Assembly: GCA_964531975.1 (NCBI GenBank)
Contig: CAZHFU010000001.1
Location: forward strand, 139,177 to 203,176
DNA from: an uncultured Anaerolinea sp.
Lineage (GTDB): Bacteria; Chloroflexota; Anaerolineae; Anaerolineales; UBA4823
Direction: 5' to 3'
DNA: 64,000 bases
A model generated the notes under the pieces. It was not told where the DNA came from. It made no database searches and worked only from the letters and a program-made list of their open reading frames with translations. This document shows, in pieces, positions 1 to 64,000 of the stretch; position 1 is the stretch's first letter, and each line of letters begins with the position of its first letter. Position numbers and translations under genes: made by a program.

Positions 1-22
1 AGATGTGATGTGTTACAAAAGG

Positions 23-505
23 TTACATGCCTGCCGAAATAACTTGCCCATCATCCTGGTGAAGAATGTAACCGGCAGACACCTTTACCGAGCCCCGCAG
101 CATGAGGCTTACTGAGCAATACTTCTCTTCAGAGAGTTGAATCGCTTGATGCAGAGCGTTAGGCTCCACCTGCCCCCACACGTGATAGGTAATTTCAATT
201 TCGGTATAAACCTTGGGGTGTTCATCAGCCCGCTTGCCGCGCACGCTGATCTCAAGTTTATCCAGGTTTTGCCGTTTCTTCTCCAAGATATTGACCACAT
301 CCATGCCTGTGCATCCGGCCACAGCAGCCAGCACTAATTCCATCGGGCCAAGCGCCGGCCGATTATCAACCGTGCCCATTTGCACCACGCCGCCGGCGGC
401 ATTGCGGCCCCAAAAACCCATTTGCCCATCGCCAGCCCATTCTGCAGTAATTTCGCGCCAATCATCGCCCATAAAACGCTCCTTTGTTAACATCAAGTAT
501 AGCAT
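23..505 (-). CDS. OsmC/Ohr-family peroxiredoxin-like protein
   Basis: 160-aa ORF of typical OsmC-family length, with two cysteines in family-like context (AVAGCTGMDV, EEKYCSVS). Confidence 0.8.
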   Translation of the reverse strand: MLYLMLTKERFMGDDWREITAEWAGDGQMGFWGRNAAGGVVQMGTVDNRPALGPMELVLAAVAGCTGMDVVNILEKKRQNLDKLEISVRGKRADEHPKVYTEIEITYHVWGQVEPNALHQAIQLSEEKYCSVSLMLRGSVKVSAGYILHQDDGQVISAGM

Positions 506-525
506 GGTGGGGCTAGTTTGTCAGG

Positions 526-531
526 TATAAT
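526..531 (+). promoter_or_regulatory. Candidate -10 box (TATAAT) 9 nt upstream of the scpA ATG, with no Shine-Dalgarno (SD)
   Basis: TATAAT at 526-531 and ATG at 541. The spacer cataccccg has no purine-rich SD. No convincing -35. Confidence 0.3.
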
Positions 532-540
532 CATACCCCG

Positions 541-1323
541 ATGGCTGGCGTAGCAAATCTCAACCCGAATTACACCGTGATGACCTCCGTTTACCAGGGG
601 CCGCTAGATTTGCTTTTACAGTTAATCGAACGCTCTGAGCTGGACATTACCCACCTGGCCCTGGCCCAGGTTACCGATCAGTACTTATCTCATATCAACA
701 CCATCATGCAGACAGGCGAAGTGGCCGCTGAGGAAGTCTCGGCCTTTCTGGTGATTGCCTCCCGCCTGGTACAGATCAAATCGGAGGCGCTGCTGCCCCG
801 CCCACCTGTGCGTCAGGCGGGCGAAGAAGACCCCGGTGAAGCCCTGGCCCGCCAGTTGATCACCTATAAGCGATTTAAGGAATTGGCTCAAGTATTAGCT
901 GCCCACGAAGCCGCCGGGCTGCGCACTTACCTGCGCAGCGCGCCCCCTCCGGCCTCCGAAGCAACCTACGACTTAAGCGGCGTCACCCTCGAAGACCTGC
1001 GTGAGGCCGCCGGTCTGGCGCTCGCTGGCGCACTTTTGCCGCCTCAGCTTAGCACAGTAGTGTCTGCGCCGAGAATTACTATCCGCGAGAAGATTAGCCT
1101 CATCGCCGAATACCTGCGTGTTAATACTAATGGTCAATTTATAGACTTGCTGCCCGACCGGCGGTTTCGATTGGAAGTGGTAGTGACTTTCCTGGCGTTG
1201 TTAGAATTAGTCAAGCGTCGCTTGGTCAATATCGAGCAGACAGATCTGTTCGGGCCAATTGCATTTGAGGCCTCTACAACCTGGGATGAAAACATGTCTT
1301 TTGATATAGAATTTGGTGAGTAG
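541..1323 (+). CDS. scpA: Segregation and condensation protein A (kleisin ScpA)
   Basis: 260 aa. The N-terminal [30 protein letters not shown] block is typical of ScpA. Confidence 0.85.
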
Positions 1324-1373
1324 AACGGATTTTTATAACGGGGGCCATTATAATCGAACGTGGAGGTTACACC

Positions 1374-3473
1374 ATGGCGAATGCTTTAGCGCACGAAAAT
1401 TCCCCTTATCTGTTGCAGCACGCCAACAACCCGGTAGATTGGCGTCCTTGGGGGCCGGAGGCGCTTAATCGCGCCCAGGCTGAAGATAAACCCATCTTCC
1501 TGAGCATCGGCTACGCCGCCTGTCATTGGTGTCATGTGATGGCGCACGAATCCTTTGAAGATCCCGCCACCGCCGCGCTGATGAATAAACATTTCATCAA
1601 TATCAAAGTGGATCGCGAAGAACGCCCCGATATTGACGGGATTTATATGGATGCCGTTGTGGCAATGACCGGACAAGGCGGATGGCCGCTAAGCGTGTTT
1701 TTAACCCCGGACGGCAAACCTTTTTTCGGCGGTACATATTTTCCTCCGATGCGGCGCTACCAAATGCCCTCCTTCCGAGAAGTGCTCGAAACGGTGGCGC
1801 AGCTCTGGCAAAACGACCGCCAAGAACTGCTGCGCTCTGCTCAAGAAGCCGCCGAGCATTTAACCCACGCGGCTCCGGCTTCTGTTGGTGAACTCGACCC
1901 CGTTAAACTTGACCAGGCCGCCAAGCGGTTGAGCCAGGCGTACGATTGGCAGCATGGCGGCTGGGGCGGCGCGCCTAAGTTCCCACAGCCCATGGCGATC
2001 AACTTCTTACTCCAGCGCGCCCGCCGCGGTGATGCTTTGGCTCTGGATATCGCGGTCCATGCTCTGGAAAGCATGGGGCGCGGCGGCATGTACGATGTGG
2101 TGGGCGGTGGCTTTGCTCGCTATAGCACTGATGACGATTGGCTCATTCCGCACTTCGAGAAAATGCTTTACGATAACGCCCAACTGGCATTGGCCTACTT
2201 ACACGCTTACTTACTGACCCAGCGCAGCGATTTTAAGCGCATTTGTACCGAGACGCTCGACTTTGTGGCGCGAGAACTGCTCGATTCTTCTGGCGGCTTT
2301 TACAGCAGCCTGGACGCCGATTCGGAAGGCCACGAAGGCAAGTTTTATGTCTGGGGAGCCGACGAGCTGCGTTCGGCGCTTACCGCCGCCCAAGCCAGAG
2401 CGCCTCTCGCTTGCCCGAAGGTGGATTGGCCGGGCTTCTTTTTCGCCGCTTACGATGTGACGCCGGGCGGTAATTTCGAAGGGCGCACAGTGCTGCAGCG
2501 CGCACTGGACGATCAATCGTTGGCCGAAGCCTTTGGGTTGACCTCTGCTCAGGTGCAAGAACTACTGCGTTATATGCACGCCGCCTTGCTAGAGACGCGC
2601 TCCGCCAGGGTGCGTCCCGGCGCCGACGATAAGGTGTTGACGGCCTGGAACGGTTTGATGCTTACGGCTTTTGCCGAGGCGGCGGCCTACTTGCGTCGCC
2701 CCGATTATTTGGAGATCGCCCGCCGCAACGCCGCCTTTCTCTTACGGGCATTGTATCCTCAAGGGCGTTTGCTGCGTTCATGGCGCCACGGCTCCGCCGG
2801 GCACGACGCCTACCTGGAAGATCATGCCGCTCTGATTTTGGGCTTGTTGACCTTGTACCGGGCTGACTTTGATCTGCAATGGTTTGACGCCGCCCTGGGC
2901 CTCTCCGATGACATGCTAAGTCAGTTTCAAGATTCCGCCTATGGCTTCTTCGATACGCGCTCCGATGCCGCCCCATTATTACTGCGCCCAAAAGATGTGC
3001 AAGATAACGCCACGCCATCAGGCAACGCCCTGGCGGCCTTAGCCTTGTTGGAGTTATCGGCCTATACCGGACGGGAAGACTGGCGCGCGTATGCCGAGAA
3101 GATGCTGGCGGCCGTGCAAGATATCGCCGCACGATACCCCACTGGCTTGGGTCAGTGGCTGGTTGCCTTCGACCGGGCGGTTAATCCGGCGGCGGAAGTA
3201 GCCTTGCTCACCCCAGGCCTTGACCATCCGGGGTTCGATGCGTGGATCCAAGCCCTGTGGGCGGCGTGGCGCCCGGGGCTGGCGCTGGCGGGCGGGATTT
3301 ACCCTCCGCCGCTCAATGCGCCGGCCTTGTTAGCCAATCGCCCCCTGATCGACGATCTACCCACCGCCTACGTTTGCCGGCGCTTTATCTGCCTGCGGCC
3401 TACCACCCAGCTCGACGAGGCGATCCACCAAATCGATCAGTCATCGCCATCCGCGCCAGGACCGGCGATATAA
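1374..3473 (+). CDS. Thioredoxin-domain protein (DUF255/YyaL-like) with a GlcNAc-2-epimerase-like alpha/alpha domain
   Basis: 699 aa. N-terminal thioredoxin-like region with CHWCHVM, then a long alpha-helical toroid-like region. GGAGG SD 7 nt upstream of the ATG. Confidence 0.85.
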
Positions 3474-3510
3474 CTATCGCGAGATTATACGAGATGGAGG
3501 TCTAATTCAC

Positions 3511-4482
3511 ATGGAATACACAAATCTTGGTCGCACAGGCTTAAAAGTCAGCCGCTTATGCCTTGGCACAATGAACTTTGGTCCGCTCACTACGGAGAAA
3601 GATAGTTTTACTATTATGGATCAAGCCCTGGAGATGGGCGTTAATTTCTTTGACACTGCTAATGTTTACGGCTGGAAGGTTGGCGAAGGCGTAACGGAAA
3701 GCATCATTGGGCGATGGTTGGCTCAGGGCGGTGGAAGGCGTGAGAGCATTGTGCTAGCCACGAAAGTGTTCGGACGCATGGGTGACGGCCCCAACGACCG
3801 CCGCTTATCGGCTTATCATATTCGCAAGGCTTGTGAAGACAGCCTGCGCCGCTTGCAAACCGACCACTTGGATCTCTACCAAATGCATCACGTAGACCGT
3901 GAGACCCCTTGGGATGAAATCTGGCAAGCCATGGATTTGTTAGTGCAGCAAGGCAAGGTGTTATATGTGGGCAGTAGTAACTTTGCCGGGTGGCAAATCG
4001 CCCAAGCCCAAGCCGCTGCACAGGCCCGGCATTTCTTGGGTCTGGTGTGTGAGCAAAGCCTCTATAACCTGAACGCCCGCATGGTGGAGCTAGAAGTGAT
4101 CCCCTCGTGCCGGGCGAATGGCCTGGGTCTTATCCCTTATAGCCCGTTGGCCGGCGGGTTGCTGGGCGGGGCGCTTTCCGAGGAAGCTCAAGGACGACGT
4201 AAATCGGAACGGATTCAAGAGGCTATCGAGAAAAACCGACCGCAGATCGAACGCTATGAGGCGCTGAGCCGTGAACTGGGCGAAGCGCCCGCCGACCTGG
4301 CCCTGGCCTGGCTGTTACATAACGAGGCGGTCACTGCACCGATAATTGGCCCGCGGACTTCCGAGCAGCTGAGCGGCAGCTTGCGCGCGTTGGAGATTCA
4401 CCTGGAAGCCGATACCCTTCAGCAGTTAGATGAAATTTGGCCCGGCCCAGGCGGCGAAGCTCCCGAAGCCTACGCCTGGTAA
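3511..4482 (+). CDS. Aldo/keto reductase
   Basis: 323 aa with AKR blocks (LGTMNFG, FFDTANVYG, LDLYQMHH, GSSNF). GGAGG SD upstream. Confidence 0.9.
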   Translation: MEYTNLGRTGLKVSRLCLGTMNFGPLTTEKDSFTIMDQALEMGVNFFDTANVYGWKVGEGVTESIIGRWLAQGGGRRESIVLATKVFGRMGDGPNDRRLSAYHIRKACEDSLRRLQTDHLDLYQMHHVDRETPWDEIWQAMDLLVQQGKVLYVGSSNFAGWQIAQAQAAAQARHFLGLVCEQSLYNLNARMVELEVIPSCRANGLGLIPYSPLAGGLLGGALSEEAQGRRKSERIQEAIEKNRPQIERYEALSRELGEAPADLALAWLLHNEAVTAPIIGPRTSEQLSGSLRALEIHLEADTLQQLDEIWPGPGGEAPEAYAW

Positions 4483-4933
4483 GCCTGGTTAGTTGCGCAC
4501 TCCCCTACCGGGCGGCCCGGCGCTCTGTGCGCCGGCGGAGAAGGGCCTGGTTGGTGAGGTATGGGGTGCGCTTCGGTTAGATATATAAGACTAAGCCGTG
4601 TTTGGCGGTCTGGAAATTGTGGGTTAATAACCTCGCCTGCTGAACGAGCTGTTTAAGGCGTTATCATTTTGAATGTCTGCTTTTTAAGGGTATGATGTGT
4701 TATATTGGCTACACGCATTACCATTTTCATCAGCCCGATTCGCCCTTTAATCGCTGTGACCTGCTCATCAAGCGTTCAGGCCCGTTAATCGACCAGCGTT
4801 TCCGGCGGCTTAGGTAAGCTATGCTCACTTGATAGATTCTGATAGCCATTGCCCTTACAATAGCTGGTAAACCATTCTCGTTCGGGCAGGCGACCGCGCC
4901 AACGCACGCCTCCCCCTCAAGTTAGGAAACGCT

Positions 4934-6091
4934 ATGCGCAAAGTCGCTATCATCGGTATCGGCCAAACTCCCGTCAGTGAAAGTTGGGGACAATCGATCC
5001 GCGAAATCGCCGGAGAGGCGCTGTTCGCCGTCTTGCAAGACGCCGGACGCGCCGGAGCCGATGGTCTGTTCGTGGGAAATATGCTATCCGGCATCCTTAG
5101 CCGCCAGGAACACCTGGGCGCCATGGTTGCCGACTGGGTGGGCCTGCCCGGTTGCGAGGCCGTCAAGGTTGAAGCCGCCTGCGGTTCTGGCGCAGCCGCC
5201 ATCCGCCAGGCGATTATCGCCGTCGGCTCCGGAGAGATGGATAGCGCCATCGCCTTAGGCGTAGAAAAGATGACCGAAGCCAAGGGCGCCGAAACAACCG
5301 CCGCCCTGGCGACCGCCGCCGACGCCGATTACGAGATCATCCACGGCTTATCTTTTGTAGGCATTAACGCCCTGGTCATGCAGCGATATTTGTACGAATA
5401 CGGTTGGAACCACACCGACTTCGCCCCATTTGCCATCAACGCCCATGCCAACGCCATGCACAATCCCTTCGCGCGCCTGCACGAACCCGTCACAGAAAAA
5501 GCCTATCATAAAGCCCGCATGATTGCAGACCCGATCAACCTGCTGGACGCATCTCCAATTGGAGACGGCGCGGCGGCGGTTTACATCGTCCCCGCCGACC
5601 AGGTCCCCACCCTACCGGGCAGACCGCGGGTGGTTGTCGCCGCGTCTGCAGCCGCCACCGACACCCTGGCGGTCCACAGTCGCCGCCAGGTTACTTGGCT
5701 ACACGCAGCCGAACAATCCGCCCGCCAGGCCTACGCCCAAGCCGGCGTAACGCCGCATGATATCCAATTCTTCGAGCTTCACGATGCCTTCTCTATTATG
5801 TCGGCCTTGTCTTTAGAGGCTGCGGGTTTCGCCGAAGCCGGCCAGGGGCCGCGCCTGGCTCTGGATGGACAAATCTTCACCGGCGGACGCATCCCCATCG
5901 CCACTCTGGGTGGGTTAAAGGCGCGCGGCCATCCTGTTGGGGCAACTGGGGTCTACCAGGTGGTAGAGGCTGTGCTGCAGCTGCGCGGCGAAGCCGGCCC
6001 CACCCAGGCGCCAGAAGCACGCATCGGCATGACGCAAAATATCGGCGGCTCCGGCGCCACTATTCTGACGCATATCCTGCGCGCTGAATAG
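4934..6091 (+). CDS. Thiolase-domain protein (archaeal/SCP-x-type acetyl-CoA acetyltransferase-like)
   Basis: 385 aa. Thiolase-like active-site Cys context (VEAACGSGAAA) and C-terminal GGLKARGHPVGATG / NIGGSGAT blocks. Confidence 0.8.
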   Translation: MRKVAIIGIGQTPVSESWGQSIREIAGEALFAVLQDAGRAGADGLFVGNMLSGILSRQEHLGAMVADWVGLPGCEAVKVEAACGSGAAAIRQAIIAVGSGEMDSAIALGVEKMTEAKGAETTAALATAADADYEIIHGLSFVGINALVMQRYLYEYGWNHTDFAPFAINAHANAMHNPFARLHEPVTEKAYHKARMIADPINLLDASPIGDGAAAVYIVPADQVPTLPGRPRVVVAASAAATDTLAVHSRRQVTWLHAAEQSARQAYAQAGVTPHDIQFFELHDAFSIMSALSLEAAGFAEAGQGPRLALDGQIFTGGRIPIATLGGLKARGHPVGATGVYQVVEAVLQLRGEAGPTQAPEARIGMTQNIGGSGATILTHILRAE

Positions 6092-6261
6092 CAATACCTT
6101 CGGCCATCGCTCTAGACCCACGATACATGCCCAGGCGGGCGGTTTCCTCGCCTTAAAAACCGCCTGGCTGAGCGCCCATTCCGGCAATCTCGATGCCCTT
6201 CGTCTTTCCTCGAGGCCGGCATCCCCTGGTTCTCAATCATGGTATTCCCCCTTTCCTGAGG

Positions 6262-6273
6262 TACAATTACAAT
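6262..6273 (+). promoter_or_regulatory. Tandem TACAAT TACAAT -10-like boxes 7 nt upstream of the ATG at 6281
   Basis: TACAAT at 6262-6267 and again at 6268-6273. The spacer caacctc lacks an SD. Confidence 0.3.
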
Positions 6274-6280
6274 CAACCTC

Positions 6281-8374
6281 ATGAAGAAAACCGCCCTCCT
6301 TTCACTCGTCTTGCTGCTCATCCTCGCTCCCTACTCTGTAGGCGCGCAATCACCCCTCAAGACCCAACTAATTTTAACCGGGGGGAGTTCCAGCCCGGCG
6401 CTTGTGGCAGGCATGATTAACGCAATGCTCCCAACCGCCCGCGATGGACGGATGCACATTGTTGTCCTGCCGGTTGCCTCTTCCACCAACCCCGAACAAA
6501 TTACCGAAACCAATCGCAGCGAAAGCCTCAAAACCGCCGAAGCACGCCGCAAGCAGTTTGAAGACGCTTGCCGTCAACAAAGCGGCCCAAACTTGAGCTG
6601 CAAGGTGACCCTTGCCCCCGTTCTGGTGCGGGCCGACGCCCAAGACCCGGCCAACGTGGCGCTCTTTTCAGACAGCGTAACCGGAGCGATCATCCTGGGG
6701 GGCGACGCCGGCAACGGGATGCAGGTATTAAGTGGTTCACCGGTAGAAGCGGCTATGGAGCAGCTCTACCGCCGCGGCGGAGCAATTGTGGGCATGGGCG
6801 CAGGGGCCAATATGCTGGCTGGGCACATGCTGGCCGGCTACCGGCCCAACTTTGATATGAAAAGCGCCCTGTCATTTGGCGCAGTCGATATGTGGGATAG
6901 GTTGGAGCGCCAGGGAAGCTCCTTTGGCCCACAAGATGTGGTGATCGACAGCCAATTTAACGAGCGCGGTCGCCTGCCGCGCCTGCTGAATGCGATTTCC
7001 TTGCCGGCAGCCCCAGGTGTGGGCCTGGGCATCGATACCGGCATGGGCGTTAGCTTACAAGATAGCGCCAATTTAGGACAGGTTTTTGGCCCCTCCACGA
7101 TTACCATCTTAGATACTGAAACATATCACGCCGCCGCTGCGGTGCAATACCAACCCGGCTCAAATAATCTAAAGCTGCGCAATGTTCTCATTCACACCTT
7201 AGCGCCGGGCAGCTTCAATTACAACCTCCCTGGCCGCAGGCATTCGCTGGTTGGCCCGCCCGCCCAAATTGATCGCCATTACGATAACACCACTGCGCCC
7301 GCGCGCGCTGGGCCGCTGGTGTTATCAGCCAACTTGTTGGCCGCCCCGCAGCATGAAGATATATTGAACCGCTTTGTTAATTGGAGCGGCGGAGCGAAAG
7401 GGAACATTCTCATCATTGCCGCCGGTTTTTCGCGCCCCGATATTGCTCAGCTTATGGCCTCCCGCTTCCAAGACACCATGCGCATCCCCGCTAGAATTGT
7501 CATTTTGGAAGAGGCCTCCGATGAAATTGCGGGCCTCGACGGTGTTACCGGCGTTGTTGTCATCGGCCTCGATCAATCGCTCATCCGGCCAGCCAGCCTG
7601 GCCGCATTGACAACCGCCTGGCGCGCCGGCCTGCCGCTCTTGATGGATGGCGGAGCGGCCGCGATGGCCGGAAAATTTTATAACAACCCCACGCCTGGGC
7701 TGCCGGAGGCATCCGACCCGGCTTCCGATGCGCTGCCCGCCGGCGGCTTCAAAACCCAAACCGGGCTGGGGCTGGTCAACTTTAACCTTTCACCCCGCGT
7801 CCAGGATGATAATCGGTGGAATGATATGATTTCTCTGGCCTATAATATTCCTGCCCAACCGGCCATTGGGCTAACGGATGCCTCCTGGTTAGAGATCACC
7901 TCGGCGGGAAGCCTGGTTAAAGGCGACAGCCCCGTTTACGTTCTAGATTTCAGTTATGCCACTCTTTCGCGGGGGATCAACGGCGGCATGGTCATCGCCA
8001 ATGGATTGCTGGATGTGTTTGGCGCGGGCGAAATACTTGCCCCTGAAGCAGCCTCCGTTAATATCGCCCCGTTTCGGGTTCCTACACCAAACGCTATCAT
8101 TTCACCCCCGCCTGGGCTAGATCTACCCTGGATGGAGGCATCGCCCGCCGCCCTCCAAGCCACCCCCGAACCTACGCGGCGCTCCGCCACGCCTACCCCG
8201 CTTCGATTTACTTCGGATATAACCGATCCCATCACACCCTCATCCGAAGTGAGCGCAGCAATTACCAGTCCCACGGTGCTAAATCTGATGGTGATAGTCG
8301 GCGGGCTGCCTGTGCTGGTTGTGCTAATCGGCCTGTTAGTGCGCCGCAAAAAGCCAATGTCCAATCAAAGCTGA
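6281..8374 (+). CDS. Secreted, C-terminally membrane-anchored protein with two peptidase-S51 (PepE/cyanophycinase)-like domains that lack the nucleophile Ser
   Basis: 697 aa. Signal peptide (LLLILAPYSVGAQS). S51-like block IVGMGAGANMLAG (compare PepE GWSAGAN) and a second degenerate copy LLMDGGAAAMAG. C-terminal TM helix plus RRKK tail. Confidence 0.6.
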   Translation: MKKTALLSLVLLLILAPYSVGAQSPLKTQLILTGGSSSPALVAGMINAMLPTARDGRMHIVVLPVASSTNPEQITETNRSESLKTAEARRKQFEDACRQQSGPNLSCKVTLAPVLVRADAQDPANVALFSDSVTGAIILGGDAGNGMQVLSGSPVEAAMEQLYRRGGAIVGMGAGANMLAGHMLAGYRPNFDMKSALSFGAVDMWDRLERQGSSFGPQDVVIDSQFNERGRLPRLLNAISLPAAPGVGLGIDTGMGVSLQDSANLGQVFGPSTITILDTETYHAAAAVQYQPGSNNLKLRNVLIHTLAPGSFNYNLPGRRHSLVGPPAQIDRHYDNTTAPARAGPLVLSANLLAAPQHEDILNRFVNWSGGAKGNILIIAAGFSRPDIAQLMASRFQDTMRIPARIVILEEASDEIAGLDGVTGVVVIGLDQSLIRPASLAALTTAWRAGLPLLMDGGAAAMAGKFYNNPTPGLPEASDPASDALPAGGFKTQTGLGLVNFNLSPRVQDDNRWNDMISLAYNIPAQPAIGLTDASWLEITSAGSLVKGDSPVYVLDFSYATLSRGINGGMVIANGLLDVFGAGEILAPEAASVNIAPFRVPTPNAIISPPPGLDLPWMEASPAALQATPEPTRRSATPTPLRFTSDITDPITPSSEVSAAITSPTVLNLMVIVGGLPVLVVLIGLLVRRKKPMSNQS

Positions 8375-8427
8375 GGTAAAATACAGGCGGTATTTTACAA
8401 GAAAGTTCGAAGAAAGGTTCACCCTTC

Positions 8428-9804
8428 ATGCCGCTGCGACTTTACGACACTTACACCCGCTCTTTGCGCGAATTCGAACCCCTCCAGCCCGGCGTTGTGG
8501 GTCTTTACACCTGCGGCCCCACCGTTTATAACTACGCCCATATCGGTAATCTTCGTACCTATCTCTTTGAAGATGTGTTGGTACGGGTGTTGAGATATAA
8601 CCATTACCAGGTTAAGCATGTCATGAATATCACCGATGTGGGCCACCTCACCTCGGACGCCGATACCGGCGAAGATAAGATGGAGGCGGGTTCAAAGCGC
8701 ACCGGTAAGAGCGCCTGGGAGATTGCCGAGTTCTACACCCAAGCCTTCCAAGAGGATATGCGCCAGCTGAACATTCTGCCGCCCAGTATCTGGTGCCGCG
8801 CCACCGATCATATTTCAGAACAAGTAGAGGTGATCCGCTGCATCGAAGAGAAGGGCTTCACTTATCAAACCTCCGACGGCGTATATTTCGATACGTCTAA
8901 ACTGCCCGATTACGGTTACATGGCGCGGCTGGATGTGGAAGGCTTGCAGGCGGGGGCGCGCATCGACCTGGGCGAAAAACATCATGTGACCGACTTTGCC
9001 TTGTGGAAATTTAGCCCCCAGGATCATCAACGCCAAATGGAATGGGACAGCCCGTGGGGGGTAGGTTTTCCTGGCTGGCACATTGAATGCTCTGCGATGT
9101 CGGCCAAGTATCTTGGGCCATTATTCGATATCCACTGCGGCGGTGAAGATCATATCGCCGTGCATCACACCAATGAAATCGCCCAAACCGAAGCCTGCTA
9201 TGGTACACGCCTGGCGAACTTCTGGATGCACGGATACTTCTTGCAAATTGGCGACGAGAAAATGTCGAAATCTACGGGCGAATTCCTGCGATTGCAAGTG
9301 CTAATTGATCGGAGCTACGATCCCCTCGCCTACCGGCTGTTTTCGATGAGCGCCCATTATCGTTCAAAGCTCACGTTCAGTTGGGATGGCCTGGATGCTG
9401 CCCAAAAATCGCTCGACCGCCTGCGCATCGCGGCTTACGAGATGGGCGAGGCCGGAGAACCCAACCCTGCTTTTGTGGAGCAGTTTACACAGCACATCAA
9501 CGACGACCTTAACATGCCGCGCGCCATTGCGACGACCTGGGAATTACTCAAAGCCGACCTGCCCCGCTCCACCAAAAAAGCCACCTTACTGGTCTTCGAC
9601 CAGATCCTGGGCCTGGGCCTGGCGGAGTGGCAGCCGCAAGAAGAAGTCATCCCGCCCGAGATTTCAGCCCTGGCCGCCGCTCGCCAGGCAGCTCGTAAAG
9701 AGAAACGCTGGGCCGACGCCGACGCTCTGCGCAATCAAATCACCTCGGCCGGCTACGAAATCGAAGATACGCCTACCGGGCCGCGCGTGAAAATCAAGAA
9801 ATAA
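8428..9804 (+). CDS. cysS: Cysteine--tRNA ligase
   Basis: 458 aa with class-I signatures HIGN ([10 protein letters not shown]) and KMSKS (KMSKSTGEF). Confidence 0.95.
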
Positions 9805-9813
9805 GAGGCACAC

Positions 9814-10590
9814 ATGAAATTGGCAATCACCGGAAAAGGCGGCGTGGGCAAAACTACCCTTACCGCGCTCTTAGCACAAACCTACGCCGATATGGGCCGC
9901 CAGGTGCTGGCAGTAGACGCCGATCCCTCGCCTTGCCTGGCCGGCGGATTGGGATTTCCCCCCGAACTACGCGCCCGCTTGCACCCCATTGTTGAAATGA
10001 GCGCATTGATCGAAGAACGCACCGGAGCGAAACCCGGCGTAATGGGCGGCTTTTTCACCATTAACCCACGGGTTGATGATATTCCTGAACGCTTCAGCGT
10101 GGTGCATCGTAACGTGCGGCTGCTCGAAATGGGGGCAGTCGATTTAGGCGGATCGGGCTGTATTTGCCCGGAAAGCGCCATGCTCAAAACGCTGTTCACG
10201 CATCTGCTGTTTCGCAAAGATGACATTCTGCTTCTCGATATGTACGCCGGGGTCGAACACTTAGGCCGCGCCACGGTTGATTTTGTGGATGCGATGCTGG
10301 TGGTGGTGGAACCCACCCGCCGCAGCCTGACGACGGCCGCGCAAATCAAGAAGCTTGCCGCCGATATCGGCCTCACTCGCCTATGGCTAGTTGGAAACAA
10401 GGTGCGCAACCCCGAAGAAGCCGCCTTTCTAGAGGCCGAGACCCCTGGCCTGCCAATTTTAGGCTGCCTGGAAGCCAACCTGGCGGTGCAAGAAGCCGAC
10501 CGGTTGGGAATTGCCGTGTATGATTATGCGCCATCGCTTAAACAAACCGCTTGGGATATGGCGCAGAAGTTGGTGGAAACCACAGCATGA
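9814..10590 (+). CDS. CooC-like (MinD/ParA-class) metal-insertion ATPase, paralog 1
   Basis: 258 aa. N-terminal P-loop ITGKGGVGKTT and a CxC metal motif (GSGCICPE). Starts 9 nt after the cysS stop. Confidence 0.75.
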   Translation: MKLAITGKGGVGKTTLTALLAQTYADMGRQVLAVDADPSPCLAGGLGFPPELRARLHPIVEMSALIEERTGAKPGVMGGFFTINPRVDDIPERFSVVHRNVRLLEMGAVDLGGSGCICPESAMLKTLFTHLLFRKDDILLLDMYAGVEHLGRATVDFVDAMLVVVEPTRRSLTTAAQIKKLAADIGLTRLWLVGNKVRNPEEAAFLEAETPGLPILGCLEANLAVQEADRLGIAVYDYAPSLKQTAWDMAQKLVETTA

Positions 10591-11372
10591 GCACCACCAT
10601 TGCATTAGCCGGTAAGGGCGGCGTGGGCAAAACTACCATCGCCGGCCTTGTCATCAAGTATCTCGTCACCAACCAAAAAGGCGCGGTGTTGGGCATTGAC
10701 GCCGACCCCAGCAGCAACCTGAACCTGGCTCTGGGCCTGGATTTAGACTGGACGGTAGGGGACATTCGCGAAGGACTGCTAGACCAGGTAAAGGATTCGC
10801 TGCTGCAGGGCGGAGCGGCCATGGGCACGCTCCCTGGCGGTCAAAACAAACGCGAGTACTTAGATTACCAAATCCGCTCATCCTTAATGGAGGGCGACAA
10901 CTTCGATATGATCGCCATGGGCCGCTCGGAAGGCCAGGGCTGCTACTGCGCTGTCAATCACAATCTGCGGGAGGTCATCGATAGCATCAGCAAAAATTAC
11001 CGCTACGTGGTGATCGACAACGAAGCCGGCATGGAGCATCTTAGTCGGCGAACCACTCGAGACGTTCAGCATCTATTCATCGTTACCGACCCTTCGCAGC
11101 GCGGCATCGTTGCGGCGGAACGCATCGCCTCATTTCGCAACCAGATGGATATCAATATCGAGCGGACTTACCTGATATTGAATCGCGTCATCGGCGAAAC
11201 GCCCCCGCCTCTATTGGAGCGCATCGCCCAGCTAGACTTGCCGCTGCTGTGCGTACTGCCGGCCAACGAGGAATTAGCTCAGCTGGAGTACGCCGGCAAA
11301 CCGGTCATCCAGGCCACATTAAGTAACCCTGTCTACACCAGCTTGAGTGAAAAACTCAAAGAAATCCTCTGA
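10587..11372 (+). CDS. CooC-like (MinD/ParA-class) ATPase, paralog 2
   Basis: Start chosen at ATG 10587, which forms an ATGA overlap with the upstream stop. P-loop LAGKGGVGKTT and CxC motif (GQGCYCAVN). Confidence 0.75.
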   Translation: MSTTIALAGKGGVGKTTIAGLVIKYLVTNQKGAVLGIDADPSSNLNLALGLDLDWTVGDIREGLLDQVKDSLLQGGAAMGTLPGGQNKREYLDYQIRSSLMEGDNFDMIAMGRSEGQGCYCAVNHNLREVIDSISKNYRYVVIDNEAGMEHLSRRTTRDVQHLFIVTDPSQRGIVAAERIASFRNQMDINIERTYLILNRVIGETPPPLLERIAQLDLPLLCVLPANEELAQLEYAGKPVIQATLSNPVYTSLSEKLKEIL

Positions 11373-11387
11373 TCGTCTCTTATCAGC

Positions 11388-11417
11388 AAAAGACCGGCTG
11401 GTGGGCCGGTCTTTTGG
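11388..11417 (+). terminator. Rho-independent terminator after the cooC-like pair
   Basis: 11-bp perfect stem aaaagaccggc / gccggtctttt with loop tggtgg. The stem ends in a T-run. Confidence 0.65.
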
Positions 11418-11973
11418 TTAATCGAAAACAGGAGACCTACGCCTCGTCTACGCACCTTTCCGGCTATAACCATTGATCCCTTATTTCTTGAAAGAGATTT
11501 CCGTTATAGGGTTGTTCTTTTGGCTCCCCATCTGTTTCTTCACCGGGGATATTAAATCTCAACCGGAAGAAATATTCAGAAGGATCATTACCAAAAGGTT
11601 GCTCCGCCGTGGGCCTTCGAAATACCTTCCGCTCTTACGGGATAACCTTACGAGCCAAAAATCGTGAAGGCCGGGGCTTTTGCTTTTTAAGGTCGCATCC
11701 GATGTTTCGGACTCCTGTCTAATACAAGTATAGCAAGTTGTATAGAAAAGTCAATCGCTTTAACTGTGTAGACAAATTTTCTAATCTTATGCCAGTCAAC
11801 ATATGTTGTTGCATCCATGCGCAGATAAGTTTGAAACGACGATGCCGGAACCGAGTGAACGGAGAAAATGCTTTTAATTGATCCCGGATTCGCGATGGGT
11901 TTCATAAGCTTTTCGGTTATACTTGGCTCAAAAGCCCTGTTGGGCCTGGATGAGACCGACCGGAGAACGAAGT

Positions 11974-13059
11974 ATGACTGAATTTAGCTTAAAGCAAGAT
12001 CGTTTACGCGAACTCATGGAACACCACAAGCTCGACGCCATTCTGCTGCAGCGCGTGAGCAGCTTTGCGTGGGCCACATGTGGAGCAGCGTCTTATGTTA
12101 ATACCGCTTCGAGTTTTGGCGCGGCTTCTTTGCTCATCACCCCCACCGCCCACTACCTGATTACGACCAATATTGAAGCGCCGCGTTTGCAAGCCGAAGA
12201 AAAACTTCATTACCAGGGTTGGGAATTCAAAGTCACCCCCTGGTATGAAGCCACCCAGTTAAACAGCCTGGTGAGCGGGCTTAAACTAGGCGCCGACGGC
12301 CCATTTCCTGGGGCTATGGATCTATCCGCCGACCTGGCGCGGTTGCGCGCTCGCCTGACCATCGAAGAAGGCGTCCGCTTCCGCGTCTTGGGACGGCTGT
12401 GCGCCGAAGCCATGGACGCCACTATTCAGCGCATCCAGCCCGGCTGGACCGAACATCAAATGGCGTCGCGCCTGGCATTCGAAAGCCGCAGCCGGGGCGT
12501 GCAGGCGATGGTAAATCTAGTGGCCGCCGACGAGCGGGTATTCGCCTATCGCCATCCGCTGCCCACCTTCAAAAAAATGGATCAATACGCCATGTTGGTC
12601 ATGTGTGGGCGGCGCTGGGGGTTGGTCTGCTCGCTATCTCGCTTGATACATTTCGGCCCGATACCCGATGAAATCCGTCGTAAAGCCGATGCAGTTGCGC
12701 AAATCGACGCCACGCTTATTCATGCCACCCGCCCGGGTGTAGAGATGGGGAAAGTCTTTCAAAAGGCGCAGCGCGCCTACGCCGAAGTGGGCTTTCCCGA
12801 TGAGTGGAAGCTCCATCATCAGGGCGGCCCCACCGGCTACGAACCGCGTGAGTGGCTGGTCACGCCATCCACCACCGACCTGGTGAAAGTGAAACAGGTC
12901 TTTGCCTGGAACCCATCCATCACCGGCGCAAAGTCCGAAGATACTATCCAGGTTGGCGAAAGAGATAACGAAATCATCACCACAATGTCCGGTTGGCCCA
13001 CGATTGAGGTTGAGATTGAGGGGCAAACCTATTGGCGGCCCGATATCCTGGAATTATAA
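11974..13059 (+). CDS. M24-family metallopeptidase (Xaa-Pro aminopeptidase/creatinase-like)
   Basis: Start chosen at ATG 11974 with a GGAGA SD. N-terminal creatinase-like region and C-terminal pita-bread blocks (HHQGGPTGYEPRE, GAKSEDT). Confidence 0.8.
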   Translation: MTEFSLKQDRLRELMEHHKLDAILLQRVSSFAWATCGAASYVNTASSFGAASLLITPTAHYLITTNIEAPRLQAEEKLHYQGWEFKVTPWYEATQLNSLVSGLKLGADGPFPGAMDLSADLARLRARLTIEEGVRFRVLGRLCAEAMDATIQRIQPGWTEHQMASRLAFESRSRGVQAMVNLVAADERVFAYRHPLPTFKKMDQYAMLVMCGRRWGLVCSLSRLIHFGPIPDEIRRKADAVAQIDATLIHATRPGVEMGKVFQKAQRAYAEVGFPDEWKLHHQGGPTGYEPREWLVTPSTTDLVKVKQVFAWNPSITGAKSEDTIQVGERDNEIITTMSGWPTIEVEIEGQTYWRPDILEL

Positions 13060-13061
13060 TT

Positions 13062-13100
13062 TCGAGAGATTGCTCTATAGAGACCAGGGCAATCTCTCGA
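13062..13100. terminator. Hairpin between convergent genes (possible bidirectional terminator)
   Basis: 12-bp perfect inverted repeat tcgagagattgc / gcaatctctcga with a 15-nt loop, between the stops at 13059 and 13118. Confidence 0.45.
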
Positions 13101-13117
13101 TTGATGCAAAAGACGGC

Positions 13118-13891
13118 TTAAGTTTGGGGGTTTTGCCGTGCTCCCTCTCCCCAACGGGTCGAGCGGCTCTCCCAGGCCTTATCATCCATCAGTGTCACCA
13201 CCCGGTATGACTCGGCGTATTTCATCTCTTTGCCCTTGGCTGCTTCCGCCGCCCACGAACGCAGCTCATCCGCCGGATCCCAATCACCCATTTGGCTCTT
13301 ATGGGCGCGCAGCGCCTCTATTTTTGTCTCAATCGTCTCTTCAATATTGACAAATGTATCACCGCCTTCCCACACATTAACATAAACCTTGCGCGGCTTG
13401 TGAGCAGACAGTCCTTCCAGCTCCAACTCCTGGAACAGGTTAGGCATACCTGCCGCCGGGAATACGGCATCGAGGGCCGCTTGCGAGGCGGCGCGATGAT
13501 CGGGATGGTTGATGTAACTTGAACCAGCCCACACCACCGTAGGATCGCCGCACATCACCACCTCGGGGCGAAAGCGGCGAATCTCACGCACCAACTTCTT
13601 GCGCAAATCTAAACTTGGGAGCAACAAACCATCCGGCTCACCCAGGAAGATCACCTCGCCCGCCCCGGCCAGGCGGGCCGCCTCACGCGCTTCAGCCTGG
13701 CGGATTTCAGCCGCGCGGGCGCGCGTCATACCTTCCTGGATAATCCCCACATCACCGTTGGTGCATAGCACATAGCTTATCCGCGCCCCCAACTTCGCCC
13801 AACGGGCCAGTGTTCCGGCGCTAGAAAATTCAATATCATCTGGATGCGCGACGATAATCATCGCGCTTTCGGGTACGTAAATGTCTGGCAT
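13118..13891 (-). CDS. PIG-L/LmbE-family N-acetylglucosaminyl deacetylase
   Basis: 257 aa with AHPDDIEF and HPDH zinc-binding motifs of the PIG-L family. Confidence 0.85.
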
Positions 13892-13958
13892 ATGATCTCC
13901 TCAATAGGCAGGATGAGCGAAAATCGCCTCAAGTTTTGTAGTATACTTCATATCCAGA

Positions 13959-14954
13959 TTGGAAAATCAGGCATTTATGGCTTACACCACCACCTCCACC
14001 ACGCCACCCACTCGCATCGACAAACAAACCACAGTCTCCTGCCCTTTTCTTGGCACAAGCGAAGACAAGGCGGCGTTTTTCACCTACCCATCGGAAGGGA
14101 ATTACTGCCACCGCCCCACTCAGCCGGCGCCGGTTAGCGAAGCGTATCAGCAAAGCGCCTGCCTCACCGCCCGGCACACGGCCTGCCCGGTCTTTCAAAC
14201 TGACTGGCGCGGGGCTTTTCCCAAGGAAATGGCCGATGACATCGTTCATCCACTCAACCAGCAAAAGCGATTGTTTTTGGCTCTAATAATTAGCGCCCTT
14301 ATTCTCACCGGCGTGGCAATCGCCTACTTTGGCTTCGGGCCGGGAAAGTTCCTTATCAACAGCGGCCTGGCCCACGATCCCACCAGCCTGGCCTTAAACG
14401 CCCCCACCGACACTTATCCTATCCCATCCACCACCCCCACCGGAATCCCCACAACGCTTCCCACTAGCATTCCTATTATTATCTTACCGCCTCAGCCGGA
14501 CACGGAAACCCCCACGCTGCCGCCGCCGCCCACTGCTACGTCCACTATCCTGCCGCCCACTCCCGGCCCAGAAATGGCTACCCCCTTCGGCCCGCAGAAA
14601 CGCTATCTGCTACACACCGTTCAGGATAAAGAATCCTTAGCTAACATCGCCCACCAATACCTCACCAGCGTCGAAATGATTAAGGCGCTCAACTTCTTTA
14701 TAGAAGGGGCCAGCGTGTGGCCGGGCCGGGTTTTGGTTATCACCCCCCAAATTAAAGATGTCAACGCAGCTACATTATTATGCGTGTTTCGCCTCGATGT
14801 CGCCACCACGGTCAGTGATTTTACTGCTCAGTATGGGTTAACCCCCGACGATTTGCGGCGGTATAACGAACTGGGGCCGGACGAGGAAATTACTACCCCG
14901 CGCTGGTTGATCTTCCCTTATTCCGACATGAACACCCCTGATCTTTGCCGTTGA
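13959..14954 (+). CDS. Membrane protein with a Cys-rich N-terminal region, one TM helix, a P/T-rich linker and a C-terminal LysM-like domain
   Basis: 331 aa from a TTG start (alternative ATG at 13977). Cys pattern CPFLG..CH..CL..CPVF, TM helix LFLALIISALILTGVAIAYFGF, PT-rich tract and LysM-like YLLHTVQDKESLANIAHQY. Confidence 0.6.
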   Translation: MENQAFMAYTTTSTTPPTRIDKQTTVSCPFLGTSEDKAAFFTYPSEGNYCHRPTQPAPVSEAYQQSACLTARHTACPVFQTDWRGAFPKEMADDIVHPLNQQKRLFLALIISALILTGVAIAYFGFGPGKFLINSGLAHDPTSLALNAPTDTYPIPSTTPTGIPTTLPTSIPIIILPPQPDTETPTLPPPPTATSTILPPTPGPEMATPFGPQKRYLLHTVQDKESLANIAHQYLTSVEMIKALNFFIEGASVWPGRVLVITPQIKDVNAATLLCVFRLDVATTVSDFTAQYGLTPDDLRRYNELGPDEEITTPRWLIFPYSDMNTPDLCR

Positions 14955-15020
14955 GGCCGGCCCCTCAATTCGGCTAGAAATGATGACAACACCCTGCAAG
15001 AGAGCCAGCTGCATGCCGCG

Positions 15021-15650
15021 TTGAAAGATTGGTACGCGCCGGATAAGGCGGACCAGGAAGTCTTGATGGATGGTTATATTATCGACGCCCTGGTAGGAAA
15101 TGAATTAATCGAAATTCAGACCCGCAACTTTGGGGCGCTTAAACCTAAGCTGGCTGCATTGCTAGGCAGTCATACGCTGCGCCTGGTCTATCCGGTGGCG
15201 GTTGAAAAGTGGATTGTGCGCAGCGACGCCCCCTTTAGCCGCCGCAAGTCTCCTCAGCGGGGCCGATACGAGGATGTTTTCAGGGAATTGGTTTACCTGG
15301 CCGATTGGCCGGCGCATCCCAACCTGCGCCTCGAAGTACTGCTGGTGCGGGTGGAAGAAGAGCGCCGCAGCGATGGGCGTGGTTCATGGCGGCGCGGCGG
15401 CGTTTCAATTATCGGACGGCGCTTGCTTGAGGTGGTCGAGTCTCGCCGCTTTGACACCCCCCACGACCTGCTGGCCTTACTGCCGCCCAGCTTGCCGGCG
15501 CAGTTCACCCATACCGAGCTGGCCCAGCACGCCGGCCTACCCACTTACCTGTGCAGCCGCATGACTTATACGCTGCGCACATTGGGCCTAATTCAGGTTT
15601 GTGGGCGCGCTGGACGGAAGATCATCTTTCAACTTAGTGAGAATCTGTGA
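15021..15650 (+). CDS. Hypothetical protein with a PD-(D/E)xK/CoiA-like nuclease motif and a C-terminal winged-helix-like region
   Basis: DGYIIDALVGNELIEIQT resembles the D..E-x-Q/K core of restriction-endonuclease-fold proteins. The C-terminal FTHTELAQHAGLPTYLCSRMTYTLRTLGLIQ looks like a wHTH. The start is uncertain (see findings). Confidence 0.45.
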   Translation: MKDWYAPDKADQEVLMDGYIIDALVGNELIEIQTRNFGALKPKLAALLGSHTLRLVYPVAVEKWIVRSDAPFSRRKSPQRGRYEDVFRELVYLADWPAHPNLRLEVLLVRVEEERRSDGRGSWRRGGVSIIGRRLLEVVESRRFDTPHDLLALLPPSLPAQFTHTELAQHAGLPTYLCSRMTYTLRTLGLIQVCGRAGRKIIFQLSENL

Positions 15651-15656
15651 GGATCT

Positions 15657-16235
15657 ATGGATTTAAATAAAGCCCGTTTCTTGCCCTTCACTGCCATCAA
15701 CGAGTTTATGCGCGACGACTACCGCCGCAGCGTGATTTCTGAGACACTCATCCAGCTGGGTTCGCTGCCAAAACCGAAGCAGGCCGCCCTTGAAAGCCAA
15801 ACGCGCAAGGCTGTGAATGTACCCGGTTTTCGCAACAGCGCCAAAGCGCCGCTCATGCTGCGCATTAAGGGGTTAGAAGAAGCCTTCACGCGCAGCGCCC
15901 CCCTGGTTGCCGCGATCATAGACGCCTGGAGCGAGCTGCACAGCCCGCTGCGCCTGCAAGTTCATACCTTGCTGAGCGAACGCGGCTGGCCGGTTTACCC
16001 GCCCGAATCGGATCGAACCCATCTACCCGGCTTTCATATCACCTGGCCTAAAAGCGAAGATTTTGAGGTGATTGTCGCCGCCTTCGCCGAAAAATATCCC
16101 GACGCCCCGGCTGCCGACGACGACGTGAGCTTGATGACGGTGTGGATGAGTATGCGCTTGCCATATGCTCTCGAAGAAGAAGACCAGGATGAGCAGGCCC
16201 CTGGGCCGGCCACAGACGCGGCGCTTGCCAGTTAG
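15657..16235 (+). CDS. Hypothetical protein with an acidic C-terminus
   Basis: 192 aa. GAGGA SD overlaps the upstream stop, and the gap is 6 nt. I recognise no family. Confidence 0.55.
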   Translation: MDLNKARFLPFTAINEFMRDDYRRSVISETLIQLGSLPKPKQAALESQTRKAVNVPGFRNSAKAPLMLRIKGLEEAFTRSAPLVAAIIDAWSELHSPLRLQVHTLLSERGWPVYPPESDRTHLPGFHITWPKSEDFEVIVAAFAEKYPDAPAADDDVSLMTVWMSMRLPYALEEEDQDEQAPGPATDAALAS

Positions 16236-16245
16236 GAGCGCCAGA

Positions 16246-17067
16246 ATGAGCGGTGTTTCTTTTGATCGCGCCGCCGAGTACTACGACGCCACCCGCGGCC
16301 ACCCGCTGCACGTCTCGGAAAAGATTGCCGACAGCGTGCAAGCCAGGTTACCGAAAACAGCGCGCCTGCTCGACGTGGGCGTGGGCACAGGGCGCATCAC
16401 CCGCCCGCTTTTAGCGCGCGGCTTTCAGGCCACCGGCATCGACCTTTCCGTTGAGATGATGAAGCGCCTGCTTGCGCAGCTTCCTGCGGGCCAAACGTCG
16501 CCGGCGCTGGCCCTGGCCGATGCTACCTGGCTGCCTTTTCCCACTCACACCTTCGAAGCGGTGATTGCCGTGCATGTTTTTCACCTGATCGGCGAAGTTG
16601 ATCGTGCACTGAGCGAAATTCAGCGGGTGCTCACCCCGCATGGTGTGCTGCTTGCCGGGCACGACGAACGCGACCCCACTTCAATCCGCAGCGTTATTAA
16701 TGAGCGCTGGCGCGCCATTATGGCCGAACACGGCGTAAATAAATCATCCACCCGCCAAAGCGATCCTGGCCTGTTATGGGACGAGTTGAGTCACCGCGCC
16801 GCGATCCGGTCTGAAAGCATTGAAGCCGCCGCCTGGGAAACGGAGTTCATTCCCCGAACCTATCTCCAAAACCTGGCTGCGGGACTCTACTCTTCTGCCT
16901 GGCAAATGGCCCCCGAACGCCTGCCGGAATGTGCGGCCGAATTACACCGCTGGGCGATTGAGGAAATTGGCGACCTGGATACGCCCCGCTTGCTATCGCA
17001 TTCATTCACCTGGCGAATAATCCATTTTACCGACACGGCTTCGCCGGTGTCGGATAATTTTCGATAA
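16246..17067 (+). CDS. Class I SAM-dependent methyltransferase
   Basis: Start chosen at ATG 16246 with an AGGAG SD. Motif I LLDVGVGTGR, Methyltransf_11-like core and a C-terminal extension of about 100 aa. Confidence 0.8.
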   Translation: MSGVSFDRAAEYYDATRGHPLHVSEKIADSVQARLPKTARLLDVGVGTGRITRPLLARGFQATGIDLSVEMMKRLLAQLPAGQTSPALALADATWLPFPTHTFEAVIAVHVFHLIGEVDRALSEIQRVLTPHGVLLAGHDERDPTSIRSVINERWRAIMAEHGVNKSSTRQSDPGLLWDELSHRAAIRSESIEAAAWETEFIPRTYLQNLAAGLYSSAWQMAPERLPECAAELHRWAIEEIGDLDTPRLLSHSFTWRIIHFTDTASPVSDNFR

Positions 17068-17078
17068 GGATACCGGGT

Positions 17079-18146
17079 ATGCTTCTGGATCACTCTCTGG
17101 TTGAAATTGATGGGGCGATAGGCGAAGGCGGGGGGCAGGTTCTGCGCACCGCCTTATCACTGTCCATCATCACACAGCGCCCATTACTGCTTAGCCACAT
17201 CCGCGCCAGGCGTTCGCAGCCCGGGCTCAAACCCCAACATCTCAAATCGGTAGACGCCGCCGCGGCGATTTCTAAGGCCGAGGTGGATGGGGCGCAGCTG
17301 AATTCGCAAACCCTTACCTTTAAGCCTGCCCAAAGCCGTTCCGGGCGATACCGTTTTGATATAGGCACCGCCGGAGCTGCCAGTCTGGTGCTGCAAACCG
17401 TGCTCATTCCGCTGGCCTTTGCCGGCGCGGGGTCTTCCGTAACCATAACCGGCGGCACACATGTGCCATGGAGTCCCCCGTACCACTATCTTGAGCTGGC
17501 CTGGCTGCCGGCGCTTCGAACCATTGGCTACCAGGCCCAAATCGATCTACTCCAGGCAGGCTACTACCCGCAAGGCGGTGGGCGCATCGAAGCCGGCATC
17601 CAGCCGGCAAGCGCGCCCCTCCTGCCGCTGCAGTGGACGCAGCGCGGCGCTCTGCTCGGCATCCATGGCGCAGCGGGAGTTTCCAACCTCTCGATAGACA
17701 TCGCCCAACGCATGAAGCGCCAGGCCTTACTGCGCTTGCAGAACTTACCCTCCTGGCGCATGCAGCCCAACCTGCACATACAATCGCTCAATTTACCCGC
17801 ACCAGGTAAAGGCGCGTTTATTGTCTTGGCGGTAGAATACGAGAATGGGCGGGCGTGCTTTAGCGCCCTGGGCGAGCAAGGTAAGCCAGCGGAACGAGTA
17901 GCCGACGAGGCCATCGACCACCTGCTCAGCTTTCACGAAAGCGGCGCCGCTGTAGACCCCTGCCTGGCCGACCAACTGCTGCTTCCGTTGGCCTTCGCCG
18001 ATGGGCCTTCCATGCTCACCACCAGCGCCATCAGCCAGCATCTACTCACCCAGGTGGAAGTGCTGAAGCGGTTTTTACCGGTTGCAATCCAAATTGAAGG
18101 GGGCGGTCACGCCATCGCCCATATTAAAATCACCCCCACTGCATAA
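17079..18146 (+). CDS. rtcA: RNA 3'-terminal phosphate cyclase
   Basis: 355 aa. N-terminal IDGAIGEGGGQVLRTALSLS signature and typical RtcA length. Confidence 0.9.
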   Translation: MLLDHSLVEIDGAIGEGGGQVLRTALSLSIITQRPLLLSHIRARRSQPGLKPQHLKSVDAAAAISKAEVDGAQLNSQTLTFKPAQSRSGRYRFDIGTAGAASLVLQTVLIPLAFAGAGSSVTITGGTHVPWSPPYHYLELAWLPALRTIGYQAQIDLLQAGYYPQGGGRIEAGIQPASAPLLPLQWTQRGALLGIHGAAGVSNLSIDIAQRMKRQALLRLQNLPSWRMQPNLHIQSLNLPAPGKGAFIVLAVEYENGRACFSALGEQGKPAERVADEAIDHLLSFHESGAAVDPCLADQLLLPLAFADGPSMLTTSAISQHLLTQVEVLKRFLPVAIQIEGGGHAIAHIKITPTA

Positions 18147-18208
18147 ACAGCGGGTTAGGTTATAATTCCCACTCCATCGCAAAAGAAGTTCTAAAACCAA
18201 GGGATTAC

Positions 18209-19735
18209 ATGAACATACTTAATCACCAACTATCACTCCGCATTAGCTTGTATATCCTGGTTATCCTGGCGTTAGTTGGATGCCAGACCGAAACCACCGG
18301 CGCAGCAAAACCCGACCAGGGGCCGGAGACAGCGCAGGCTTCAGATACTGTAGGCCGGCTTACCCCAGTAGAGTGTAGCACCGATATCGTAACCGTCGCC
18401 ATGCGCGGGCAACCGGCCTGCTATATGCTAAGCGTCTGGGAAGACCGCGCCGCCGCCAGCGGGCGACAGATACAACTTCACATTGCGGTTCTGCCTGCCG
18501 TTAGCCGCAACAAAGCCCCCGACGCGCTCTTCTTTATCCCAGGTGGGCCGGGCGAAGCCGCTTCAGAGAGCTACGCCGTCTTGGCAAATGGCTTTGAAGA
18601 CATCAACCAAAAACGCGATATCGTGCTGGTAGATCAACGCGGCACGGGTCTTTCCCATGCGCTAGAATGCGCCTTTGATGAGACGGAAACCGGAGATAGC
18701 GACGAAATCGCCCCACCCTTCCGCCAATGTTTGCAGCAGCTTGAACAAAACGCCGACCTGCGTTTTTACACCACCGCCATCGCCATGGACGACCTCGACC
18801 AGGTTCGCCAGGCGCTTGGGTACGAGCGTATCAATCTTTACGGCGCGTCGTATGGCACTCGCGCCGCCCTGGCCTATATGCGCCAGTACCCGCAGCACGT
18901 ACGCACCGCCATGTTAGACGGCGTTGCTCCCATCGGGTGGCCGTTGGGGTTAGATGCGCCGCAAGACGCCCAGCGCGCCATCGATCTGCAATTCGAGCGC
19001 TGTTCAAAACAGACCGAGTGCGCCGCCGCCTTCCCGAACGTGGCACAGGAATTCGAAGAACTATTAAAACGGCTAGATCAAACCGGCACGCGGGAAGTTA
19101 AACTCAACCATCCCATTAGCGGCGAACCCACCACGGTTTCCCTCGACCGCGATAGCTTCGCCAATCTGGTGCATATGCTGAGCTACTCGCCCGAAACCAC
19201 TGCGCTGCTGCCGTTGCTCATCCACACCACTTTTACCGATGACGATTTTCAACGCTTCGCCGCTGTCACCTTATCAACAGAAGGGGTTCTAACTGAATCA
19301 ATCAGTGTGGGGATGCGCATGTCGGTGGTCTGCGCCGAAGATGAACCCTTGTTGAGCCAACAGCCGGCAACTCCCGGCTACTTGGGCGATTTTGCAATGC
19401 GCGTTTTCAAAGAAGTGTGCGCTTTTTGGCCGCGTGGGGTTATTCCGGCCGAGTTCTCTCAGCCGGTTCGGTCAGACGCCCCCACGCTGCTCATCTCCGG
19501 CGAGTATGACCCCGTGACCCCTCCTGAAAACGCTCAGCAGGCAGCTCAGACCCTTCCGAACAGCCTACAAATCACTGTTCCTGGCATGGGGCACGTCAAT
19601 GTCACCCGCGGCTGCCTTCCCAACCTGGCAACCAAGTTTATTGAAACTGCCTCCACTACTTCGCTGGATACCACCTGTGTGCAATCCATCCGCCCTATGC
19701 CGTTTTTCATCAACTTCAACGGACCCACGCCATGA
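18209..19735 (+). CDS. Alpha/beta-hydrolase lipoprotein (S33 tripeptidyl/prolyl aminopeptidase-like)
   Basis: Lipobox LALVGC, GGPGEA block and nucleophile elbow GASYGT. 508 aa. Confidence 0.8.
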   Translation: MNILNHQLSLRISLYILVILALVGCQTETTGAAKPDQGPETAQASDTVGRLTPVECSTDIVTVAMRGQPACYMLSVWEDRAAASGRQIQLHIAVLPAVSRNKAPDALFFIPGGPGEAASESYAVLANGFEDINQKRDIVLVDQRGTGLSHALECAFDETETGDSDEIAPPFRQCLQQLEQNADLRFYTTAIAMDDLDQVRQALGYERINLYGASYGTRAALAYMRQYPQHVRTAMLDGVAPIGWPLGLDAPQDAQRAIDLQFERCSKQTECAAAFPNVAQEFEELLKRLDQTGTREVKLNHPISGEPTTVSLDRDSFANLVHMLSYSPETTALLPLLIHTTFTDDDFQRFAAVTLSTEGVLTESISVGMRMSVVCAEDEPLLSQQPATPGYLGDFAMRVFKEVCAFWPRGVIPAEFSQPVRSDAPTLLISGEYDPVTPPENAQQAAQTLPNSLQITVPGMGHVNVTRGCLPNLATKFIETASTTSLDTTCVQSIRPMPFFINFNGPTP

Positions 19736-20463
19736 TTCAAGTCACAAATCTACATAAATCTTTCGGCTCAATCCAGGCGCTAAAAGGAGTTACCTTCCGC
19801 GCTGAAAACGGACAAATTACCGGTTTGCTAGGTCCAAACGGAGCAGGCAAGACCACCTGTCTGCGCATTCTTTACACGTTGCTCAAGCCAGACCAGGGCG
19901 AAGCCGCCATCGACGGGTTCAGCACCGTGGAACAGCCCCTTGAAGTGCAGCGGCGGCTAGGTGCATTGCCCGACGCGCATGGGCTGTATCCACGCCTGAC
20001 CGCGCGCGAGAACATCCGCTATTATGGGCGGCTGCACGGCCTGGCGGGCGCACAGCTTGAACAAGCCATTGACCGCCTGCTAGATAACCTGGATATGCGC
20101 GATATCGAACATCGTCGCACCGAAGGCTTTTCATCGGGGCAGCGCGTCAAGGTTGCCATCGCCCGCGCCCTGGTTCATCAGCCGCCCAATGTGATGCTGG
20201 ATGAACCTACTAATGGCCTGGATGTCATGAGTACGCGCGCCATGCGAACCTTCATCCTTAACTTGCGCGATCAAGGCAAGTGCGTGTTGTTTTCGAGCCA
20301 TGTCATGCAAGAAGTTACCGCTTTGTGCGATCACATCATTATTATTAACAAGGGTCTGGTAGTGGCCGCAGGCACACCGCAGGCCATTCTTGCCAACACC
20401 CATAAAGGCAACCTGGAAGACGCCTTCGTAGCCGCGATCGGCAGCGAGGAAGGGTTAGAATGA
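19732..20463 (+). CDS. ABC transporter ATP-binding protein (NatA-like)
   Basis: Walker A GPNGAGKTT, signature SSGQRVKV, Walker B VMLDEPT. ATGA overlap with the upstream gene. Confidence 0.85.
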   Translation: MIQVTNLHKSFGSIQALKGVTFRAENGQITGLLGPNGAGKTTCLRILYTLLKPDQGEAAIDGFSTVEQPLEVQRRLGALPDAHGLYPRLTARENIRYYGRLHGLAGAQLEQAIDRLLDNLDMRDIEHRRTEGFSSGQRVKVAIARALVHQPPNVMLDEPTNGLDVMSTRAMRTFILNLRDQGKCVLFSSHVMQEVTALCDHIIIINKGLVVAAGTPQAILANTHKGNLEDAFVAAIGSEEGLE

Positions 20464-21647
20464 ACCTGAAACGTGTAGGCATTATTGCCGCCAAAGAAAT
20501 CAAAGATAATCTACGCGATCGGCGCTCCATTCTAAGTTCGATGGGCAGCGTGGTGATTGGCCCAGCCATCACCCTCCTGTTAATTGTCGTCTTGGGCAAA
20601 ACCCTTTTCTCCGATACCACCGAGTCGCCTCTCCGCATTCCCGTAGCGGGGGCGGAAAAAGCGCCTGTATTGATGGAGTTTCTGAAACAAAATAACGCCC
20701 TGATCGTAGCTGCGCCAGCCGATCCCAAGGAGGCCGTGCGCCAGGGCGCCGAGAAACTGGTCTTGATTGTCACCGACGATTACAGCGAAGATTTCAGCGC
20801 CGGAAGGCCCGCCCAACTGCAGATGGTATTAGATACAAGCCGGCAATCGGCTATGATGGATGTTGAGCGCACCCGCAACCTGATCTCAACTTATAGTCAA
20901 CAGCTCGCCGCCATGCGCCTTATGGTGCGCGGGGTTAGTCCGGTGCTGCTCTCGCCTCTTCAGACCGAGCGTGTAGACGTAGCCACACCCCAAACCCAGG
21001 CGCTGCTGTTTCTGAACATGATGCCCTACTTCGTGGTGCTGGTGGTATTCACCGGCGGCATGTATGTAATTCTCGACTCGACTGCCGGCGAACGTGAGCG
21101 CGGCTCCTTAGAACCGCTGCTAATTAACCCCGCCACGCGCGGCGATTTTGTCCTAGGGAAGTTAGTCGCCTCGCTGCCTTTTGCCACCGCTGCGGTGGCG
21201 TTAAACTTGTTGGCGTTCGCCATGGCGTTCAACCTCTTCCCCATAGAAGATTATATCGGCTTCTCGATGCGCTTGAATGTGAAGGCGCTCTTTTCTATCT
21301 TCCTGCTGGCGTTCCCAATGATCTTGCTCGCCTCGGCCGTCCAAATGATCATAGCTTCCTTCGCCCGCAGCTTCAAAGAGGCCCAAACCTACACCTCCTT
21401 TTTACCGCTTGTGCCGGCCATCCCCGGCATGGTGTTGGCCTTTCTGCCCGTTAAAGCCAATGTGGGCCTCATGCTCATCCCTACATTTGGGCAGCAGATT
21501 ATTATCAATCAACTGATGCGGAGTGAGCCGATTGACCCTACCATGGTGATGGTTTCATCGGTTACCACCCTCGTATTGGCATTTGGCTTATTCATCTTGG
21601 CTGTGCGGCTGTATAACCGAGAACGCATCATCCTGGGAGGCAAATAG
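20460..21647 (+). CDS. ABC-2 family permease (NatB-like)
   Basis: 395 aa. N-terminal TM helix, large loop and C-terminal TM bundle. 4-nt overlap with the ATPase gene. Confidence 0.8.
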   Translation: MNLKRVGIIAAKEIKDNLRDRRSILSSMGSVVIGPAITLLLIVVLGKTLFSDTTESPLRIPVAGAEKAPVLMEFLKQNNALIVAAPADPKEAVRQGAEKLVLIVTDDYSEDFSAGRPAQLQMVLDTSRQSAMMDVERTRNLISTYSQQLAAMRLMVRGVSPVLLSPLQTERVDVATPQTQALLFLNMMPYFVVLVVFTGGMYVILDSTAGERERGSLEPLLINPATRGDFVLGKLVASLPFATAAVALNLLAFAMAFNLFPIEDYIGFSMRLNVKALFSIFLLAFPMILLASAVQMIIASFARSFKEAQTYTSFLPLVPAIPGMVLAFLPVKANVGLMLIPTFGQQIIINQLMRSEPIDPTMVMVSSVTTLVLAFGLFILAVRLYNRERIILGGK

Positions 21648-21648
21648 C

Positions 21649-21879
21649 ATGGTCGATAAAGCCCAGCTTGCCCAACACGATAACGAATCGGACAGCATGT
21701 ACATCGCCTACCACGGCGTAGTCTATGATGTCAGCGCCTGTCCCCACTGGCGGAGCGGCCTGCACCAGGACCAGCACTTTCCGGGGCAGGATCTGAGCGG
21801 CGAGCTGGGCAACGCTCCCCATGGCGAAGAAGTTTTTCGCCATCCAACGATCGTGGTTGTTGGAAAACTAGAGCCGTAA
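21649..21879 (+). CDS. Small cytochrome b5-like heme/steroid-binding domain protein
   Basis: Start at ATG 21649, 1 nt after the natB-like stop. Pattern YHGVVYDVS..W..G.H...H.PGQDLS...PH typical of short bacterial cyt-b5-like proteins. Confidence 0.6.
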   Translation: MVDKAQLAQHDNESDSMYIAYHGVVYDVSACPHWRSGLHQDQHFPGQDLSGELGNAPHGEEVFRHPTIVVVGKLEP

Positions 21880-21923
21880 CTTCACCTTGCTCGCGATCTG
21901 GTTGGGCAAATGCGCCTGTTGGC

Positions 21924-21964
21924 GTCGAGGCGTCCTGAAATACAGGACGCCTCGACACTTTTAT
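21924..21964 (+). terminator. Rho-independent terminator
   Basis: 14-bp perfect stem gtcgaggcgtcctg / caggacgcctcgac with loop aaata, followed by acTTTTatc. Confidence 0.75.
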
Positions 21965-21995
21965 CATGAAAGCCTCCAGCAACTTGTACAATTCC

Positions 21996-22024
21996 TTGAC
22001 AATTTATATACAAGGGGCTATAAT
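21996..22024 (+). promoter_or_regulatory. Consensus sigma70-type promoter
   Basis: TTGACA (21996-22001), a 17-nt spacer, then TATAAT (22019-22024). An AGGAG SD lies 9 nt before the ATG at 22049. Confidence 0.7.
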
Positions 22025-22048
22025 ACCATCTATCAGGAGTAATAATCT

Positions 22049-23206
22049 ATGGGCATTTACCTGGCATTTAAAGAAGTGTGGCGTAACCGAGGCAAGTTTT
22101 TCTTGTTCTCTCTGGTCATTACATTAATCACCACCCTGGTGTTATTCATCGCCGCTCTTTCCGAAGGGTTGGCTTTAGCCAATAAAGAATATCTAGAAAA
22201 ACTAAACGCCGAGCTTCTTGTATTTCAAAAAAATACCCAACTCTCCACCACATCAAGCCGGTTGGATTTTTCTATCCTGAACAACATCGCGCGTGTTGAA
22301 GGAGTTGAAGCCGAGGGGCCAATTGGGTTTAGCAACGGCGCGCTGGTGTTTGGCGGGGAGCAAGAGGATCTCGATGTGTCGCTGATTGGCATCGAAGCCG
22401 GCAAACCTGGCGCGCCTCCGGTGCTATCGGGCCAAAACATCATCATCGACCGAGGCTTTGATGTGGTGGTTGACCAAAACGTGATTGATCGCACCGGCGT
22501 CAAGTTAGGCGATACCATCCGGCTGAAGACCATCCAGGGAACCAAAGACGAATTCTACACCCTGCGGATCATTGGCATCACCGACCGCCGCCAATACCTG
22601 TTTCAGCCATCCATCTTCTTGCCTTACCGCACGTGGGATCAGGTGCGGCCGCAAGGCGGTCAACAAGGCGGTCAGTTGATGACTGCCACATCGAATGTAA
22701 TCGCCGTCAAGATCAAGCCCGGCTACACCATGGAAGATGTCGCTGCCCGCATCACCGCCAACGTGCGCGATGTAGAAGTGGCTGACGTGGTGACCACCTA
22801 CGAGAATTTGCCCGGCTTCTCAGCCCAACAGAGCACCCTCAACACACAGCGCGGCTTCACTTTGCTGATTGGCCTGTTGGTCATCGGGGGCTTCTTCCAA
22901 ATCCAAATGCTGCAAAAGGTACCTCAGATCGGGGTGCTCAAAGCCATTGGCGCGTCTAACCGCACTGTTGCCGTGGCCGTGGTGGCGCAAATCATCCTCG
23001 TCACCACCTTCGGCGTACTGCTAGGCAGCCTCATCAGCCTGGGTTTAGCCCTGGGCATTCCCAGCAGCGTGCCCATTGTCTTTAACGGTACGTCCGTCGC
23101 CATCGCCGTTCTTACTCTGTTAGCCATCGGCCCTATCGGAGGGCTGGTATCAGTGCGGCTGGCTGTCACTGTCGAACCGCTTATCGCCTTAGGGCTTTCT
23201 AACTAA
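22049..23206 (+). CDS. FtsX/MacB-type ABC transporter permease
   Basis: 385 aa. TM1, a large extracytoplasmic domain and three C-terminal TM helices. Confidence 0.85.
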   Translation: MGIYLAFKEVWRNRGKFFLFSLVITLITTLVLFIAALSEGLALANKEYLEKLNAELLVFQKNTQLSTTSSRLDFSILNNIARVEGVEAEGPIGFSNGALVFGGEQEDLDVSLIGIEAGKPGAPPVLSGQNIIIDRGFDVVVDQNVIDRTGVKLGDTIRLKTIQGTKDEFYTLRIIGITDRRQYLFQPSIFLPYRTWDQVRPQGGQQGGQLMTATSNVIAVKIKPGYTMEDVAARITANVRDVEVADVVTTYENLPGFSAQQSTLNTQRGFTLLIGLLVIGGFFQIQMLQKVPQIGVLKAIGASNRTVAVAVVAQIILVTTFGVLLGSLISLGLALGIPSSVPIVFNGTSVAIAVLTLLAIGPIGGLVSVRLAVTVEPLIALGLSN

Positions 23207-23216
23207 CGAGGCAAAC

Positions 23217-23936
23217 ATGAGCTATATTATCGAAACCCAGAACGTCGTCAAGGAATACCGCTCGAACAACACTAAGGTCTTAGCGGTTAACAACGTATCT
23301 TTTAACGTTGCGCCAGGTGAATTTGTAGGGTTGGTGGGACCCAGCGGGTCGGGCAAGACCACCATGTTAGCCATCCTGGCGGCGCTGCTCGAACCCACTG
23401 AAGGTAGTGTGTGCATTGACGGTGAAGACATTGGCAGAATGAAAGAGGACGACCGCGTAAAGTTCCGCCGGCAGCGCATTGGCTTCACCTTCCAATCCAA
23501 CAACCTCGTCCCCTATCTGACGGTGCTCGAGAATGTGGAGATGATGCTGCGCCTGAACCAGCGCTACGACAAAGCCGGGCGAGCACGCGCGCGCATGCTG
23601 CTTGAGCGCCTGGGTTTGGAAGAACGCTTTAACAGCCTGCCCAGCCAACTATCGGGCGGCCAACGTCAACGCGTCGCCATCGCCCGCTCGCTTATTCATG
23701 AACCCAGCGTTATCTTAGCCGACGAACCAACCGCCAGCCTGGACACCGAGCGCGCCACCCAGGTGACGAAAAACTATGCAGATTTGATCCATGAAGGCCG
23801 CAAAGCCGGCATCATGGTTACACACGACCTGCGCATGTGTAAATTCGTGGATAAAATTGTGCAAATTGAAGACGGACAGATCAGCTCTGTGTTGGATACA
23901 CCGCAAGCAATCTCAGCGTTGATTGATTGCAATTAA
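23217..23936 (+). CDS. ABC transporter ATP-binding protein (MacB/LolD-like)
   Basis: Walker A GPSGSGKTT, signature LSGGQRQRVAIAR, Walker B ILADEPT. Confidence 0.9.
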   Translation: MSYIIETQNVVKEYRSNNTKVLAVNNVSFNVAPGEFVGLVGPSGSGKTTMLAILAALLEPTEGSVCIDGEDIGRMKEDDRVKFRRQRIGFTFQSNNLVPYLTVLENVEMMLRLNQRYDKAGRARARMLLERLGLEERFNSLPSQLSGGQRQRVAIARSLIHEPSVILADEPTASLDTERATQVTKNYADLIHEGRKAGIMVTHDLRMCKFVDKIVQIEDGQISSVLDTPQAISALIDCN

Positions 23937-24069
23937 CCCCGGCAGGGTGAGAGGCAGGTAATTAAGGCAGCAGCCCGGCTCCGCTTGCCATTCGAAGTGC
24001 GACCAGGCTTAAACCCGCGCTTAATCAAAACAATGATAACCCCTAACAGAGTTGGGGGAAAAGCCGGAA

Positions 24070-24075
24070 TATAAT
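24070..24075 (+). promoter_or_regulatory. Candidate -10 box (TATAAT) 6 nt upstream of the GTG at 24082
   Basis: TATAAT at 24070-24075 and GTG at 24082 directly precede a canonical signal peptide. No SD. Confidence 0.3.
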
Positions 24076-24081
24076 AGCAGC

Positions 24082-25515
24082 GTGCCTTTCCAAAAATTAA
24101 TCCACAAATTAACCCTGGCAGCCGTGCCGGCGGTTTTGCTAAGCATGGTGACGCTAAGCGCGATATTCCCGCACCCCGCACTGGCCGCCCCGTCGCGCAG
24201 CGTATCCGCCTACGACCTGATCGCGGCGATGAACGCCCTGCGAGCCTCCTATGGGCTGCCGGCGCTGATTGAGGACGCCATCATCGACGCCGTGGCGCAA
24301 TCCACCGCCCAAACCATGGCCAATAACAGCATGTCATCCCATATTGGTAACGTGGCAGGGCGCTTACAAGCGGCCGGCTATGGTGGGGGAGCGCACGTGT
24401 ACGGCACAGAAAATTTCGCCACCGGGAACATGGGCATCGATGAGATCATGTTGGTTTGGTCGGACGAAGCGCACATGATCCCGGCAGTCAATCCGGCCTA
24501 CTGCCATGTGGGGGCCGGGGTAGCCACTGCCAATGGACGCACCTACTACATCCTCCAAGCGGCTTACACCTCATCCAACGCTTGCGGCGCTTACGGCTCG
24601 GTGGCAGGCGGCGCAGCCGCCGGCTCAGCTGCTGGCAGCGGCGGAGTGGGCGTGCCGCAGCTCATCGTACCAGTAAAGGTGGCCGACCCCGACGGAAAAG
24701 GGCAAATCATCCACGAGGTGCAAGCCGGGCAGTCGCTATGGGCGATTGCTATCGCCTACAAAGTCACCATCCAAGATATTGAAACCTGGAACAACATCAG
24801 CCGCGAATATGGGCTAAAGGTGGGGCAGAAGCTTTTTATCCCTGGAGAAAACACCGCTGGCTATGCCACCCCCACCCCCGTGGGCATGGTGGTGGTGAAT
24901 GATGCCGGCGCCGACGGGAAGATTATCCACGCGGTTCAGCCTTATCAAACCCTGATTACCATCGCCCAGGCATACCACGTGAGCGTAGACACCCTGCTGG
25001 CCCAGAACGGCTGGCAGAAGGATTGGCCGCTGCAAATCGGGCAAAAACTCTTCATTGGCAGCAGCACAGGGATAAAAGGCTCGGCGCAGGGCGAGGCTGC
25101 GCTCTCGCCCATTCAGCAGCTTACACCGGCGGATGATGGGCGCTACTATCACCGCGTGAAGAGTGGAGAGACGCTTTCGAGTATTGCCGACCAATATCAA
25201 TCGAAGGTTCAGGATTTAATGGCCTGGAACGGACTAGACGGCGCTTCCATTTTATACCCAGATCAGAAGCTGGTTCTGCAAGTCACGCCGCCGGCCACGC
25301 CAACGCTTCCTCCCACCCCCACTCACACCGCAGCACCCCCGGCCCAGGCGGCCGGGCTGGCACAGGCCCTAACAAGCGTCACGCCGCCCGACAGCGCAGT
25401 TCCACAAGCCGCCGCCAAGGCGATGAACGGCGAGGCGATCTTTAAGATCGTGGTGCTGCTAATGATCGTGGGCGGGGCGGCGCTGACCGTTATGTCTATG
25501 CGCAAGCGAGCGTAA
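24082..25515 (+). CDS. Secreted CAP/SCP-domain protein with three LysM repeats and a C-terminal TM anchor
   Basis: The ORF is open from TTG 24052. GTG 24082 gives the signal peptide VPFQKLIHKLTLAAVPAVLL..ALA-AP. It has a CAP-like N-domain, three LysM repeats (IHEVQAGQSLWAIAIAY.., IHAVQPYQTLITIAQAY.., YHRVKSGETLSSIADQY..), a P/T/A-rich linker and a TM helix plus RKRA tail. Confidence 0.8.
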   Translation: MPFQKLIHKLTLAAVPAVLLSMVTLSAIFPHPALAAPSRSVSAYDLIAAMNALRASYGLPALIEDAIIDAVAQSTAQTMANNSMSSHIGNVAGRLQAAGYGGGAHVYGTENFATGNMGIDEIMLVWSDEAHMIPAVNPAYCHVGAGVATANGRTYYILQAAYTSSNACGAYGSVAGGAAAGSAAGSGGVGVPQLIVPVKVADPDGKGQIIHEVQAGQSLWAIAIAYKVTIQDIETWNNISREYGLKVGQKLFIPGENTAGYATPTPVGMVVVNDAGADGKIIHAVQPYQTLITIAQAYHVSVDTLLAQNGWQKDWPLQIGQKLFIGSSTGIKGSAQGEAALSPIQQLTPADDGRYYHRVKSGETLSSIADQYQSKVQDLMAWNGLDGASILYPDQKLVLQVTPPATPTLPPTPTHTAAPPAQAAGLAQALTSVTPPDSAVPQAAAKAMNGEAIFKIVVLLMIVGGAALTVMSMRKRA

Positions 25516-25544
25516 ACTTCCGGTGCGCTTTAGTTTGCAAATTT

Positions 25545-25579
25545 AAATTGCCGCAGCCGACAATTGGCCGCGGCAATTT
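25545..25579. terminator. Hairpin between convergent genes (possible bidirectional terminator)
   Basis: 10-bp stem aaattgccgc / gcggcaattt with a partly paired loop, flanked by A/T runs on both sides. Confidence 0.45.
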
Positions 25580-25595
25580 CTGTCATCAATCCAAA

Positions 25596-26762
25596 TTATT
25601 TCTTGTCGAGATATTTCAAACCCGTACCGGTATTGAACAGCACCACCGTCTCATCTGGTTCGATCCAACCCTCATGTAACAGACGCTGTGTCGCCGCCAG
25701 CGTGGCGGCCCCTTCCGGTGCGGCGAAAATACCTTCCTGAGCCGCCAGGAGCGCCTGGGCGTAGATGATCTCGCTGTCCGAAACAGCCACCGCAGTGCCA
25801 CAACTTTCACGAATATCGTGCAAGATGATCTGATCGGCGAAACTTTTTGGCACACGTAACCCCGAAGCGATGGTCTGCGCTCCCACCCAATAATCGCAGA
25901 ACAAGGCGTTATTATCAAAGGCCCGAATGACCGGCGCGCAGCCTTCGGCTTGCACCGCAACCATGCGCGGGCGGGCGGTTGTCTCTAGCCAGCCCATTTC
26001 AGCCATTTCTTTGAACGCTTTCCACATACCTACCAGACCAGTGCCGCCGCCGGTGGGATAGACAATAACGTCCGGCAGTTTCCAGTGGAAATCTTCCGCC
26101 AGCTCGTAGCCCATCACCTTCTTGCCTTCACAGCGATATGGCTCTTTGAACGTCGAGACATCAAACCAACCCTCCAGGCGCGCACGCTCGCCTGCCATAC
26201 CGGCGGCCTCGCTAATTAGCCCGTCGATCAAAATGACCTGCGCCCCGGCAATCCGGCTCTCTTCTATGTTGGCGTAGGGGGTATCTTTAGGCATGTAAAT
26301 GCACGCCTCCAAGCCCGAGCGAGCGGCATAGGCCGCCATCGCGCCGCCGGCATTGCCGGCTGTAGGGATAATGACCCGCTTTACACCCAGCTCTTTGCCC
26401 TTAGACACCGCCGCAGATAGCCCGCGGGCTTTAAACGAACCAGTAGGATTCAGACTTTCGTCTTTCACCATCAGGTTAGTCATGCCTAAAGATTCGCCCA
26501 CGCGCGGCAGCCGCAGCAGCGGGGTATCTCCCTCGCCCAGGCTAATCATATTTTCGGGATCATGTACAGGTAACAGCTCATGCCACCGCCACATACTGCG
26601 TGGACGGCGGATAAACTCATCACGGTCGAGATGGCTGCGCGCCGTTTGCAAATCGTACACGGCCATCAGAGGCGCCTGGCAATCGGTGCAGTAGGTCTGA
26701 ATCACACCCGGGTTGTATGACTGACCGCACGCTGAACATTTCAGATCGATTAAGTATGACAT
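25596..26762 (-). CDS. Threonine-synthase-family PLP enzyme with an N-terminal zinc ribbon
   Basis: 388 aa. N-terminal CSAC..x..CTDC ribbon, PLP-lysine block GSFKARG and fold-type-II PLP blocks (TAGNAGGA, GGGTGL). Confidence 0.85.
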   Translation of the reverse strand: MSYLIDLKCSACGQSYNPGVIQTYCTDCQAPLMAVYDLQTARSHLDRDEFIRRPRSMWRWHELLPVHDPENMISLGEGDTPLLRLPRVGESLGMTNLMVKDESLNPTGSFKARGLSAAVSKGKELGVKRVIIPTAGNAGGAMAAYAARSGLEACIYMPKDTPYANIEESRIAGAQVILIDGLISEAAGMAGERARLEGWFDVSTFKEPYRCEGKKVMGYELAEDFHWKLPDVIVYPTGGGTGLVGMWKAFKEMAEMGWLETTARPRMVAVQAEGCAPVIRAFDNNALFCDYWVGAQTIASGLRVPKSFADQIILHDIRESCGTAVAVSDSEIIYAQALLAAQEGIFAAPEGAATLAATQRLLHEGWIEPDETVVLFNTGTGLKYLDKK

Positions 26763-26765
26763 GGG

Positions 26766-27146
26766 CTAACCGGCTTCCGCCAGGAAACCTTCGACCCTGG
26801 CCCACAACTCCCGGATATTGATGGGCTTAGACATATACACATCGCACCCGGCAGCTAACGCCTTCTCTGCATCGCCACGCAGCGCGTTGGCCGTCACCGC
26901 AATGATTGGCACATATACCAAACGGCGCTTCCCGCTGTTGCGCAGCCGACGAGCCACTTCATAGCCGTCGATATCGGGCAGGTTAATGTCCAAAAGGATT
27001 ACATCTGGGGCCATAGATTCCGCAATTTCAACGCCGCTCAATCCATCTTGCGCCCAGAGGAATTCATAACCGCGCGCTTCTAAGGCGCGCTTTACGAGGG
27101 TCATGTTATCCGAATTATCTTCTACATATAATATTTTATACGGCAT
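26766..27146 (-). CDS. Single-domain response regulator (CheY-like receiver)
   Basis: Start chosen at ATG 27146 (GGAGGA SD 8 nt upstream). Receiver residues are present: VEDN, LLDINLPDIDG, AVTAN, MSKP. Confidence 0.85.
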   Translation of the reverse strand: MPYKILYVEDNSDNMTLVKRALEARGYEFLWAQDGLSGVEIAESMAPDVILLDINLPDIDGYEVARRLRNSGKRRLVYVPIIAVTANALRGDAEKALAAGCDVYMSKPINIRELWARVEGFLAEAG

Positions 27147-28830
27147 GCGAGGCATCCTCCGGTTTTCTCGCCGCGTCTTCGTCGTTGCTTTGCGCGGCTC
27201 TTTGCTCCAACACCTCCACCACCTGGTCAACAAACACCTTAGGCGGCAAGGAACCTTTTTGGTAGATCGCTTCGATATTACCTTTCAAACGGGCGCGGTC
27301 GATAGCCGTCAGATCCTTGGCGCTCACCACTATGACCGGGATATCGCGCGTGTGACTATCATTCTTCAACGCCTGTAAAAAACCAAATCCATCCAGGTTG
27401 GGCATCATTAAATCGGTAATAATCAAATCCGGCCGTCGTTCACGGGCCAGGTTTAGCCCCTCCACCCCATCCGCAGCCTGAAAAACGCGGTAATTCTTGC
27501 GCGCTTCCAAAAACCGGCGCACAAGCAGGGCGTCATCGGGGTTATCATCCATAATAAGCACAGTCGTCGTCTTTTCGTCCAACCGTTCGAGGGCGGCTTG
27601 CAAACCATCGGTGCGCGCGGGCAACTTCCCCTCGGCAAGATTTATATCCACGCTCCATTGATCGCCCAACACGTGCTTCTCAACCGGGAAGGTGTGTCCG
27701 GTGCAGTTAACCACCACCAGTTCTTCCGGCGAAATCACGCCCGCGCTAATCATCTTGCTCAGCCCGGCGAAGGCCACCGCCGTAGCAGGTTCTACAGCTA
27801 AGCCCTCAATTTTTGCCAGATGACGCATGGCTTTGAAAGCGTCCGAATCTGAGACGCTTTCCATTGTACCACCATGCTTCTGCGCCAGCTTCCACAAGTA
27901 GGTATATATTTTACCTGGGTCGCCGGTGGAGAGGATGGCAATTAGGGTTTGTGGGTTCACCGGCGTGGCTGCACTCTCGCCCCGATGAAAAGCTTCCACC
28001 ATCGGGGCGCAACCTTCCACCTGCACAACGCCCATTTTAGGAATATGGTCAATCAACCCCATTTCCAGCAGCTCTTCAAAGCCATGATACACCCCAAGTG
28101 GGCCTAAGCCGCCGCTCACCGATTGGATATACCAATCGGGGCTGCGCCAACCCAATTGCTCCACAATTTCGTAGGCGATAGTTTTCATGGCTTCGCGCGC
28201 CGCCAGGCTGCCCGCCCCACGATCAAGCCATAGGCCACGACGATGGGCAAATTCAGAGGCGATGATCTTCGTCTCATCATACGTCCCGCTAACTTTGATG
28301 ACCTCCGCCCCATACAGAGCCACTTCACGCAGCTTCTCTTGCGGAACCATGCTGGTCATAAAGACCCACAACTTAATCCCCGCCCGAGCGCAGGCCGCGG
28401 CATATGCGACTGCAGCATTGCCCGTGCTTGCGATGACGGTTTCACCAATGCCGGCTTCTACCATCGCCGCTACCGAAACCGCAGCCTGGCGATCTTTAAA
28501 CGAACTCGTGGGGCCAAAACGCTCATCTTTGACATACACGTTTTCATGGCCCAGCTCGCCCGCAAAGCGGCGCGAACGATACATAGGTGTGCCGCCCACC
28601 GTCTCTAGATCGAGGCTGTGCGGGTCTATAATCGGCAAAATATCATGATAGCGCCAAATGTTAAAGGCGCGCCCCGGCAAACCCCGCAGCACTTCGCGTT
28701 TAAAGCCGGCATAATCGTAATGAGCATCTACCCAAGACGATCCGCAGGCTTCGCAAATCACAGGTGTTTGCGGCTGATAGCTTTGTTCGCGCCCGCATTC
28801 AACACAACGCAGAAAAATTGGTAGTGTAAT
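27136..28830 (-). CDS. Threonine-synthase-like PLP enzyme fused to a C-terminal receiver (REC) domain
   Basis: PLP-lysine block SSFKDRQA (Lys codon at 28495-28497) and TGNAAVA. The REC domain is at nt 27139-27570 (IMDDNPDD, IITDLMMPNLDG, VVSAK). The first canonical start is GTG 28761. A start at ATT 28830 is proposed because half of the zinc ribbon lies upstream (see findings). Confidence 0.75.
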   Translation of the reverse strand: MTLPIFLRCVECGREQSYQPQTPVICEACGSSWVDAHYDYAGFKREVLRGLPGRAFNIWRYHDILPIIDPHSLDLETVGGTPMYRSRRFAGELGHENVYVKDERFGPTSSFKDRQAAVSVAAMVEAGIGETVIASTGNAAVAYAAACARAGIKLWVFMTSMVPQEKLREVALYGAEVIKVSGTYDETKIIASEFAHRRGLWLDRGAGSLAAREAMKTIAYEIVEQLGWRSPDWYIQSVSGGLGPLGVYHGFEELLEMGLIDHIPKMGVVQVEGCAPMVEAFHRGESAATPVNPQTLIAILSTGDPGKIYTYLWKLAQKHGGTMESVSDSDAFKAMRHLAKIEGLAVEPATAVAFAGLSKMISAGVISPEELVVVNCTGHTFPVEKHVLGDQWSVDINLAEGKLPARTDGLQAALERLDEKTTTVLIMDDNPDDALLVRRFLEARKNYRVFQAADGVEGLNLARERRPDLIITDLMMPNLDGFGFLQALKNDSHTRDIPVIVVSAKDLTAIDRARLKGNIEAIYQKGSLPPKVFVDQVVEVLEQRAAQSNDEDAARKPEDASHAV

Positions 28831-28845
28831 AAAAGCCTCCCAGAA

Positions 28846-31800
28846 TTAAACGTGGCTGTTCACCGGCAGCTCCAAAATGAGCGTGGAGCCGCAGCCGGCG
28901 CCTTCGCTTTCAGCCCACAGCCGACCGCCATGCAATTCCACTAATCGACGGCTGATAGGCAGGCCCAAGCCTGTGCCCCCGGCCTTGCGCGTGGTGGTGT
29001 TATCCACCTGGCTAAACGCCTCGAATATATCGTCCAGTTTCTCTTTAGGAATGCCAATCCCGGTATCACGGATGCGCACCTGAATACGATCTTCCAGCAC
29101 TTCCACACCGGTAACGCAGTGTTCCAATTCTATCGTGATTCCGCCCGTTTCGGTAAATTTGATGGCATTGCCCATCAGGTTAATTAGAATCTGGCGGATA
29201 CGTACATGGTCGGCGGCGACTACCCATTCACCGGCGGCATCGGCGTTCAGATGGACATACAAATTTTTATCTCTCGCCAAGGCCGCGCCGCTTTGAATAA
29301 CGTCATCGCACAAATCATACAGGTTAATCGGTTCGGGGCTAAGCGTCAGCCGGCCAGCTTCGATCTTTGCCATGTCTAACACATCATTGATGAGATTGAG
29401 CAGGTGCTTGCCGTTCTTCTCAATCAGGCCTAAATCTCCTTCCATCACATTGGTCAGCGGTCCATCCAGCCCTTCAACGATCACCTGGGTAAAGCCCAAA
29501 ATAGAGTTGAGCGGAGTGCGCAGCTCATGGCTCATGTTCGCCAGGAAGGCAGACTTCATGTTGTCCAATTCTCGCAGCCGCTCTACAGTGGCTAACTGCT
29601 CGGCATATAACTTGGCGTTTTGCAAGGCCACCGCCACTTGCGAGGCCAGCGTGGCGTAAGTACGAATGTCATCTTCCGTAAACCAGTTGACGACTTCGGA
29701 CTGGACATCGAAGACGCCCAACAGCACATTGCCAATCACCATCGGCACGGCCAGTTCCGAGCGTGTCATGGGTAAGAGTTCGTTTTCTAAGAACCCTTCC
29801 GCCTGGCGCACATCTCCAATCAGCTTGCCTTGACGGCTGCGGGCGGCTTGCGCCACAATACTATTGGGCTGGTCGGTGGGGATGGACCAACCTTCGGCCG
29901 TTTCCAACCGCCCCAATTCGCCAGCGCCTACGCTCAGGTTAAGAACAGTGGCGTCTTCGTTCATCAGATAAATGTGGGCGTGGTACAAACCAAAACGAAT
30001 TTGGGTGAGGTCTACCACCTGCTGCAGCAGTTCTTGTGGGTCGAGGATGGTAGCTGTGGCGGTCGAGACCTCCGCCACGGCCTGCAGCTCGACTGCGCTC
30101 TTCTGGGTTTGTTCCATCAGGCGGGCGCGCTCCAGGGCTTGCGCCACCTGTTCAGACACCGCCTGCAAGAAAGCTTCTTCCTCAGAGGTCATCCCCCGAG
30201 AACCATCGGGGCGCACCCCCAACACGCCAATCGTCTCGCCGCGCACCAACAAAGGCGCATCTACCGATGCCACCTGGGCCGACTGCCCGAACAACTCGGC
30301 GTAATCTTCCATGATGGGCGCAACCTGCACCCGGTTATACATGTAACCTTGCACACCGCCCAACTGTGTTTCGTAACTGGCCCATGCTTTGCGGCTCATC
30401 TGGCGCTCTAAGGAAGTAAGTTCCGCCACGCGTTCACGCAGGCTGCCTTGTAGACGTAAACCCTGAACCACAACCGCCGCCTGGCCGATTAGCGCAGTGA
30501 TGCGATTTAGCTCGCCTTCACTGATCCGTATCATATTGGCGGATTGGGCGGCAATTGCGCCGAACCACTCCCCTCCTGCCACCAACGGGAAGAATACAAA
30601 ACTACCCATGCTCAGGGTTTGATTAAATCTCGCGCCCACTTCCGCAGGGATGCGCGCATCGTTCAGCATATCTTGCACCACTAAGGGCGCATCCGGCCGC
30701 GCCGCCGACATCAAAGGAAATTGATTAAGTTGAGAGACCGAACCCGGCCGACTTAGCGGGGGTTTCCCCCCCGGCGTCCAAACCTCCGCGTTTAGCATAT
30801 AGGCCGGCGGTTTGCTCACCCAGGGTTGATCGAATAGCTCCAACGCCACCTGATCCATCTCCTGCAAACGACTGGCGTCTACCACCGCGATCAACACGTC
30901 TCGCAGCGAGTTTGAGCTGACCAGGCGCGCTGAGGCAGTGTATAAGGATTGCGTTTCGGAAAGCGCATCTTGGGTCTGCCTGAATAACCGGGCGCTTTCC
31001 AGAGCTTGTGATAGCTGATCGGAGACCAGGTGGATCATCTGCTTCTGTGCAAATGGAACCGGTTTACCATCTTCCGCTTCAAAGCGCAGCGTGCCAATCG
31101 GTTGGCCGCGCGCCTGCAGCGTTGTAACCACCGCATCTCCTACTCGCGTCGGTTTTGAAGGCCCGTGTTGATGCGATTTAACCCGAATTTCGCCCACTTC
31201 AACGGCAATGCGCCCTCGCATCATCTTGTTCAAATCTTTAACCACCACTTGCACAATCGCTTCTTCATCAAACGTGGCGCGCATGTTGGCGCTCATTTCG
31301 CGGAACGCCTGTTCCTGTGCAGCCCGCTCTTGCGCCAGGCTCAACAATCGGCGCGATTGCAGCGAGGCCGAAACCAGCGAGGCGACCTGTTGGAGCAGCG
31401 CCTGACGGCTTGGGTCAAACTGCGCCAGGCTGGCGCTAACTATATTCAGCACCCCGAAGGCGTCATTGCCCAGGAAAAGGGGCGCGCTCATTAAAGCGTG
31501 CATGCCCAATTTGCTCATCTGAACGCCTTCGACAACACTTTCCAGTTCGCCATCGCCCGGCCAGGTCATCAACCGGCGAGCATTAATCACCGCGCCGGCC
31601 GCGCTGCCCTTCGCTGGAACCGGATCGCCCACAGGAACAAGATTCTTGGCCGCCTCATCCAGCGCCAGCATGTCAAACTGCTGGTTTTTTACATCCAAAA
31701 CACCCAGCGAAGCCATCTCAAATTCAGCCACGCGGGCAGCAAAGCTCACCGCAATGGTCAGCAGCGCCTGCTCGCTGGCGGCCTGGCTCATTTCTGCCGC

Positions 31801-34800
31801 CACCTGGTTCAACGCCGCCAGGTTATCCGCCTGCTGTCGAGTTTGCGCCAGGATCTGCTCGCGCAGGGTCACATCGCGGGCAAAGACCAGCACCCCCCAC
31901 ACCTGCCCGGTTTCGTCTTGCAACGGCGCTCTCAGAACGTTGAAAACGCGCGGCTCATGATCTAATATCACGGGCGCATTGGGGTAGAGCCGCGCTTCCG
32001 CGCCCTCGAACAAGGCTTTGTCGTCGGCGGCGAAACCAGGAATGCCTTTTTCCGCGTCGCCGGTCATCATCGTCTCAGGCAGGCCCAGTTCCAGGTCGTC
32101 TTTGCCAAGGAAGGCCTCCGCCGGCAGGTGCAGCGCATCGGCGTAGCCGCTGTTGACAAGGCTGTAGCGGCCCTGTTGATCTTTAATGTAAATCCAGTCG
32201 GGTGTAGAATTGATGATCGTGCGCAGCAGCCCTTCCTGGGTGGCAAGGGTGGTAGCAGTTTCCCGTAAACGTTCCACTTGCTCAATCAACGCCAGGGCGC
32301 TAGAGGCCTGTCCGGCAATTGCCACCAACAGATCGCGCTCGCGCTCGGTATACATGCCGGGCCGAGAAGTGCTTTGCACCGAGATAACGCCCAAGACCCG
32401 GTCGCCAAAGATGAGCGGCACACCCAGCCATGAGAGCGCCGGTTTAGAATCGCCGAACACCACCGATTCAAGGCCGATGCTGCGCATTCCGGCGGTGACA
32501 TCGTCGCTAAAAAGCAGTGGCTTTTTGGTGCGGATAATGTAATCGGACATACTGGCGCGCAAGCTGCGCGTGGGAAGGTTGAGCGCGCTTTGTCCCCGGT
32601 ATGCAATGGGGAAGGAAACCTGCTGTGTCTCTTCGTTATAGAGCGCAATGAAGAAGCTCTCCGTTTCCATAAACTTTTGGGTGTTCTCATAAATCAGCCG
32701 AAGCGCCTTGTCTACATCTAGCGACGAGGAAATATCAAGGGCCATCTGATTTAATATTTCCACATTGCGCGATTCGGTCTGTATTGTTTGCAACAATTTA
32801 ACCCGCTCGGTCACATCCCGCACATAACCATAAACACCGATAATCTCACCGTTAGGATCACGCAACGGCAGCTTATAAGTATCCAAGAAATGCGTTTCGC
32901 CGTCTATTTCGTGCTCTTCACCATAGAGATACTGCGGTTCGCCGGTCTCCAACACGTGCTGGTCCACCTTCCACGAGCCTTCGATGCCCTTAGTTGGATT
33001 ACCGATCCTTAAACCTTCCGGGAAGCCTAATTGCAAGTCGTTTTTGCCCAGTAAAGCGTCAAGCGGCATACCCATAAACTTCGCAAACGCGTCATTTGCC
33101 AGGGTAAGAACATGATCCCGGTTCTTGACAAAGATCCAGTCGGGGGTCACATCAATGATCGTCCGAATAAAGACCTCAGACTGGCGCATCTCTTCATATT
33201 GACGGGCGTTCTGCAGCGTCACCGCCGCTTGGGCTGCCAAAGTCGTCATGATGTCCACATCTTCTTGCGAGAAATAGGCCAACTGGTCCGACTGAACATC
33301 CATTACGCCGATCAGATGATCGCCCGCTACCAGCGGCGCGGCCAACTCGGAACGTGTTTCCGGCAGCAATTCGTTGGGCAAGAACCCGGCTTCAGCGCGC
33401 ACATCGCTTACCACCTGACCCTGGCGTGTACGGGCTGCCCGCGCCACAATCGAAGTTTCCTTATCCAGGTCAATTTCCCAGCCGGTGGCTGTCATCGCGC
33501 GCCCCACATCTCCGGCCCCGGCCATCAACTTCAGGCGAAGGCCATCGTCCGATAGCAAGTAAATTTGGGCATGGTAAAGGTTTAGCTGCTCTTTGGTTAA
33601 ATCCACCGCGGCTTGCATCAGGTCTTGCACACCCATTGAATTGGCAATCGTGGTGCTAATGCGCGCCACAGCGGCCAACTGAACCGCCTGGCGCGTCATC
33701 GATTCGTACTGCTTAGAATAGGCCACCGCACGCGCGGTTTGTTGTGCAATCGAATACAGCACTTCCAGCTCGGCTTGACCATAGATATTAGCCGCTTTGA
33801 CGCTTTGCAGAGAAATGACCCCCAACACCCGATTGTTATAGGAAATCGGTACACCCACCCAAGAAAGGGGAACTTCGTCATCGCCCAGTGGGACGAAATC
33901 GATTCCCAGCTCTTTCATATGATCGACAACATTCTCACCAAATACCAGTTGGCGACCTGTGCGCAATATGTATTCAGTTAGCCCATTCAACGGAGAGCGA
34001 GTAGGCAAGAAGAACGGGGCGCCATCCACATACACCACGGGATAAGCAATCATATCGGATACTTCGTCGTACATTGCCACGAAGAAATTCTCCGTATCCA
34101 TCAAGCGCCCGGTGAAATGGTATACATGCTCGAGGATCTTGGTTAGATCTAACTCTGAAGAAATAGCGCGTCCCAGCTCATTAAGCGTCGCCAGTTCATG
34201 CAAGTGCCGCTCGGAACGCTCCCCAGCTTTGATCGTATCAATATACCCGCACACGCGAGAGATAATACTGCCCAGCAGCGCGCTTTCCGCATCCACAAAA
34301 TCGCGTGGCTCAGTATAAGCCACGTGGAGCCAACCAACCAGGTTATGCCCCACCCGCAGCCCGCCCACCACCTTCGCAGTTTGTTGCAGCGTGCGCGGAT
34401 CGCCATATATGGCGCCTTCGTATTCAATCGCCGAAATACATACTTCTGAATACTGAAAACCGGAGGGAATGCGTTTGCAAATCCAGCTTAAGAACTCGGG
34501 CAAGGGCGGCTTTTCGTCAATCTGATGGCCGATATCATTGAGGCAGTTGAGTTCACGCACCCGTTTCTCTAGCATATACGCCGTGCGATGCTGATGAGAA
34601 ATATCCTGCGCGATGGTTACAAAACGCAGCGGTTTCTGGTCTGCGTCCATCAGCAGAATAACATTGAGTTCCACCCACACCGCACGACCATCTTTATGTA
34701 CGTAGCGCTTCTCAATGCGGGCCGTCTGGGTCTTCCCTTCCACCATGGCCTTTAACGCTTCCGCGCCGACAGTTTTATCATCCGGATAAGTTAAATCTTG

Positions 34801-35076
34801 AAAATTTTTGCCAACCAACTCATCCTGTGTATACCCCAATAAGCGGGCGAATGCAGCGTTGATATGTAGTAAACGTCCATCTATCCCGGTCAATACCATC
34901 CCAAGCGCGATGGACTCGAAGACGGTCTTGTAGAGGGACTCTGCATCTTGGGAGGTATATGATCGAACCGCCGCGCCTATCGGGTCAAGCAAAGGCGCTG
35001 GCGATTCGCCCTCTTGCTTGGGCGCACCAGAAAAGATTTCATCAAGACGGTTTTTCAGATCGTCATTTTTTGGCAT
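28846..35076 (-). CDS. Giant soluble sensor histidine kinase (PAS, multiple GAF, PAS, GAF, PAS, GAF, half-GAF modules, GAF, HisKA, HATPase_c)
   Basis: 2076 aa with no TM segment seen. H-box MSHELRTPLN, N-box LINLMGNAIKFT, G-boxes DTGIGI and GGTGLGL. There are many GAF and PAS repeats. GGGAG SD upstream of ATG 35076. Confidence 0.9.
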   Translation of the reverse strand: MPKNDDLKNRLDEIFSGAPKQEGESPAPLLDPIGAAVRSYTSQDAESLYKTVFESIALGMVLTGIDGRLLHINAAFARLLGYTQDELVGKNFQDLTYPDDKTVGAEALKAMVEGKTQTARIEKRYVHKDGRAVWVELNVILLMDADQKPLRFVTIAQDISHQHRTAYMLEKRVRELNCLNDIGHQIDEKPPLPEFLSWICKRIPSGFQYSEVCISAIEYEGAIYGDPRTLQQTAKVVGGLRVGHNLVGWLHVAYTEPRDFVDAESALLGSIISRVCGYIDTIKAGERSERHLHELATLNELGRAISSELDLTKILEHVYHFTGRLMDTENFFVAMYDEVSDMIAYPVVYVDGAPFFLPTRSPLNGLTEYILRTGRQLVFGENVVDHMKELGIDFVPLGDDEVPLSWVGVPISYNNRVLGVISLQSVKAANIYGQAELEVLYSIAQQTARAVAYSKQYESMTRQAVQLAAVARISTTIANSMGVQDLMQAAVDLTKEQLNLYHAQIYLLSDDGLRLKLMAGAGDVGRAMTATGWEIDLDKETSIVARAARTRQGQVVSDVRAEAGFLPNELLPETRSELAAPLVAGDHLIGVMDVQSDQLAYFSQEDVDIMTTLAAQAAVTLQNARQYEEMRQSEVFIRTIIDVTPDWIFVKNRDHVLTLANDAFAKFMGMPLDALLGKNDLQLGFPEGLRIGNPTKGIEGSWKVDQHVLETGEPQYLYGEEHEIDGETHFLDTYKLPLRDPNGEIIGVYGYVRDVTERVKLLQTIQTESRNVEILNQMALDISSSLDVDKALRLIYENTQKFMETESFFIALYNEETQQVSFPIAYRGQSALNLPTRSLRASMSDYIIRTKKPLLFSDDVTAGMRSIGLESVVFGDSKPALSWLGVPLIFGDRVLGVISVQSTSRPGMYTERERDLLVAIAGQASSALALIEQVERLRETATTLATQEGLLRTIINSTPDWIYIKDQQGRYSLVNSGYADALHLPAEAFLGKDDLELGLPETMMTGDAEKGIPGFAADDKALFEGAEARLYPNAPVILDHEPRVFNVLRAPLQDETGQVWGVLVFARDVTLREQILAQTRQQADNLAALNQVAAEMSQAASEQALLTIAVSFAARVAEFEMASLGVLDVKNQQFDMLALDEAAKNLVPVGDPVPAKGSAAGAVINARRLMTWPGDGELESVVEGVQMSKLGMHALMSAPLFLGNDAFGVLNIVSASLAQFDPSRQALLQQVASLVSASLQSRRLLSLAQERAAQEQAFREMSANMRATFDEEAIVQVVVKDLNKMMRGRIAVEVGEIRVKSHQHGPSKPTRVGDAVVTTLQARGQPIGTLRFEAEDGKPVPFAQKQMIHLVSDQLSQALESARLFRQTQDALSETQSLYTASARLVSSNSLRDVLIAVVDASRLQEMDQVALELFDQPWVSKPPAYMLNAEVWTPGGKPPLSRPGSVSQLNQFPLMSAARPDAPLVVQDMLNDARIPAEVGARFNQTLSMGSFVFFPLVAGGEWFGAIAAQSANMIRISEGELNRITALIGQAAVVVQGLRLQGSLRERVAELTSLERQMSRKAWASYETQLGGVQGYMYNRVQVAPIMEDYAELFGQSAQVASVDAPLLVRGETIGVLGVRPDGSRGMTSEEEAFLQAVSEQVAQALERARLMEQTQKSAVELQAVAEVSTATATILDPQELLQQVVDLTQIRFGLYHAHIYLMNEDATVLNLSVGAGELGRLETAEGWSIPTDQPNSIVAQAARSRQGKLIGDVRQAEGFLENELLPMTRSELAVPMVIGNVLLGVFDVQSEVVNWFTEDDIRTYATLASQVAVALQNAKLYAEQLATVERLRELDNMKSAFLANMSHELRTPLNSILGFTQVIVEGLDGPLTNVMEGDLGLIEKNGKHLLNLINDVLDMAKIEAGRLTLSPEPINLYDLCDDVIQSGAALARDKNLYVHLNADAAGEWVVAADHVRIRQILINLMGNAIKFTETGGITIELEHCVTGVEVLEDRIQVRIRDTGIGIPKEKLDDIFEAFSQVDNTTTRKAGGTGLGLPISRRLVELHGGRLWAESEGAGCGSTLILELPVNSHV

Positions 35077-35885
35077 AGCATCAGCTCCCGCGCCAGGGCG
35101 CGATATTCGTTCGCGCTTCGGCTTTTGGCGGCGTACAGGTTAATGGGCTTGGCAAACAAAGCGCTCTCTCGCAAACGGGCGTCGAGGGGTATTTGCGTTT
35201 CGAACAGGCAGCCGCTAAATTTCTGTCGATATTGGTCGGCAAACAGGCGGCTCAATCTTGTGCGGCCATCGAACATCGTAATCACCAAACGATGTTCGAT
35301 AGACGGGTTGATATTTTTGCGCAAAATTCCTAACAGGCGCAAATAAGTGTTCAGCGACTGCATTGAAAAATAATCGCAGCCCACCGGAATCAGCGCCAGC
35401 GAACAAGCCGCCAGAGCGTTAATTGTTAGTGGAGCAAAACTAGGCGGACAATCGCACAACACCACATCATAATAAGCAAATTCGCCCACCGCTGCGCCAG
35501 GGGCTTCTAAGGCGCGTTTTAGGCGATATTCATACGCGCTGGCGGTATGGAGCATCTTCTCCACCAGGATGAGACCGCGGTTGGCGGGGGCCACTTCCAG
35601 GTTGTTGATGGGCGTTTCTCGGCTTACATCGGTTAGAGCAGCTTGCATCAACAAAGCGTCGCCAATTGACAGGCGTAAGGTTTCCGGGTTAATGCCTAAA
35701 GCCTGGGTGAGATGCGCCTGGGGGTCAAGATCGATCAGCAGAACCTTGAAACCAAGCTCAGCCAGCGCCGCGCCTAATGAAAGGCAGGTGGTGGTTTTGC
35801 CAACCCCACCCTTTTGACTGCTGACGGCAATCCAGGGCCTGATCCCAGCCGAAGGGGCCGGGTTTATTTCTACCGGCAGGTTCAT
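35055..35885 (-). CDS. Orphan ParA/Soj-family ATPase
   Basis: 276 aa. Deviant Walker A SSQKGGVGKTTT, LLIDLDPQ, Walker B-like VVLCDCPP. No parB nearby. Confidence 0.85.
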   Translation of the reverse strand: MNLPVEINPAPSAGIRPWIAVSSQKGGVGKTTTCLSLGAALAELGFKVLLIDLDPQAHLTQALGINPETLRLSIGDALLMQAALTDVSRETPINNLEVAPANRGLILVEKMLHTASAYEYRLKRALEAPGAAVGEFAYYDVVLCDCPPSFAPLTINALAACSLALIPVGCDYFSMQSLNTYLRLLGILRKNINPSIEHRLVITMFDGRTRLSRLFADQYRQKFSGCLFETQIPLDARLRESALFAKPINLYAAKSRSANEYRALARELMLCQKMTI

Positions 35886-38800
35886 TCGGATTCCCTGTCC
35901 TTCTGGCTGCCCAAGTAAATATATGCGGGCAGACCCATCGCTTTGCCCACCTCTTCTACAGCACGGCGCATAATCGTATTGACATCCGGAGCGTTCACCA
36001 CCTCCGCCGTCACCTGGCGAATGCGCTGTTCGCGCTGCGCTCTGGATTGGGCTTGCTCAAGCAGCAAGCGGCTTTGAACAGCAATCGCCGCCTGGCCTGC
36101 CACAGCTGAAAGGCGGGTTTGTTCGTCCACAGGGAAGTCTACCGGCTTATCGTAAAAACCCTGGATGAACCCAATCATTTGTTTGCCCAACATCAATGGA
36201 AAAACCACCGAGCTGCACCCCATAAACACATCCTGGAACAAAGTGCGGGTCAACCGATCCAGACGTGCATCATTGGCAATGTCCGACATGATGACTGGTT
36301 GTTCGGTAAACAACCCCCCTGGGCGGGCTTCAAAAGCGCTCAGCGGGTAACGTTCGGCCACGTTGAGACCGGGCGCCGCCCGGAAGGCCACCGGGAAAAT
36401 CCATTCGGGGCGATGCTCGGCAGTCAATGGGCGATCAAAAACCGCCATCATCAGCAGCGGCGATGCGCTCCCCAACAAGGTGCGCTCGGCAAGGGTGTGT
36501 AAAATATCCTGGTAACCGCCGGCGGCGTTCATCTCCGCGATCATGCTGTAAAGCGTCTCAGTATCGGCCAGGGCCGCTTGAGTCTGGCTGAATAAGCGAG
36601 CGCTTTCTAACGCCAGCGCCACCTGATCCGACATACCTTGCAGCAAATCCAACTCATCCGGAGATAATGGGTGCTGCCTATCAGCCTGCACCGCCAACGC
36701 GCCAATCACATCCCCACGCAGGGTCAACGGCACGGCCGCCACACCCTGGCCGGGCAGGTTTACAAAGGCGTTGGCTTGCATGGCTTGCCGGCTTTCCTCC
36801 AGCCAACGCCCGTCATCTGGCGCTACCTCGAGCCGGTCATAATAATAGCCGGTTTGCGCTCCCTGGCGCTGGCGCAGCGCCTGCCATCCCTGGCGGCTCA
36901 CGGTGCGATACAAATTATCGATTTCGGCCAGGCGTTCTGCTGTCTCTTGCTGCAAACGCTCGCGGTCGCTAATATCGCGAACAAAGCTCAGTACGCCGGT
37001 CGCCTTACCATCCTCCCCCACCAAAGGAAGCTTTAGCGTGGAAAGGAAGCGCATTTCGCCGCCCACCATAGAGGCCTTCGAATCCATCGATTTTATTGTC
37101 AGAGTACGGGCCACTTCATCGTCTTCTTGCCAGGCGCCCACCAGGCCTTGCTCGGCATCGCCTTTGACCGCCCTTTCATCAAAGCCAAGTTCTAATTCAT
37201 CCTTGTCGATTAAATCCTCTTTATTCAACCCCAAACTTTCGGCAAAACTACGGTTAACCAGTTGGAAGCGGTGGTTCAAATCCTTGATATATATCCAATC
37301 GGGGCTGGCATCAATGATGGTGCGCACCAGTGCTTCGGACTGTTGGGTCTGCTGATACTGCCTGGCGTTCTGATATGCCACGGCAATTTGCGCGGCCAGG
37401 GTGGTCTGGATCGCCACATCCGCTGGGGTGAAACGCCCCGCAGTATCCGATTGAATATCTAACGCGCCCAAGATGGTATCGCCCGCAATGAGCGGTACGA
37501 CCATTTCCGCGGCGGTTTTTTGCAGCAGTTCGTTAGCCATATAATAAGGGTCTTGATCGATCCGATTAGAAATCACGCCCTGACGCAGCCGGATAGCCCG
37601 TGCAGCCAGTGATCTCTCGCTATCGGTATTAATCCGCCAGCCCTGGCTAGATAGGCGCTCACCCACCTGGCCCGCTCCTGCCTTCAATTCCAAAATTCCA
37701 CGGTCGGCATCGAGCAAGTATACCTGCACATAGTAAAAGCCAAACGAGGTTTGAATGCGGTTTACTGCTCGCTGCAGCAAACTGGCCGGGTTGGAGATGG
37801 CATTGATCTCGGCGCTGATTTGGGCTACCTTCGCCAATTCATCCACTTGCTGGGCCAAGGCTTGCTCCGTTTTCTTGGCGCTTTCCATATCAGTAATCAC
37901 ATCGGCAATATAGAGAGGATGCTCCTGAGCGTCTTTAATCAAAAACATGTTTTCAAGGGTTGGGCGAATGCTTCCATCCGGCCTTTGCAGGGCCATTTCC
38001 CCCACCCATTGCCCATCCCGGTATATCGTCGATATAATATCATCGAGCTGCTGACGAAATTGCGGTGGATAATAGGCGCTCGCTTGCGTTTGCTGTTCAG
38101 GATCGAGCGATTCTTTTCCTAACAGGCGAAGCAGAGCGGGGTTGGCGTAGAATAATTCTCCGTCCAAATGCGCCAGGCTCATGCCCTGTCCGGAGCTATC
38201 GGCGAAGCGGCGGAAAACGGATACATCTTGTAATGCTGCTTGTGTATCGGCGTACTGTCGGGCGTTTTCGAAGGCGACGCCAAGCTGGTTAGCCAACGCG
38301 CTCAGCAGGTCCACATCGGTCTGGCTAAGCCCATTAGCCATATCCGACTGAACATCCAACACTCCCACCACGCGCTCGCCCACCATTACCGGCACCGCCG
38401 CCTCGCTGCGTGTTTCAGGCAGAAGCGGATTGGGCAGCCAGCCTCTTTCAGAGCGGGCATCCGCCGCCAAGATGGGTTTTCCGCTATCTGCGGCGCGCCC
38501 CACCAGGCCGCGCCCGCGGGGCACTTTATGCTCAGATTGCAACAGGCTTTGACCCGCCTTGCCCGTGGCCGCCTTAAGCTCCAGGGTCTCCTTGGGGTCA
38601 TCCCACAAGTAAACCTGGGTATGGTAATAACCATACGCCTGCTGCACATCCTCCACCACCGCCGTCGCCAAGTCAATCGGGTTCAAGATGGTGGTCAAGC
38701 GCCGGCTAATTTCTGCGTTGGTTTGTAGGGCGCGGGTGCGCTCTGCCACCCGAACCTCCAAGGACTGGCGCATCTCTTCGAGCTGCTTATTTATCGCCCG

Positions 38801-39436
38801 GCCTTCAGCCAGGCGAGCGCGCTCCACGCGCGCCCGTAGACCCACCCCCACCGCCAGCACCACACCAATAGTCATACTGGTTCCAGCAGCAGTATAGGTT
38901 TCAACTGCGGGCAGCTGCGGGTTTAGGGATGGCAGGGTCAACAAAACGATAGAATTAATTACTACCGCAAGAGAAATAGCCTCCGCCGGCGCAAAAACGC
39001 CGGCAAAAACATAGCCTAAGACGATATATGTGTAAACTACTACCGCCACGCCTGCGTCCGGAATAGGGTTAGACAATAATAGGTTAAAAGTCAGCAAAGA
39101 AAGAGCCGCCATGGAAAGGTAAGCGCCCCACCTGAAATATCTTGTCCGAGAAAGACCGTACAATACCGCTAAGAGGAGAGCCAATAAGACTAATCGTACC
39201 AGGCTGCCCAAAGACCCAAATCCACGGTTTATGATCCCCGAAGCTAACATCCCCACCAAGTCGGCCATCAGCAAGGTCACACTTAAAACGGATAAAGCAA
39301 CGGCCTGGTTGCGCTCCCCTACCTCTACAATATCGGGATGGGGGCGCGTTAATCGGCTAAAGATGGTTTGTATACGCTTGAATACGCCGACGGTTCCGCG
39401 AGATTGAGGATCCATTTCCGGGGTCTTAGGCTGCAT
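35882..39436 (-). CDS. Multi-TM sensor protein (TM bundle, GAF, PAS, GAF, PAS, half-GAF, GAF, truncated-GAF cap) with no output domain seen
   Basis: Start chosen at ATG 39436 (AAGGAG SD 6 nt upstream). The track start GTG 39451 would overlap the upstream gene. The N-terminus has about 6 hydrophobic helices. GAF motif YYHTQVYLWD..NPLLPETRSEAAVP. Confidence 0.85.
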   Translation of the reverse strand: MQPKTPEMDPQSRGTVGVFKRIQTIFSRLTRPHPDIVEVGERNQAVALSVLSVTLLMADLVGMLASGIINRGFGSLGSLVRLVLLALLLAVLYGLSRTRYFRWGAYLSMAALSLLTFNLLLSNPIPDAGVAVVVYTYIVLGYVFAGVFAPAEAISLAVVINSIVLLTLPSLNPQLPAVETYTAAGTSMTIGVVLAVGVGLRARVERARLAEGRAINKQLEEMRQSLEVRVAERTRALQTNAEISRRLTTILNPIDLATAVVEDVQQAYGYYHTQVYLWDDPKETLELKAATGKAGQSLLQSEHKVPRGRGLVGRAADSGKPILAADARSERGWLPNPLLPETRSEAAVPVMVGERVVGVLDVQSDMANGLSQTDVDLLSALANQLGVAFENARQYADTQAALQDVSVFRRFADSSGQGMSLAHLDGELFYANPALLRLLGKESLDPEQQTQASAYYPPQFRQQLDDIISTIYRDGQWVGEMALQRPDGSIRPTLENMFLIKDAQEHPLYIADVITDMESAKKTEQALAQQVDELAKVAQISAEINAISNPASLLQRAVNRIQTSFGFYYVQVYLLDADRGILELKAGAGQVGERLSSQGWRINTDSERSLAARAIRLRQGVISNRIDQDPYYMANELLQKTAAEMVVPLIAGDTILGALDIQSDTAGRFTPADVAIQTTLAAQIAVAYQNARQYQQTQQSEALVRTIIDASPDWIYIKDLNHRFQLVNRSFAESLGLNKEDLIDKDELELGFDERAVKGDAEQGLVGAWQEDDEVARTLTIKSMDSKASMVGGEMRFLSTLKLPLVGEDGKATGVLSFVRDISDRERLQQETAERLAEIDNLYRTVSRQGWQALRQRQGAQTGYYYDRLEVAPDDGRWLEESRQAMQANAFVNLPGQGVAAVPLTLRGDVIGALAVQADRQHPLSPDELDLLQGMSDQVALALESARLFSQTQAALADTETLYSMIAEMNAAGGYQDILHTLAERTLLGSASPLLMMAVFDRPLTAEHRPEWIFPVAFRAAPGLNVAERYPLSAFEARPGGLFTEQPVIMSDIANDARLDRLTRTLFQDVFMGCSSVVFPLMLGKQMIGFIQGFYDKPVDFPVDEQTRLSAVAGQAAIAVQSRLLLEQAQSRAQREQRIRQVTAEVVNAPDVNTIMRRAVEEVGKAMGLPAYIYLGSQKDRESE

Positions 39437-39437
39437 G

Positions 39438-42400
39438 TTATGCTCCTTCACTCACGACATCCGCGGCAGGATGGCTTGAACCATTGTCATCAGGCCGGGG
39501 CTGTAAATCTTCTTCCGAATCTTCGCTTCTCATGCGAACCACCACATTCCGTCCTAAGGCCATTCCCACTTCGCGCGCGGCCAGGCGCAGCACCTGTTCG
39601 GGGTCGGCGGCGCTGCGCACTCGCTCGGCGACCTGGCGCAGCACTTGCTCGTGACGCGCCCGGCGGCGGCTTTCTTCCAGCAAGCTCAAGCCCTGGATGA
39701 CTGCCGCCCCCTGACCAATCAGCGATTCTGCCTGGCGTATCTGGGCCTCGTTTAGCTTACGGGGTTCGGAAGAGCCAAAGGTCATTAAACCAATCCACTG
39801 ATCCGCCACCACTAACGGGAAAGCCACGAGAGAGCGCCCCAGGTTGGCTAACTGGCCGCGCATTGCCGGGTCTAGCCCTTCAAAAACCATGATGTCTTCA
39901 ATAATATGCGGAGCGTCCCGATTAAACAAATTCAAAATAGGCATCGCCCGGATGGGAAGACTTATACCCAACGGAGGCAAGGACGGGTTTTCCGCGTCTT
40001 GCTTGCCGGCAATCACGGTTACAAAATCAGGAGGTTGCTCAGCCCATGGGGCGCTGAACAACATAATCGCGCCCCGTTCAAACTGGCGCAGCGCCGTCGC
40101 TTTCATAACAGCATCCAAGACGCCGTTGGGGGTGTTGGCGCGGACTACATCTTCAGAGCTAGCATATAGGGCATCGGTGACTGCCAAAGCCGAGCGGGTT
40201 TGCTCCGCCAGCCGCAGCGTTTCGATATGTTCGCTCAAACGCTCGGCCACAGCAGCTAACAACGCCCGCTGATCGGAATCCAGATCGTCTCCACCTTCCA
40301 AGCCAATCTCGCCAATCGTTTCGCCGCGCACACTGAGCGGCTGCACGAAAGGAAGGGCTGTCGCAACTTCCTGGGCAGTCACCTGCGTTTGATCGTAGAC
40401 AAAGGCCGGCGTTTCGGGCTGCTCACGCATATAACTCTGCCAACCTTCGCGGATTAAGCGGCGGGCCGCATCTTCAGCCTCCTGGCGATAGCGCTCTGCT
40501 TGCTCCAACAAGCGCAGATTATCGATTTGCCTGGCAACCTGGGCGGTGATATTCTTTACCCACTCCACTTCATCGGGCTGCCAGGGCGCACCCTTACGGA
40601 TCACTTCCAACTCGCCCACCGCTTCTCCTGTAACGATAATGGGCACATTGAGTATCTGCCCGGGGGCGGCTACATCCAAGGGCCTGGAAGCATCCAGGGG
40701 CTGAACGGCGTTATCTTGGAAAATATAACCCTGCGTTTCAGGTCGATTAATGGCATCCAAAAAAGTGTCATAGCTCGCCGCGGTTCGGCGGCGGGCCTGG
40801 CGTTCAACATCTGCGCGGGCTTGCTGAACCTGCGTGAACAAGGCAGCATTCTCCACGGCCACAGCCAACTGCGCCGCCAATGTTTGGAATGCGGGGAGAA
40901 TTTCTCGATTAAATGCTTGTGGGGTCTGACTCTGCAAATCCAACACGCCCACCACGCGGTCGCCCATCATCAACGGAACCGCAGCTTCGGAACGCGTGTC
41001 TGGCAGCAAGACATTCGCCTTAAAATCCGGCGCGCTTAACGTGTCTTCAACCACTCTGGACTGTTTCGAAACGACTGCCGCGCCGTTCAAAGAATCTAGC
41101 CCCACCGGCAAACGATGGCCGCGGCGCAGCAGCTCGCCACCCGTCTCGCCCGATCCCGCCCGCAAAACGAGCGATTTAGAGCGTTCATCCATCAGGTAAA
41201 TTTGCACATAATACAAATCAAAACTCGATTGGATCATCTCCACGGCGGTCTTCAACAGTTCATCCAGGTCGCGCTGTTCCACCAACGAGCGCCCCACATC
41301 GCCCGCCAGCGTCAATTCACGTGTCCGGGCAGCAACGCGCTGCTCCAGGTCTGTCACGTTCCGGCGCAGCTGCTCAGTCATATCGTTAAAGGCTAACCCC
41401 AAGCGACCCACCTCGTCGCGGGAAGCTACATCAGCGCGGGCCGATAAATTCCCGGCGCGCACCTGCTCGGCCGTCTCTGTTAGCCGCTTAATAGGCCGAG
41501 AAATTGCCTGCGCCAGAATTACCGACAAGAAAGACACCACGCCCGATACCACGCCAATCAGGCCAATTTGGCTTTCGGCTTGCGCGGCCACCGGCGCTAA
41601 CGCCTCCTCCGATCGCTGACGCAGAACCAGGAACCAGCCCAGGCGAACAATCTCTGGGTCGTTCCGCAGCGTTGTTACCGGAGAGCGCGCAATAATTGAC
41701 GAGTAACCACCATATTCGGCCTGCGTAAAAGAGGTAGATGGCAGATCGGCTAATACCTGCATCGCCTCAGGATTTGGAAGACTAAACTGACCGTCTATGA
41801 TAGCCCGCGGCGCATCATTCGAGAAATATAGATCGGCATAGGTTTGTTGACCTGGTAAATCGCCGGAAATAACATCGATAATGCCTTGCAAATCGTAGGT
41901 GCTGCGTATCACCCCAAGCACCTCTTGCCCATCATTATCAAACACCGGTACGGCGATAACCATAACGTTCTTGCCCACGCTTGTATCATACGCGGGCTGG
42001 CTGAAATAAATCGACCCTCGGCCTTCCTGATAGGCGTTCCGCCACCAATCTTCGTCCGCCTGGTAATAATCGGTGGTAATGTGGCTGGCGGCAATCAGCG
42101 CCCCATGTTTATCGGTTAATATGGTTTCGGTGTTATAAGGGAAAATATTATCGTACTCTTGGAGATCCAAAGAGATTTGGTTTTGCAAGAACGACGCCAG
42201 CAGCGGGTTATCATCCTCTTGGTTTTGCGCAGCTTGCCGCCATAAAATGTCTGTCTGCTGAATTTGATATGCCACCCCTAGCTTATCCGCATCGTAAGCG
42301 CTGTTCGAGGCGATCAGCGCCTTTTGAATGGATTCACTGATATAAAAGGTTTTTAGCGCGTCCACCTGGGCAGATAGCAGATCGGCCACGGCCTGGGCAC

Positions 42401-43097
42401 GGTTGGCGGCGATGGCCTGGAGACTGTCACCAATGCTGTTGGTCAGGATTTCAGAAGTGCGACGGCCATTGATCCCGCCCAAAAAAACCGAAATTATCAA
42501 CGAAAAGAAGATAAACCCAACCAGCAGCTTACCGGTTAGCTGCATTTCGCGCGTCATCCACACCAGGCTCAGCAAAATTAACGTTAAAATCACCAGGGCG
42601 CCTGCTTGGGTGACGTTATACATGAACGGCGACTGAGCGCGTCCAAAGGGTTGGAAAAAGTTAATCAGACTGCCAATGACCACCACTCCCAAGGCAATGG
42701 AGATCGCGTAGACCAGATAACGATCCGGCAAGGTGAACAGCGCCAGGGTCAAAATAAGCATAAAACCTGCCAGCAAAAAGATGACGCTAACGCGATCAAA
42801 CGCTAAATGTAAACTCACGCCGGCTAACAACAGGCTGCTCAGCACCATAAACATGCTGGCCAAGGCTCGCTCCGGCCTTGCCAGGCGTACGGCCGCCAGG
42901 TTCATGCCAGACGCCACAACCGTTATTGCCACGGCCACCCAAATAACAGGCTGATAGGTGCTGACCAGTGCGTACCCTTGCAGGGCGAGCAATAAAACGC
43001 ATAACGCAATGCTGATAGAAGCCGAGATCCTAACCCGCCTTGGGTTGATCAATCCACTTACCGGCTGGAGATTACTGCTCGAAAGGCTTTGATTCAT
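39438..43097 (-). CDS. Membrane sensor (6 TM, Cache-like, TM, HAMP, GAF, two half-GAF modules, GAF, truncated-GAF cap) with no output domain seen
   Basis: 1219 aa. Cache-like block YYQADEDWWRNAY..VMVIAVPVFDNDGQEVLGVIRSTY and HAMP block SRPIKRLTETAEQVRAGNLSARA..DEVGRLGLAFNDM. Confidence 0.85.
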   Translation of the reverse strand: MNQSLSSSNLQPVSGLINPRRVRISASISIALCVLLLALQGYALVSTYQPVIWVAVAITVVASGMNLAAVRLARPERALASMFMVLSSLLLAGVSLHLAFDRVSVIFLLAGFMLILTLALFTLPDRYLVYAISIALGVVVIGSLINFFQPFGRAQSPFMYNVTQAGALVILTLILLSLVWMTREMQLTGKLLVGFIFFSLIISVFLGGINGRRTSEILTNSIGDSLQAIAANRAQAVADLLSAQVDALKTFYISESIQKALIASNSAYDADKLGVAYQIQQTDILWRQAAQNQEDDNPLLASFLQNQISLDLQEYDNIFPYNTETILTDKHGALIAASHITTDYYQADEDWWRNAYQEGRGSIYFSQPAYDTSVGKNVMVIAVPVFDNDGQEVLGVIRSTYDLQGIIDVISGDLPGQQTYADLYFSNDAPRAIIDGQFSLPNPEAMQVLADLPSTSFTQAEYGGYSSIIARSPVTTLRNDPEIVRLGWFLVLRQRSEEALAPVAAQAESQIGLIGVVSGVVSFLSVILAQAISRPIKRLTETAEQVRAGNLSARADVASRDEVGRLGLAFNDMTEQLRRNVTDLEQRVAARTRELTLAGDVGRSLVEQRDLDELLKTAVEMIQSSFDLYYVQIYLMDERSKSLVLRAGSGETGGELLRRGHRLPVGLDSLNGAAVVSKQSRVVEDTLSAPDFKANVLLPDTRSEAAVPLMMGDRVVGVLDLQSQTPQAFNREILPAFQTLAAQLAVAVENAALFTQVQQARADVERQARRRTAASYDTFLDAINRPETQGYIFQDNAVQPLDASRPLDVAAPGQILNVPIIVTGEAVGELEVIRKGAPWQPDEVEWVKNITAQVARQIDNLRLLEQAERYRQEAEDAARRLIREGWQSYMREQPETPAFVYDQTQVTAQEVATALPFVQPLSVRGETIGEIGLEGGDDLDSDQRALLAAVAERLSEHIETLRLAEQTRSALAVTDALYASSEDVVRANTPNGVLDAVMKATALRQFERGAIMLFSAPWAEQPPDFVTVIAGKQDAENPSLPPLGISLPIRAMPILNLFNRDAPHIIEDIMVFEGLDPAMRGQLANLGRSLVAFPLVVADQWIGLMTFGSSEPRKLNEAQIRQAESLIGQGAAVIQGLSLLEESRRRARHEQVLRQVAERVRSAADPEQVLRLAAREVGMALGRNVVVRMRSEDSEEDLQPRPDDNGSSHPAADVVSEGA

Positions 43098-45532
43098 GAT
43101 TGGCGCTCCTGATCCGGCAGAGAAACCTTATCCCCGCCGTTTTCGCCCACGTGTAGGCGAGCCTGGATGCGGGCCACATTGAGGCCCCGTCCCAATTCGC
43201 GCGCCGCCACCTGTAGAGCTTCCGGCACGCTTTGTGTACGTTCCACCTGTTCGATAATCTCTCGCAAGCGCACATCCCGTTGGGCGCGCTGCTGCGCTTG
43301 TTCCACCTGCTGGGCGTTGCGCAAAGCAATCGCCAACTGGTTGGCAATGCCACGCAGCAAATCTGCATCCTGCTCGGTAACGCCGTTGGTTACATTTTGC
43401 TGCACGTCAATGGCGCCCAAAACATCATCCCCTAGTAGAATAGGCACAGCAATTTCCGAGCGTGTGTCGGGCAACAGCGGATTGGGCAGCCAACTTGAAT
43501 CGGCGGCGGTGTTTTGCACCACCACCTCTGTCCCGGTCTCACACGCCTGGCCCACCAGGCCACGCCCCCGTCCAATGCGATGATGATTTTCCAACATGGC
43601 TTTACCAGCTTCGCCTGTGCCGCCCACCATGTTCAAGTATTCGCCACTCTTATCCCACAAGTAAATATGAACATGGTAGTAATTGAAGGCAAATTGGAGC
43701 AGTTCTACCACTTCGCTCACTAATTGCTGCGTATCCAAGATTCTGGAAAGTCGCCGGCTGACATCACCACTAAGCTCCAGGGCGCGGGTGCGATCTTTAA
43801 CGCGCTGCTCCAACCCGCCGAGAGTTTCTTTCAACTGGCCGGTCATTTGATTAAATGTGCGCCCCAAAAGCCCAATTTCATCTCGCGACTGTTCAGGAGC
43901 CTGCACATCCAGGTTTCCATCTGCCACCTGGCGGGCCACCTGGGTTAATTGCCCAATGGGTCGGGTCAAATATCCCACAATTAGCGTGGCAAATGCAATC
44001 ACCAACACCGTAATTAGTATCGAAAGCAAAATTGACGAACGGGTCTGTTCCGAAATAGCTGTTTCAACAAGTCTCACCGGCGTACGGGTCAACACGACCC
44101 ACGGCGCTAACCGCACAGGGACGGCCGTTGAAAGGGTGTCCTCATCTACGGCTACCCCATACGAAGTGAAGTAGGGCGAATTGCTCAGGTTGCGCAGTCC
44201 TTCGATAACATCATTTTGCCCAAGTGAGATATCCGCCGCCCGACCTGTGGGCAGGCGATGTTGTTTTTGCAAATTAGCAGCTTGCTCATCGGTGAGGCTG
44301 GTATATGTTTTATAGATTAAGTTTGGCCTGGAACTGTGCGCAACGCGCATGTAATTATCGTTATCTAATAAGACCACATAGCCGCCGCTTTGATCGCTTT
44401 CATAAGCGCTCATCACCAGCCATTGCAGCACGGCAGCGTTATACTCTACCCGCAGCACACCCACCACATCGCCCACCGCGTTACGTATCGGAGCCGTAAA
44501 ATAGATACGCGGGAGATCATCGTAAAACATCACCGTCGAAACAAATGGCCGTCCGCTTTGCAAAGACAATCGGAAATATTGTCGTTCCGCTTCGCTGAGA
44601 CCTTCTTTGGAAGGATTCGTATCTAATATATCCCTTCCCTTAACATCCAATAAAGCGTAGGAGGAAATAAAAACCGGGTCCTTAAGCGCCAGCGAACGAA
44701 GCACCTGCTCGGCCAAACCCGTCTCCTGAGCTGCGCCTTGCACAACGCCTACCAACTCCGGTAAACGCGCCTCCGTGCGCACGGCGTCCAGCGTTTGCTG
44801 CACAAAAGTATCGACCACGCCCTGAACGGCATTAGCCGCGGTAGACAACCGCGTGCGCGCTTCCGTACGCTTGTCGTTAGAAAGACGTTGGGTGTTCAAA
44901 GCCGACAAGACAACTAAAGGCACAAGGGCCACAAAGAGAAAGGCCATAGTAAAACGCACCCGCAGCGTAGACCGGCTCAGCAAACGCCGATTGGCAAAAA
45001 CATAACCCAGCGCAAAAAGACTAACGATAATTGCGGTAACAATGTAATTTCTTTCGATGTAGGTATGGGGGGCGTAATTATCATATACCAGGAATACCGC
45101 CGCCTGAATTACGCCCAACACAAAGGCCAGCAGCGCCCCCCTCGTGCTTAAAGCGCCTACCGTCAGCCCCACAATCTGAACAATAGAAATTAAAGCCAGG
45201 GTGACCCCTTGCCCAGGGACAATATCCGCCATATAGATGACCGGCAGAATGATCTGTCCTAGAACCAACAGCCACACGCCTTGCCGCACCCGCCCGCGGC
45301 TAGACAACCAGGCAGAAACGCCGGCAACCAGGGCTAACCCAACCAACACCTCCATACCGGAAGGCGGAGTGTCGGTAATCTGGTAGAAAATAAATGTACC
45401 AACCGCGGTAACGCCCATCAACAAGGCAATCACCACACTTACTAACACGGCATGGGCGCGGCGCTCTGCTTCGGATGGGTTAATGTAACCCTGTAAGGAA
45501 CTTTTTTCAAAAGCTCGTTTTAGCATTGTCAT
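43094..45532 (-). CDS. Membrane sensor (6 TM, Cache-like, TM, HAMP, GAF, truncated-GAF cap) with no output domain seen
   Basis: 812 aa. HAMP block TRPIGQLTQVARQVADGNLDVQA..DEIGLLGRTFNQM and GAF motif YYHVHIYLWD..NPLLPDTRSEIAVP. Confidence 0.85.
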   Translation of the reverse strand: MTMLKRAFEKSSLQGYINPSEAERRAHAVLVSVVIALLMGVTAVGTFIFYQITDTPPSGMEVLVGLALVAGVSAWLSSRGRVRQGVWLLVLGQIILPVIYMADIVPGQGVTLALISIVQIVGLTVGALSTRGALLAFVLGVIQAAVFLVYDNYAPHTYIERNYIVTAIIVSLFALGYVFANRRLLSRSTLRVRFTMAFLFVALVPLVVLSALNTQRLSNDKRTEARTRLSTAANAVQGVVDTFVQQTLDAVRTEARLPELVGVVQGAAQETGLAEQVLRSLALKDPVFISSYALLDVKGRDILDTNPSKEGLSEAERQYFRLSLQSGRPFVSTVMFYDDLPRIYFTAPIRNAVGDVVGVLRVEYNAAVLQWLVMSAYESDQSGGYVVLLDNDNYMRVAHSSRPNLIYKTYTSLTDEQAANLQKQHRLPTGRAADISLGQNDVIEGLRNLSNSPYFTSYGVAVDEDTLSTAVPVRLAPWVVLTRTPVRLVETAISEQTRSSILLSILITVLVIAFATLIVGYLTRPIGQLTQVARQVADGNLDVQAPEQSRDEIGLLGRTFNQMTGQLKETLGGLEQRVKDRTRALELSGDVSRRLSRILDTQQLVSEVVELLQFAFNYYHVHIYLWDKSGEYLNMVGGTGEAGKAMLENHHRIGRGRGLVGQACETGTEVVVQNTAADSSWLPNPLLPDTRSEIAVPILLGDDVLGAIDVQQNVTNGVTEQDADLLRGIANQLAIALRNAQQVEQAQQRAQRDVRLREIIEQVERTQSVPEALQVAARELGRGLNVARIQARLHVGENGGDKVSLPDQERQS

Positions 45533-46599
45533 GGCAGATAGACCTTCCCCGCCAGACCAGCAGAGGCTGACGAATTGGGGACCAACCCGGCCAAGGACGG
45601 GGCCGGAAGATATATAGGATCAAATATCTTGCGTAAATCCATTAAGTACGTCAGGCTGCCGGTCGAGATAAGAAAATCCATATTCAACCGGCCCACATCG
45701 AGCAGAGATAGGCCTTGATCCGAAGGAGTTTGTCCAAATAAGATCTGGTTGTCTTCCAGGTTGTAAATATCTACATCACCAAAAGTAACCGCGCTCTGGG
45801 CAATTCCAGCTCTCGCGGCAACCACGCCGCGCGTAAATTGCTGATGCGTTTGGCGATATTCAACCGCTTCAAACCAGGCCCGCAGAAAAGCCTGGATTTT
45901 CTCTGGGTTTCGCTTAGCTACGCTGGAACGAAAGACGATCACATCTGGCAGCAAAGCCGAAACCTCGGTAGCCTGTAGAAGCGCGGCGCCTTTGTCAATC
46001 GCCTGTTTGGTAAATGGCTCATACACGATGCCAGCCTGGATTTGATCGGGTAGCAAGGCAGGAACCTGTTCTACAGGCACATTGACCAAGACGACATCGC
46101 GGGTGGTTAATCCGGCGCGCTGCAAAATGTCACGGATAACCATCTCTCCCGATGAGCCTAGCGCCACACCAATGCGTTTGCCTTTCAAGTCTTGGGCGGT
46201 GGTAATGTCTGGCGCGGTCGCCAGGCTAACCAGGCCGCCCGAATCGTATGCTGCTACGCAATTCATTTCTGTACGACTGGCGGCGTTCATCAAATCGATC
46301 ATGCCTAGCAGGCTGCCATCTAGCTTACCGGAAACCAGGTCGGGGACCACTTCCGAGAAATTTTCATAATAAATTGGCTGCACCTTAACGCCATACTTAT
46401 CGAACAACCCCAGAGCTTGCGCCACCACCAGCGTATAATCGCCCTCCCACAATGTCCACTCTACCCGCAGCGCGTCATCATCGCCGGGTTTACCAGGCGC
46501 AGGGTTTGAAACGGGCGTACAACCAACTGCGCCGACCAACACAGCCGCCGCCAACCCCAGGCGCACCCACTTCACAATCATTACTTGGAAAGCGTTCAT
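45529..46599 (-). CDS. Lipoprotein substrate-binding protein (NMT1/SsuA/NitT-TauT-like) with no cognate permease or ATPase
   Basis: 356 aa. Lipobox VGAVGC and a periplasmic-binding-protein type-2 pattern (KGKRIGVALGSSGE). ATGA overlaps on both sides. Confidence 0.7.
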   Translation of the reverse strand: MNAFQVMIVKWVRLGLAAAVLVGAVGCTPVSNPAPGKPGDDDALRVEWTLWEGDYTLVVAQALGLFDKYGVKVQPIYYENFSEVVPDLVSGKLDGSLLGMIDLMNAASRTEMNCVAAYDSGGLVSLATAPDITTAQDLKGKRIGVALGSSGEMVIRDILQRAGLTTRDVVLVNVPVEQVPALLPDQIQAGIVYEPFTKQAIDKGAALLQATEVSALLPDVIVFRSSVAKRNPEKIQAFLRAWFEAVEYRQTHQQFTRGVVAARAGIAQSAVTFGDVDIYNLEDNQILFGQTPSDQGLSLLDVGRLNMDFLISTGSLTYLMDLRKIFDPIYLPAPSLAGLVPNSSASAGLAGKVYLP

Positions 46600-47903
46600 C
46601 CCTTTACCTCCGTGCGGCGCATGCCAATCTGCACCCGGGCGCTGTCGGCGCTTAAGGCCGTACCCAACTCTTGCGCAGCAATCTGAAGCACTTCCTCCAC
46701 GCCGGCGGCGGTTTGCAGCTTTTGGTAAACCAGGTTAGCCTGGGCCTCTCGTTCTGCCTGGCGCTGGGTTTGCACATACCGGCGGGCGTTCTCCAGCGTT
46801 ACCCCAACCTGGTTAGAAAGCGCCTGGATCAGCAGGACATCTTGCTGATTTAAGCCCTCCAGTTTATTGGATTGTACATCCAGCACCCCCAGCACCTCAC
46901 CGCCCGATAGGATGGGAACAGCCACCTCCGCACGGGTATCCGGCAGTAGGGGGTTAGGTATCCAATCAATGGAAGAGGCTGTGTCGGAGGCAAGCATCGC
47001 CTTTTTCTGCTCTGCCGCTCGCCCCACCAGACCGCGCCCTTTAATAACACGGTGCTTCCGGGTTACCAGCGTCCGCCCGGCCGATCCGGTTCCGCCGCGC
47101 ATCTCCAGGTATTCACGCCGGGCGTCCCATAAATAGATTTGCGTATGGTAATAACCGAACGCCTCGCCCACTTCATCGACCACTGTGGTAATTAACAAGT
47201 CGGGGTCAAGGATGGTGGTCAGGCGTTGAGAAACCTGGAAGCTGGATTGCAGGGCACGGGTGCGCTCTTCGATGCGCCGCTCTAAATCCACCTGGCCCTT
47301 TACCAGGCGCTCACGAGCAAGCCCTTCGCGGATCTGCGCCAAACGGATATATCTCTCCAACAAAACAACCCCAGCGACAACCACGCCGGTTAAAACAATC
47401 AAAATTACGCTGCCAGTCACCCACCCGGTATTGCTGATATTCATTTCAGAATTAAGGAGGCTGATCGCGCCGGATTGCACCAGGAGCCCCGTGATCGCTA
47501 AGGTGGCAATCATCAATCCAAACGCCGCCCAGCCGACCTGCGCGCCAAATAGCGTGACCGTCATAACTACAAAGGTTAGCAAAAACAAACGAGAATCGCC
47601 GCGCAAGCCCCCTTCATATATATCCATTACGGATATGAAATACAACAAAAGCAAGAAAAAGCCGGCCCGCAGCCAATAGGGCAATTTGACATAGGTGATA
47701 ATCAGTAATACCGCATAGACCCCGATATAGATGTATGCCAGGTATCCAAGCCCGCGGTTGATCACATCATAACTTGCGCCTGCCACGGCAAAAAGACCCA
47801 GCACCGAGGCGGCGCGGAGAATCACCTGCATCACCTCTGCCCGCCATTCGGTAATAATTTGCTCGGCGCTCTGTACAGAAGACGTATCGGTTGAATTGAT
47901 CAT
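46596..47903 (-). CDS. Membrane sensor (about 6 TM, coiled coil, GAF, truncated-GAF cap) with no output domain seen
   Basis: 435 aa. GAF motif YYHTQIYLWD..NPLLPDTRAEVAVP. GAGGA SD upstream. Confidence 0.85.
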   Translation of the reverse strand: MINSTDTSSVQSAEQIITEWRAEVMQVILRAASVLGLFAVAGASYDVINRGLGYLAYIYIGVYAVLLIITYVKLPYWLRAGFFLLLLYFISVMDIYEGGLRGDSRLFLLTFVVMTVTLFGAQVGWAAFGLMIATLAITGLLVQSGAISLLNSEMNISNTGWVTGSVILIVLTGVVVAGVVLLERYIRLAQIREGLARERLVKGQVDLERRIEERTRALQSSFQVSQRLTTILDPDLLITTVVDEVGEAFGYYHTQIYLWDARREYLEMRGGTGSAGRTLVTRKHRVIKGRGLVGRAAEQKKAMLASDTASSIDWIPNPLLPDTRAEVAVPILSGGEVLGVLDVQSNKLEGLNQQDVLLIQALSNQVGVTLENARRYVQTQRQAEREAQANLVYQKLQTAAGVEEVLQIAAQELGTALSADSARVQIGMRRTEVKG

Positions 47904-47991
47904 CGCGAATCCTCAGTTTGCACTTTTAGCCAAACCCACCCATTTATTTTCTATCACCAACAACAGCTTGCCTGTAAAGCAGCCATTAATT

Positions 47992-50781
47992 CTAACCCTC
48001 GCTTTGGATAGTTGGCAAGTGCACTCTAAATGTAGTTCCTAACCCTTTTTGACTGGCGACTTCAATTTGCCCCTGGTGGCTTTCGACAATCGACTTCACA
48101 ATCGCCAGGCCCAAGCCCGTGCCCTCAATTTCAATAGTTTCCTCATTTCGCACCCGGTAGAATTTATTAAATATAAAGGGTAAATCTTCCGGTGCAATGC
48201 CTATTCCTTGATCTTCGAAAGAGATCACCACCTGGTCGCCTTCCAGGCTGGTGCTTAGACAAATTTCCTGTTGCGGTGGGGTGTATTTAACCGCGTTTCC
48301 AAGTAAGTTGCTAACCAGCTGCTGCAACAGCTGCCGGTCGCCGCAAATATGCGGCTGAGCCGGGCAGAAGTTGACCCGCAAGGTCTGCCCCCTTAATAAA
48401 GCCTGTTCCCGAATGGTTTGGACGCTTTCTTTCAGAAGAGCGTGCAAGTCTAAGACCTCGGTTTTCATCTGAATTCCCGATTCGAGGCGCGAAATCTCCA
48501 GCAGGTTTAACACCAGGTCGCGCATCAGCATGGCTGAATTTTGAATGCGCTTGCTAAATTCCACTTGCATATCAGTGAGTGGGCCGGCTTTAGCCATCAA
48601 TTCATTGTAGCCTAAAACCGCCATTAACGGGTTCTTGAGATCGTGAGTGGCCGAGGCGATAAATTCGTTTTTCAAGGCGGCCAATGCAATAAACTGGCTG
48701 ATATCATGCAGCACCACTACTTGCCCGCCTTCTTCGATGGGTGTAACCAGCGCAGAAAAGGTGCGCCCATCCGGCCAGCCGATCTCACCCTGGCAATGCT
48801 CCCCCGTAGTGTGAGCCTGTTCCAACAGGCGCAGCAAGTCGTTATACCCGCCGGCCTGCGGCAGCGATTTACCTCCATGTTCGTCGAGGTCTGGAAAAAG
48901 ACATTCGCCGGCCGGGTTCGCCAGGGTCAGGCGGTTGTGCGCATCCATCACCAAAATTGCATCGGCGGCGGAACGCAGCACAGCCAGTAAACGGCGCTGC
49001 TCTTTTTCTACGCTCTCGAATAAAGCCATGCGGTCAAGAGCAGATAGCGCCTGGGTGGCCACCGCCTGCAGCAGCGCGCAGTCGCTTTCCTGGAAAGCAT
49101 TGGGATGCTCGCTGTATACCGATAACGCTCCGCGCACACGTTGATCGGAAATTATCGGTACAGCCGCCGATGAAATAACCGGCGTTCCTTCACAAAGTAG
49201 TACGGGTTTACGCGCGGCTGCCGCCTGACGAGGGGCTTCCGAGAGGGCGTCTGCTTCCACGCTGCCGGCGCTGCCGGCCGCGCCAACCAGCTGCAGCGCG
49301 CCATCTCCGTTAGCGGGGCATTCCCACAGCGCCACCGCAGGGTAATTAAGCCGGCTTTGAACGAGGCGCGGCAGGTGTTCGATTAATTGCTGCGATTGCG
49401 TGAGGTGATTAATGTGTTGGCTAATTTCATTCAAAGCCATCAATTCTTCTAAACGCCGGTGCTCAACATCAAACAACTGGGCATTTTCTAAAGCAATGGC
49501 GGCCTGGCTGGCAATGGCCTGTAGAATGGTTTGATGTTCCTGGGTGAAATATTCCGGCTGCTCATGCACCAATGTAAGCACACCAATAACCTTATATCGG
49601 CCCAACAGCGGCACAGCCACCGCCGAACCGCACTGCCCGTGTTCAGATCGCCAACGGCTATCGGCGGAGAGATCTCCAATCACCACGCCCTGGCTGGAGG
49701 CTATCACGGCCGCCGAAGCGCCCCAATTTACGGCTTGCTCTCGCCCCACCTCATCTAGTAGACGGGTCGTGTGATCGCCAATGGCGCGCTCGCGACAAAC
49801 CGCCAACCCATTTGGCTGGTAAATATCCAGCCGCGCCAACGAAGCCTTGAGCCAGGCCACGGTGCGGCTCAACACAATATCGCTCAATGCATCCACATCC
49901 AGTTGGGCGCTTAACTCCTGGCCCAGTTCTGGCAAAATGCCCAGCTCTTTTGTCCGCCGGCGCAAAATATCTTCAGCCTGCTTCACGCGCAATTTCGATT
50001 GAATCCGCGCCGCCAATTCGCGCCAATCAAAGGGCTTAATCACATAGTCATCCGCCCCTAAAGCCAGGCCGTCGCGCACATCGCGCGGGCCAATGCGCGC
50101 TGCGGTGATCATAATCACCGGAATGTGAGCAATAGCCGGGTCGGCGCGCAGCTCAGCCAACACCTGGAAACCATCTTTTTTGGGCATATTGACATCGAGC
50201 AGCACCAGGTCCACATCTTCTTCGCGCACCTTACGCAGCGCCTCTTCACCATCCCATGCGGAAATAAAATTATAGCCTTCGCTTTGCAAACGGGCGGAAA
50301 GCAAACGCAAATTATCGGGGTAGTCATCAGCAATCAGAATTTTGAAAGAACGCCGCGCGACTGCAGCGGGCATGGATGGGGAAATATGATTTAAATCTTC
50401 CAGAACCTTTGCCACAATGCTGCGTATTTTTTCCGGCTGCACCGGCTTAACCAGGTAATCTTGCACACCCAAGCGTCTGGCGGTGATAACCAGGCCCGGC
50501 GTATCGTAAGCCGTGATGAGGATAATATGCGCCGGTTTTTGATTGCCCCGCAACTGCTCAATCAGCTGCAAGCCATTCATCCCCGGCATCATAAAATCGG
50601 TAATTAGCACATCCACTACGCCCTGGTCGATCCGACGAATAGCGTCCTCGCCGCTAGAAGCCGTGATAATCTCAACGGGCTGCTCGAATTTAGACAACAC
50701 TCGCGCTAACATATTGGCTGTATTGGGATGATCGTCTACGATGACGATGCGCAGCGGGTGAAGGGTTTGGCTATCGGTCAT
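47992..50781 (-). CDS. Hybrid sensor histidine kinase (REC, REC, GAF, GAF, PAS, HisKA, HATPase_c)
   Basis: 929 aa. Two N-terminal receivers (VLITDFMMPGMNG, LVLLDVNMPKKDG), H-box ATHDLKNPL, LLGNAVKYT, DQGIGI and GTGLGLAIV. Confidence 0.9.
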   Translation of the reverse strand: MTDSQTLHPLRIVIVDDHPNTANMLARVLSKFEQPVEIITASSGEDAIRRIDQGVVDVLITDFMMPGMNGLQLIEQLRGNQKPAHIILITAYDTPGLVITARRLGVQDYLVKPVQPEKIRSIVAKVLEDLNHISPSMPAAVARRSFKILIADDYPDNLRLLSARLQSEGYNFISAWDGEEALRKVREEDVDLVLLDVNMPKKDGFQVLAELRADPAIAHIPVIMITAARIGPRDVRDGLALGADDYVIKPFDWRELAARIQSKLRVKQAEDILRRRTKELGILPELGQELSAQLDVDALSDIVLSRTVAWLKASLARLDIYQPNGLAVCRERAIGDHTTRLLDEVGREQAVNWGASAAVIASSQGVVIGDLSADSRWRSEHGQCGSAVAVPLLGRYKVIGVLTLVHEQPEYFTQEHQTILQAIASQAAIALENAQLFDVEHRRLEELMALNEISQHINHLTQSQQLIEHLPRLVQSRLNYPAVALWECPANGDGALQLVGAAGSAGSVEADALSEAPRQAAAARKPVLLCEGTPVISSAAVPIISDQRVRGALSVYSEHPNAFQESDCALLQAVATQALSALDRMALFESVEKEQRRLLAVLRSAADAILVMDAHNRLTLANPAGECLFPDLDEHGGKSLPQAGGYNDLLRLLEQAHTTGEHCQGEIGWPDGRTFSALVTPIEEGGQVVVLHDISQFIALAALKNEFIASATHDLKNPLMAVLGYNELMAKAGPLTDMQVEFSKRIQNSAMLMRDLVLNLLEISRLESGIQMKTEVLDLHALLKESVQTIREQALLRGQTLRVNFCPAQPHICGDRQLLQQLVSNLLGNAVKYTPPQQEICLSTSLEGDQVVISFEDQGIGIAPEDLPFIFNKFYRVRNEETIEIEGTGLGLAIVKSIVESHQGQIEVASQKGLGTTFRVHLPTIQSEG

Positions 50782-50884
50782 ACCTTGCTACCTTCCGACA
50801 TTAACGGATGGAAGCATTATGCCATAGGCCGAGGGCCAAAGCGTTGGGGTTGCGGAGAATTAGTTTGGAAATGTTAGTGTAAGA

Positions 50885-51703
50885 TTAATCAACCAGCAGT
50901 TTATAGCCGATACCACGGACATTCAATAATAAACGCGGATTTTGGGGGTCTTCTTCTAGCGCCTGGCGCAATATATAGACATAGTATTTTGCCAACGCAC
51001 GCGCTTCAAGGGCATCGACCTGGTAATTTTGGGCCGCACTTACCAACTGAGCATAACGCACCACATTCGGAGAATAGCGCGCCAGGATCGCCAGGTAATC
51101 GAACGCCGCCGGGGGCAAGTTCAACACTTGCGCCCCCAATGTCGCCCGGCGCGCTTGTAAATCTAACACCAGGCCTCGCAGTTTGACAAACCGCTGCTGT
51201 GGGTCGGCCGGGATGGGACGACCCCCAAGCGCATCAGTGGGCGATTGAGTCTCTAACTCAGCCAGTTCAGCCTGCAAAGCGCCAATCTGCCGGCGCAGAG
51301 CGTCCTTTTTGCGTTCGGTATGCTGTTCCGCCAGCATCACATGGGTGCGAGCAGTGAGAACTTGCGGATCGAAAGGTTTCAACAGGTAATCGGCGGCTCC
51401 CAAACGCAAGGCCTCTACCGCCGATTGCATTGTTCCATAGCCAGTTAGCACCACAACCGGCAGCTTTGGATGCAATTTGCGCACCTGAGTTAGAATTTGA
51501 ATGCCATCCATACCCGGCAGGTGTAAATCCAGGAACACCAGGTCGAAGTGCTGTTCGGCTAACCGGGCTAAAGCCTGCTCGCCGCCGCCGGCGGCTTCCG
51601 CCTGGATGCCCGAAGTTTGCAGCACCCGCTGCAAAGTGCTGCGCAGCGCGGCCTCATCATCAATAATGAGCACTCTACCAGGTGAGTAAACTTTCGCATC
51701 CAA
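50885..51703 (-). CDS. OmpR-type response regulator (REC, long coiled-coil linker, winged-helix DNA-binding domain)
   Basis: 272 aa from TTG 51703 (alternative GTG 51673). REC block LVFLDLHLPGMDG, C-terminal Trans_reg_C-like block LNVRGIGYKL, and a linker of about 45 aa QIGALQAELAELETQ. Confidence 0.8.
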   Translation of the reverse strand: MDAKVYSPGRVLIIDDEAALRSTLQRVLQTSGIQAEAAGGGEQALARLAEQHFDLVFLDLHLPGMDGIQILTQVRKLHPKLPVVVLTGYGTMQSAVEALRLGAADYLLKPFDPQVLTARTHVMLAEQHTERKKDALRRQIGALQAELAELETQSPTDALGGRPIPADPQQRFVKLRGLVLDLQARRATLGAQVLNLPPAAFDYLAILARYSPNVVRYAQLVSAAQNYQVDALEARALAKYYVYILRQALEEDPQNPRLLLNVRGIGYKLLVD

Positions 51704-53044
51704 CTAGCGAATTTCTCCCTTCACGGGTGTGGGGATGCGCGGCTCGTATGGCAGCCAAACCAGGAATACCGTTCCTTCCCCCGGGGCGCTCTCCACTTCA
51801 ATTCGCCCCAGGTGGCGCTGCACAATATCATAGGTGATAGATAAGCCCAGCCCGGTTCCACCTTCTTGCGCCTTGGTGGTCACAAAAGGGTCGAAAATAT
51901 TTGGCAGAAATTCTGGGTCGATACTCGGCCCATCATCCGATATGCGCATCAAAACGCTCTGCCGGGCGTCATCGCGCATGGTTTCAACAATAATGCGCCC
52001 ACCGGCAGACATTGCCTCCACCGCATTCAGGCAGATGTTCAAAATTACCTGTTTTATCTGATCGCGAATGAGCGGGATAAATGGTATGTCTTGTCCCACG
52101 TTGAACTGAAAGGCAATCTGGCTGTGGCGCAAATGAGTTGCCAAAAGTTTGTGCACTTCTTCGATCAGAACATTCACCGATTCGAGGGTAAATTCTTCCG
52201 AAGCAGCCGGGCGATAGGTCTCGCGCAAGCGGGCGATTAGCCCCGCCATGCGTTCGGTCTCTTTAAGCACTGTTTGTAAATCTTCAGTGGCTTGTTGAGA
52301 TAATCCGGCTTCCATTTGAATCAGATAAAGCGCATTTTGAATAGCCTGGAGGGGGTTATTCATTTCGTGGGCCACCGAAGCCACAATACGGCCCAAAGCA
52401 GCCAGTTTTTCAGCCTGCACCAACTGACTGCGAGCGGCTTTCTCGTGTTCCAGAGAGGCCTGCAGATCAGCCACCAGGCGCGCCTTTTCAATCGCCACCG
52501 CAGCCTGCGCTCCCAAGGTGGTGAGGAAACGCACGTCGTCATCGTTAAATGCGCCCACCTGGCGGCTTTGCACCGACAGCGTGCCTAACAAACGGTCGCT
52601 GGTGCGCACCGGCGCAACCAGCAATGCTCGCACTTCCGCTCTATCGCCGCCCAGCGTATTATCGCCTTCATCTTTGCCCACAATGTACCGTGGGTCGTTA
52701 GAAACATCGCGCACATTAATCGCTTCGCCGGTCAATAACACCTGCCCCGCCACCCCCACCCCAGAGCGAAACACGACAGGCTGGGCGGAAAAAGCCGGGC
52801 CTTCGCCAGCCACAGATACCGGCTGTAAATATCGGCGGTTATCATCCAGCAAATGCAGAATGGTGCGATCTGATGCGCTCACCAACAAATTAACCGCTTC
52901 CACAATTTGCTGGAGCGTACGCTGTAAATCTACCGTGCCCGCCAGAGTCTGGCTAATTTCAAACAACGCCTGGCTTTTTTGCAATTCCTTCGCCAGGTCG
53001 TCAATGCTTAAGCGCGTCTCAGGGGCTTGCGGCAGATCGGACAT
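51704..53044 (-). CDS. GAF-domain sensor histidine kinase
   Basis: 446 aa. GAF domain, then H-box VAHEMNNPL, CLNAVEAM, DDGPSI and GTGLGLSITY. Confidence 0.9.
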   Translation of the reverse strand: MSDLPQAPETRLSIDDLAKELQKSQALFEISQTLAGTVDLQRTLQQIVEAVNLLVSASDRTILHLLDDNRRYLQPVSVAGEGPAFSAQPVVFRSGVGVAGQVLLTGEAINVRDVSNDPRYIVGKDEGDNTLGGDRAEVRALLVAPVRTSDRLLGTLSVQSRQVGAFNDDDVRFLTTLGAQAAVAIEKARLVADLQASLEHEKAARSQLVQAEKLAALGRIVASVAHEMNNPLQAIQNALYLIQMEAGLSQQATEDLQTVLKETERMAGLIARLRETYRPAASEEFTLESVNVLIEEVHKLLATHLRHSQIAFQFNVGQDIPFIPLIRDQIKQVILNICLNAVEAMSAGGRIIVETMRDDARQSVLMRISDDGPSIDPEFLPNIFDPFVTTKAQEGGTGLGLSITYDIVQRHLGRIEVESAPGEGTVFLVWLPYEPRIPTPVKGEIR

Positions 53045-53051
53045 TTTTCGT

Positions 53052-53252
53052 TTACAAAGCCCAGGCCAGCATCACGCCAATGATGGCGATTATCACGCCC
53101 AGGTGCAAGGCTAAGTTCGTCTCCGCCGGCCAACCCACCCCCGGTATAAATTGCAGCGCCAGGTTTACCAAAATTAGCAGCAAACCAATGAGCGGCAGCA
53201 AGCCCTTGCGGTGCGAAAGGTATTCAGATAATACATCAAGCAGACGATTCAC
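53052..53252 (-). CDS. Small two-TM membrane protein
   Basis: 66 aa with two hydrophobic helices. The GTG start overlaps the hflX stop (GTGA). Confidence 0.5.
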   Translation of the reverse strand: MNRLLDVLSEYLSHRKGLLPLIGLLLILVNLALQFIPGVGWPAETNLALHLGVIIAIIGVMLAWAL

Positions 53253-54622
53253 GCCTCATCCTCCTTCAAATCGTCCACCGAGGCATCCTCGGATACAGCG
53301 CCTGCGTCTACGAAGAAAGGCTGATAGCGTGCAATCAGCCGGCCCGGCAGGCGCCCATCAATTAATACGCCGCCGCGCTGATTCTCCACTCTTTCCACCT
53401 GGCCTAGCTCATGGAACATCGAAATAAGCTGGCCTTGAGCATAGGGCAAACGCACAGATACCGGCGTGTAACGTTCGAACAGCATTTCGTTGGTTGCCTG
53501 GAGCAGTTCGGGAATGCCCAAGCCGGTGCGAGCGGAAATCGCCACCGAATTTTGAAACTCCGCCAGTTCCTGCATCGCCGCTTTGGGGTCGCTAAGACGG
53601 TCGATCTTATTCAGCACTGTAAGTATCGGCACATGACCAGCCCCAATCTCATTCAGCGTCTCATGCACCGCCGCCGCCTGGGCCTGGGCGTTTACGTGGG
53701 TGACATCCACAACGTGCAGCAGCAAATCGGATTCGTTGATCTCTTCCAGGGTGGCGCGAAATGCCGCCACCAGGGTGGTAGGAAGCTTCTGAATAAACCC
53801 CACCGTATCAGTGATTAATATGGCATGCCCGCCTTCCAGCTCCACCCGCCGGGTTGTGGGGTCGAGCGTAGCAAACAATTCGTTCGCCACATACACATCC
53901 GACTGGGTAAGCCGATTAAGTAAGGTCGATTTTCCAGCGTTGGTATATCCCACCAGGGTCACTAATGGGATGCGCGAGCGTTGACGCCGCTTGCGATACT
54001 GCAAGCGGTGTGTGCGCACATCATCTAGTTCGGTTTTTAAATGGTCAATCCGGCGGCGCACATCGCGGCGGTCTACTTCAAGTTGGGTTTCACCGGGGCC
54101 GCGCAAGCCAACCTGGCCCACGCTGCCTGAACGCCCCCCCCCACCCCCGGCCTGGCGCGCCAGGTGCGTCCAAGCGCGCGTCAAACGTGGCAGCCGATAC
54201 TCGTATTGGGCCAGCTCCACCTGCAGCGCTCCCTCACGCGTACCGGCATGTTGTGCAAAGATATCTAAGATTAAAGCCGTGCGATCGATCACGCGGATAT
54301 GTTCGCCAAACACCTTCTCTAGTTCACGTTGGTGGCGGGGGGAAAGTTCTTCATCAAATAGAATAACATCGGCTTCAAATTCCGTCGCCAATGCCCGCAC
54401 CTCTTCCACCTTCCCCTGGCCGATAAAAGTTTGGGAATTGCGCCTGCTTAGCTTTTGGGTGGTCTCACCCACCACTTCTAAACCGGCGGTATCGGCTAAC
54501 AGAGCCAGTTCTTCCAGCGAATCTCCCAGAGATAGTAGATTTTCATCTCCGTACACTTCAACACCCACCATGAAGGCTTTTTCACGCGGCGGGCGGGTTG
54601 CTTCAGTTTGCTTCTTCGTCAT
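53249..54622 (-). CDS. hflX: GTPase HflX
   Basis: 457 aa. HflX N-domain, G1 GYTNAGKST, G3 DTVGF and G4 NKID. Confidence 0.92.
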   Translation of the reverse strand: MTKKQTEATRPPREKAFMVGVEVYGDENLLSLGDSLEELALLADTAGLEVVGETTQKLSRRNSQTFIGQGKVEEVRALATEFEADVILFDEELSPRHQRELEKVFGEHIRVIDRTALILDIFAQHAGTREGALQVELAQYEYRLPRLTRAWTHLARQAGGGGGRSGSVGQVGLRGPGETQLEVDRRDVRRRIDHLKTELDDVRTHRLQYRKRRQRSRIPLVTLVGYTNAGKSTLLNRLTQSDVYVANELFATLDPTTRRVELEGGHAILITDTVGFIQKLPTTLVAAFRATLEEINESDLLLHVVDVTHVNAQAQAAAVHETLNEIGAGHVPILTVLNKIDRLSDPKAAMQELAEFQNSVAISARTGLGIPELLQATNEMLFERYTPVSVRLPYAQGQLISMFHELGQVERVENQRGGVLIDGRLPGRLIARYQPFFVDAGAVSEDASVDDLKEDEA

Positions 54623-55866
54623 CCATCACTCTTTTCTTCTAAGCCCATTTCAATCAGGGGCGAAAATAATTTGGCGGTGTGGTCGTCTGGGGGGAGCGCT
54701 CGTAAAGGCAGCAGGACATGGAAAGTGGCCCCAGGAAAGCTCGTTTCGTCGCAGCCAGGGGATTCTACCCAAATCGAGCCGCCATGCGCTTCGATAATGC
54801 CTTTACAGATTGATAAACCTAACCCCGGGCCACCACCTTTGAATTTCGTCTTACCGCTTGAGTGCAGCGACACACTGCCCAGACGGCCAAATTTCTCAAA
54901 AATTCGGCCCGAATCTTCGGGTTCAATGCCAATGCCGGTATCTGTAAATGTAACTTCGATAAACCCGGGCAGCTTACGACCATCCAGCGTAATCCGACCG
55001 CCGTCAGGCGTATATTTCAGAGCATTGGAGAACAGGTTACGAAAAGCCTGGTAAAGCCGCTCAGCGTCTCCAAAGGTCATCTCATCTGCTCCGGGAAAAG
55101 GACGAACATCCACAGCCAGTTTGCGCTCCTTGATAATGGGAGCGAATTCAGTGGTGAGGGTGAGCAGTAAGCGATTCACCCATAACGGCTGAAAATGCAG
55201 CGACAACAAGTTATTGTCGATCAACGAGACGTCAATCATGTCATCCACAATCTCGCGCAGGCGGCGTGTGCCATTGTCCACGCCCTTTAGCAGCACACGC
55301 TGCGATTCAAAAGCTTCCACCCGGGGTAGTTGATCGCGCAGCATGGCCGTGTAGCCCTCGATCAGGGTCAGCGGCGTTTTGAGTTCATGGGCGGCGATGG
55401 CAATAAAGTCCGACTTGCTGCGGTCGAGCCGCTGCAGCATAGTGTTGGCTGAAGCCAGATCGCGCCGCAGCGCTTCAACGCTGCTCTGCGTTTCCAACCT
55501 GGCGGTAAACTCGTACGCATGCAGAAAAACGGGCAGCAGCGCCCCAGCCAAATCCAGGGCTTCCGCCTCGCTAAGGATCTCTCGGCCAATCTCAAACGTG
55601 CGGGTGTGAATTTGGTTAATGATTTCCGGCAGGCGCACTTCCTTAGCCTCCAGGTCGGTTTCGGTGCGCGAAGCTACCCAATCTGCCAAAATTGCATCCA
55701 TCCAGGTGGCGTTACCGGTCTCAACCGACTGCATCATACGGTTGAAAAAGTCTTCCAACAGGATTTCGGCGTTAGCGCGCGTTTCCTCCCCACGGGCGAA
55801 CAGCCGTGAAAGCCGGAGCAGCCAAGGCCGGTGTATAAACTGCAGCGATTCAACCACCGTCATCAT
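54619..55866 (-). CDS. Soluble sensor histidine kinase
   Basis: 415 aa. Helical N-domain, H-box AAHELKTPL, FSNALKYT, DTGIGI and GPGLGLSICK. Confidence 0.88.
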   Translation of the reverse strand: MMTVVESLQFIHRPWLLRLSRLFARGEETRANAEILLEDFFNRMMQSVETGNATWMDAILADWVASRTETDLEAKEVRLPEIINQIHTRTFEIGREILSEAEALDLAGALLPVFLHAYEFTARLETQSSVEALRRDLASANTMLQRLDRSKSDFIAIAAHELKTPLTLIEGYTAMLRDQLPRVEAFESQRVLLKGVDNGTRRLREIVDDMIDVSLIDNNLLSLHFQPLWVNRLLLTLTTEFAPIIKERKLAVDVRPFPGADEMTFGDAERLYQAFRNLFSNALKYTPDGGRITLDGRKLPGFIEVTFTDTGIGIEPEDSGRIFEKFGRLGSVSLHSSGKTKFKGGGPGLGLSICKGIIEAHGGSIWVESPGCDETSFPGATFHVLLPLRALPPDDHTAKLFSPLIEMGLEEKSDG

Positions 55867-55903
55867 CTAATTCACACCACTTTTTTAGTTGGCGCTCCGC
55901 CTG

Positions 55904-56863
55904 CTACGGTAAAGGCGCAGTCATCCAGCTTAATAATGTCTTACCCACTACTTCCAGGCTGTTCGCCGAAACTTTATCTAACGTATCGGCGGTGGTATGC
56001 CAGGGCGGATAGTCAAAATCAATGATGTCTACCGCCGGTATGCCCGCCTGTAAAAAGGGCAAATGGTCATCTAAAATTTGATATTTTGCCTGGTTGGGCA
56101 TATACTTGCCATAACCCAGGCGCTCTGCTGCGCCCCAGATTTCCTGTGCTAAGGCCTGATCGGAATTCTTCTCGATAAAAATCTTTAGTTTTTTATCACC
56201 AATCATATCCACTATCACGGCCGCGTCCGGCTTATCGGTTAACGAAGCCACAAATGCTTGCGACCCCAAAATCCAATCCCAGCCCGGCAAATTTCCATTA
56301 TCTTCGGCGTCAAAAAACACCAGCCACACCTGACGATAGCGCAGTTCTGCCGCATGGGAAGGCAAGACCCGTCCAAGCTCCATAAGCGCCGCCACACCTG
56401 AAGCCCCATCGTTTGCCCCCGGCACAGGCGTCTTGCGAAGGGTTTCATCAGGGTCATGGTCTGCTTCCAGGCGAGAATCATAGTGCGCGCCTAGCACCAA
56501 CCAGGGCCGCCCTTCTCCCCATTTGGCGATAATGTTGCGCACCGGGCGCTTTACCCCGGCGCCATTGTCGAAGATGGTTTCTTGCGCCGCTACCTGCCAG
56601 CCGGCGATCCTCAACTGCTGCATAATCCAATCGCCGGTTTGTCGGTGGGCCTGGCTGCCGGCAGTTCGCGGGCCAAGCTGCATTTGGTATTCTACATCAC
56701 TCAACGCAGATGCGCCATTAAATTCTTGTGGATTCGGCGCGCTTTCGGGCAAGCCATCCTGAAGGGCGGGGGCGCAGGCCGTTAACACCCCGGCTACGAT
56801 TATCACCGCTCCTAGAACCACCAGCCGGAGGGTGGAGGTAAACAAACCTCGGCCTCGGGTCAT
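55904..56863 (-). CDS. M28-family peptidase (glutaminyl-cyclase-like), secreted
   Basis: 319 aa. N-terminal TM/lipobox (LTAC) and M28 blocks GAHYDS, GANDGASGVA and FFDAED. Confidence 0.8.
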   Translation of the reverse strand: MTRGRGLFTSTLRLVVLGAVIIVAGVLTACAPALQDGLPESAPNPQEFNGASALSDVEYQMQLGPRTAGSQAHRQTGDWIMQQLRIAGWQVAAQETIFDNGAGVKRPVRNIIAKWGEGRPWLVLGAHYDSRLEADHDPDETLRKTPVPGANDGASGVAALMELGRVLPSHAAELRYRQVWLVFFDAEDNGNLPGWDWILGSQAFVASLTDKPDAAVIVDMIGDKKLKIFIEKNSDQALAQEIWGAAERLGYGKYMPNQAKYQILDDHLPFLQAGIPAVDIIDFDYPPWHTTADTLDKVSANSLEVVGKTLLSWMTAPLP

Positions 56864-58200
56864 TTCGTCGCCTCATCCCAGGCCTGCAGCGCCCGCGCTA
56901 CAAGCGCCACATGCCGAAATTTCTTGCTCTTTGGCGCATCTTCCAACGGCGGCAGCAAACCGAAATTCGCCTTTGTAGGCTGAAAATCCGCCGGCGCGGC
57001 GTGTGTAATATAGTGGCACAGCGCCCCCAGCATCGTTTCTAATGGTAGGGTGAGGGGGGTTTGCCCGTTAAGGAAGCGGGCTGCGTTCCAGCCGGACAGC
57101 AAACCGGTGGCAATATTGCCGGCATAGCCTTCGACCCCGGTTATCTGTCCGGCGAAGAATATCTCTTGGCGCCGCACATGCTGCAACGTAGGCAGCAGCT
57201 GCGAAGGCGAGAAGATGAAGGTGTTGCGGTGCATTTGCCCATAGCGTGCAAATTCCGCCCGTTCCAGCCCAGGGATCATGCGCAAAACCCGTTTCTGCTC
57301 TGAGAATGTGAGGTTGGTTTGAAAGCCCACAATATTATAAAGCGTTCCGGCTAAATTATCTTGCCGCAGCTGCGCCACGGCATAAGGGCGAAAGCCGGTG
57401 AGGGGGTCATGCAGGCCAATCGGTCGCAGAGGGCCGTAAGCCAGGGCGTCGCGCCCGCGTCGGGCCAAAATCTCCACCGGCAAGCAGCCTTCAAAGAAAT
57501 GCTGCGGCCCAGCTCTCACCCCCATCTCAATTTCCAGCTCAAAATCCCGCAGGGCAATGCGTTCCGCCCCCAGCAAGGCGTCAATAAACGCATGATATTC
57601 TTCACGGTTCAAGGGGCAGTTAATGTAGTCGCCATCGGCTTGCTGGGCCTGCGCATATTCAAAGCGGGTGGCGCGAAAGGCGCGCTCAAAATTAATCGAT
57701 TCGATGGCGACCACCGGGGCGATGGCATCGAAAAAATAGAGATGCTCCTGCCCGGTAAGTTGGGCAATCGCCGCCGACAGGGCCGGAGAGGTGAGCGGCC
57801 CGCTGGCGATAATGCATGGCTGATCTGGAAGCGCCCGCACTTCCTGGCGCACCAGGCGAATATTGGGGTGGGCGGTTATGGCCTCGGTCACCCGGCGAGC
57901 AAACTCATCCCGATCTACCGCCAGGGCCTGCCCCGCGGGAAGGGCGGTCTCTTGCGCCAGGCGCATTAACAACGAACCGCCGCGGGTTAGCTCCTCCTTT
58001 AATAACCCAGGGGCGCGATCCATCATCGATGTGCCAAACGAATTGGAGCACACCAACTCCGCCAGGTAATCGCCGGTATGCGCGCCGGTTCCAAGCGTGG
58101 GACGCATCTCATACAACGTCACTTGCACCCCGCGCTCTGCCGCCTGCCAGGCCGCTTCGCTGCCAGCCAGGCCTCCGCCAATTACGGTTAATTCTGCCAT
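56860..58200 (-). CDS. trmFO: Methylenetetrahydrofolate--tRNA-(uracil54-C5)-methyltransferase
   Basis: Start chosen at ATG 58200 (MAELTVIGGGLAGSEAAW FAD fold). Length and blocks are typical of TrmFO. Confidence 0.9.
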   Translation of the reverse strand: MAELTVIGGGLAGSEAAWQAAERGVQVTLYEMRPTLGTGAHTGDYLAELVCSNSFGTSMMDRAPGLLKEELTRGGSLLMRLAQETALPAGQALAVDRDEFARRVTEAITAHPNIRLVRQEVRALPDQPCIIASGPLTSPALSAAIAQLTGQEHLYFFDAIAPVVAIESINFERAFRATRFEYAQAQQADGDYINCPLNREEYHAFIDALLGAERIALRDFELEIEMGVRAGPQHFFEGCLPVEILARRGRDALAYGPLRPIGLHDPLTGFRPYAVAQLRQDNLAGTLYNIVGFQTNLTFSEQKRVLRMIPGLERAEFARYGQMHRNTFIFSPSQLLPTLQHVRRQEIFFAGQITGVEGYAGNIATGLLSGWNAARFLNGQTPLTLPLETMLGALCHYITHAAPADFQPTKANFGLLPPLEDAPKSKKFRHVALVARALQAWDEATK

Positions 58201-58208
58201 AAGAGATA

Positions 58209-58214
58209 ATTGTA
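58209..58214 (-). promoter_or_regulatory. Candidate extended -10 (TGgTACAAT on the minus strand) 8 nt upstream of the trmFO ATG
   Basis: The minus strand reads cctggTACAATtatctcttATG. No SD. Confidence 0.3.
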
Positions 58215-58290
58215 CCAGGAAAGGGTGTATAATCGGCATGTCCACGCTCTAGGACCATCTTTACAACATAAAAAGAACGGAGATTCTGTC

Positions 58291-58479
58291 ATGCCACAAT
58301 TAGGTGCAACGGAACTGATAATCATCTTAGTGATTGTGATCCTTGTTTTTGGCGTCGGTCGGATCGGTAAGATTGCCGGCGAAATGGGAAGCGGGATTAA
58401 AGCATTCAAAGACGGCCTGCAAGGCGATGATGATGATAAGGCCAAATCTGACGAAAAGAAGACGGAAAAGTTCGAATGA
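58291..58479 (+). CDS. tatA: Twin-arginine translocase subunit TatA/E
   Basis: Start chosen at ATG 58291 (GGAGA SD). 62 aa with TM helix LIIILVIVILVFG, an amphipathic helix and an acidic/basic tail. Confidence 0.85.
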   Translation: MPQLGATELIIILVIVILVFGVGRIGKIAGEMGSGIKAFKDGLQGDDDDKAKSDEKKTEKFE

Positions 58480-59561
58480 GGCGCTTCTTTTGTGCTCTGT
58501 TACTTTTAACGCTATTGCTAAACGGCCACAAGAGCATTGCAGCGGCACAAGAGCCAGTCGTTCATGCGGTCTTATTCTACGCCACCGATTGTCCCCACTG
58601 CCGCAAAGTGATGAAGGAAAGTTTGCCGCCTATTAAAAAGGAGTTTGGGGCCCAGCTCGACATTATCGGTATCGACGTGATGCACCCACTGGGACAAAGC
58701 ATCTATCAAGCCATGTTAGTGGCATACGAAGTTCCCACACCCCGCATCGGCGTACCGACGATGATTGTGGGAGATAAAATTTTAATCGGTGAACAAGATA
58801 TTCCTCTCATGCTGCCCGACATTGTGCGGGCTGGGATAAACGCCGGCGGGGTGGACTGGCCGGATCTCCCCGGCTTGGATGCTGTGGTGGGCGCCCAAGC
58901 TACCCTGCCTCCCGAAAACTCCGCCGAAACAAACCTCACTCCCCCGGCCGCATCGGATGGGTCGCCCGCCCCCGAGGGCGTTCCGACTGCCAACGCTTCG
59001 GTGATCCAGACAATCCAAAAAGACCCGCTCGCCAACAGCATCGCCATCCTGGTGCTGCTGCTGATGATTTTTTTGATTCTCTACGTGCTGGCGCGCTTCA
59101 TGGTAAACCGCACCGACCGCATTATGCACTGGCCCGCCTGGAGCATCCCGGTCATCTCTATATTCGGCTTAGGGGTGGCGGCTTATCTCTCTTTTGTTGA
59201 AGTTACCCAAACCGAAGCCATTTGCGGCCCGGTGGGAAATTGCAACACTGTCCAATCCTCCCCCTATGCCATCCTGTTTGGGGTGCTGCCCGTGGGCGTG
59301 TTAGGGATAATGGGCTACCTGGCAATCTTGGGCGGATGGCTGCTAAAACAATTTGGCCCACGCAGTACGCGCAACCTGGCAATTATCGCGCTGTGGGCGT
59401 TCGCCTGGATTGGCATCCTGTTTTCTATTTACCTGACGTTTTTGGAACCTTTTGTGATCGGAGCCACCTGCGCCTGGTGCATCACCTCAGCCATATTGAT
59501 GTCGATGATTTTCCTGGCAACCTCCGGCCCGGCGATCCAGGTATTTGATTACAACGAGTGA
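58476..59561 (+). CDS. DsbA/thioredoxin-like domain fused to a vitamin K epoxide reductase (VKOR) domain
   Basis: 361 aa. CPHC at nt 58590-58601. VKOR loop cysteines CGPVGNC and the TM CxxC (CAWC). ATGA overlap with tatA. Confidence 0.8.
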   Translation: MRRFFCALLLLTLLLNGHKSIAAAQEPVVHAVLFYATDCPHCRKVMKESLPPIKKEFGAQLDIIGIDVMHPLGQSIYQAMLVAYEVPTPRIGVPTMIVGDKILIGEQDIPLMLPDIVRAGINAGGVDWPDLPGLDAVVGAQATLPPENSAETNLTPPAASDGSPAPEGVPTANASVIQTIQKDPLANSIAILVLLLMIFLILYVLARFMVNRTDRIMHWPAWSIPVISIFGLGVAAYLSFVEVTQTEAICGPVGNCNTVQSSPYAILFGVLPVGVLGIMGYLAILGGWLLKQFGPRSTRNLAIIALWAFAWIGILFSIYLTFLEPFVIGATCAWCITSAILMSMIFLATSGPAIQVFDYNE

Positions 59562-59567
59562 GGCCGG

Positions 59568-60149
59568 CTAGGCCGAAACGGGTTTATCCACAATCACCCA
59601 GGCGTTGAAATTATCACGCTCAATGCGCGACGAGGCCGAAAAGAGTTGTTGAATTTGCGGCGGGGTTAAAAAGTGGCTGCGCATCAGAAGAAGTTTCTCG
59701 CCTAACGCTAACAACTTGACCGAAAAGCTCCGGTAGTCTGGTTCCTCGATCACAATGCGCCCTCCGGGGCGACACACCCGCCACAGTTCCTGCGCTGTGG
59801 CGGCTTGATTCGCAACGTGATGCAGCGCATCGACCATCAACACGTAATCGAAGGTGTTTTCGGCAAAAGGGAGCTGTTCGGAGAACGATCGCGCCGGCCA
59901 TATGCCCGGCTTATGGCGCGCTTGGGCTAACATAGACGCCGACTCATCGATCACCACGCTCCTTTCGAAGTAGGCCAACAGCCCCTGCGAGACCCGGCCT
60001 GTGCCGCCGCCGGCATCGAGCAGCAGTCCGGCGGGGCGGGAAGGCACGGATGTGAAGCCAAACCGCGCCGCCAACTGCGCCCCGTCGCGAGCGCTCATCA
60101 TGCGCTCGTAGAGAGGGGCAATCAATCCAAAATGGTCTAAAATTGGCAT
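59568..60149 (-). CDS. Class I SAM-dependent methyltransferase
   Basis: 193 aa. Motif I LLDAGGGTGR and a Methyltransf_11-like core. Confidence 0.8.
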   Translation of the reverse strand: MPILDHFGLIAPLYERMMSARDGAQLAARFGFTSVPSRPAGLLLDAGGGTGRVSQGLLAYFERSVVIDESASMLAQARHKPGIWPARSFSEQLPFAENTFDYVLMVDALHHVANQAATAQELWRVCRPGGRIVIEEPDYRSFSVKLLALGEKLLLMRSHFLTPPQIQQLFSASSRIERDNFNAWVIVDKPVSA

Positions 60150-60153
60150 GGAT

Positions 60154-60720
60154 CTATTTTCTCACCAGGGGTAAAAACAGCGCCCTGCTTAAATCAACTT
60201 GCCGGAAATTGATGACCACCAAATTGGCGGAACATAAGTTAGAGGTAAGGATCATTACCGGCTGCGATTGGGCTGCGCCACTTATATCTATAAGCTGCAC
60301 ACTTAATGTATTGGCAACCATCGGAGAATCCGAAAGGTATAGATCGAACCCCCCTTCGCCAAATTGCTGCGAACTTCCACTCACCGCGTAGCGTAAAATG
60401 CTTTGATTTCCAAATGCGCCGCTCAACTTAACCACAAGCCCGTTCACCGGCGCGCCATTTACATCAAACACCTGGCCGCCTACCCCTGTCCAGGCGCAGC
60501 CGGCTTCTGGTTGAACAAAATTACCTATATTTACCGGTGTTCCAGCTTGTGGAAAATAGAATAAATCGGCGGCCGCCCGAGCGCGGTCAGGAGCACACGT
60601 ACTTAACCCCCATAACAGCATTACCACCAGCCCCAGGCGCGCCAGGGCCTGTGCAGGCGCCGCCCCTCCCCCCCGTTCCGCAGACCCCTGGACGGCCAGG
60701 CGGCGATTTTTCGGGGACAC
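60154..60720 (-). CDS. Secreted hypothetical protein with a CarboxypepD_reg-like beta-sandwich segment
   Basis: 188 aa. Signal/lipobox-like LWGLSTC and GGQVFDVNGAPVNGLVVKLSG. 4-nt gaps to both neighbours. Confidence 0.5.
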   Translation of the reverse strand: MSPKNRRLAVQGSAERGGGAAPAQALARLGLVVMLLWGLSTCAPDRARAAADLFYFPQAGTPVNIGNFVQPEAGCAWTGVGGQVFDVNGAPVNGLVVKLSGAFGNQSILRYAVSGSSQQFGEGGFDLYLSDSPMVANTLSVQLIDISGAAQSQPVMILTSNLCSANLVVINFRQVDLSRALFLPLVRK

Positions 60721-60724
60721 TTAG

Positions 60725-60958
60725 CTAGTACTCCTCATCATCATCCAGCCAACCTTCATCGCTTTCCTCGTCAGCGTCCATCTCGTCCCATTCGTCTAAT
60801 TCTTCTTCTTCGTCTTCCCACTCCTCGGCGGCATCCGGCTCACCGGCATGTTTGAAAGTCATACAACCCTGGTCGGGGTCAATTTCCACTGCGGCGGCGC
60901 CACAGTAGCCATCATCAAGAAAAATACAATCTATGTAATGACAGCGGATACGGGGCAT
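60725..60958 (-). CDS. Small DUF1540-like Cys-motif protein with a poly-acidic tail
   Basis: 77 aa. Cys pattern C-x4-C-x8-C..C (IRCHYIDCIFLDDGYCGAAAVEIDPDQGCMTF), then a tail of about 40 aa dominated by D/E. Confidence 0.55.
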   Translation of the reverse strand: MPRIRCHYIDCIFLDDGYCGAAAVEIDPDQGCMTFKHAGEPDAAEEWEDEEEELDEWDEMDADEESDEGWLDDDEEY

Positions 60959-61047
60959 AAACTCCTCCAGTTAATGGTTTTTTTGATTCTTAGATCTTAT
61001 GACCGGGTAAAGCGATGTTGAGATTTCCCAAAAAAGAACCTGCATGG

Positions 61048-62307
61048 TTATGAAAATGAATCCAAAAGCCAAACGGTTGCTTCGGCCCCGGACGGCAAAG
61101 ATTTTACCTCAGAAGGCACAAAAAGCAAAGCGTTTGCCTGGACAAGAGAGCGCAAGTTGCCCGATCCTTGATGTCCGGTAAGATAGGCCACATAGCGACC
61201 CGCCTGTTGTTCCACCACCGCCCGCAGGTAACTTTCTCGCCCATCCGATTCAACCGGTTCGCCCAGCATCACTGTCACCGGCGGACGCAAGATGTGCGCA
61301 GCGCCTTGCATATACAAAAGCGCAGGCCGCACAAACACCTCAAAACCCACAAAGGCCGATACCGGGTTGCCGGGCAAACCCACAAACGGAGTGCCCCCAT
61401 ATTCCCCAAAGGCCACCGGCTTACCCGGGCGCATATTCACCCGCCAAAAGGACAGCCTGCCATGCGCTTCCACCACACTACGCACAAAATCGAATGCGCC
61501 CACGCTTACCCCCGCCGAGGATAAGATCATATCGGCCTGGGTTTGTAAAGCCTGGCGCAGAATTTGCTCAATCGCCTGGGCCGAATCTTCCGCCACGCCC
61601 AGGTTGATCGTCTCCGCTCCGGCAGCCTCAGCTAGAGCGGTGAGAGTATAGGTATTGGAGTCGTAAATTTTTCCGGCTGTTAAAACCGCCCCGGCCGGCA
61701 GCAGCTCGTCGCCCGATGAAAAGATCGCCAGGCGCGGCTTACGGCGCACATGCACCCGGTCGTAGCCAAGCGTAGCAAGAAAGCCCACATCTTGAGGGCG
61801 TAAGCGCAGCCCCGCCTCCAATGCCGCCTGACCCTTGCGCAGGTCTTGACCGGCAGGGCGCACATTGCTACCGGGCGCTTCTGGGTGAAAAATGCGCACC
61901 GAGCGAGAATCGCCCGGCGAACTATGACGAAAAGCCGCCCAACTTGTATTTTCCACCGGCGAAACGGCGTCGGCCCCCGGCGGTAAGGGCGCGCCGGTCA
62001 TGATGCGCATCGCCTGGCCGGGCTGCAAAGGCGTTTGCGCTGCGTCTCCAGCGCGAATATCGCCCACCACGGGCAAATCTACCCCGGCCTCGGCAGAGGC
62101 GGCGGCGATATCAGCGGAGCGCACCGCAAAACCATCCATCGAAGAGTTGGTGAAAGGAGGTTGGTCAAACGCGGCGACGACATCCTCCGCTAACACACGC
62201 CCCACGCTATCCACCAGAGCGGTTTGCTCAATCGGAAGAGGCGTAAACGCCGCCAAAAGCCGCTCTCTCGCCACACTTACCGGTAACAAACTGGTTTCTT
62301 GGCCCAT
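61048..62307 (-). CDS. moeA: Molybdopterin molybdenumtransferase
   Basis: 419 aa. MoeA domain order and blocks (SSMDGFAV, IFSSGDELL, SAGVSVGAFD, PGNPVSA). Confidence 0.9.
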   Translation of the reverse strand: MGQETSLLPVSVARERLLAAFTPLPIEQTALVDSVGRVLAEDVVAAFDQPPFTNSSMDGFAVRSADIAAASAEAGVDLPVVGDIRAGDAAQTPLQPGQAMRIMTGAPLPPGADAVSPVENTSWAAFRHSSPGDSRSVRIFHPEAPGSNVRPAGQDLRKGQAALEAGLRLRPQDVGFLATLGYDRVHVRRKPRLAIFSSGDELLPAGAVLTAGKIYDSNTYTLTALAEAAGAETINLGVAEDSAQAIEQILRQALQTQADMILSSAGVSVGAFDFVRSVVEAHGRLSFWRVNMRPGKPVAFGEYGGTPFVGLPGNPVSAFVGFEVFVRPALLYMQGAAHILRPPVTVMLGEPVESDGRESYLRAVVEQQAGRYVAYLTGHQGSGNLRSLVQANALLFVPSEVKSLPSGAEATVWLLDSFS

Positions 62308-62436
62308 TCGGGGCGCATTATACCATAACGATTTGCCGGAAAAACCCTGATCATACCCAATTAGGCCAAATTCCCCCGCAGCCAGGCCCCTAAAACAACT
62401 TACACCGGGCGTCCGACGCGCCGGCGAATTGCCTCC

Positions 62437-64000
62437 CTATCCGGGGCGCACCCGGCGCGCTTCCAACACATTCGGTAGATTTTCCAACCGGTCTAAAATA
62501 CGGCTGAGCTGCATGATATCGCGCACCTCCAGCACCAGATCAAACGTCGCCACATTACGATGCGTTTCCCCTTTCACCTTGGGCATATTAATACCTTCAG
62601 CGTCAATCATCGTCGAAACATCTTTCATTAAGCCGTCACGATCAAATGCCTTGATACGCACCGGAACCGGATAGGTGGTGTTCGCCTCGCCCCAACTAAC
62701 CTGAATTAGGCGCTCGCGGTCTTGCACCCGCAGCACATTGGGGCAATCTTGGCGATGGATGGTCGCACCGCGCCCTCGGGTAACATACCCCACGATTTCG
62801 TCGCCCGGGGCTGGGTTACAGCAGCGGGCATACATCGTCAGCAGCCCCTTCAGCCCCTTCACCGTCACAGCCTCGGTAGACGGCGCGGGAACAGGGTGCG
62901 AAAGGATGGGGACAGCCTCCTCCTCTTGCGGTGGGGTTTTTTCTTCGGCGAAGGTCAGATGGCGCACAATTCTGGCAATTGCCAGGTCGCCTATGCCTAT
63001 GCTCTCGTAAAGCTCATCAATCGACTTGATCTCAAATTCGCGCGCCAGGCGTTCCAGATTGATATCGGTCATGCCCAAGCGGCGCAGCTCTTTTTCCAGC
63101 AGCATTTTGCCGGTGTTAATATTCTTATCGCGCGCCTGGCGTTTAAACCAGGTGCGAATTTTACTGCGTGTGCGTTGAGAGTTTATCAGCCCCAGGTGCG
63201 GGTTTAACCAATCCAGGCTTGGCCCGCCGCGCTTAGCGGTAAGAATTTCCACCTTGTCACCAGTACGAAGATGGTAATCGAGCGATACCAGCTTGCCGTT
63301 GATTTTCGCCCCCCGGCAGCGATGCCCAATATCGGTATGCACCTGGTAAGCAAAATCAATTGGCGTGGAACCGGCTGCCAGGTCGATAATATCGCCGCGC
63401 GGGGTAAAGACGTATACCCGGTCTTGAAAGACCTCCGACTTCATATTATCCACGAACTCGCGGGCGTCTTCCACATCCTGGCGCCAGTCCATCAACGAGC
63501 GCAACCACATAATGCGTCGTTCATATTCATCGTCGCGCGCAACGCCTTCTTTATAGCGCCAATGGGCGGCAATGCCATATTCGGCGCTTTGATGCATTTC
63601 AGTGGTGCGAATTTGTATCTCTAGATTATTTCCATCTTCGTACAGCACCGCCGTATGCAGCGATTTGTAGAAGTTATCCTTGGGGGCGGCAATATAATCG
63701 TCAAACTCTCCGGGGATAGGCCGCCAATGGGTATGAATAATACCCAGGGCCATATAACAGGTGGGATTATCTTGCACGATGATACGCACCCCGCGCACAT
63801 CATGCACCATATCAAACGGAACACCCTTACGCACCATTTTCCTATAAATAGAGTATATGTGCTTGGGGCGAGCCGAGATCTCGGCCTGAATGTTGGCCTG
63901 GGCCAACGCTTTCGAAAGGCGCGCCCCAATTTCGTTCATTTCTTGTTCGCGCTCAGATCTTCGCTTTGCCAAATGGTCGGCAATCTCGCGATACTTTTCA
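62437..64000 (-). CDS. relA: Bifunctional (p)ppGpp synthetase/hydrolase RelA/SpoT, with the N-terminus outside the window
   Basis: Synthetase block (KHIYSIYRKM, YKSLHTAV), TGS domain (VYVFTPRGDIIDLAAGSTPIDFAY) and C-terminal ACT. The reading frame stays open to nt 64000, so the HD domain lies beyond the edge. Confidence 0.92.
   Translation of the reverse strand, partial: EKYREIADHLAKRRSEREQEMNEIGARLSKALAQANIQAEISARPKHIYSIYRKMVRKGVPFDMVHDVRGVRIIVQDNPTCYMALGIIHTHWRPIPGEFDDYIAAPKDNFYKSLHTAVLYEDGNNLEIQIRTTEMHQSAEYGIAAHWRYKEGVARDDEYERRIMWLRSLMDWRQDVEDAREFVDNMKSEVFQDRVYVFTPRGDIIDLAAGSTPIDFAYQVHTDIGHRCRGAKINGKLVSLDYHLRTGDKVEILTAKRGGPSLDWLNPHLGLINSQRTRSKIRTWFKRQARDKNINTGKMLLEKELRRLGMTDINLERLAREFEIKSIDELYESIGIGDLAIARIVRHLTFAEEKTPPQEEEAVPILSHPVPAPSTEAVTVKGLKGLLTMYARCCNPAPGDEIVGYVTRGRGATIHRQDCPNVLRVQDRERLIQVSWGEANTTYPVPVRIKAFDRDGLMKDVSTMIDAEGINMPKVKGETHRNVATFDLVLEVRDIMQLSRILDRLENLPNVLEARRVRPG

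What the first reader, a model, noticed from the sequence alone, without database searches (positions are those of the whole stretch)
35885..36058. All four output-less sensors end in the same truncated-GAF cap
The last 55-80 residues of four different proteins are homologous. Each has a Q/R-rich coiled segment followed by only the first helices and first strand of the locus-typical GAF domain, and then the protein stops. The 1184-aa protein (35885-36058) ends in EQAQSRAQREQRIRQVTAEVVNAPDVNTIMRRAVEEVGKAMGLPAYIYLG. The 1219-aa protein (39441-39677) ends in EESRRRARHEQVLRQVAERVRSAADPEQVLRLAAREVGMALGRNVVVRM. The 812-aa protein (43097-43303) ends in EQAQQRAQRDVRLREIIEQVERTQSVPEALQVAARELGRGLNVARIQARL. 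The 435-aa protein (46599-46766) ends in QRQAEREAQANLVYQKLQTAAGVEEVLQIAAQELGTALSADSARVQIG. The kinase has the same element internally (LAQERAAQEQAFREMSANMRATFDEEAIVQVVVKDLNKMMRGRIAVEVG), where it continues into the remaining half of a GAF-like fold. A fold fragment conserved at four C-termini is unlikely to be decay. I speculate that it is a docking or fold-complementation element that plugs these sensors into each other or into the kinase.
Basis: partly seen in the sequence, partly recalled or inferred. Interest (0 to 1): 0.65.

Follow-up and report, generated by a model that had tools for sequence, protein, structure and literature searches.

The report
Conserved GAF-head stub ending output-less sensors
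Four neighbouring bacterial sensor proteins that lack any enzymatic output all end in the same ~50-residue piece, the first two helices and first strand of a GAF domain; this piece also ends thousands of such sensors in Anaerolineae and has not been described, so it probably links them to the kinases in the same operon.

Summary
All four peptides sit at the stated coordinates. An HMM built only from database homologues of one sensor finds the C-terminal caps of all four (E 1e-20 to 5e-7) and nothing else in the six-frame window.

The cap is not decay. A cap profile hits 6,272 protein clusters. In 64 related loci, 167 of 168 caps are followed by a stop codon within 43 codons.

The cap is a truncated GAF head. 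The profile matches the start of the GAF domain in PDB 6OAP (E 1e-7). In other proteins the same element heads full GAFs (~177 aa) or mini-GAFs (116-153 aa). Pfam and NCBIfam have no model for it, and I found no paper.

Capped sensors lie in a stereotyped Anaerolineae operon with substrate-binding proteins and a soluble kinase rich in 'half-GAF' modules.

AlphaFold2 monomer models show a long helix, a second helix and an unpaired strand-like tail. The cap does not dock in cis onto a half-GAF.

My best reading, which is inferred, is a dimeric helical end-piece that also serves as a docking surface. Trans fold-complementation remains untested and less likely. I class it as a new variant of a known kind, of moderate interest.

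The parts
35906..36058 (-). Cap of sensor A (ORF 35882-39451, 1189/1184 aa): EQAQSRAQREQRIRQVTAEVVNAPDVNTIMRRAVEEVGKAMGLPAYIYLGS, followed by a 7-residue tail and the stop codon
   Evidence: Cap HMM E 5.2e-07. Translation checked. Orthologues P0265-P0285 keep the same terminal cap subtype. AF2 gives helix 277-321, helix 326-341, then coil.
39525..39677 (-). Cap of sensor B (ORF 39438-43097, 1219 aa; dCache-HAMP-GAF, two half-GAFs, a GAF-like domain, then the cap), followed by a 28-residue acidic or low-complexity tail
   Evidence: Cap HMM E 7.8e-09. Translation checked. Pfam architecture.
43154..43303 (-). Cap of sensor C (ORF 43094-45532, 812 aa; dCache-HAMP-GAF-cap), followed by a 19-residue tail
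   Evidence: Cap HMM E 4.2e-11. Translation checked. Pfam architecture.
46623..46772 (-). Cap of sensor D (ORF 46596-47903, 435 aa; MASE11-GAF-cap), followed by an 8-residue tail
   Evidence: Cap HMM E 1.2e-20. 119 of its 120 best homologues end in the same element. AF2 (pLDDT 89.8) gives the GAF C-terminal helix running on through residues 163-207, helix 212-226, then coil.
30970..31338 (-). Kinase residues 1247-1369: a weakly cap-like head (1248-1284) continuing into a short beta-beta-alpha body, which I call a 'mini-GAF'
   Evidence: It is the best cap-profile match within the kinase but it is weak (6.4 bits in context, 13.9 bits alone). The C-terminal part matches the GAF C-terminal half HMM. 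The same head-plus-mini-body arrangement occurs in P0131 and P0134.
36578..36928 (-). Half-GAF ('GYxYD') module of sensor A
   Evidence: Full-length match to the half-GAF HMM, E 1.5e-27. AF2 folds it as a small alpha/beta module of its own, pLDDT 62-80.
40194..40826 (-). Two tandem half-GAF modules of sensor B
   Evidence: Full-length matches to the half-GAF HMM, E 1.3e-27 and 2.3e-25.
30103..30426 (-). Half-GAF module of the 2076-aa kinase (ORF 28846-35076)
   Evidence: Full-length match to the half-GAF HMM, E 1.7e-25.
27136..53044 (-). The operon that holds the capped sensors. Gene order: GAF-HK, OmpR-type RR, RR-RR-GAF-HK, sensor D, NMT1/SsuA-like substrate-binding protein, sensor C, sensor B, sensor A, ParA-like ATPase, giant PAS/GAF histidine kinase, PALP-receiver fusion. 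Most junctions overlap by 4 nt.
   Evidence: ORF coordinates. Pfam and NCBIfam hits. The same layout occurs in L001-L064.

Best explanation
The cap is a conserved, selected, free-standing 'GAF head': the connecting helix, the first core helix and the first strand of a phytochrome-type GAF domain whose body has been lost.

It serves as the obligatory C-terminal end-piece of a very large family of Anaerolineae sensor proteins. These sensors have a membrane or PAS/Cache/HAMP input and one or more GAF modules, but no transmitter domain.

Shown:
- It directly continues the C-terminal helix of the last GAF-type module.
- It is almost always followed by a stop codon within about 5-40 codons.
- In the sample examined it never occurs in the same polypeptide as a histidine-kinase core.
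- It exists in paralogue-specific subtypes that are conserved across genomes.
- It sits in a stereotyped operon next to substrate-binding proteins and a soluble kinase built from GAF and half-GAF modules.

Inferred mechanism:
- As in tandem-GAF and GAF-PHY proteins, the last GAF's C-terminal helix and the head's first helix form one long signalling helix at a parallel dimer interface.
- The second helix folds back on it, giving a helical hairpin, which would be a four-helix bundle in the dimer.
- This gives the last GAF the downstream structure it needs to convert ligand or HAMP signals into helix movements.
- It also presents a conserved, signal-dependent surface, plus a free strand-like tail, through which these co-sensors contact the operon's soluble kinase(s) and modulate their activity.
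For: - Homology and non-randomness: an independent HMM finds all four caps and nothing else in the window.
- Family size and position: the cap profile finds 6,272 clusters at E <= 1e-3 and 1,250 at <= 1e-10. Of 116 single-copy proteins among the best hits, 115 end 2-55 aa after the cap.
- 119 of 120 homologues of sensor D end 6-55 aa after the cap.
- 167 of 168 caps in 64 Chloroflexota loci are followed by a stop codon within 1-43 codons.
- GAF-head identity: PDB profile hits lie at the start of GAF domains, with 6OAP residues 135-181 at E 1e-7. hhalign gives an ungapped 50-column match to linker + first helix + first strand of the locus GAF. 82 internal copies head domains of 116-245 aa, with a mode of 177 aa.
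- Structure: two AF2 models agree on a continuous long helix, a second helix, then coil. Whole-model Foldseek alignments of 217-241 columns are to tandem GAF or GAF-PHY structures (6PU2, 8W26, 1YKD, 3LFV).
- The cap stands where a transmitter would: 281 of 285 terminal caps follow a GAF-type C-terminal helix, and 0 of 285 proteins carry the H-box and G2-box.
- Specific subtypes: caps in one locus share 47% identity at best, against 83% with counterparts in other genomes, and subtypes track gene order.
- Conserved operon with a sensor-less soluble kinase.
Against: - Hairpin packing, four-helix-bundle formation and any docking are therefore inferences.
- The hydrophobic periodicity of the cap's first helix is not significantly heptad-like (P = 0.36), although the segment is polar like other signalling helices.
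- Much of the cap's conservation (ERE, I, L, E) is inherited from ordinary GAF heads, so it does not by itself prove a partner-binding surface.
- No partner has been identified. The ParA-like neighbour in this window is absent from the related loci that were annotated (L001-L003).
Confidence: 0.5

Rival explanations
1. Trans fold-complementation. The head (helix, helix, strand) inserts into an incomplete 'half-GAF' module of another protein, for example the leaderless first half-GAF at the N-terminus of the operon's soluble kinase. This would rebuild a GAF-like fold and physically plug the sensors into the kinase.
For: - In other proteins the cap-like head is joined in cis to a half-GAF or mini-GAF body (P0128, P0126, P0131, P0134, P0177; also the window kinase, residues 1247-1369).
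- The conserved terminal kinase begins with a coiled coil, a low-complexity linker and a half-GAF that lacks its leading helix. Pfam GAF_3 matches it only from profile position 42.
- The cap's strand-like segment stays unpaired in both monomer models.
Against: - AF2 does not place sensor A's cap onto its own half-GAF in cis.
- The half-GAF folds as a self-contained module with its own beta-hairpin (GYYYD/LEVAP).
- Numbers do not match in the common operon: 3 caps against 4-5 half-GAFs.
- Caps also follow complete GAFs in proteins and loci where no headless partner is evident.
Confidence: 0.12
2. A purely structural terminator. The stub only stabilises the end of the last GAF's C-terminal helix and the homodimer, and has no partner-binding role. 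The sensors would signal in some other way, for example through their GAF or membrane parts, or by sequestering a ligand.
For: - The residues most conserved in the cap are those shared with ordinary GAF heads.
- AF2 gives a simple helix-turn-helix.
- No partner was identified.
Against: - Paralogue-specific cap subtypes are conserved across genomes and tied to operon position. That fits specific recognition better than a generic cap.
- The strand-like TxVxL segment is conserved although it is unpaired in the monomer.
- Under this reading, output-less sensors in a conserved kinase operon would still lack a coupling route.
Confidence: 0.25
3. Decay or assembly artefact: the genes are truncated kinases or tandem-GAF proteins cut by a recent stop codon or frameshift.
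For: Distant paralogues continue into HisKA-HATPase (P0288). One locus and one protein show a cap read through in frame into the next sensor (L061, P0254).
Against: - Thousands of clusters stop at the same point.
- Orthologues of sensors A and D keep the cap.
- Tidy 4-nt start/stop overlaps with the downstream genes.
- No GAF body is encoded in any frame after the caps.
Confidence: 0.01
4. A generic coiled-coil or low-complexity tail whose similarity comes from composition (Q/R/E/A-rich).
For: The first ~12 residues are Q/R/E/A-rich. Pfam gives only noise on isolated caps.
Against: - The profile matches extend over all 51 positions, including the non-repetitive second helix and the strand.
- The HMM does not hit other helical linkers in the window.
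- There are specific hits to GAF heads in the PDB.
Confidence: 0.02

Closest known systems
N-terminal segment of phytochrome/cyanobacteriochrome-type GAF domains (PDB 6OAP dual sensor histidine kinase residues 135-181; SyB-Cph1 GAF 2LB5/8W26 residues 11-53; 3OOV; 6BHN)
   Same: Sequence-homologous over connecting helix + first core helix + first strand (E 1e-7 to 7e-2). It shares the ERE...I..(Q/R)KI...(L/V)(D/E)..LQ...(E)(L/V) pattern.
   Different: In those proteins the segment continues into the five remaining strands and helices of a ~150-aa GAF. Here the protein stops 5-40 residues after the first strand, and the motif ELG-ALG replaces EVRxxLxxDRV.
Tandem GAF and GAF-PHY arrays (PDE2A 3IBJ, PDE5A 3LFV, CyaB2 1YKD, bacteriophytochrome photosensory cores 6PU2/6PTX)
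   Same: The AF2 model of GAF + cap aligns over its whole length only to these structures. The last helix of GAF n runs on as one long helix into the first helix of module n+1. From established knowledge, this long helix lies at the dimer interface and carries the signal.
   Different: Module n+1 is reduced to its head, and no enzymatic domain follows.
Signalling helix (S-helix) between sensor and output domains
   Same: A polar helix with an (A)ER(E/T) motif directly after a sensor module. The same proteins have a canonical 'AERTRAL' S-helix between HAMP and GAF.
   Different: An S-helix connects two domains. This element is terminal and includes a second helix and a strand. Heptad periodicity was not significant.
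DHp (HisKA) helical hairpin of histidine kinases, and kinase-modulating sensors such as RetS acting on GacS
   Same: The cap occupies the position after the last GAF that the DHp occupies in the operon's kinases. It is predicted to be a helix-turn-helix. Conceptually, a sensor without its own output could act by contacting a kinase.
   Different: There is no phospho-acceptor His, no HisKA Pfam hit and no PDB DHp hit. The sequence ancestry is a GAF head, not a DHp. The RetS analogy comes from general knowledge and was not tested here.
Terminal capping motifs of repeat proteins (LRR, ankyrin, TPR caps)
   Same: A partial repeat or domain unit conserved at the end of an array of similar modules.
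   Different: GAF arrays are beads on a helical spine rather than a continuous solenoid. This is an analogy only.

Membership tests
GAF domain (Pfam PF01590/PF13185/PF13492) | Sequence homology to a GAF profile or GAF structures | tested here: met
   This holds for the head only. The cap profile hits the first ~45 residues of GAF domains in 6OAP (1e-7), 8W26, 2LB5, 3OOV and 6BHN. hhalign to the locus GAF is in the right register (P 0.004). Pfam's own GAF models do not reach the cap.
GAF domain (Pfam PF01590/PF13185/PF13492) | Complete ~150-aa fold: a six-stranded antiparallel sheet flanked by helices, with a ligand pocket | tested here: not met
   Only ~50 residues are present (two helices and one strand-like segment), then 5-40 variable residues and the stop codon. 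AF2 shows no sheet.
Signalling helix (S-helix) | A ~40-residue parallel coiled coil with a central ERT-like motif that links two signalling domains | tested here: inconclusive
   An AERE motif and a long continuous helix are present. However, the element is terminal rather than a linker, and heptad periodicity is not significant (P 0.36).
Histidine-kinase DHp (HisKA) | A helical hairpin with a conserved phospho-acceptor His (H-box), followed by an HATPase_c domain | tested here: not met
   The four sensors have no HisKA or HATPase_c hit. 0 of 285 capped proteins have the H-box and G2-box. The cap profile finds no DHp in the PDB.
Pseudogene or truncated gene | A stop position not conserved among orthologues, with remains of the lost domain downstream | tested here: not met
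   The stop lies within 1-55 residues after the cap in 167/168, 115/116 and 119/120 cases. The downstream DNA encodes the next operon gene, overlapping by 4 nt.
Split-domain or fold-complementation pair | A partner polypeptide carrying the missing body of the fold, and a specific complex between the two | not testable with these tools
   Candidate bodies (half-GAF modules) exist. Only monomer AF2 was available, and it did not dock the cap onto a half-GAF in cis.

The most novel reading that the evidence does not exclude
The GAF-head stub is one half of a split GAF. Each output-less co-sensor inserts its head (helix, helix, strand) into a headless half-GAF of the operon's soluble histidine kinase, or of another sensor. 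Several membrane sensors would then assemble onto one kinase by domain complementation. This would be a previously undescribed way of wiring multiple inputs into a two-component system.
Probability: 0.12. Interest if true: 0.85.

Novelty: new variant of a known kind. Interest (0 to 1): 0.55.

Why it matters
Sensor proteins with input domains but no recognisable output are a standing puzzle in censuses of bacterial signalling. In Anaerolineae they form a very large family, with thousands of clusters and typically two or three (up to four) per operon.

This analysis shows that these proteins are not fragments. They share a defined, conserved terminal module derived from a GAF head, they never carry a kinase core themselves, and they sit in a stereotyped operon with a sensor-less soluble kinase.

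That gives three practical outcomes:
- A concrete sequence model that could become a new domain family.
- A clear candidate element for coupling the sensors to the kinase.
- Cultured organisms in which to test it. Genome records labelled Anaerolinea thermophila, Brevefilum and Longilinea carry it.

If the cap proves to be the contact point, it would explain how several extracellular inputs (Cache domains, substrate-binding proteins, MASE11) converge on one kinase.

Tried and rejected
- Pfam and NCBIfam scans of the sensors and of 65 isolated caps gave no family for the cap. They returned only noise, including spurious zinc-peptidase hits caused by 'ELGHALG'. There was also a sub-threshold MadS-kinase hit that is driven by the GAF C-terminus.
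- The first genome-contig scan, with sensor D as query, found nothing. A scan with 8 close caps worked.
- Four literature searches found no description of the element. The paper describing 6OAP is not held in the library.
- I considered the ParA-like ATPase as the conserved partner. I rejected this because it is absent from the annotated related loci L001-L003.
- I considered whether caps and half-GAFs balance in number. The window has 4 of each. I rejected this because the common operon has 3 caps against 4-5 half-GAFs.
- I considered cis complementation of sensor A's half-GAF by its own cap. AF2 does not support it.
- Heptad periodicity as evidence for a coiled coil was not significant.
- Cluster look-ups gave no taxonomy for the multi-repeat GAF proteins.
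Full report
**1. The observation**

All genes in the region lie on the minus strand, and most overlap the next gene by 4 nt. The four coordinate ranges in the finding translate exactly to the quoted peptides and run to the last codon of four ORFs:
- Sensor A: 35882-39451. It is 1189 aa from the first GTG and 1184 aa from the next ATG.
- Sensor B: 39438-43097, 1219 aa.
- Sensor C: 43094-45532, 812 aa.
- Sensor D: 46596-47903, 435 aa.

Pfam finds input and GAF/PAS/HAMP modules in all four (MASE11, dCache, HAMP, PAS, GAF) and no output domain.

The tails share only 20-37% pairwise identity, so I tested homology independently. The 120 best database homologues of sensor D have many different N-terminal architectures. 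Nearly all of them end in one ~50-residue element with this consensus, followed by a short variable tail:

QRQAERE..vN.I.QKIQsATSVE.ALQIAARELG.ALG...T.V.L

An HMM of that element contains nothing from sensors A-C. Run against the six-frame translation of the whole window, it scored the C-termini of D, C, B and A at 1.2e-20, 4.2e-11, 7.8e-09 and 5.2e-07. Every other hit had E >= 0.1.

**2. The caps are not decay**

- 119 of those 120 homologues carry the element, ending 6-55 residues before the C-terminus.
- Of 116 single-copy proteins among the best hits, 115 end 2-55 residues after the cap.
- A scan of one genome per species returned 61 loci. All are labelled Chloroflexota and nearly all Anaerolineae, including records labelled Anaerolinea thermophila, Brevefilum fermentans, Longilinea and Villigracilis.
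- In the 64 loci then held, 168 caps were found, typically two or three (up to four) per 12 kb. In 167 of them a stop codon follows within 1-43 codons. The exception, L061, is a cap read through in frame into the next sensor gene.
- Orthologues of sensor A keep its particular cap subtype (...RIREVTAQVFSA.DVDTIMRRAVEQVGR.LG.PAYIYLG), always at the C-terminus.
- Among 285 proteins with a terminal cap, 281 have it directly after a GAF-type C-terminal helix. The preceding module is an NPLLPxT-loop GAF in 139, another GAF-like domain in 112, and a half-GAF in 30. None of the 285 has histidine-kinase H-box and G2-box motifs.

**3. What the cap is**

The cap profile finds the very beginning of GAF domains in solved structures:
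- 6OAP residues 135-181, E 1e-7 (QLHQRIERERVVSQITQKIHQTLDLEEILQTTVTEVRQFLQADRVFV).
- SyB-Cph1 GAF (8W26 and 2LB5), residues 11-53.
- 3OOV and 6BHN.

hhalign of the cap against the locus's own GAF gives an ungapped 50-column alignment onto linker helix + first core helix + first strand. The register is right but the statistics are weak (P 0.004).

In 28 of the best-scoring proteins the element is internal and recurs about every 175 residues. There it is the head of each unit in a tandem-GAF array, as in P0121 and P0127.

Over all session proteins, 82 internal copies head domains of 116-245 residues. The mode is 177 aa, a full GAF, and a few are 116-153 aa 'mini-GAFs'. Examples of a head joined directly to a reduced body are P0128, P0131, P0134, P0177 and P0126.

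Its arrangement, a head plus a beta-beta-alpha body, belongs to this mini-GAF class.

The cap is a GAF head without a body. It resembles phytochrome/cyanobacteriochrome-type heads more than the locus-typical GAF.

Neither Pfam nor NCBIfam models the cap, and four literature searches found no description.

**4. Predicted structure**

AlphaFold2 on sensor D's GAF + cap (38-sequence alignment, pLDDT 89.8) gives a canonical GAF. Its C-terminal helix continues unbroken through the first half of the cap (residues 163-207). A turn follows, then a second helix (212-226), then coil over the strand-like T.V.L segment, where pLDDT falls from 76 to 53.

AlphaFold2 on the last 358 residues of sensor A (pLDDT 78.7) gives the same ending: helix 277-321, helix 326-341, then coil. 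It folds the upstream half-GAF as a small alpha/beta module of its own and does not dock the cap onto it.

Foldseek aligns the whole first model (217-241 columns) only to tandem GAF or GAF-PHY structures such as 6PU2, 8W26, 1YKD and 3LFV. GAF-only structures cover just the domain.

In the alignment, the second helix is amphipathic (P 0.05) and the tail alternates like a strand (P 0.07). The polar first helix shows no significant heptad signal (P 0.36).

**5. Genomic context**

The window's operon, in gene order, is:
1. GAF-HK.
2. OmpR-type response regulator.
3. RR-RR-GAF-HK.
4. Sensor D.
5. SsuA/NMT1-like substrate-binding protein.
6. Sensor C.
7. Sensor B.
8. Sensor A.
9. ParA-like ATPase.
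10. A 2076-aa PAS/GAF histidine kinase.
11. A PALP-receiver fusion.

Related loci show a stereotyped version:
1. RR-GAF-HK of about 800 aa.
2. Substrate-binding protein.
3. Capped sensor of about 770 aa.
4. Capped sensor of about 630 aa.
5. Sometimes a second substrate-binding protein.
6. Capped sensor of about 1000-1200 aa with two half-GAF modules.
7. A kinase with two or three half-GAF modules.

That terminal kinase has no sensor or membrane domain. It has an N-terminal coiled coil, a low-complexity linker, three half-GAFs (the first lacks its leading helix, and Pfam GAF_3 matches it only from profile position 42), a GAF, and HisKA-HATPase.

The ParA-like gene is absent from the annotated related loci L001-L003.

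Caps within one locus are divergent, with a mean best identity of 47%. Each has a close counterpart in other genomes (83%), and the subtypes follow gene order in the operon.

**6. Mechanism**

Shown: the cap is a conserved GAF-head stub. It always continues the last GAF-type helix, stands where a transmitter would stand, and comes in paralogue-specific subtypes inside a conserved sensor-kinase operon.

Inferred: in tandem GAF and GAF-PHY proteins the equivalent long helix lies at the dimer interface and transmits the signal (established knowledge of those families). By analogy, the cap most likely forms a dimeric helical end-piece. This would give the last GAF a functional downstream helix and present a conserved surface, plus a free strand, for contact with the operon's soluble kinase(s).

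- Head-plus-half-body modules exist in cis.
- The first half-GAF of the terminal kinase lacks its leading helix.
- The cap's strand is unpaired in the monomer models.

It also has evidence against it:
- AF2 does not dock the cap in cis.
- Half-GAFs look self-contained.
- The counts do not match.

I put it at about 0.12. Decay and chance similarity are effectively excluded.

**7. Verdict**

- The element is a new variant of a known kind, a domain fragment fixed as a terminal module, and it appears to be undescribed.
- It is of moderate interest because it offers a handle on how very abundant output-less sensors are wired to kinases.

Noticed in passing
window 27136-53044; loci L001-L064: A stereotyped Anaerolineae signalling operon occurs across about 60 genomes: RR-GAF-HK, substrate-binding protein(s), usually three capped output-less sensors, then a soluble half-GAF-rich kinase. 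The window's version has four capped sensors and a giant 2076-aa kinase.
   Followed up: partly
window 36578-36928, 40194-40826, 30103-30426; 225 non-redundant modules in session data: 'Half-GAF' modules of about 100-117 aa (...REGW..Y...GYxYD..V.P...PL.VRGE.IG.L.V...E..LL..V.EQ...A.E..RL). Only their C-terminal half aligns confidently with GAF (hhalign). AF2 folds one as a small independent alpha/beta module.
   Followed up: partly
L030 6172-8076, and the equivalent genes in L012, L033, L036, L042 and L043: The operon's terminal histidine kinase has no membrane or sensor domain. It starts with a short basic segment, a coiled coil and a low-complexity linker, then three half-GAFs. The first half-GAF lacks the usual leading helix.
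   Followed up: partly
window 27136-28761; L002 16468-18186: A fusion of a PLP-dependent enzyme (PALP) to a receiver domain lies immediately downstream of the giant kinase, both in the window and in L002. It may be an enzymatic output of the phosphorelay.
   Followed up: no
window 35055-35885: A ParA/MinD-like ATPase gene is wedged between sensor A and the kinase, with overlapping start and stop codons. It is absent from the related loci that were annotated (L001-L003).
   Followed up: partly
L061 3-2600; protein P0254: These are rare cases where a cap is followed in frame, without a stop codon, by the next membrane sensor. This could be a natural gene fusion or a lost stop. If real, it hints that neighbouring capped sensors act together.
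   Followed up: partly
GAF domains of sensors C and D and of the kinase (for example sensor D residues ~315-330): This GAF subfamily has a nearly invariant loop, WLPNPLLP(D/E)TRSE. Its closest solved folds are free methionine-R-sulfoxide reductases (3MMH), and some sources annotate the proteins that way. By eye I saw no Cys in these GAF sequences, though I did not check this systematically. The ligand is unknown.
   Followed up: no
cap motif ELGHALG (many family members): The motif mimics the HExxH region of zinc metalloproteases. It produces spurious weak hits to Peptidase_M8, Peptidase_M10 and MMP structures, although the first His is missing.
   Followed up: yes
window 53249-54622: An HflX-type GTPase gene sits between two histidine-kinase genes (51704-53044 and 54619-55866), upstream of the sensor operon.
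   Followed up: no
window 39436-39451: The start of sensor A is ambiguous. The GTG at 39451 gives 1189 aa and overlaps sensor B by 14 nt. The ATG at 39436 gives 1184 aa and starts 1 nt after sensor B's stop codon.
   Followed up: no
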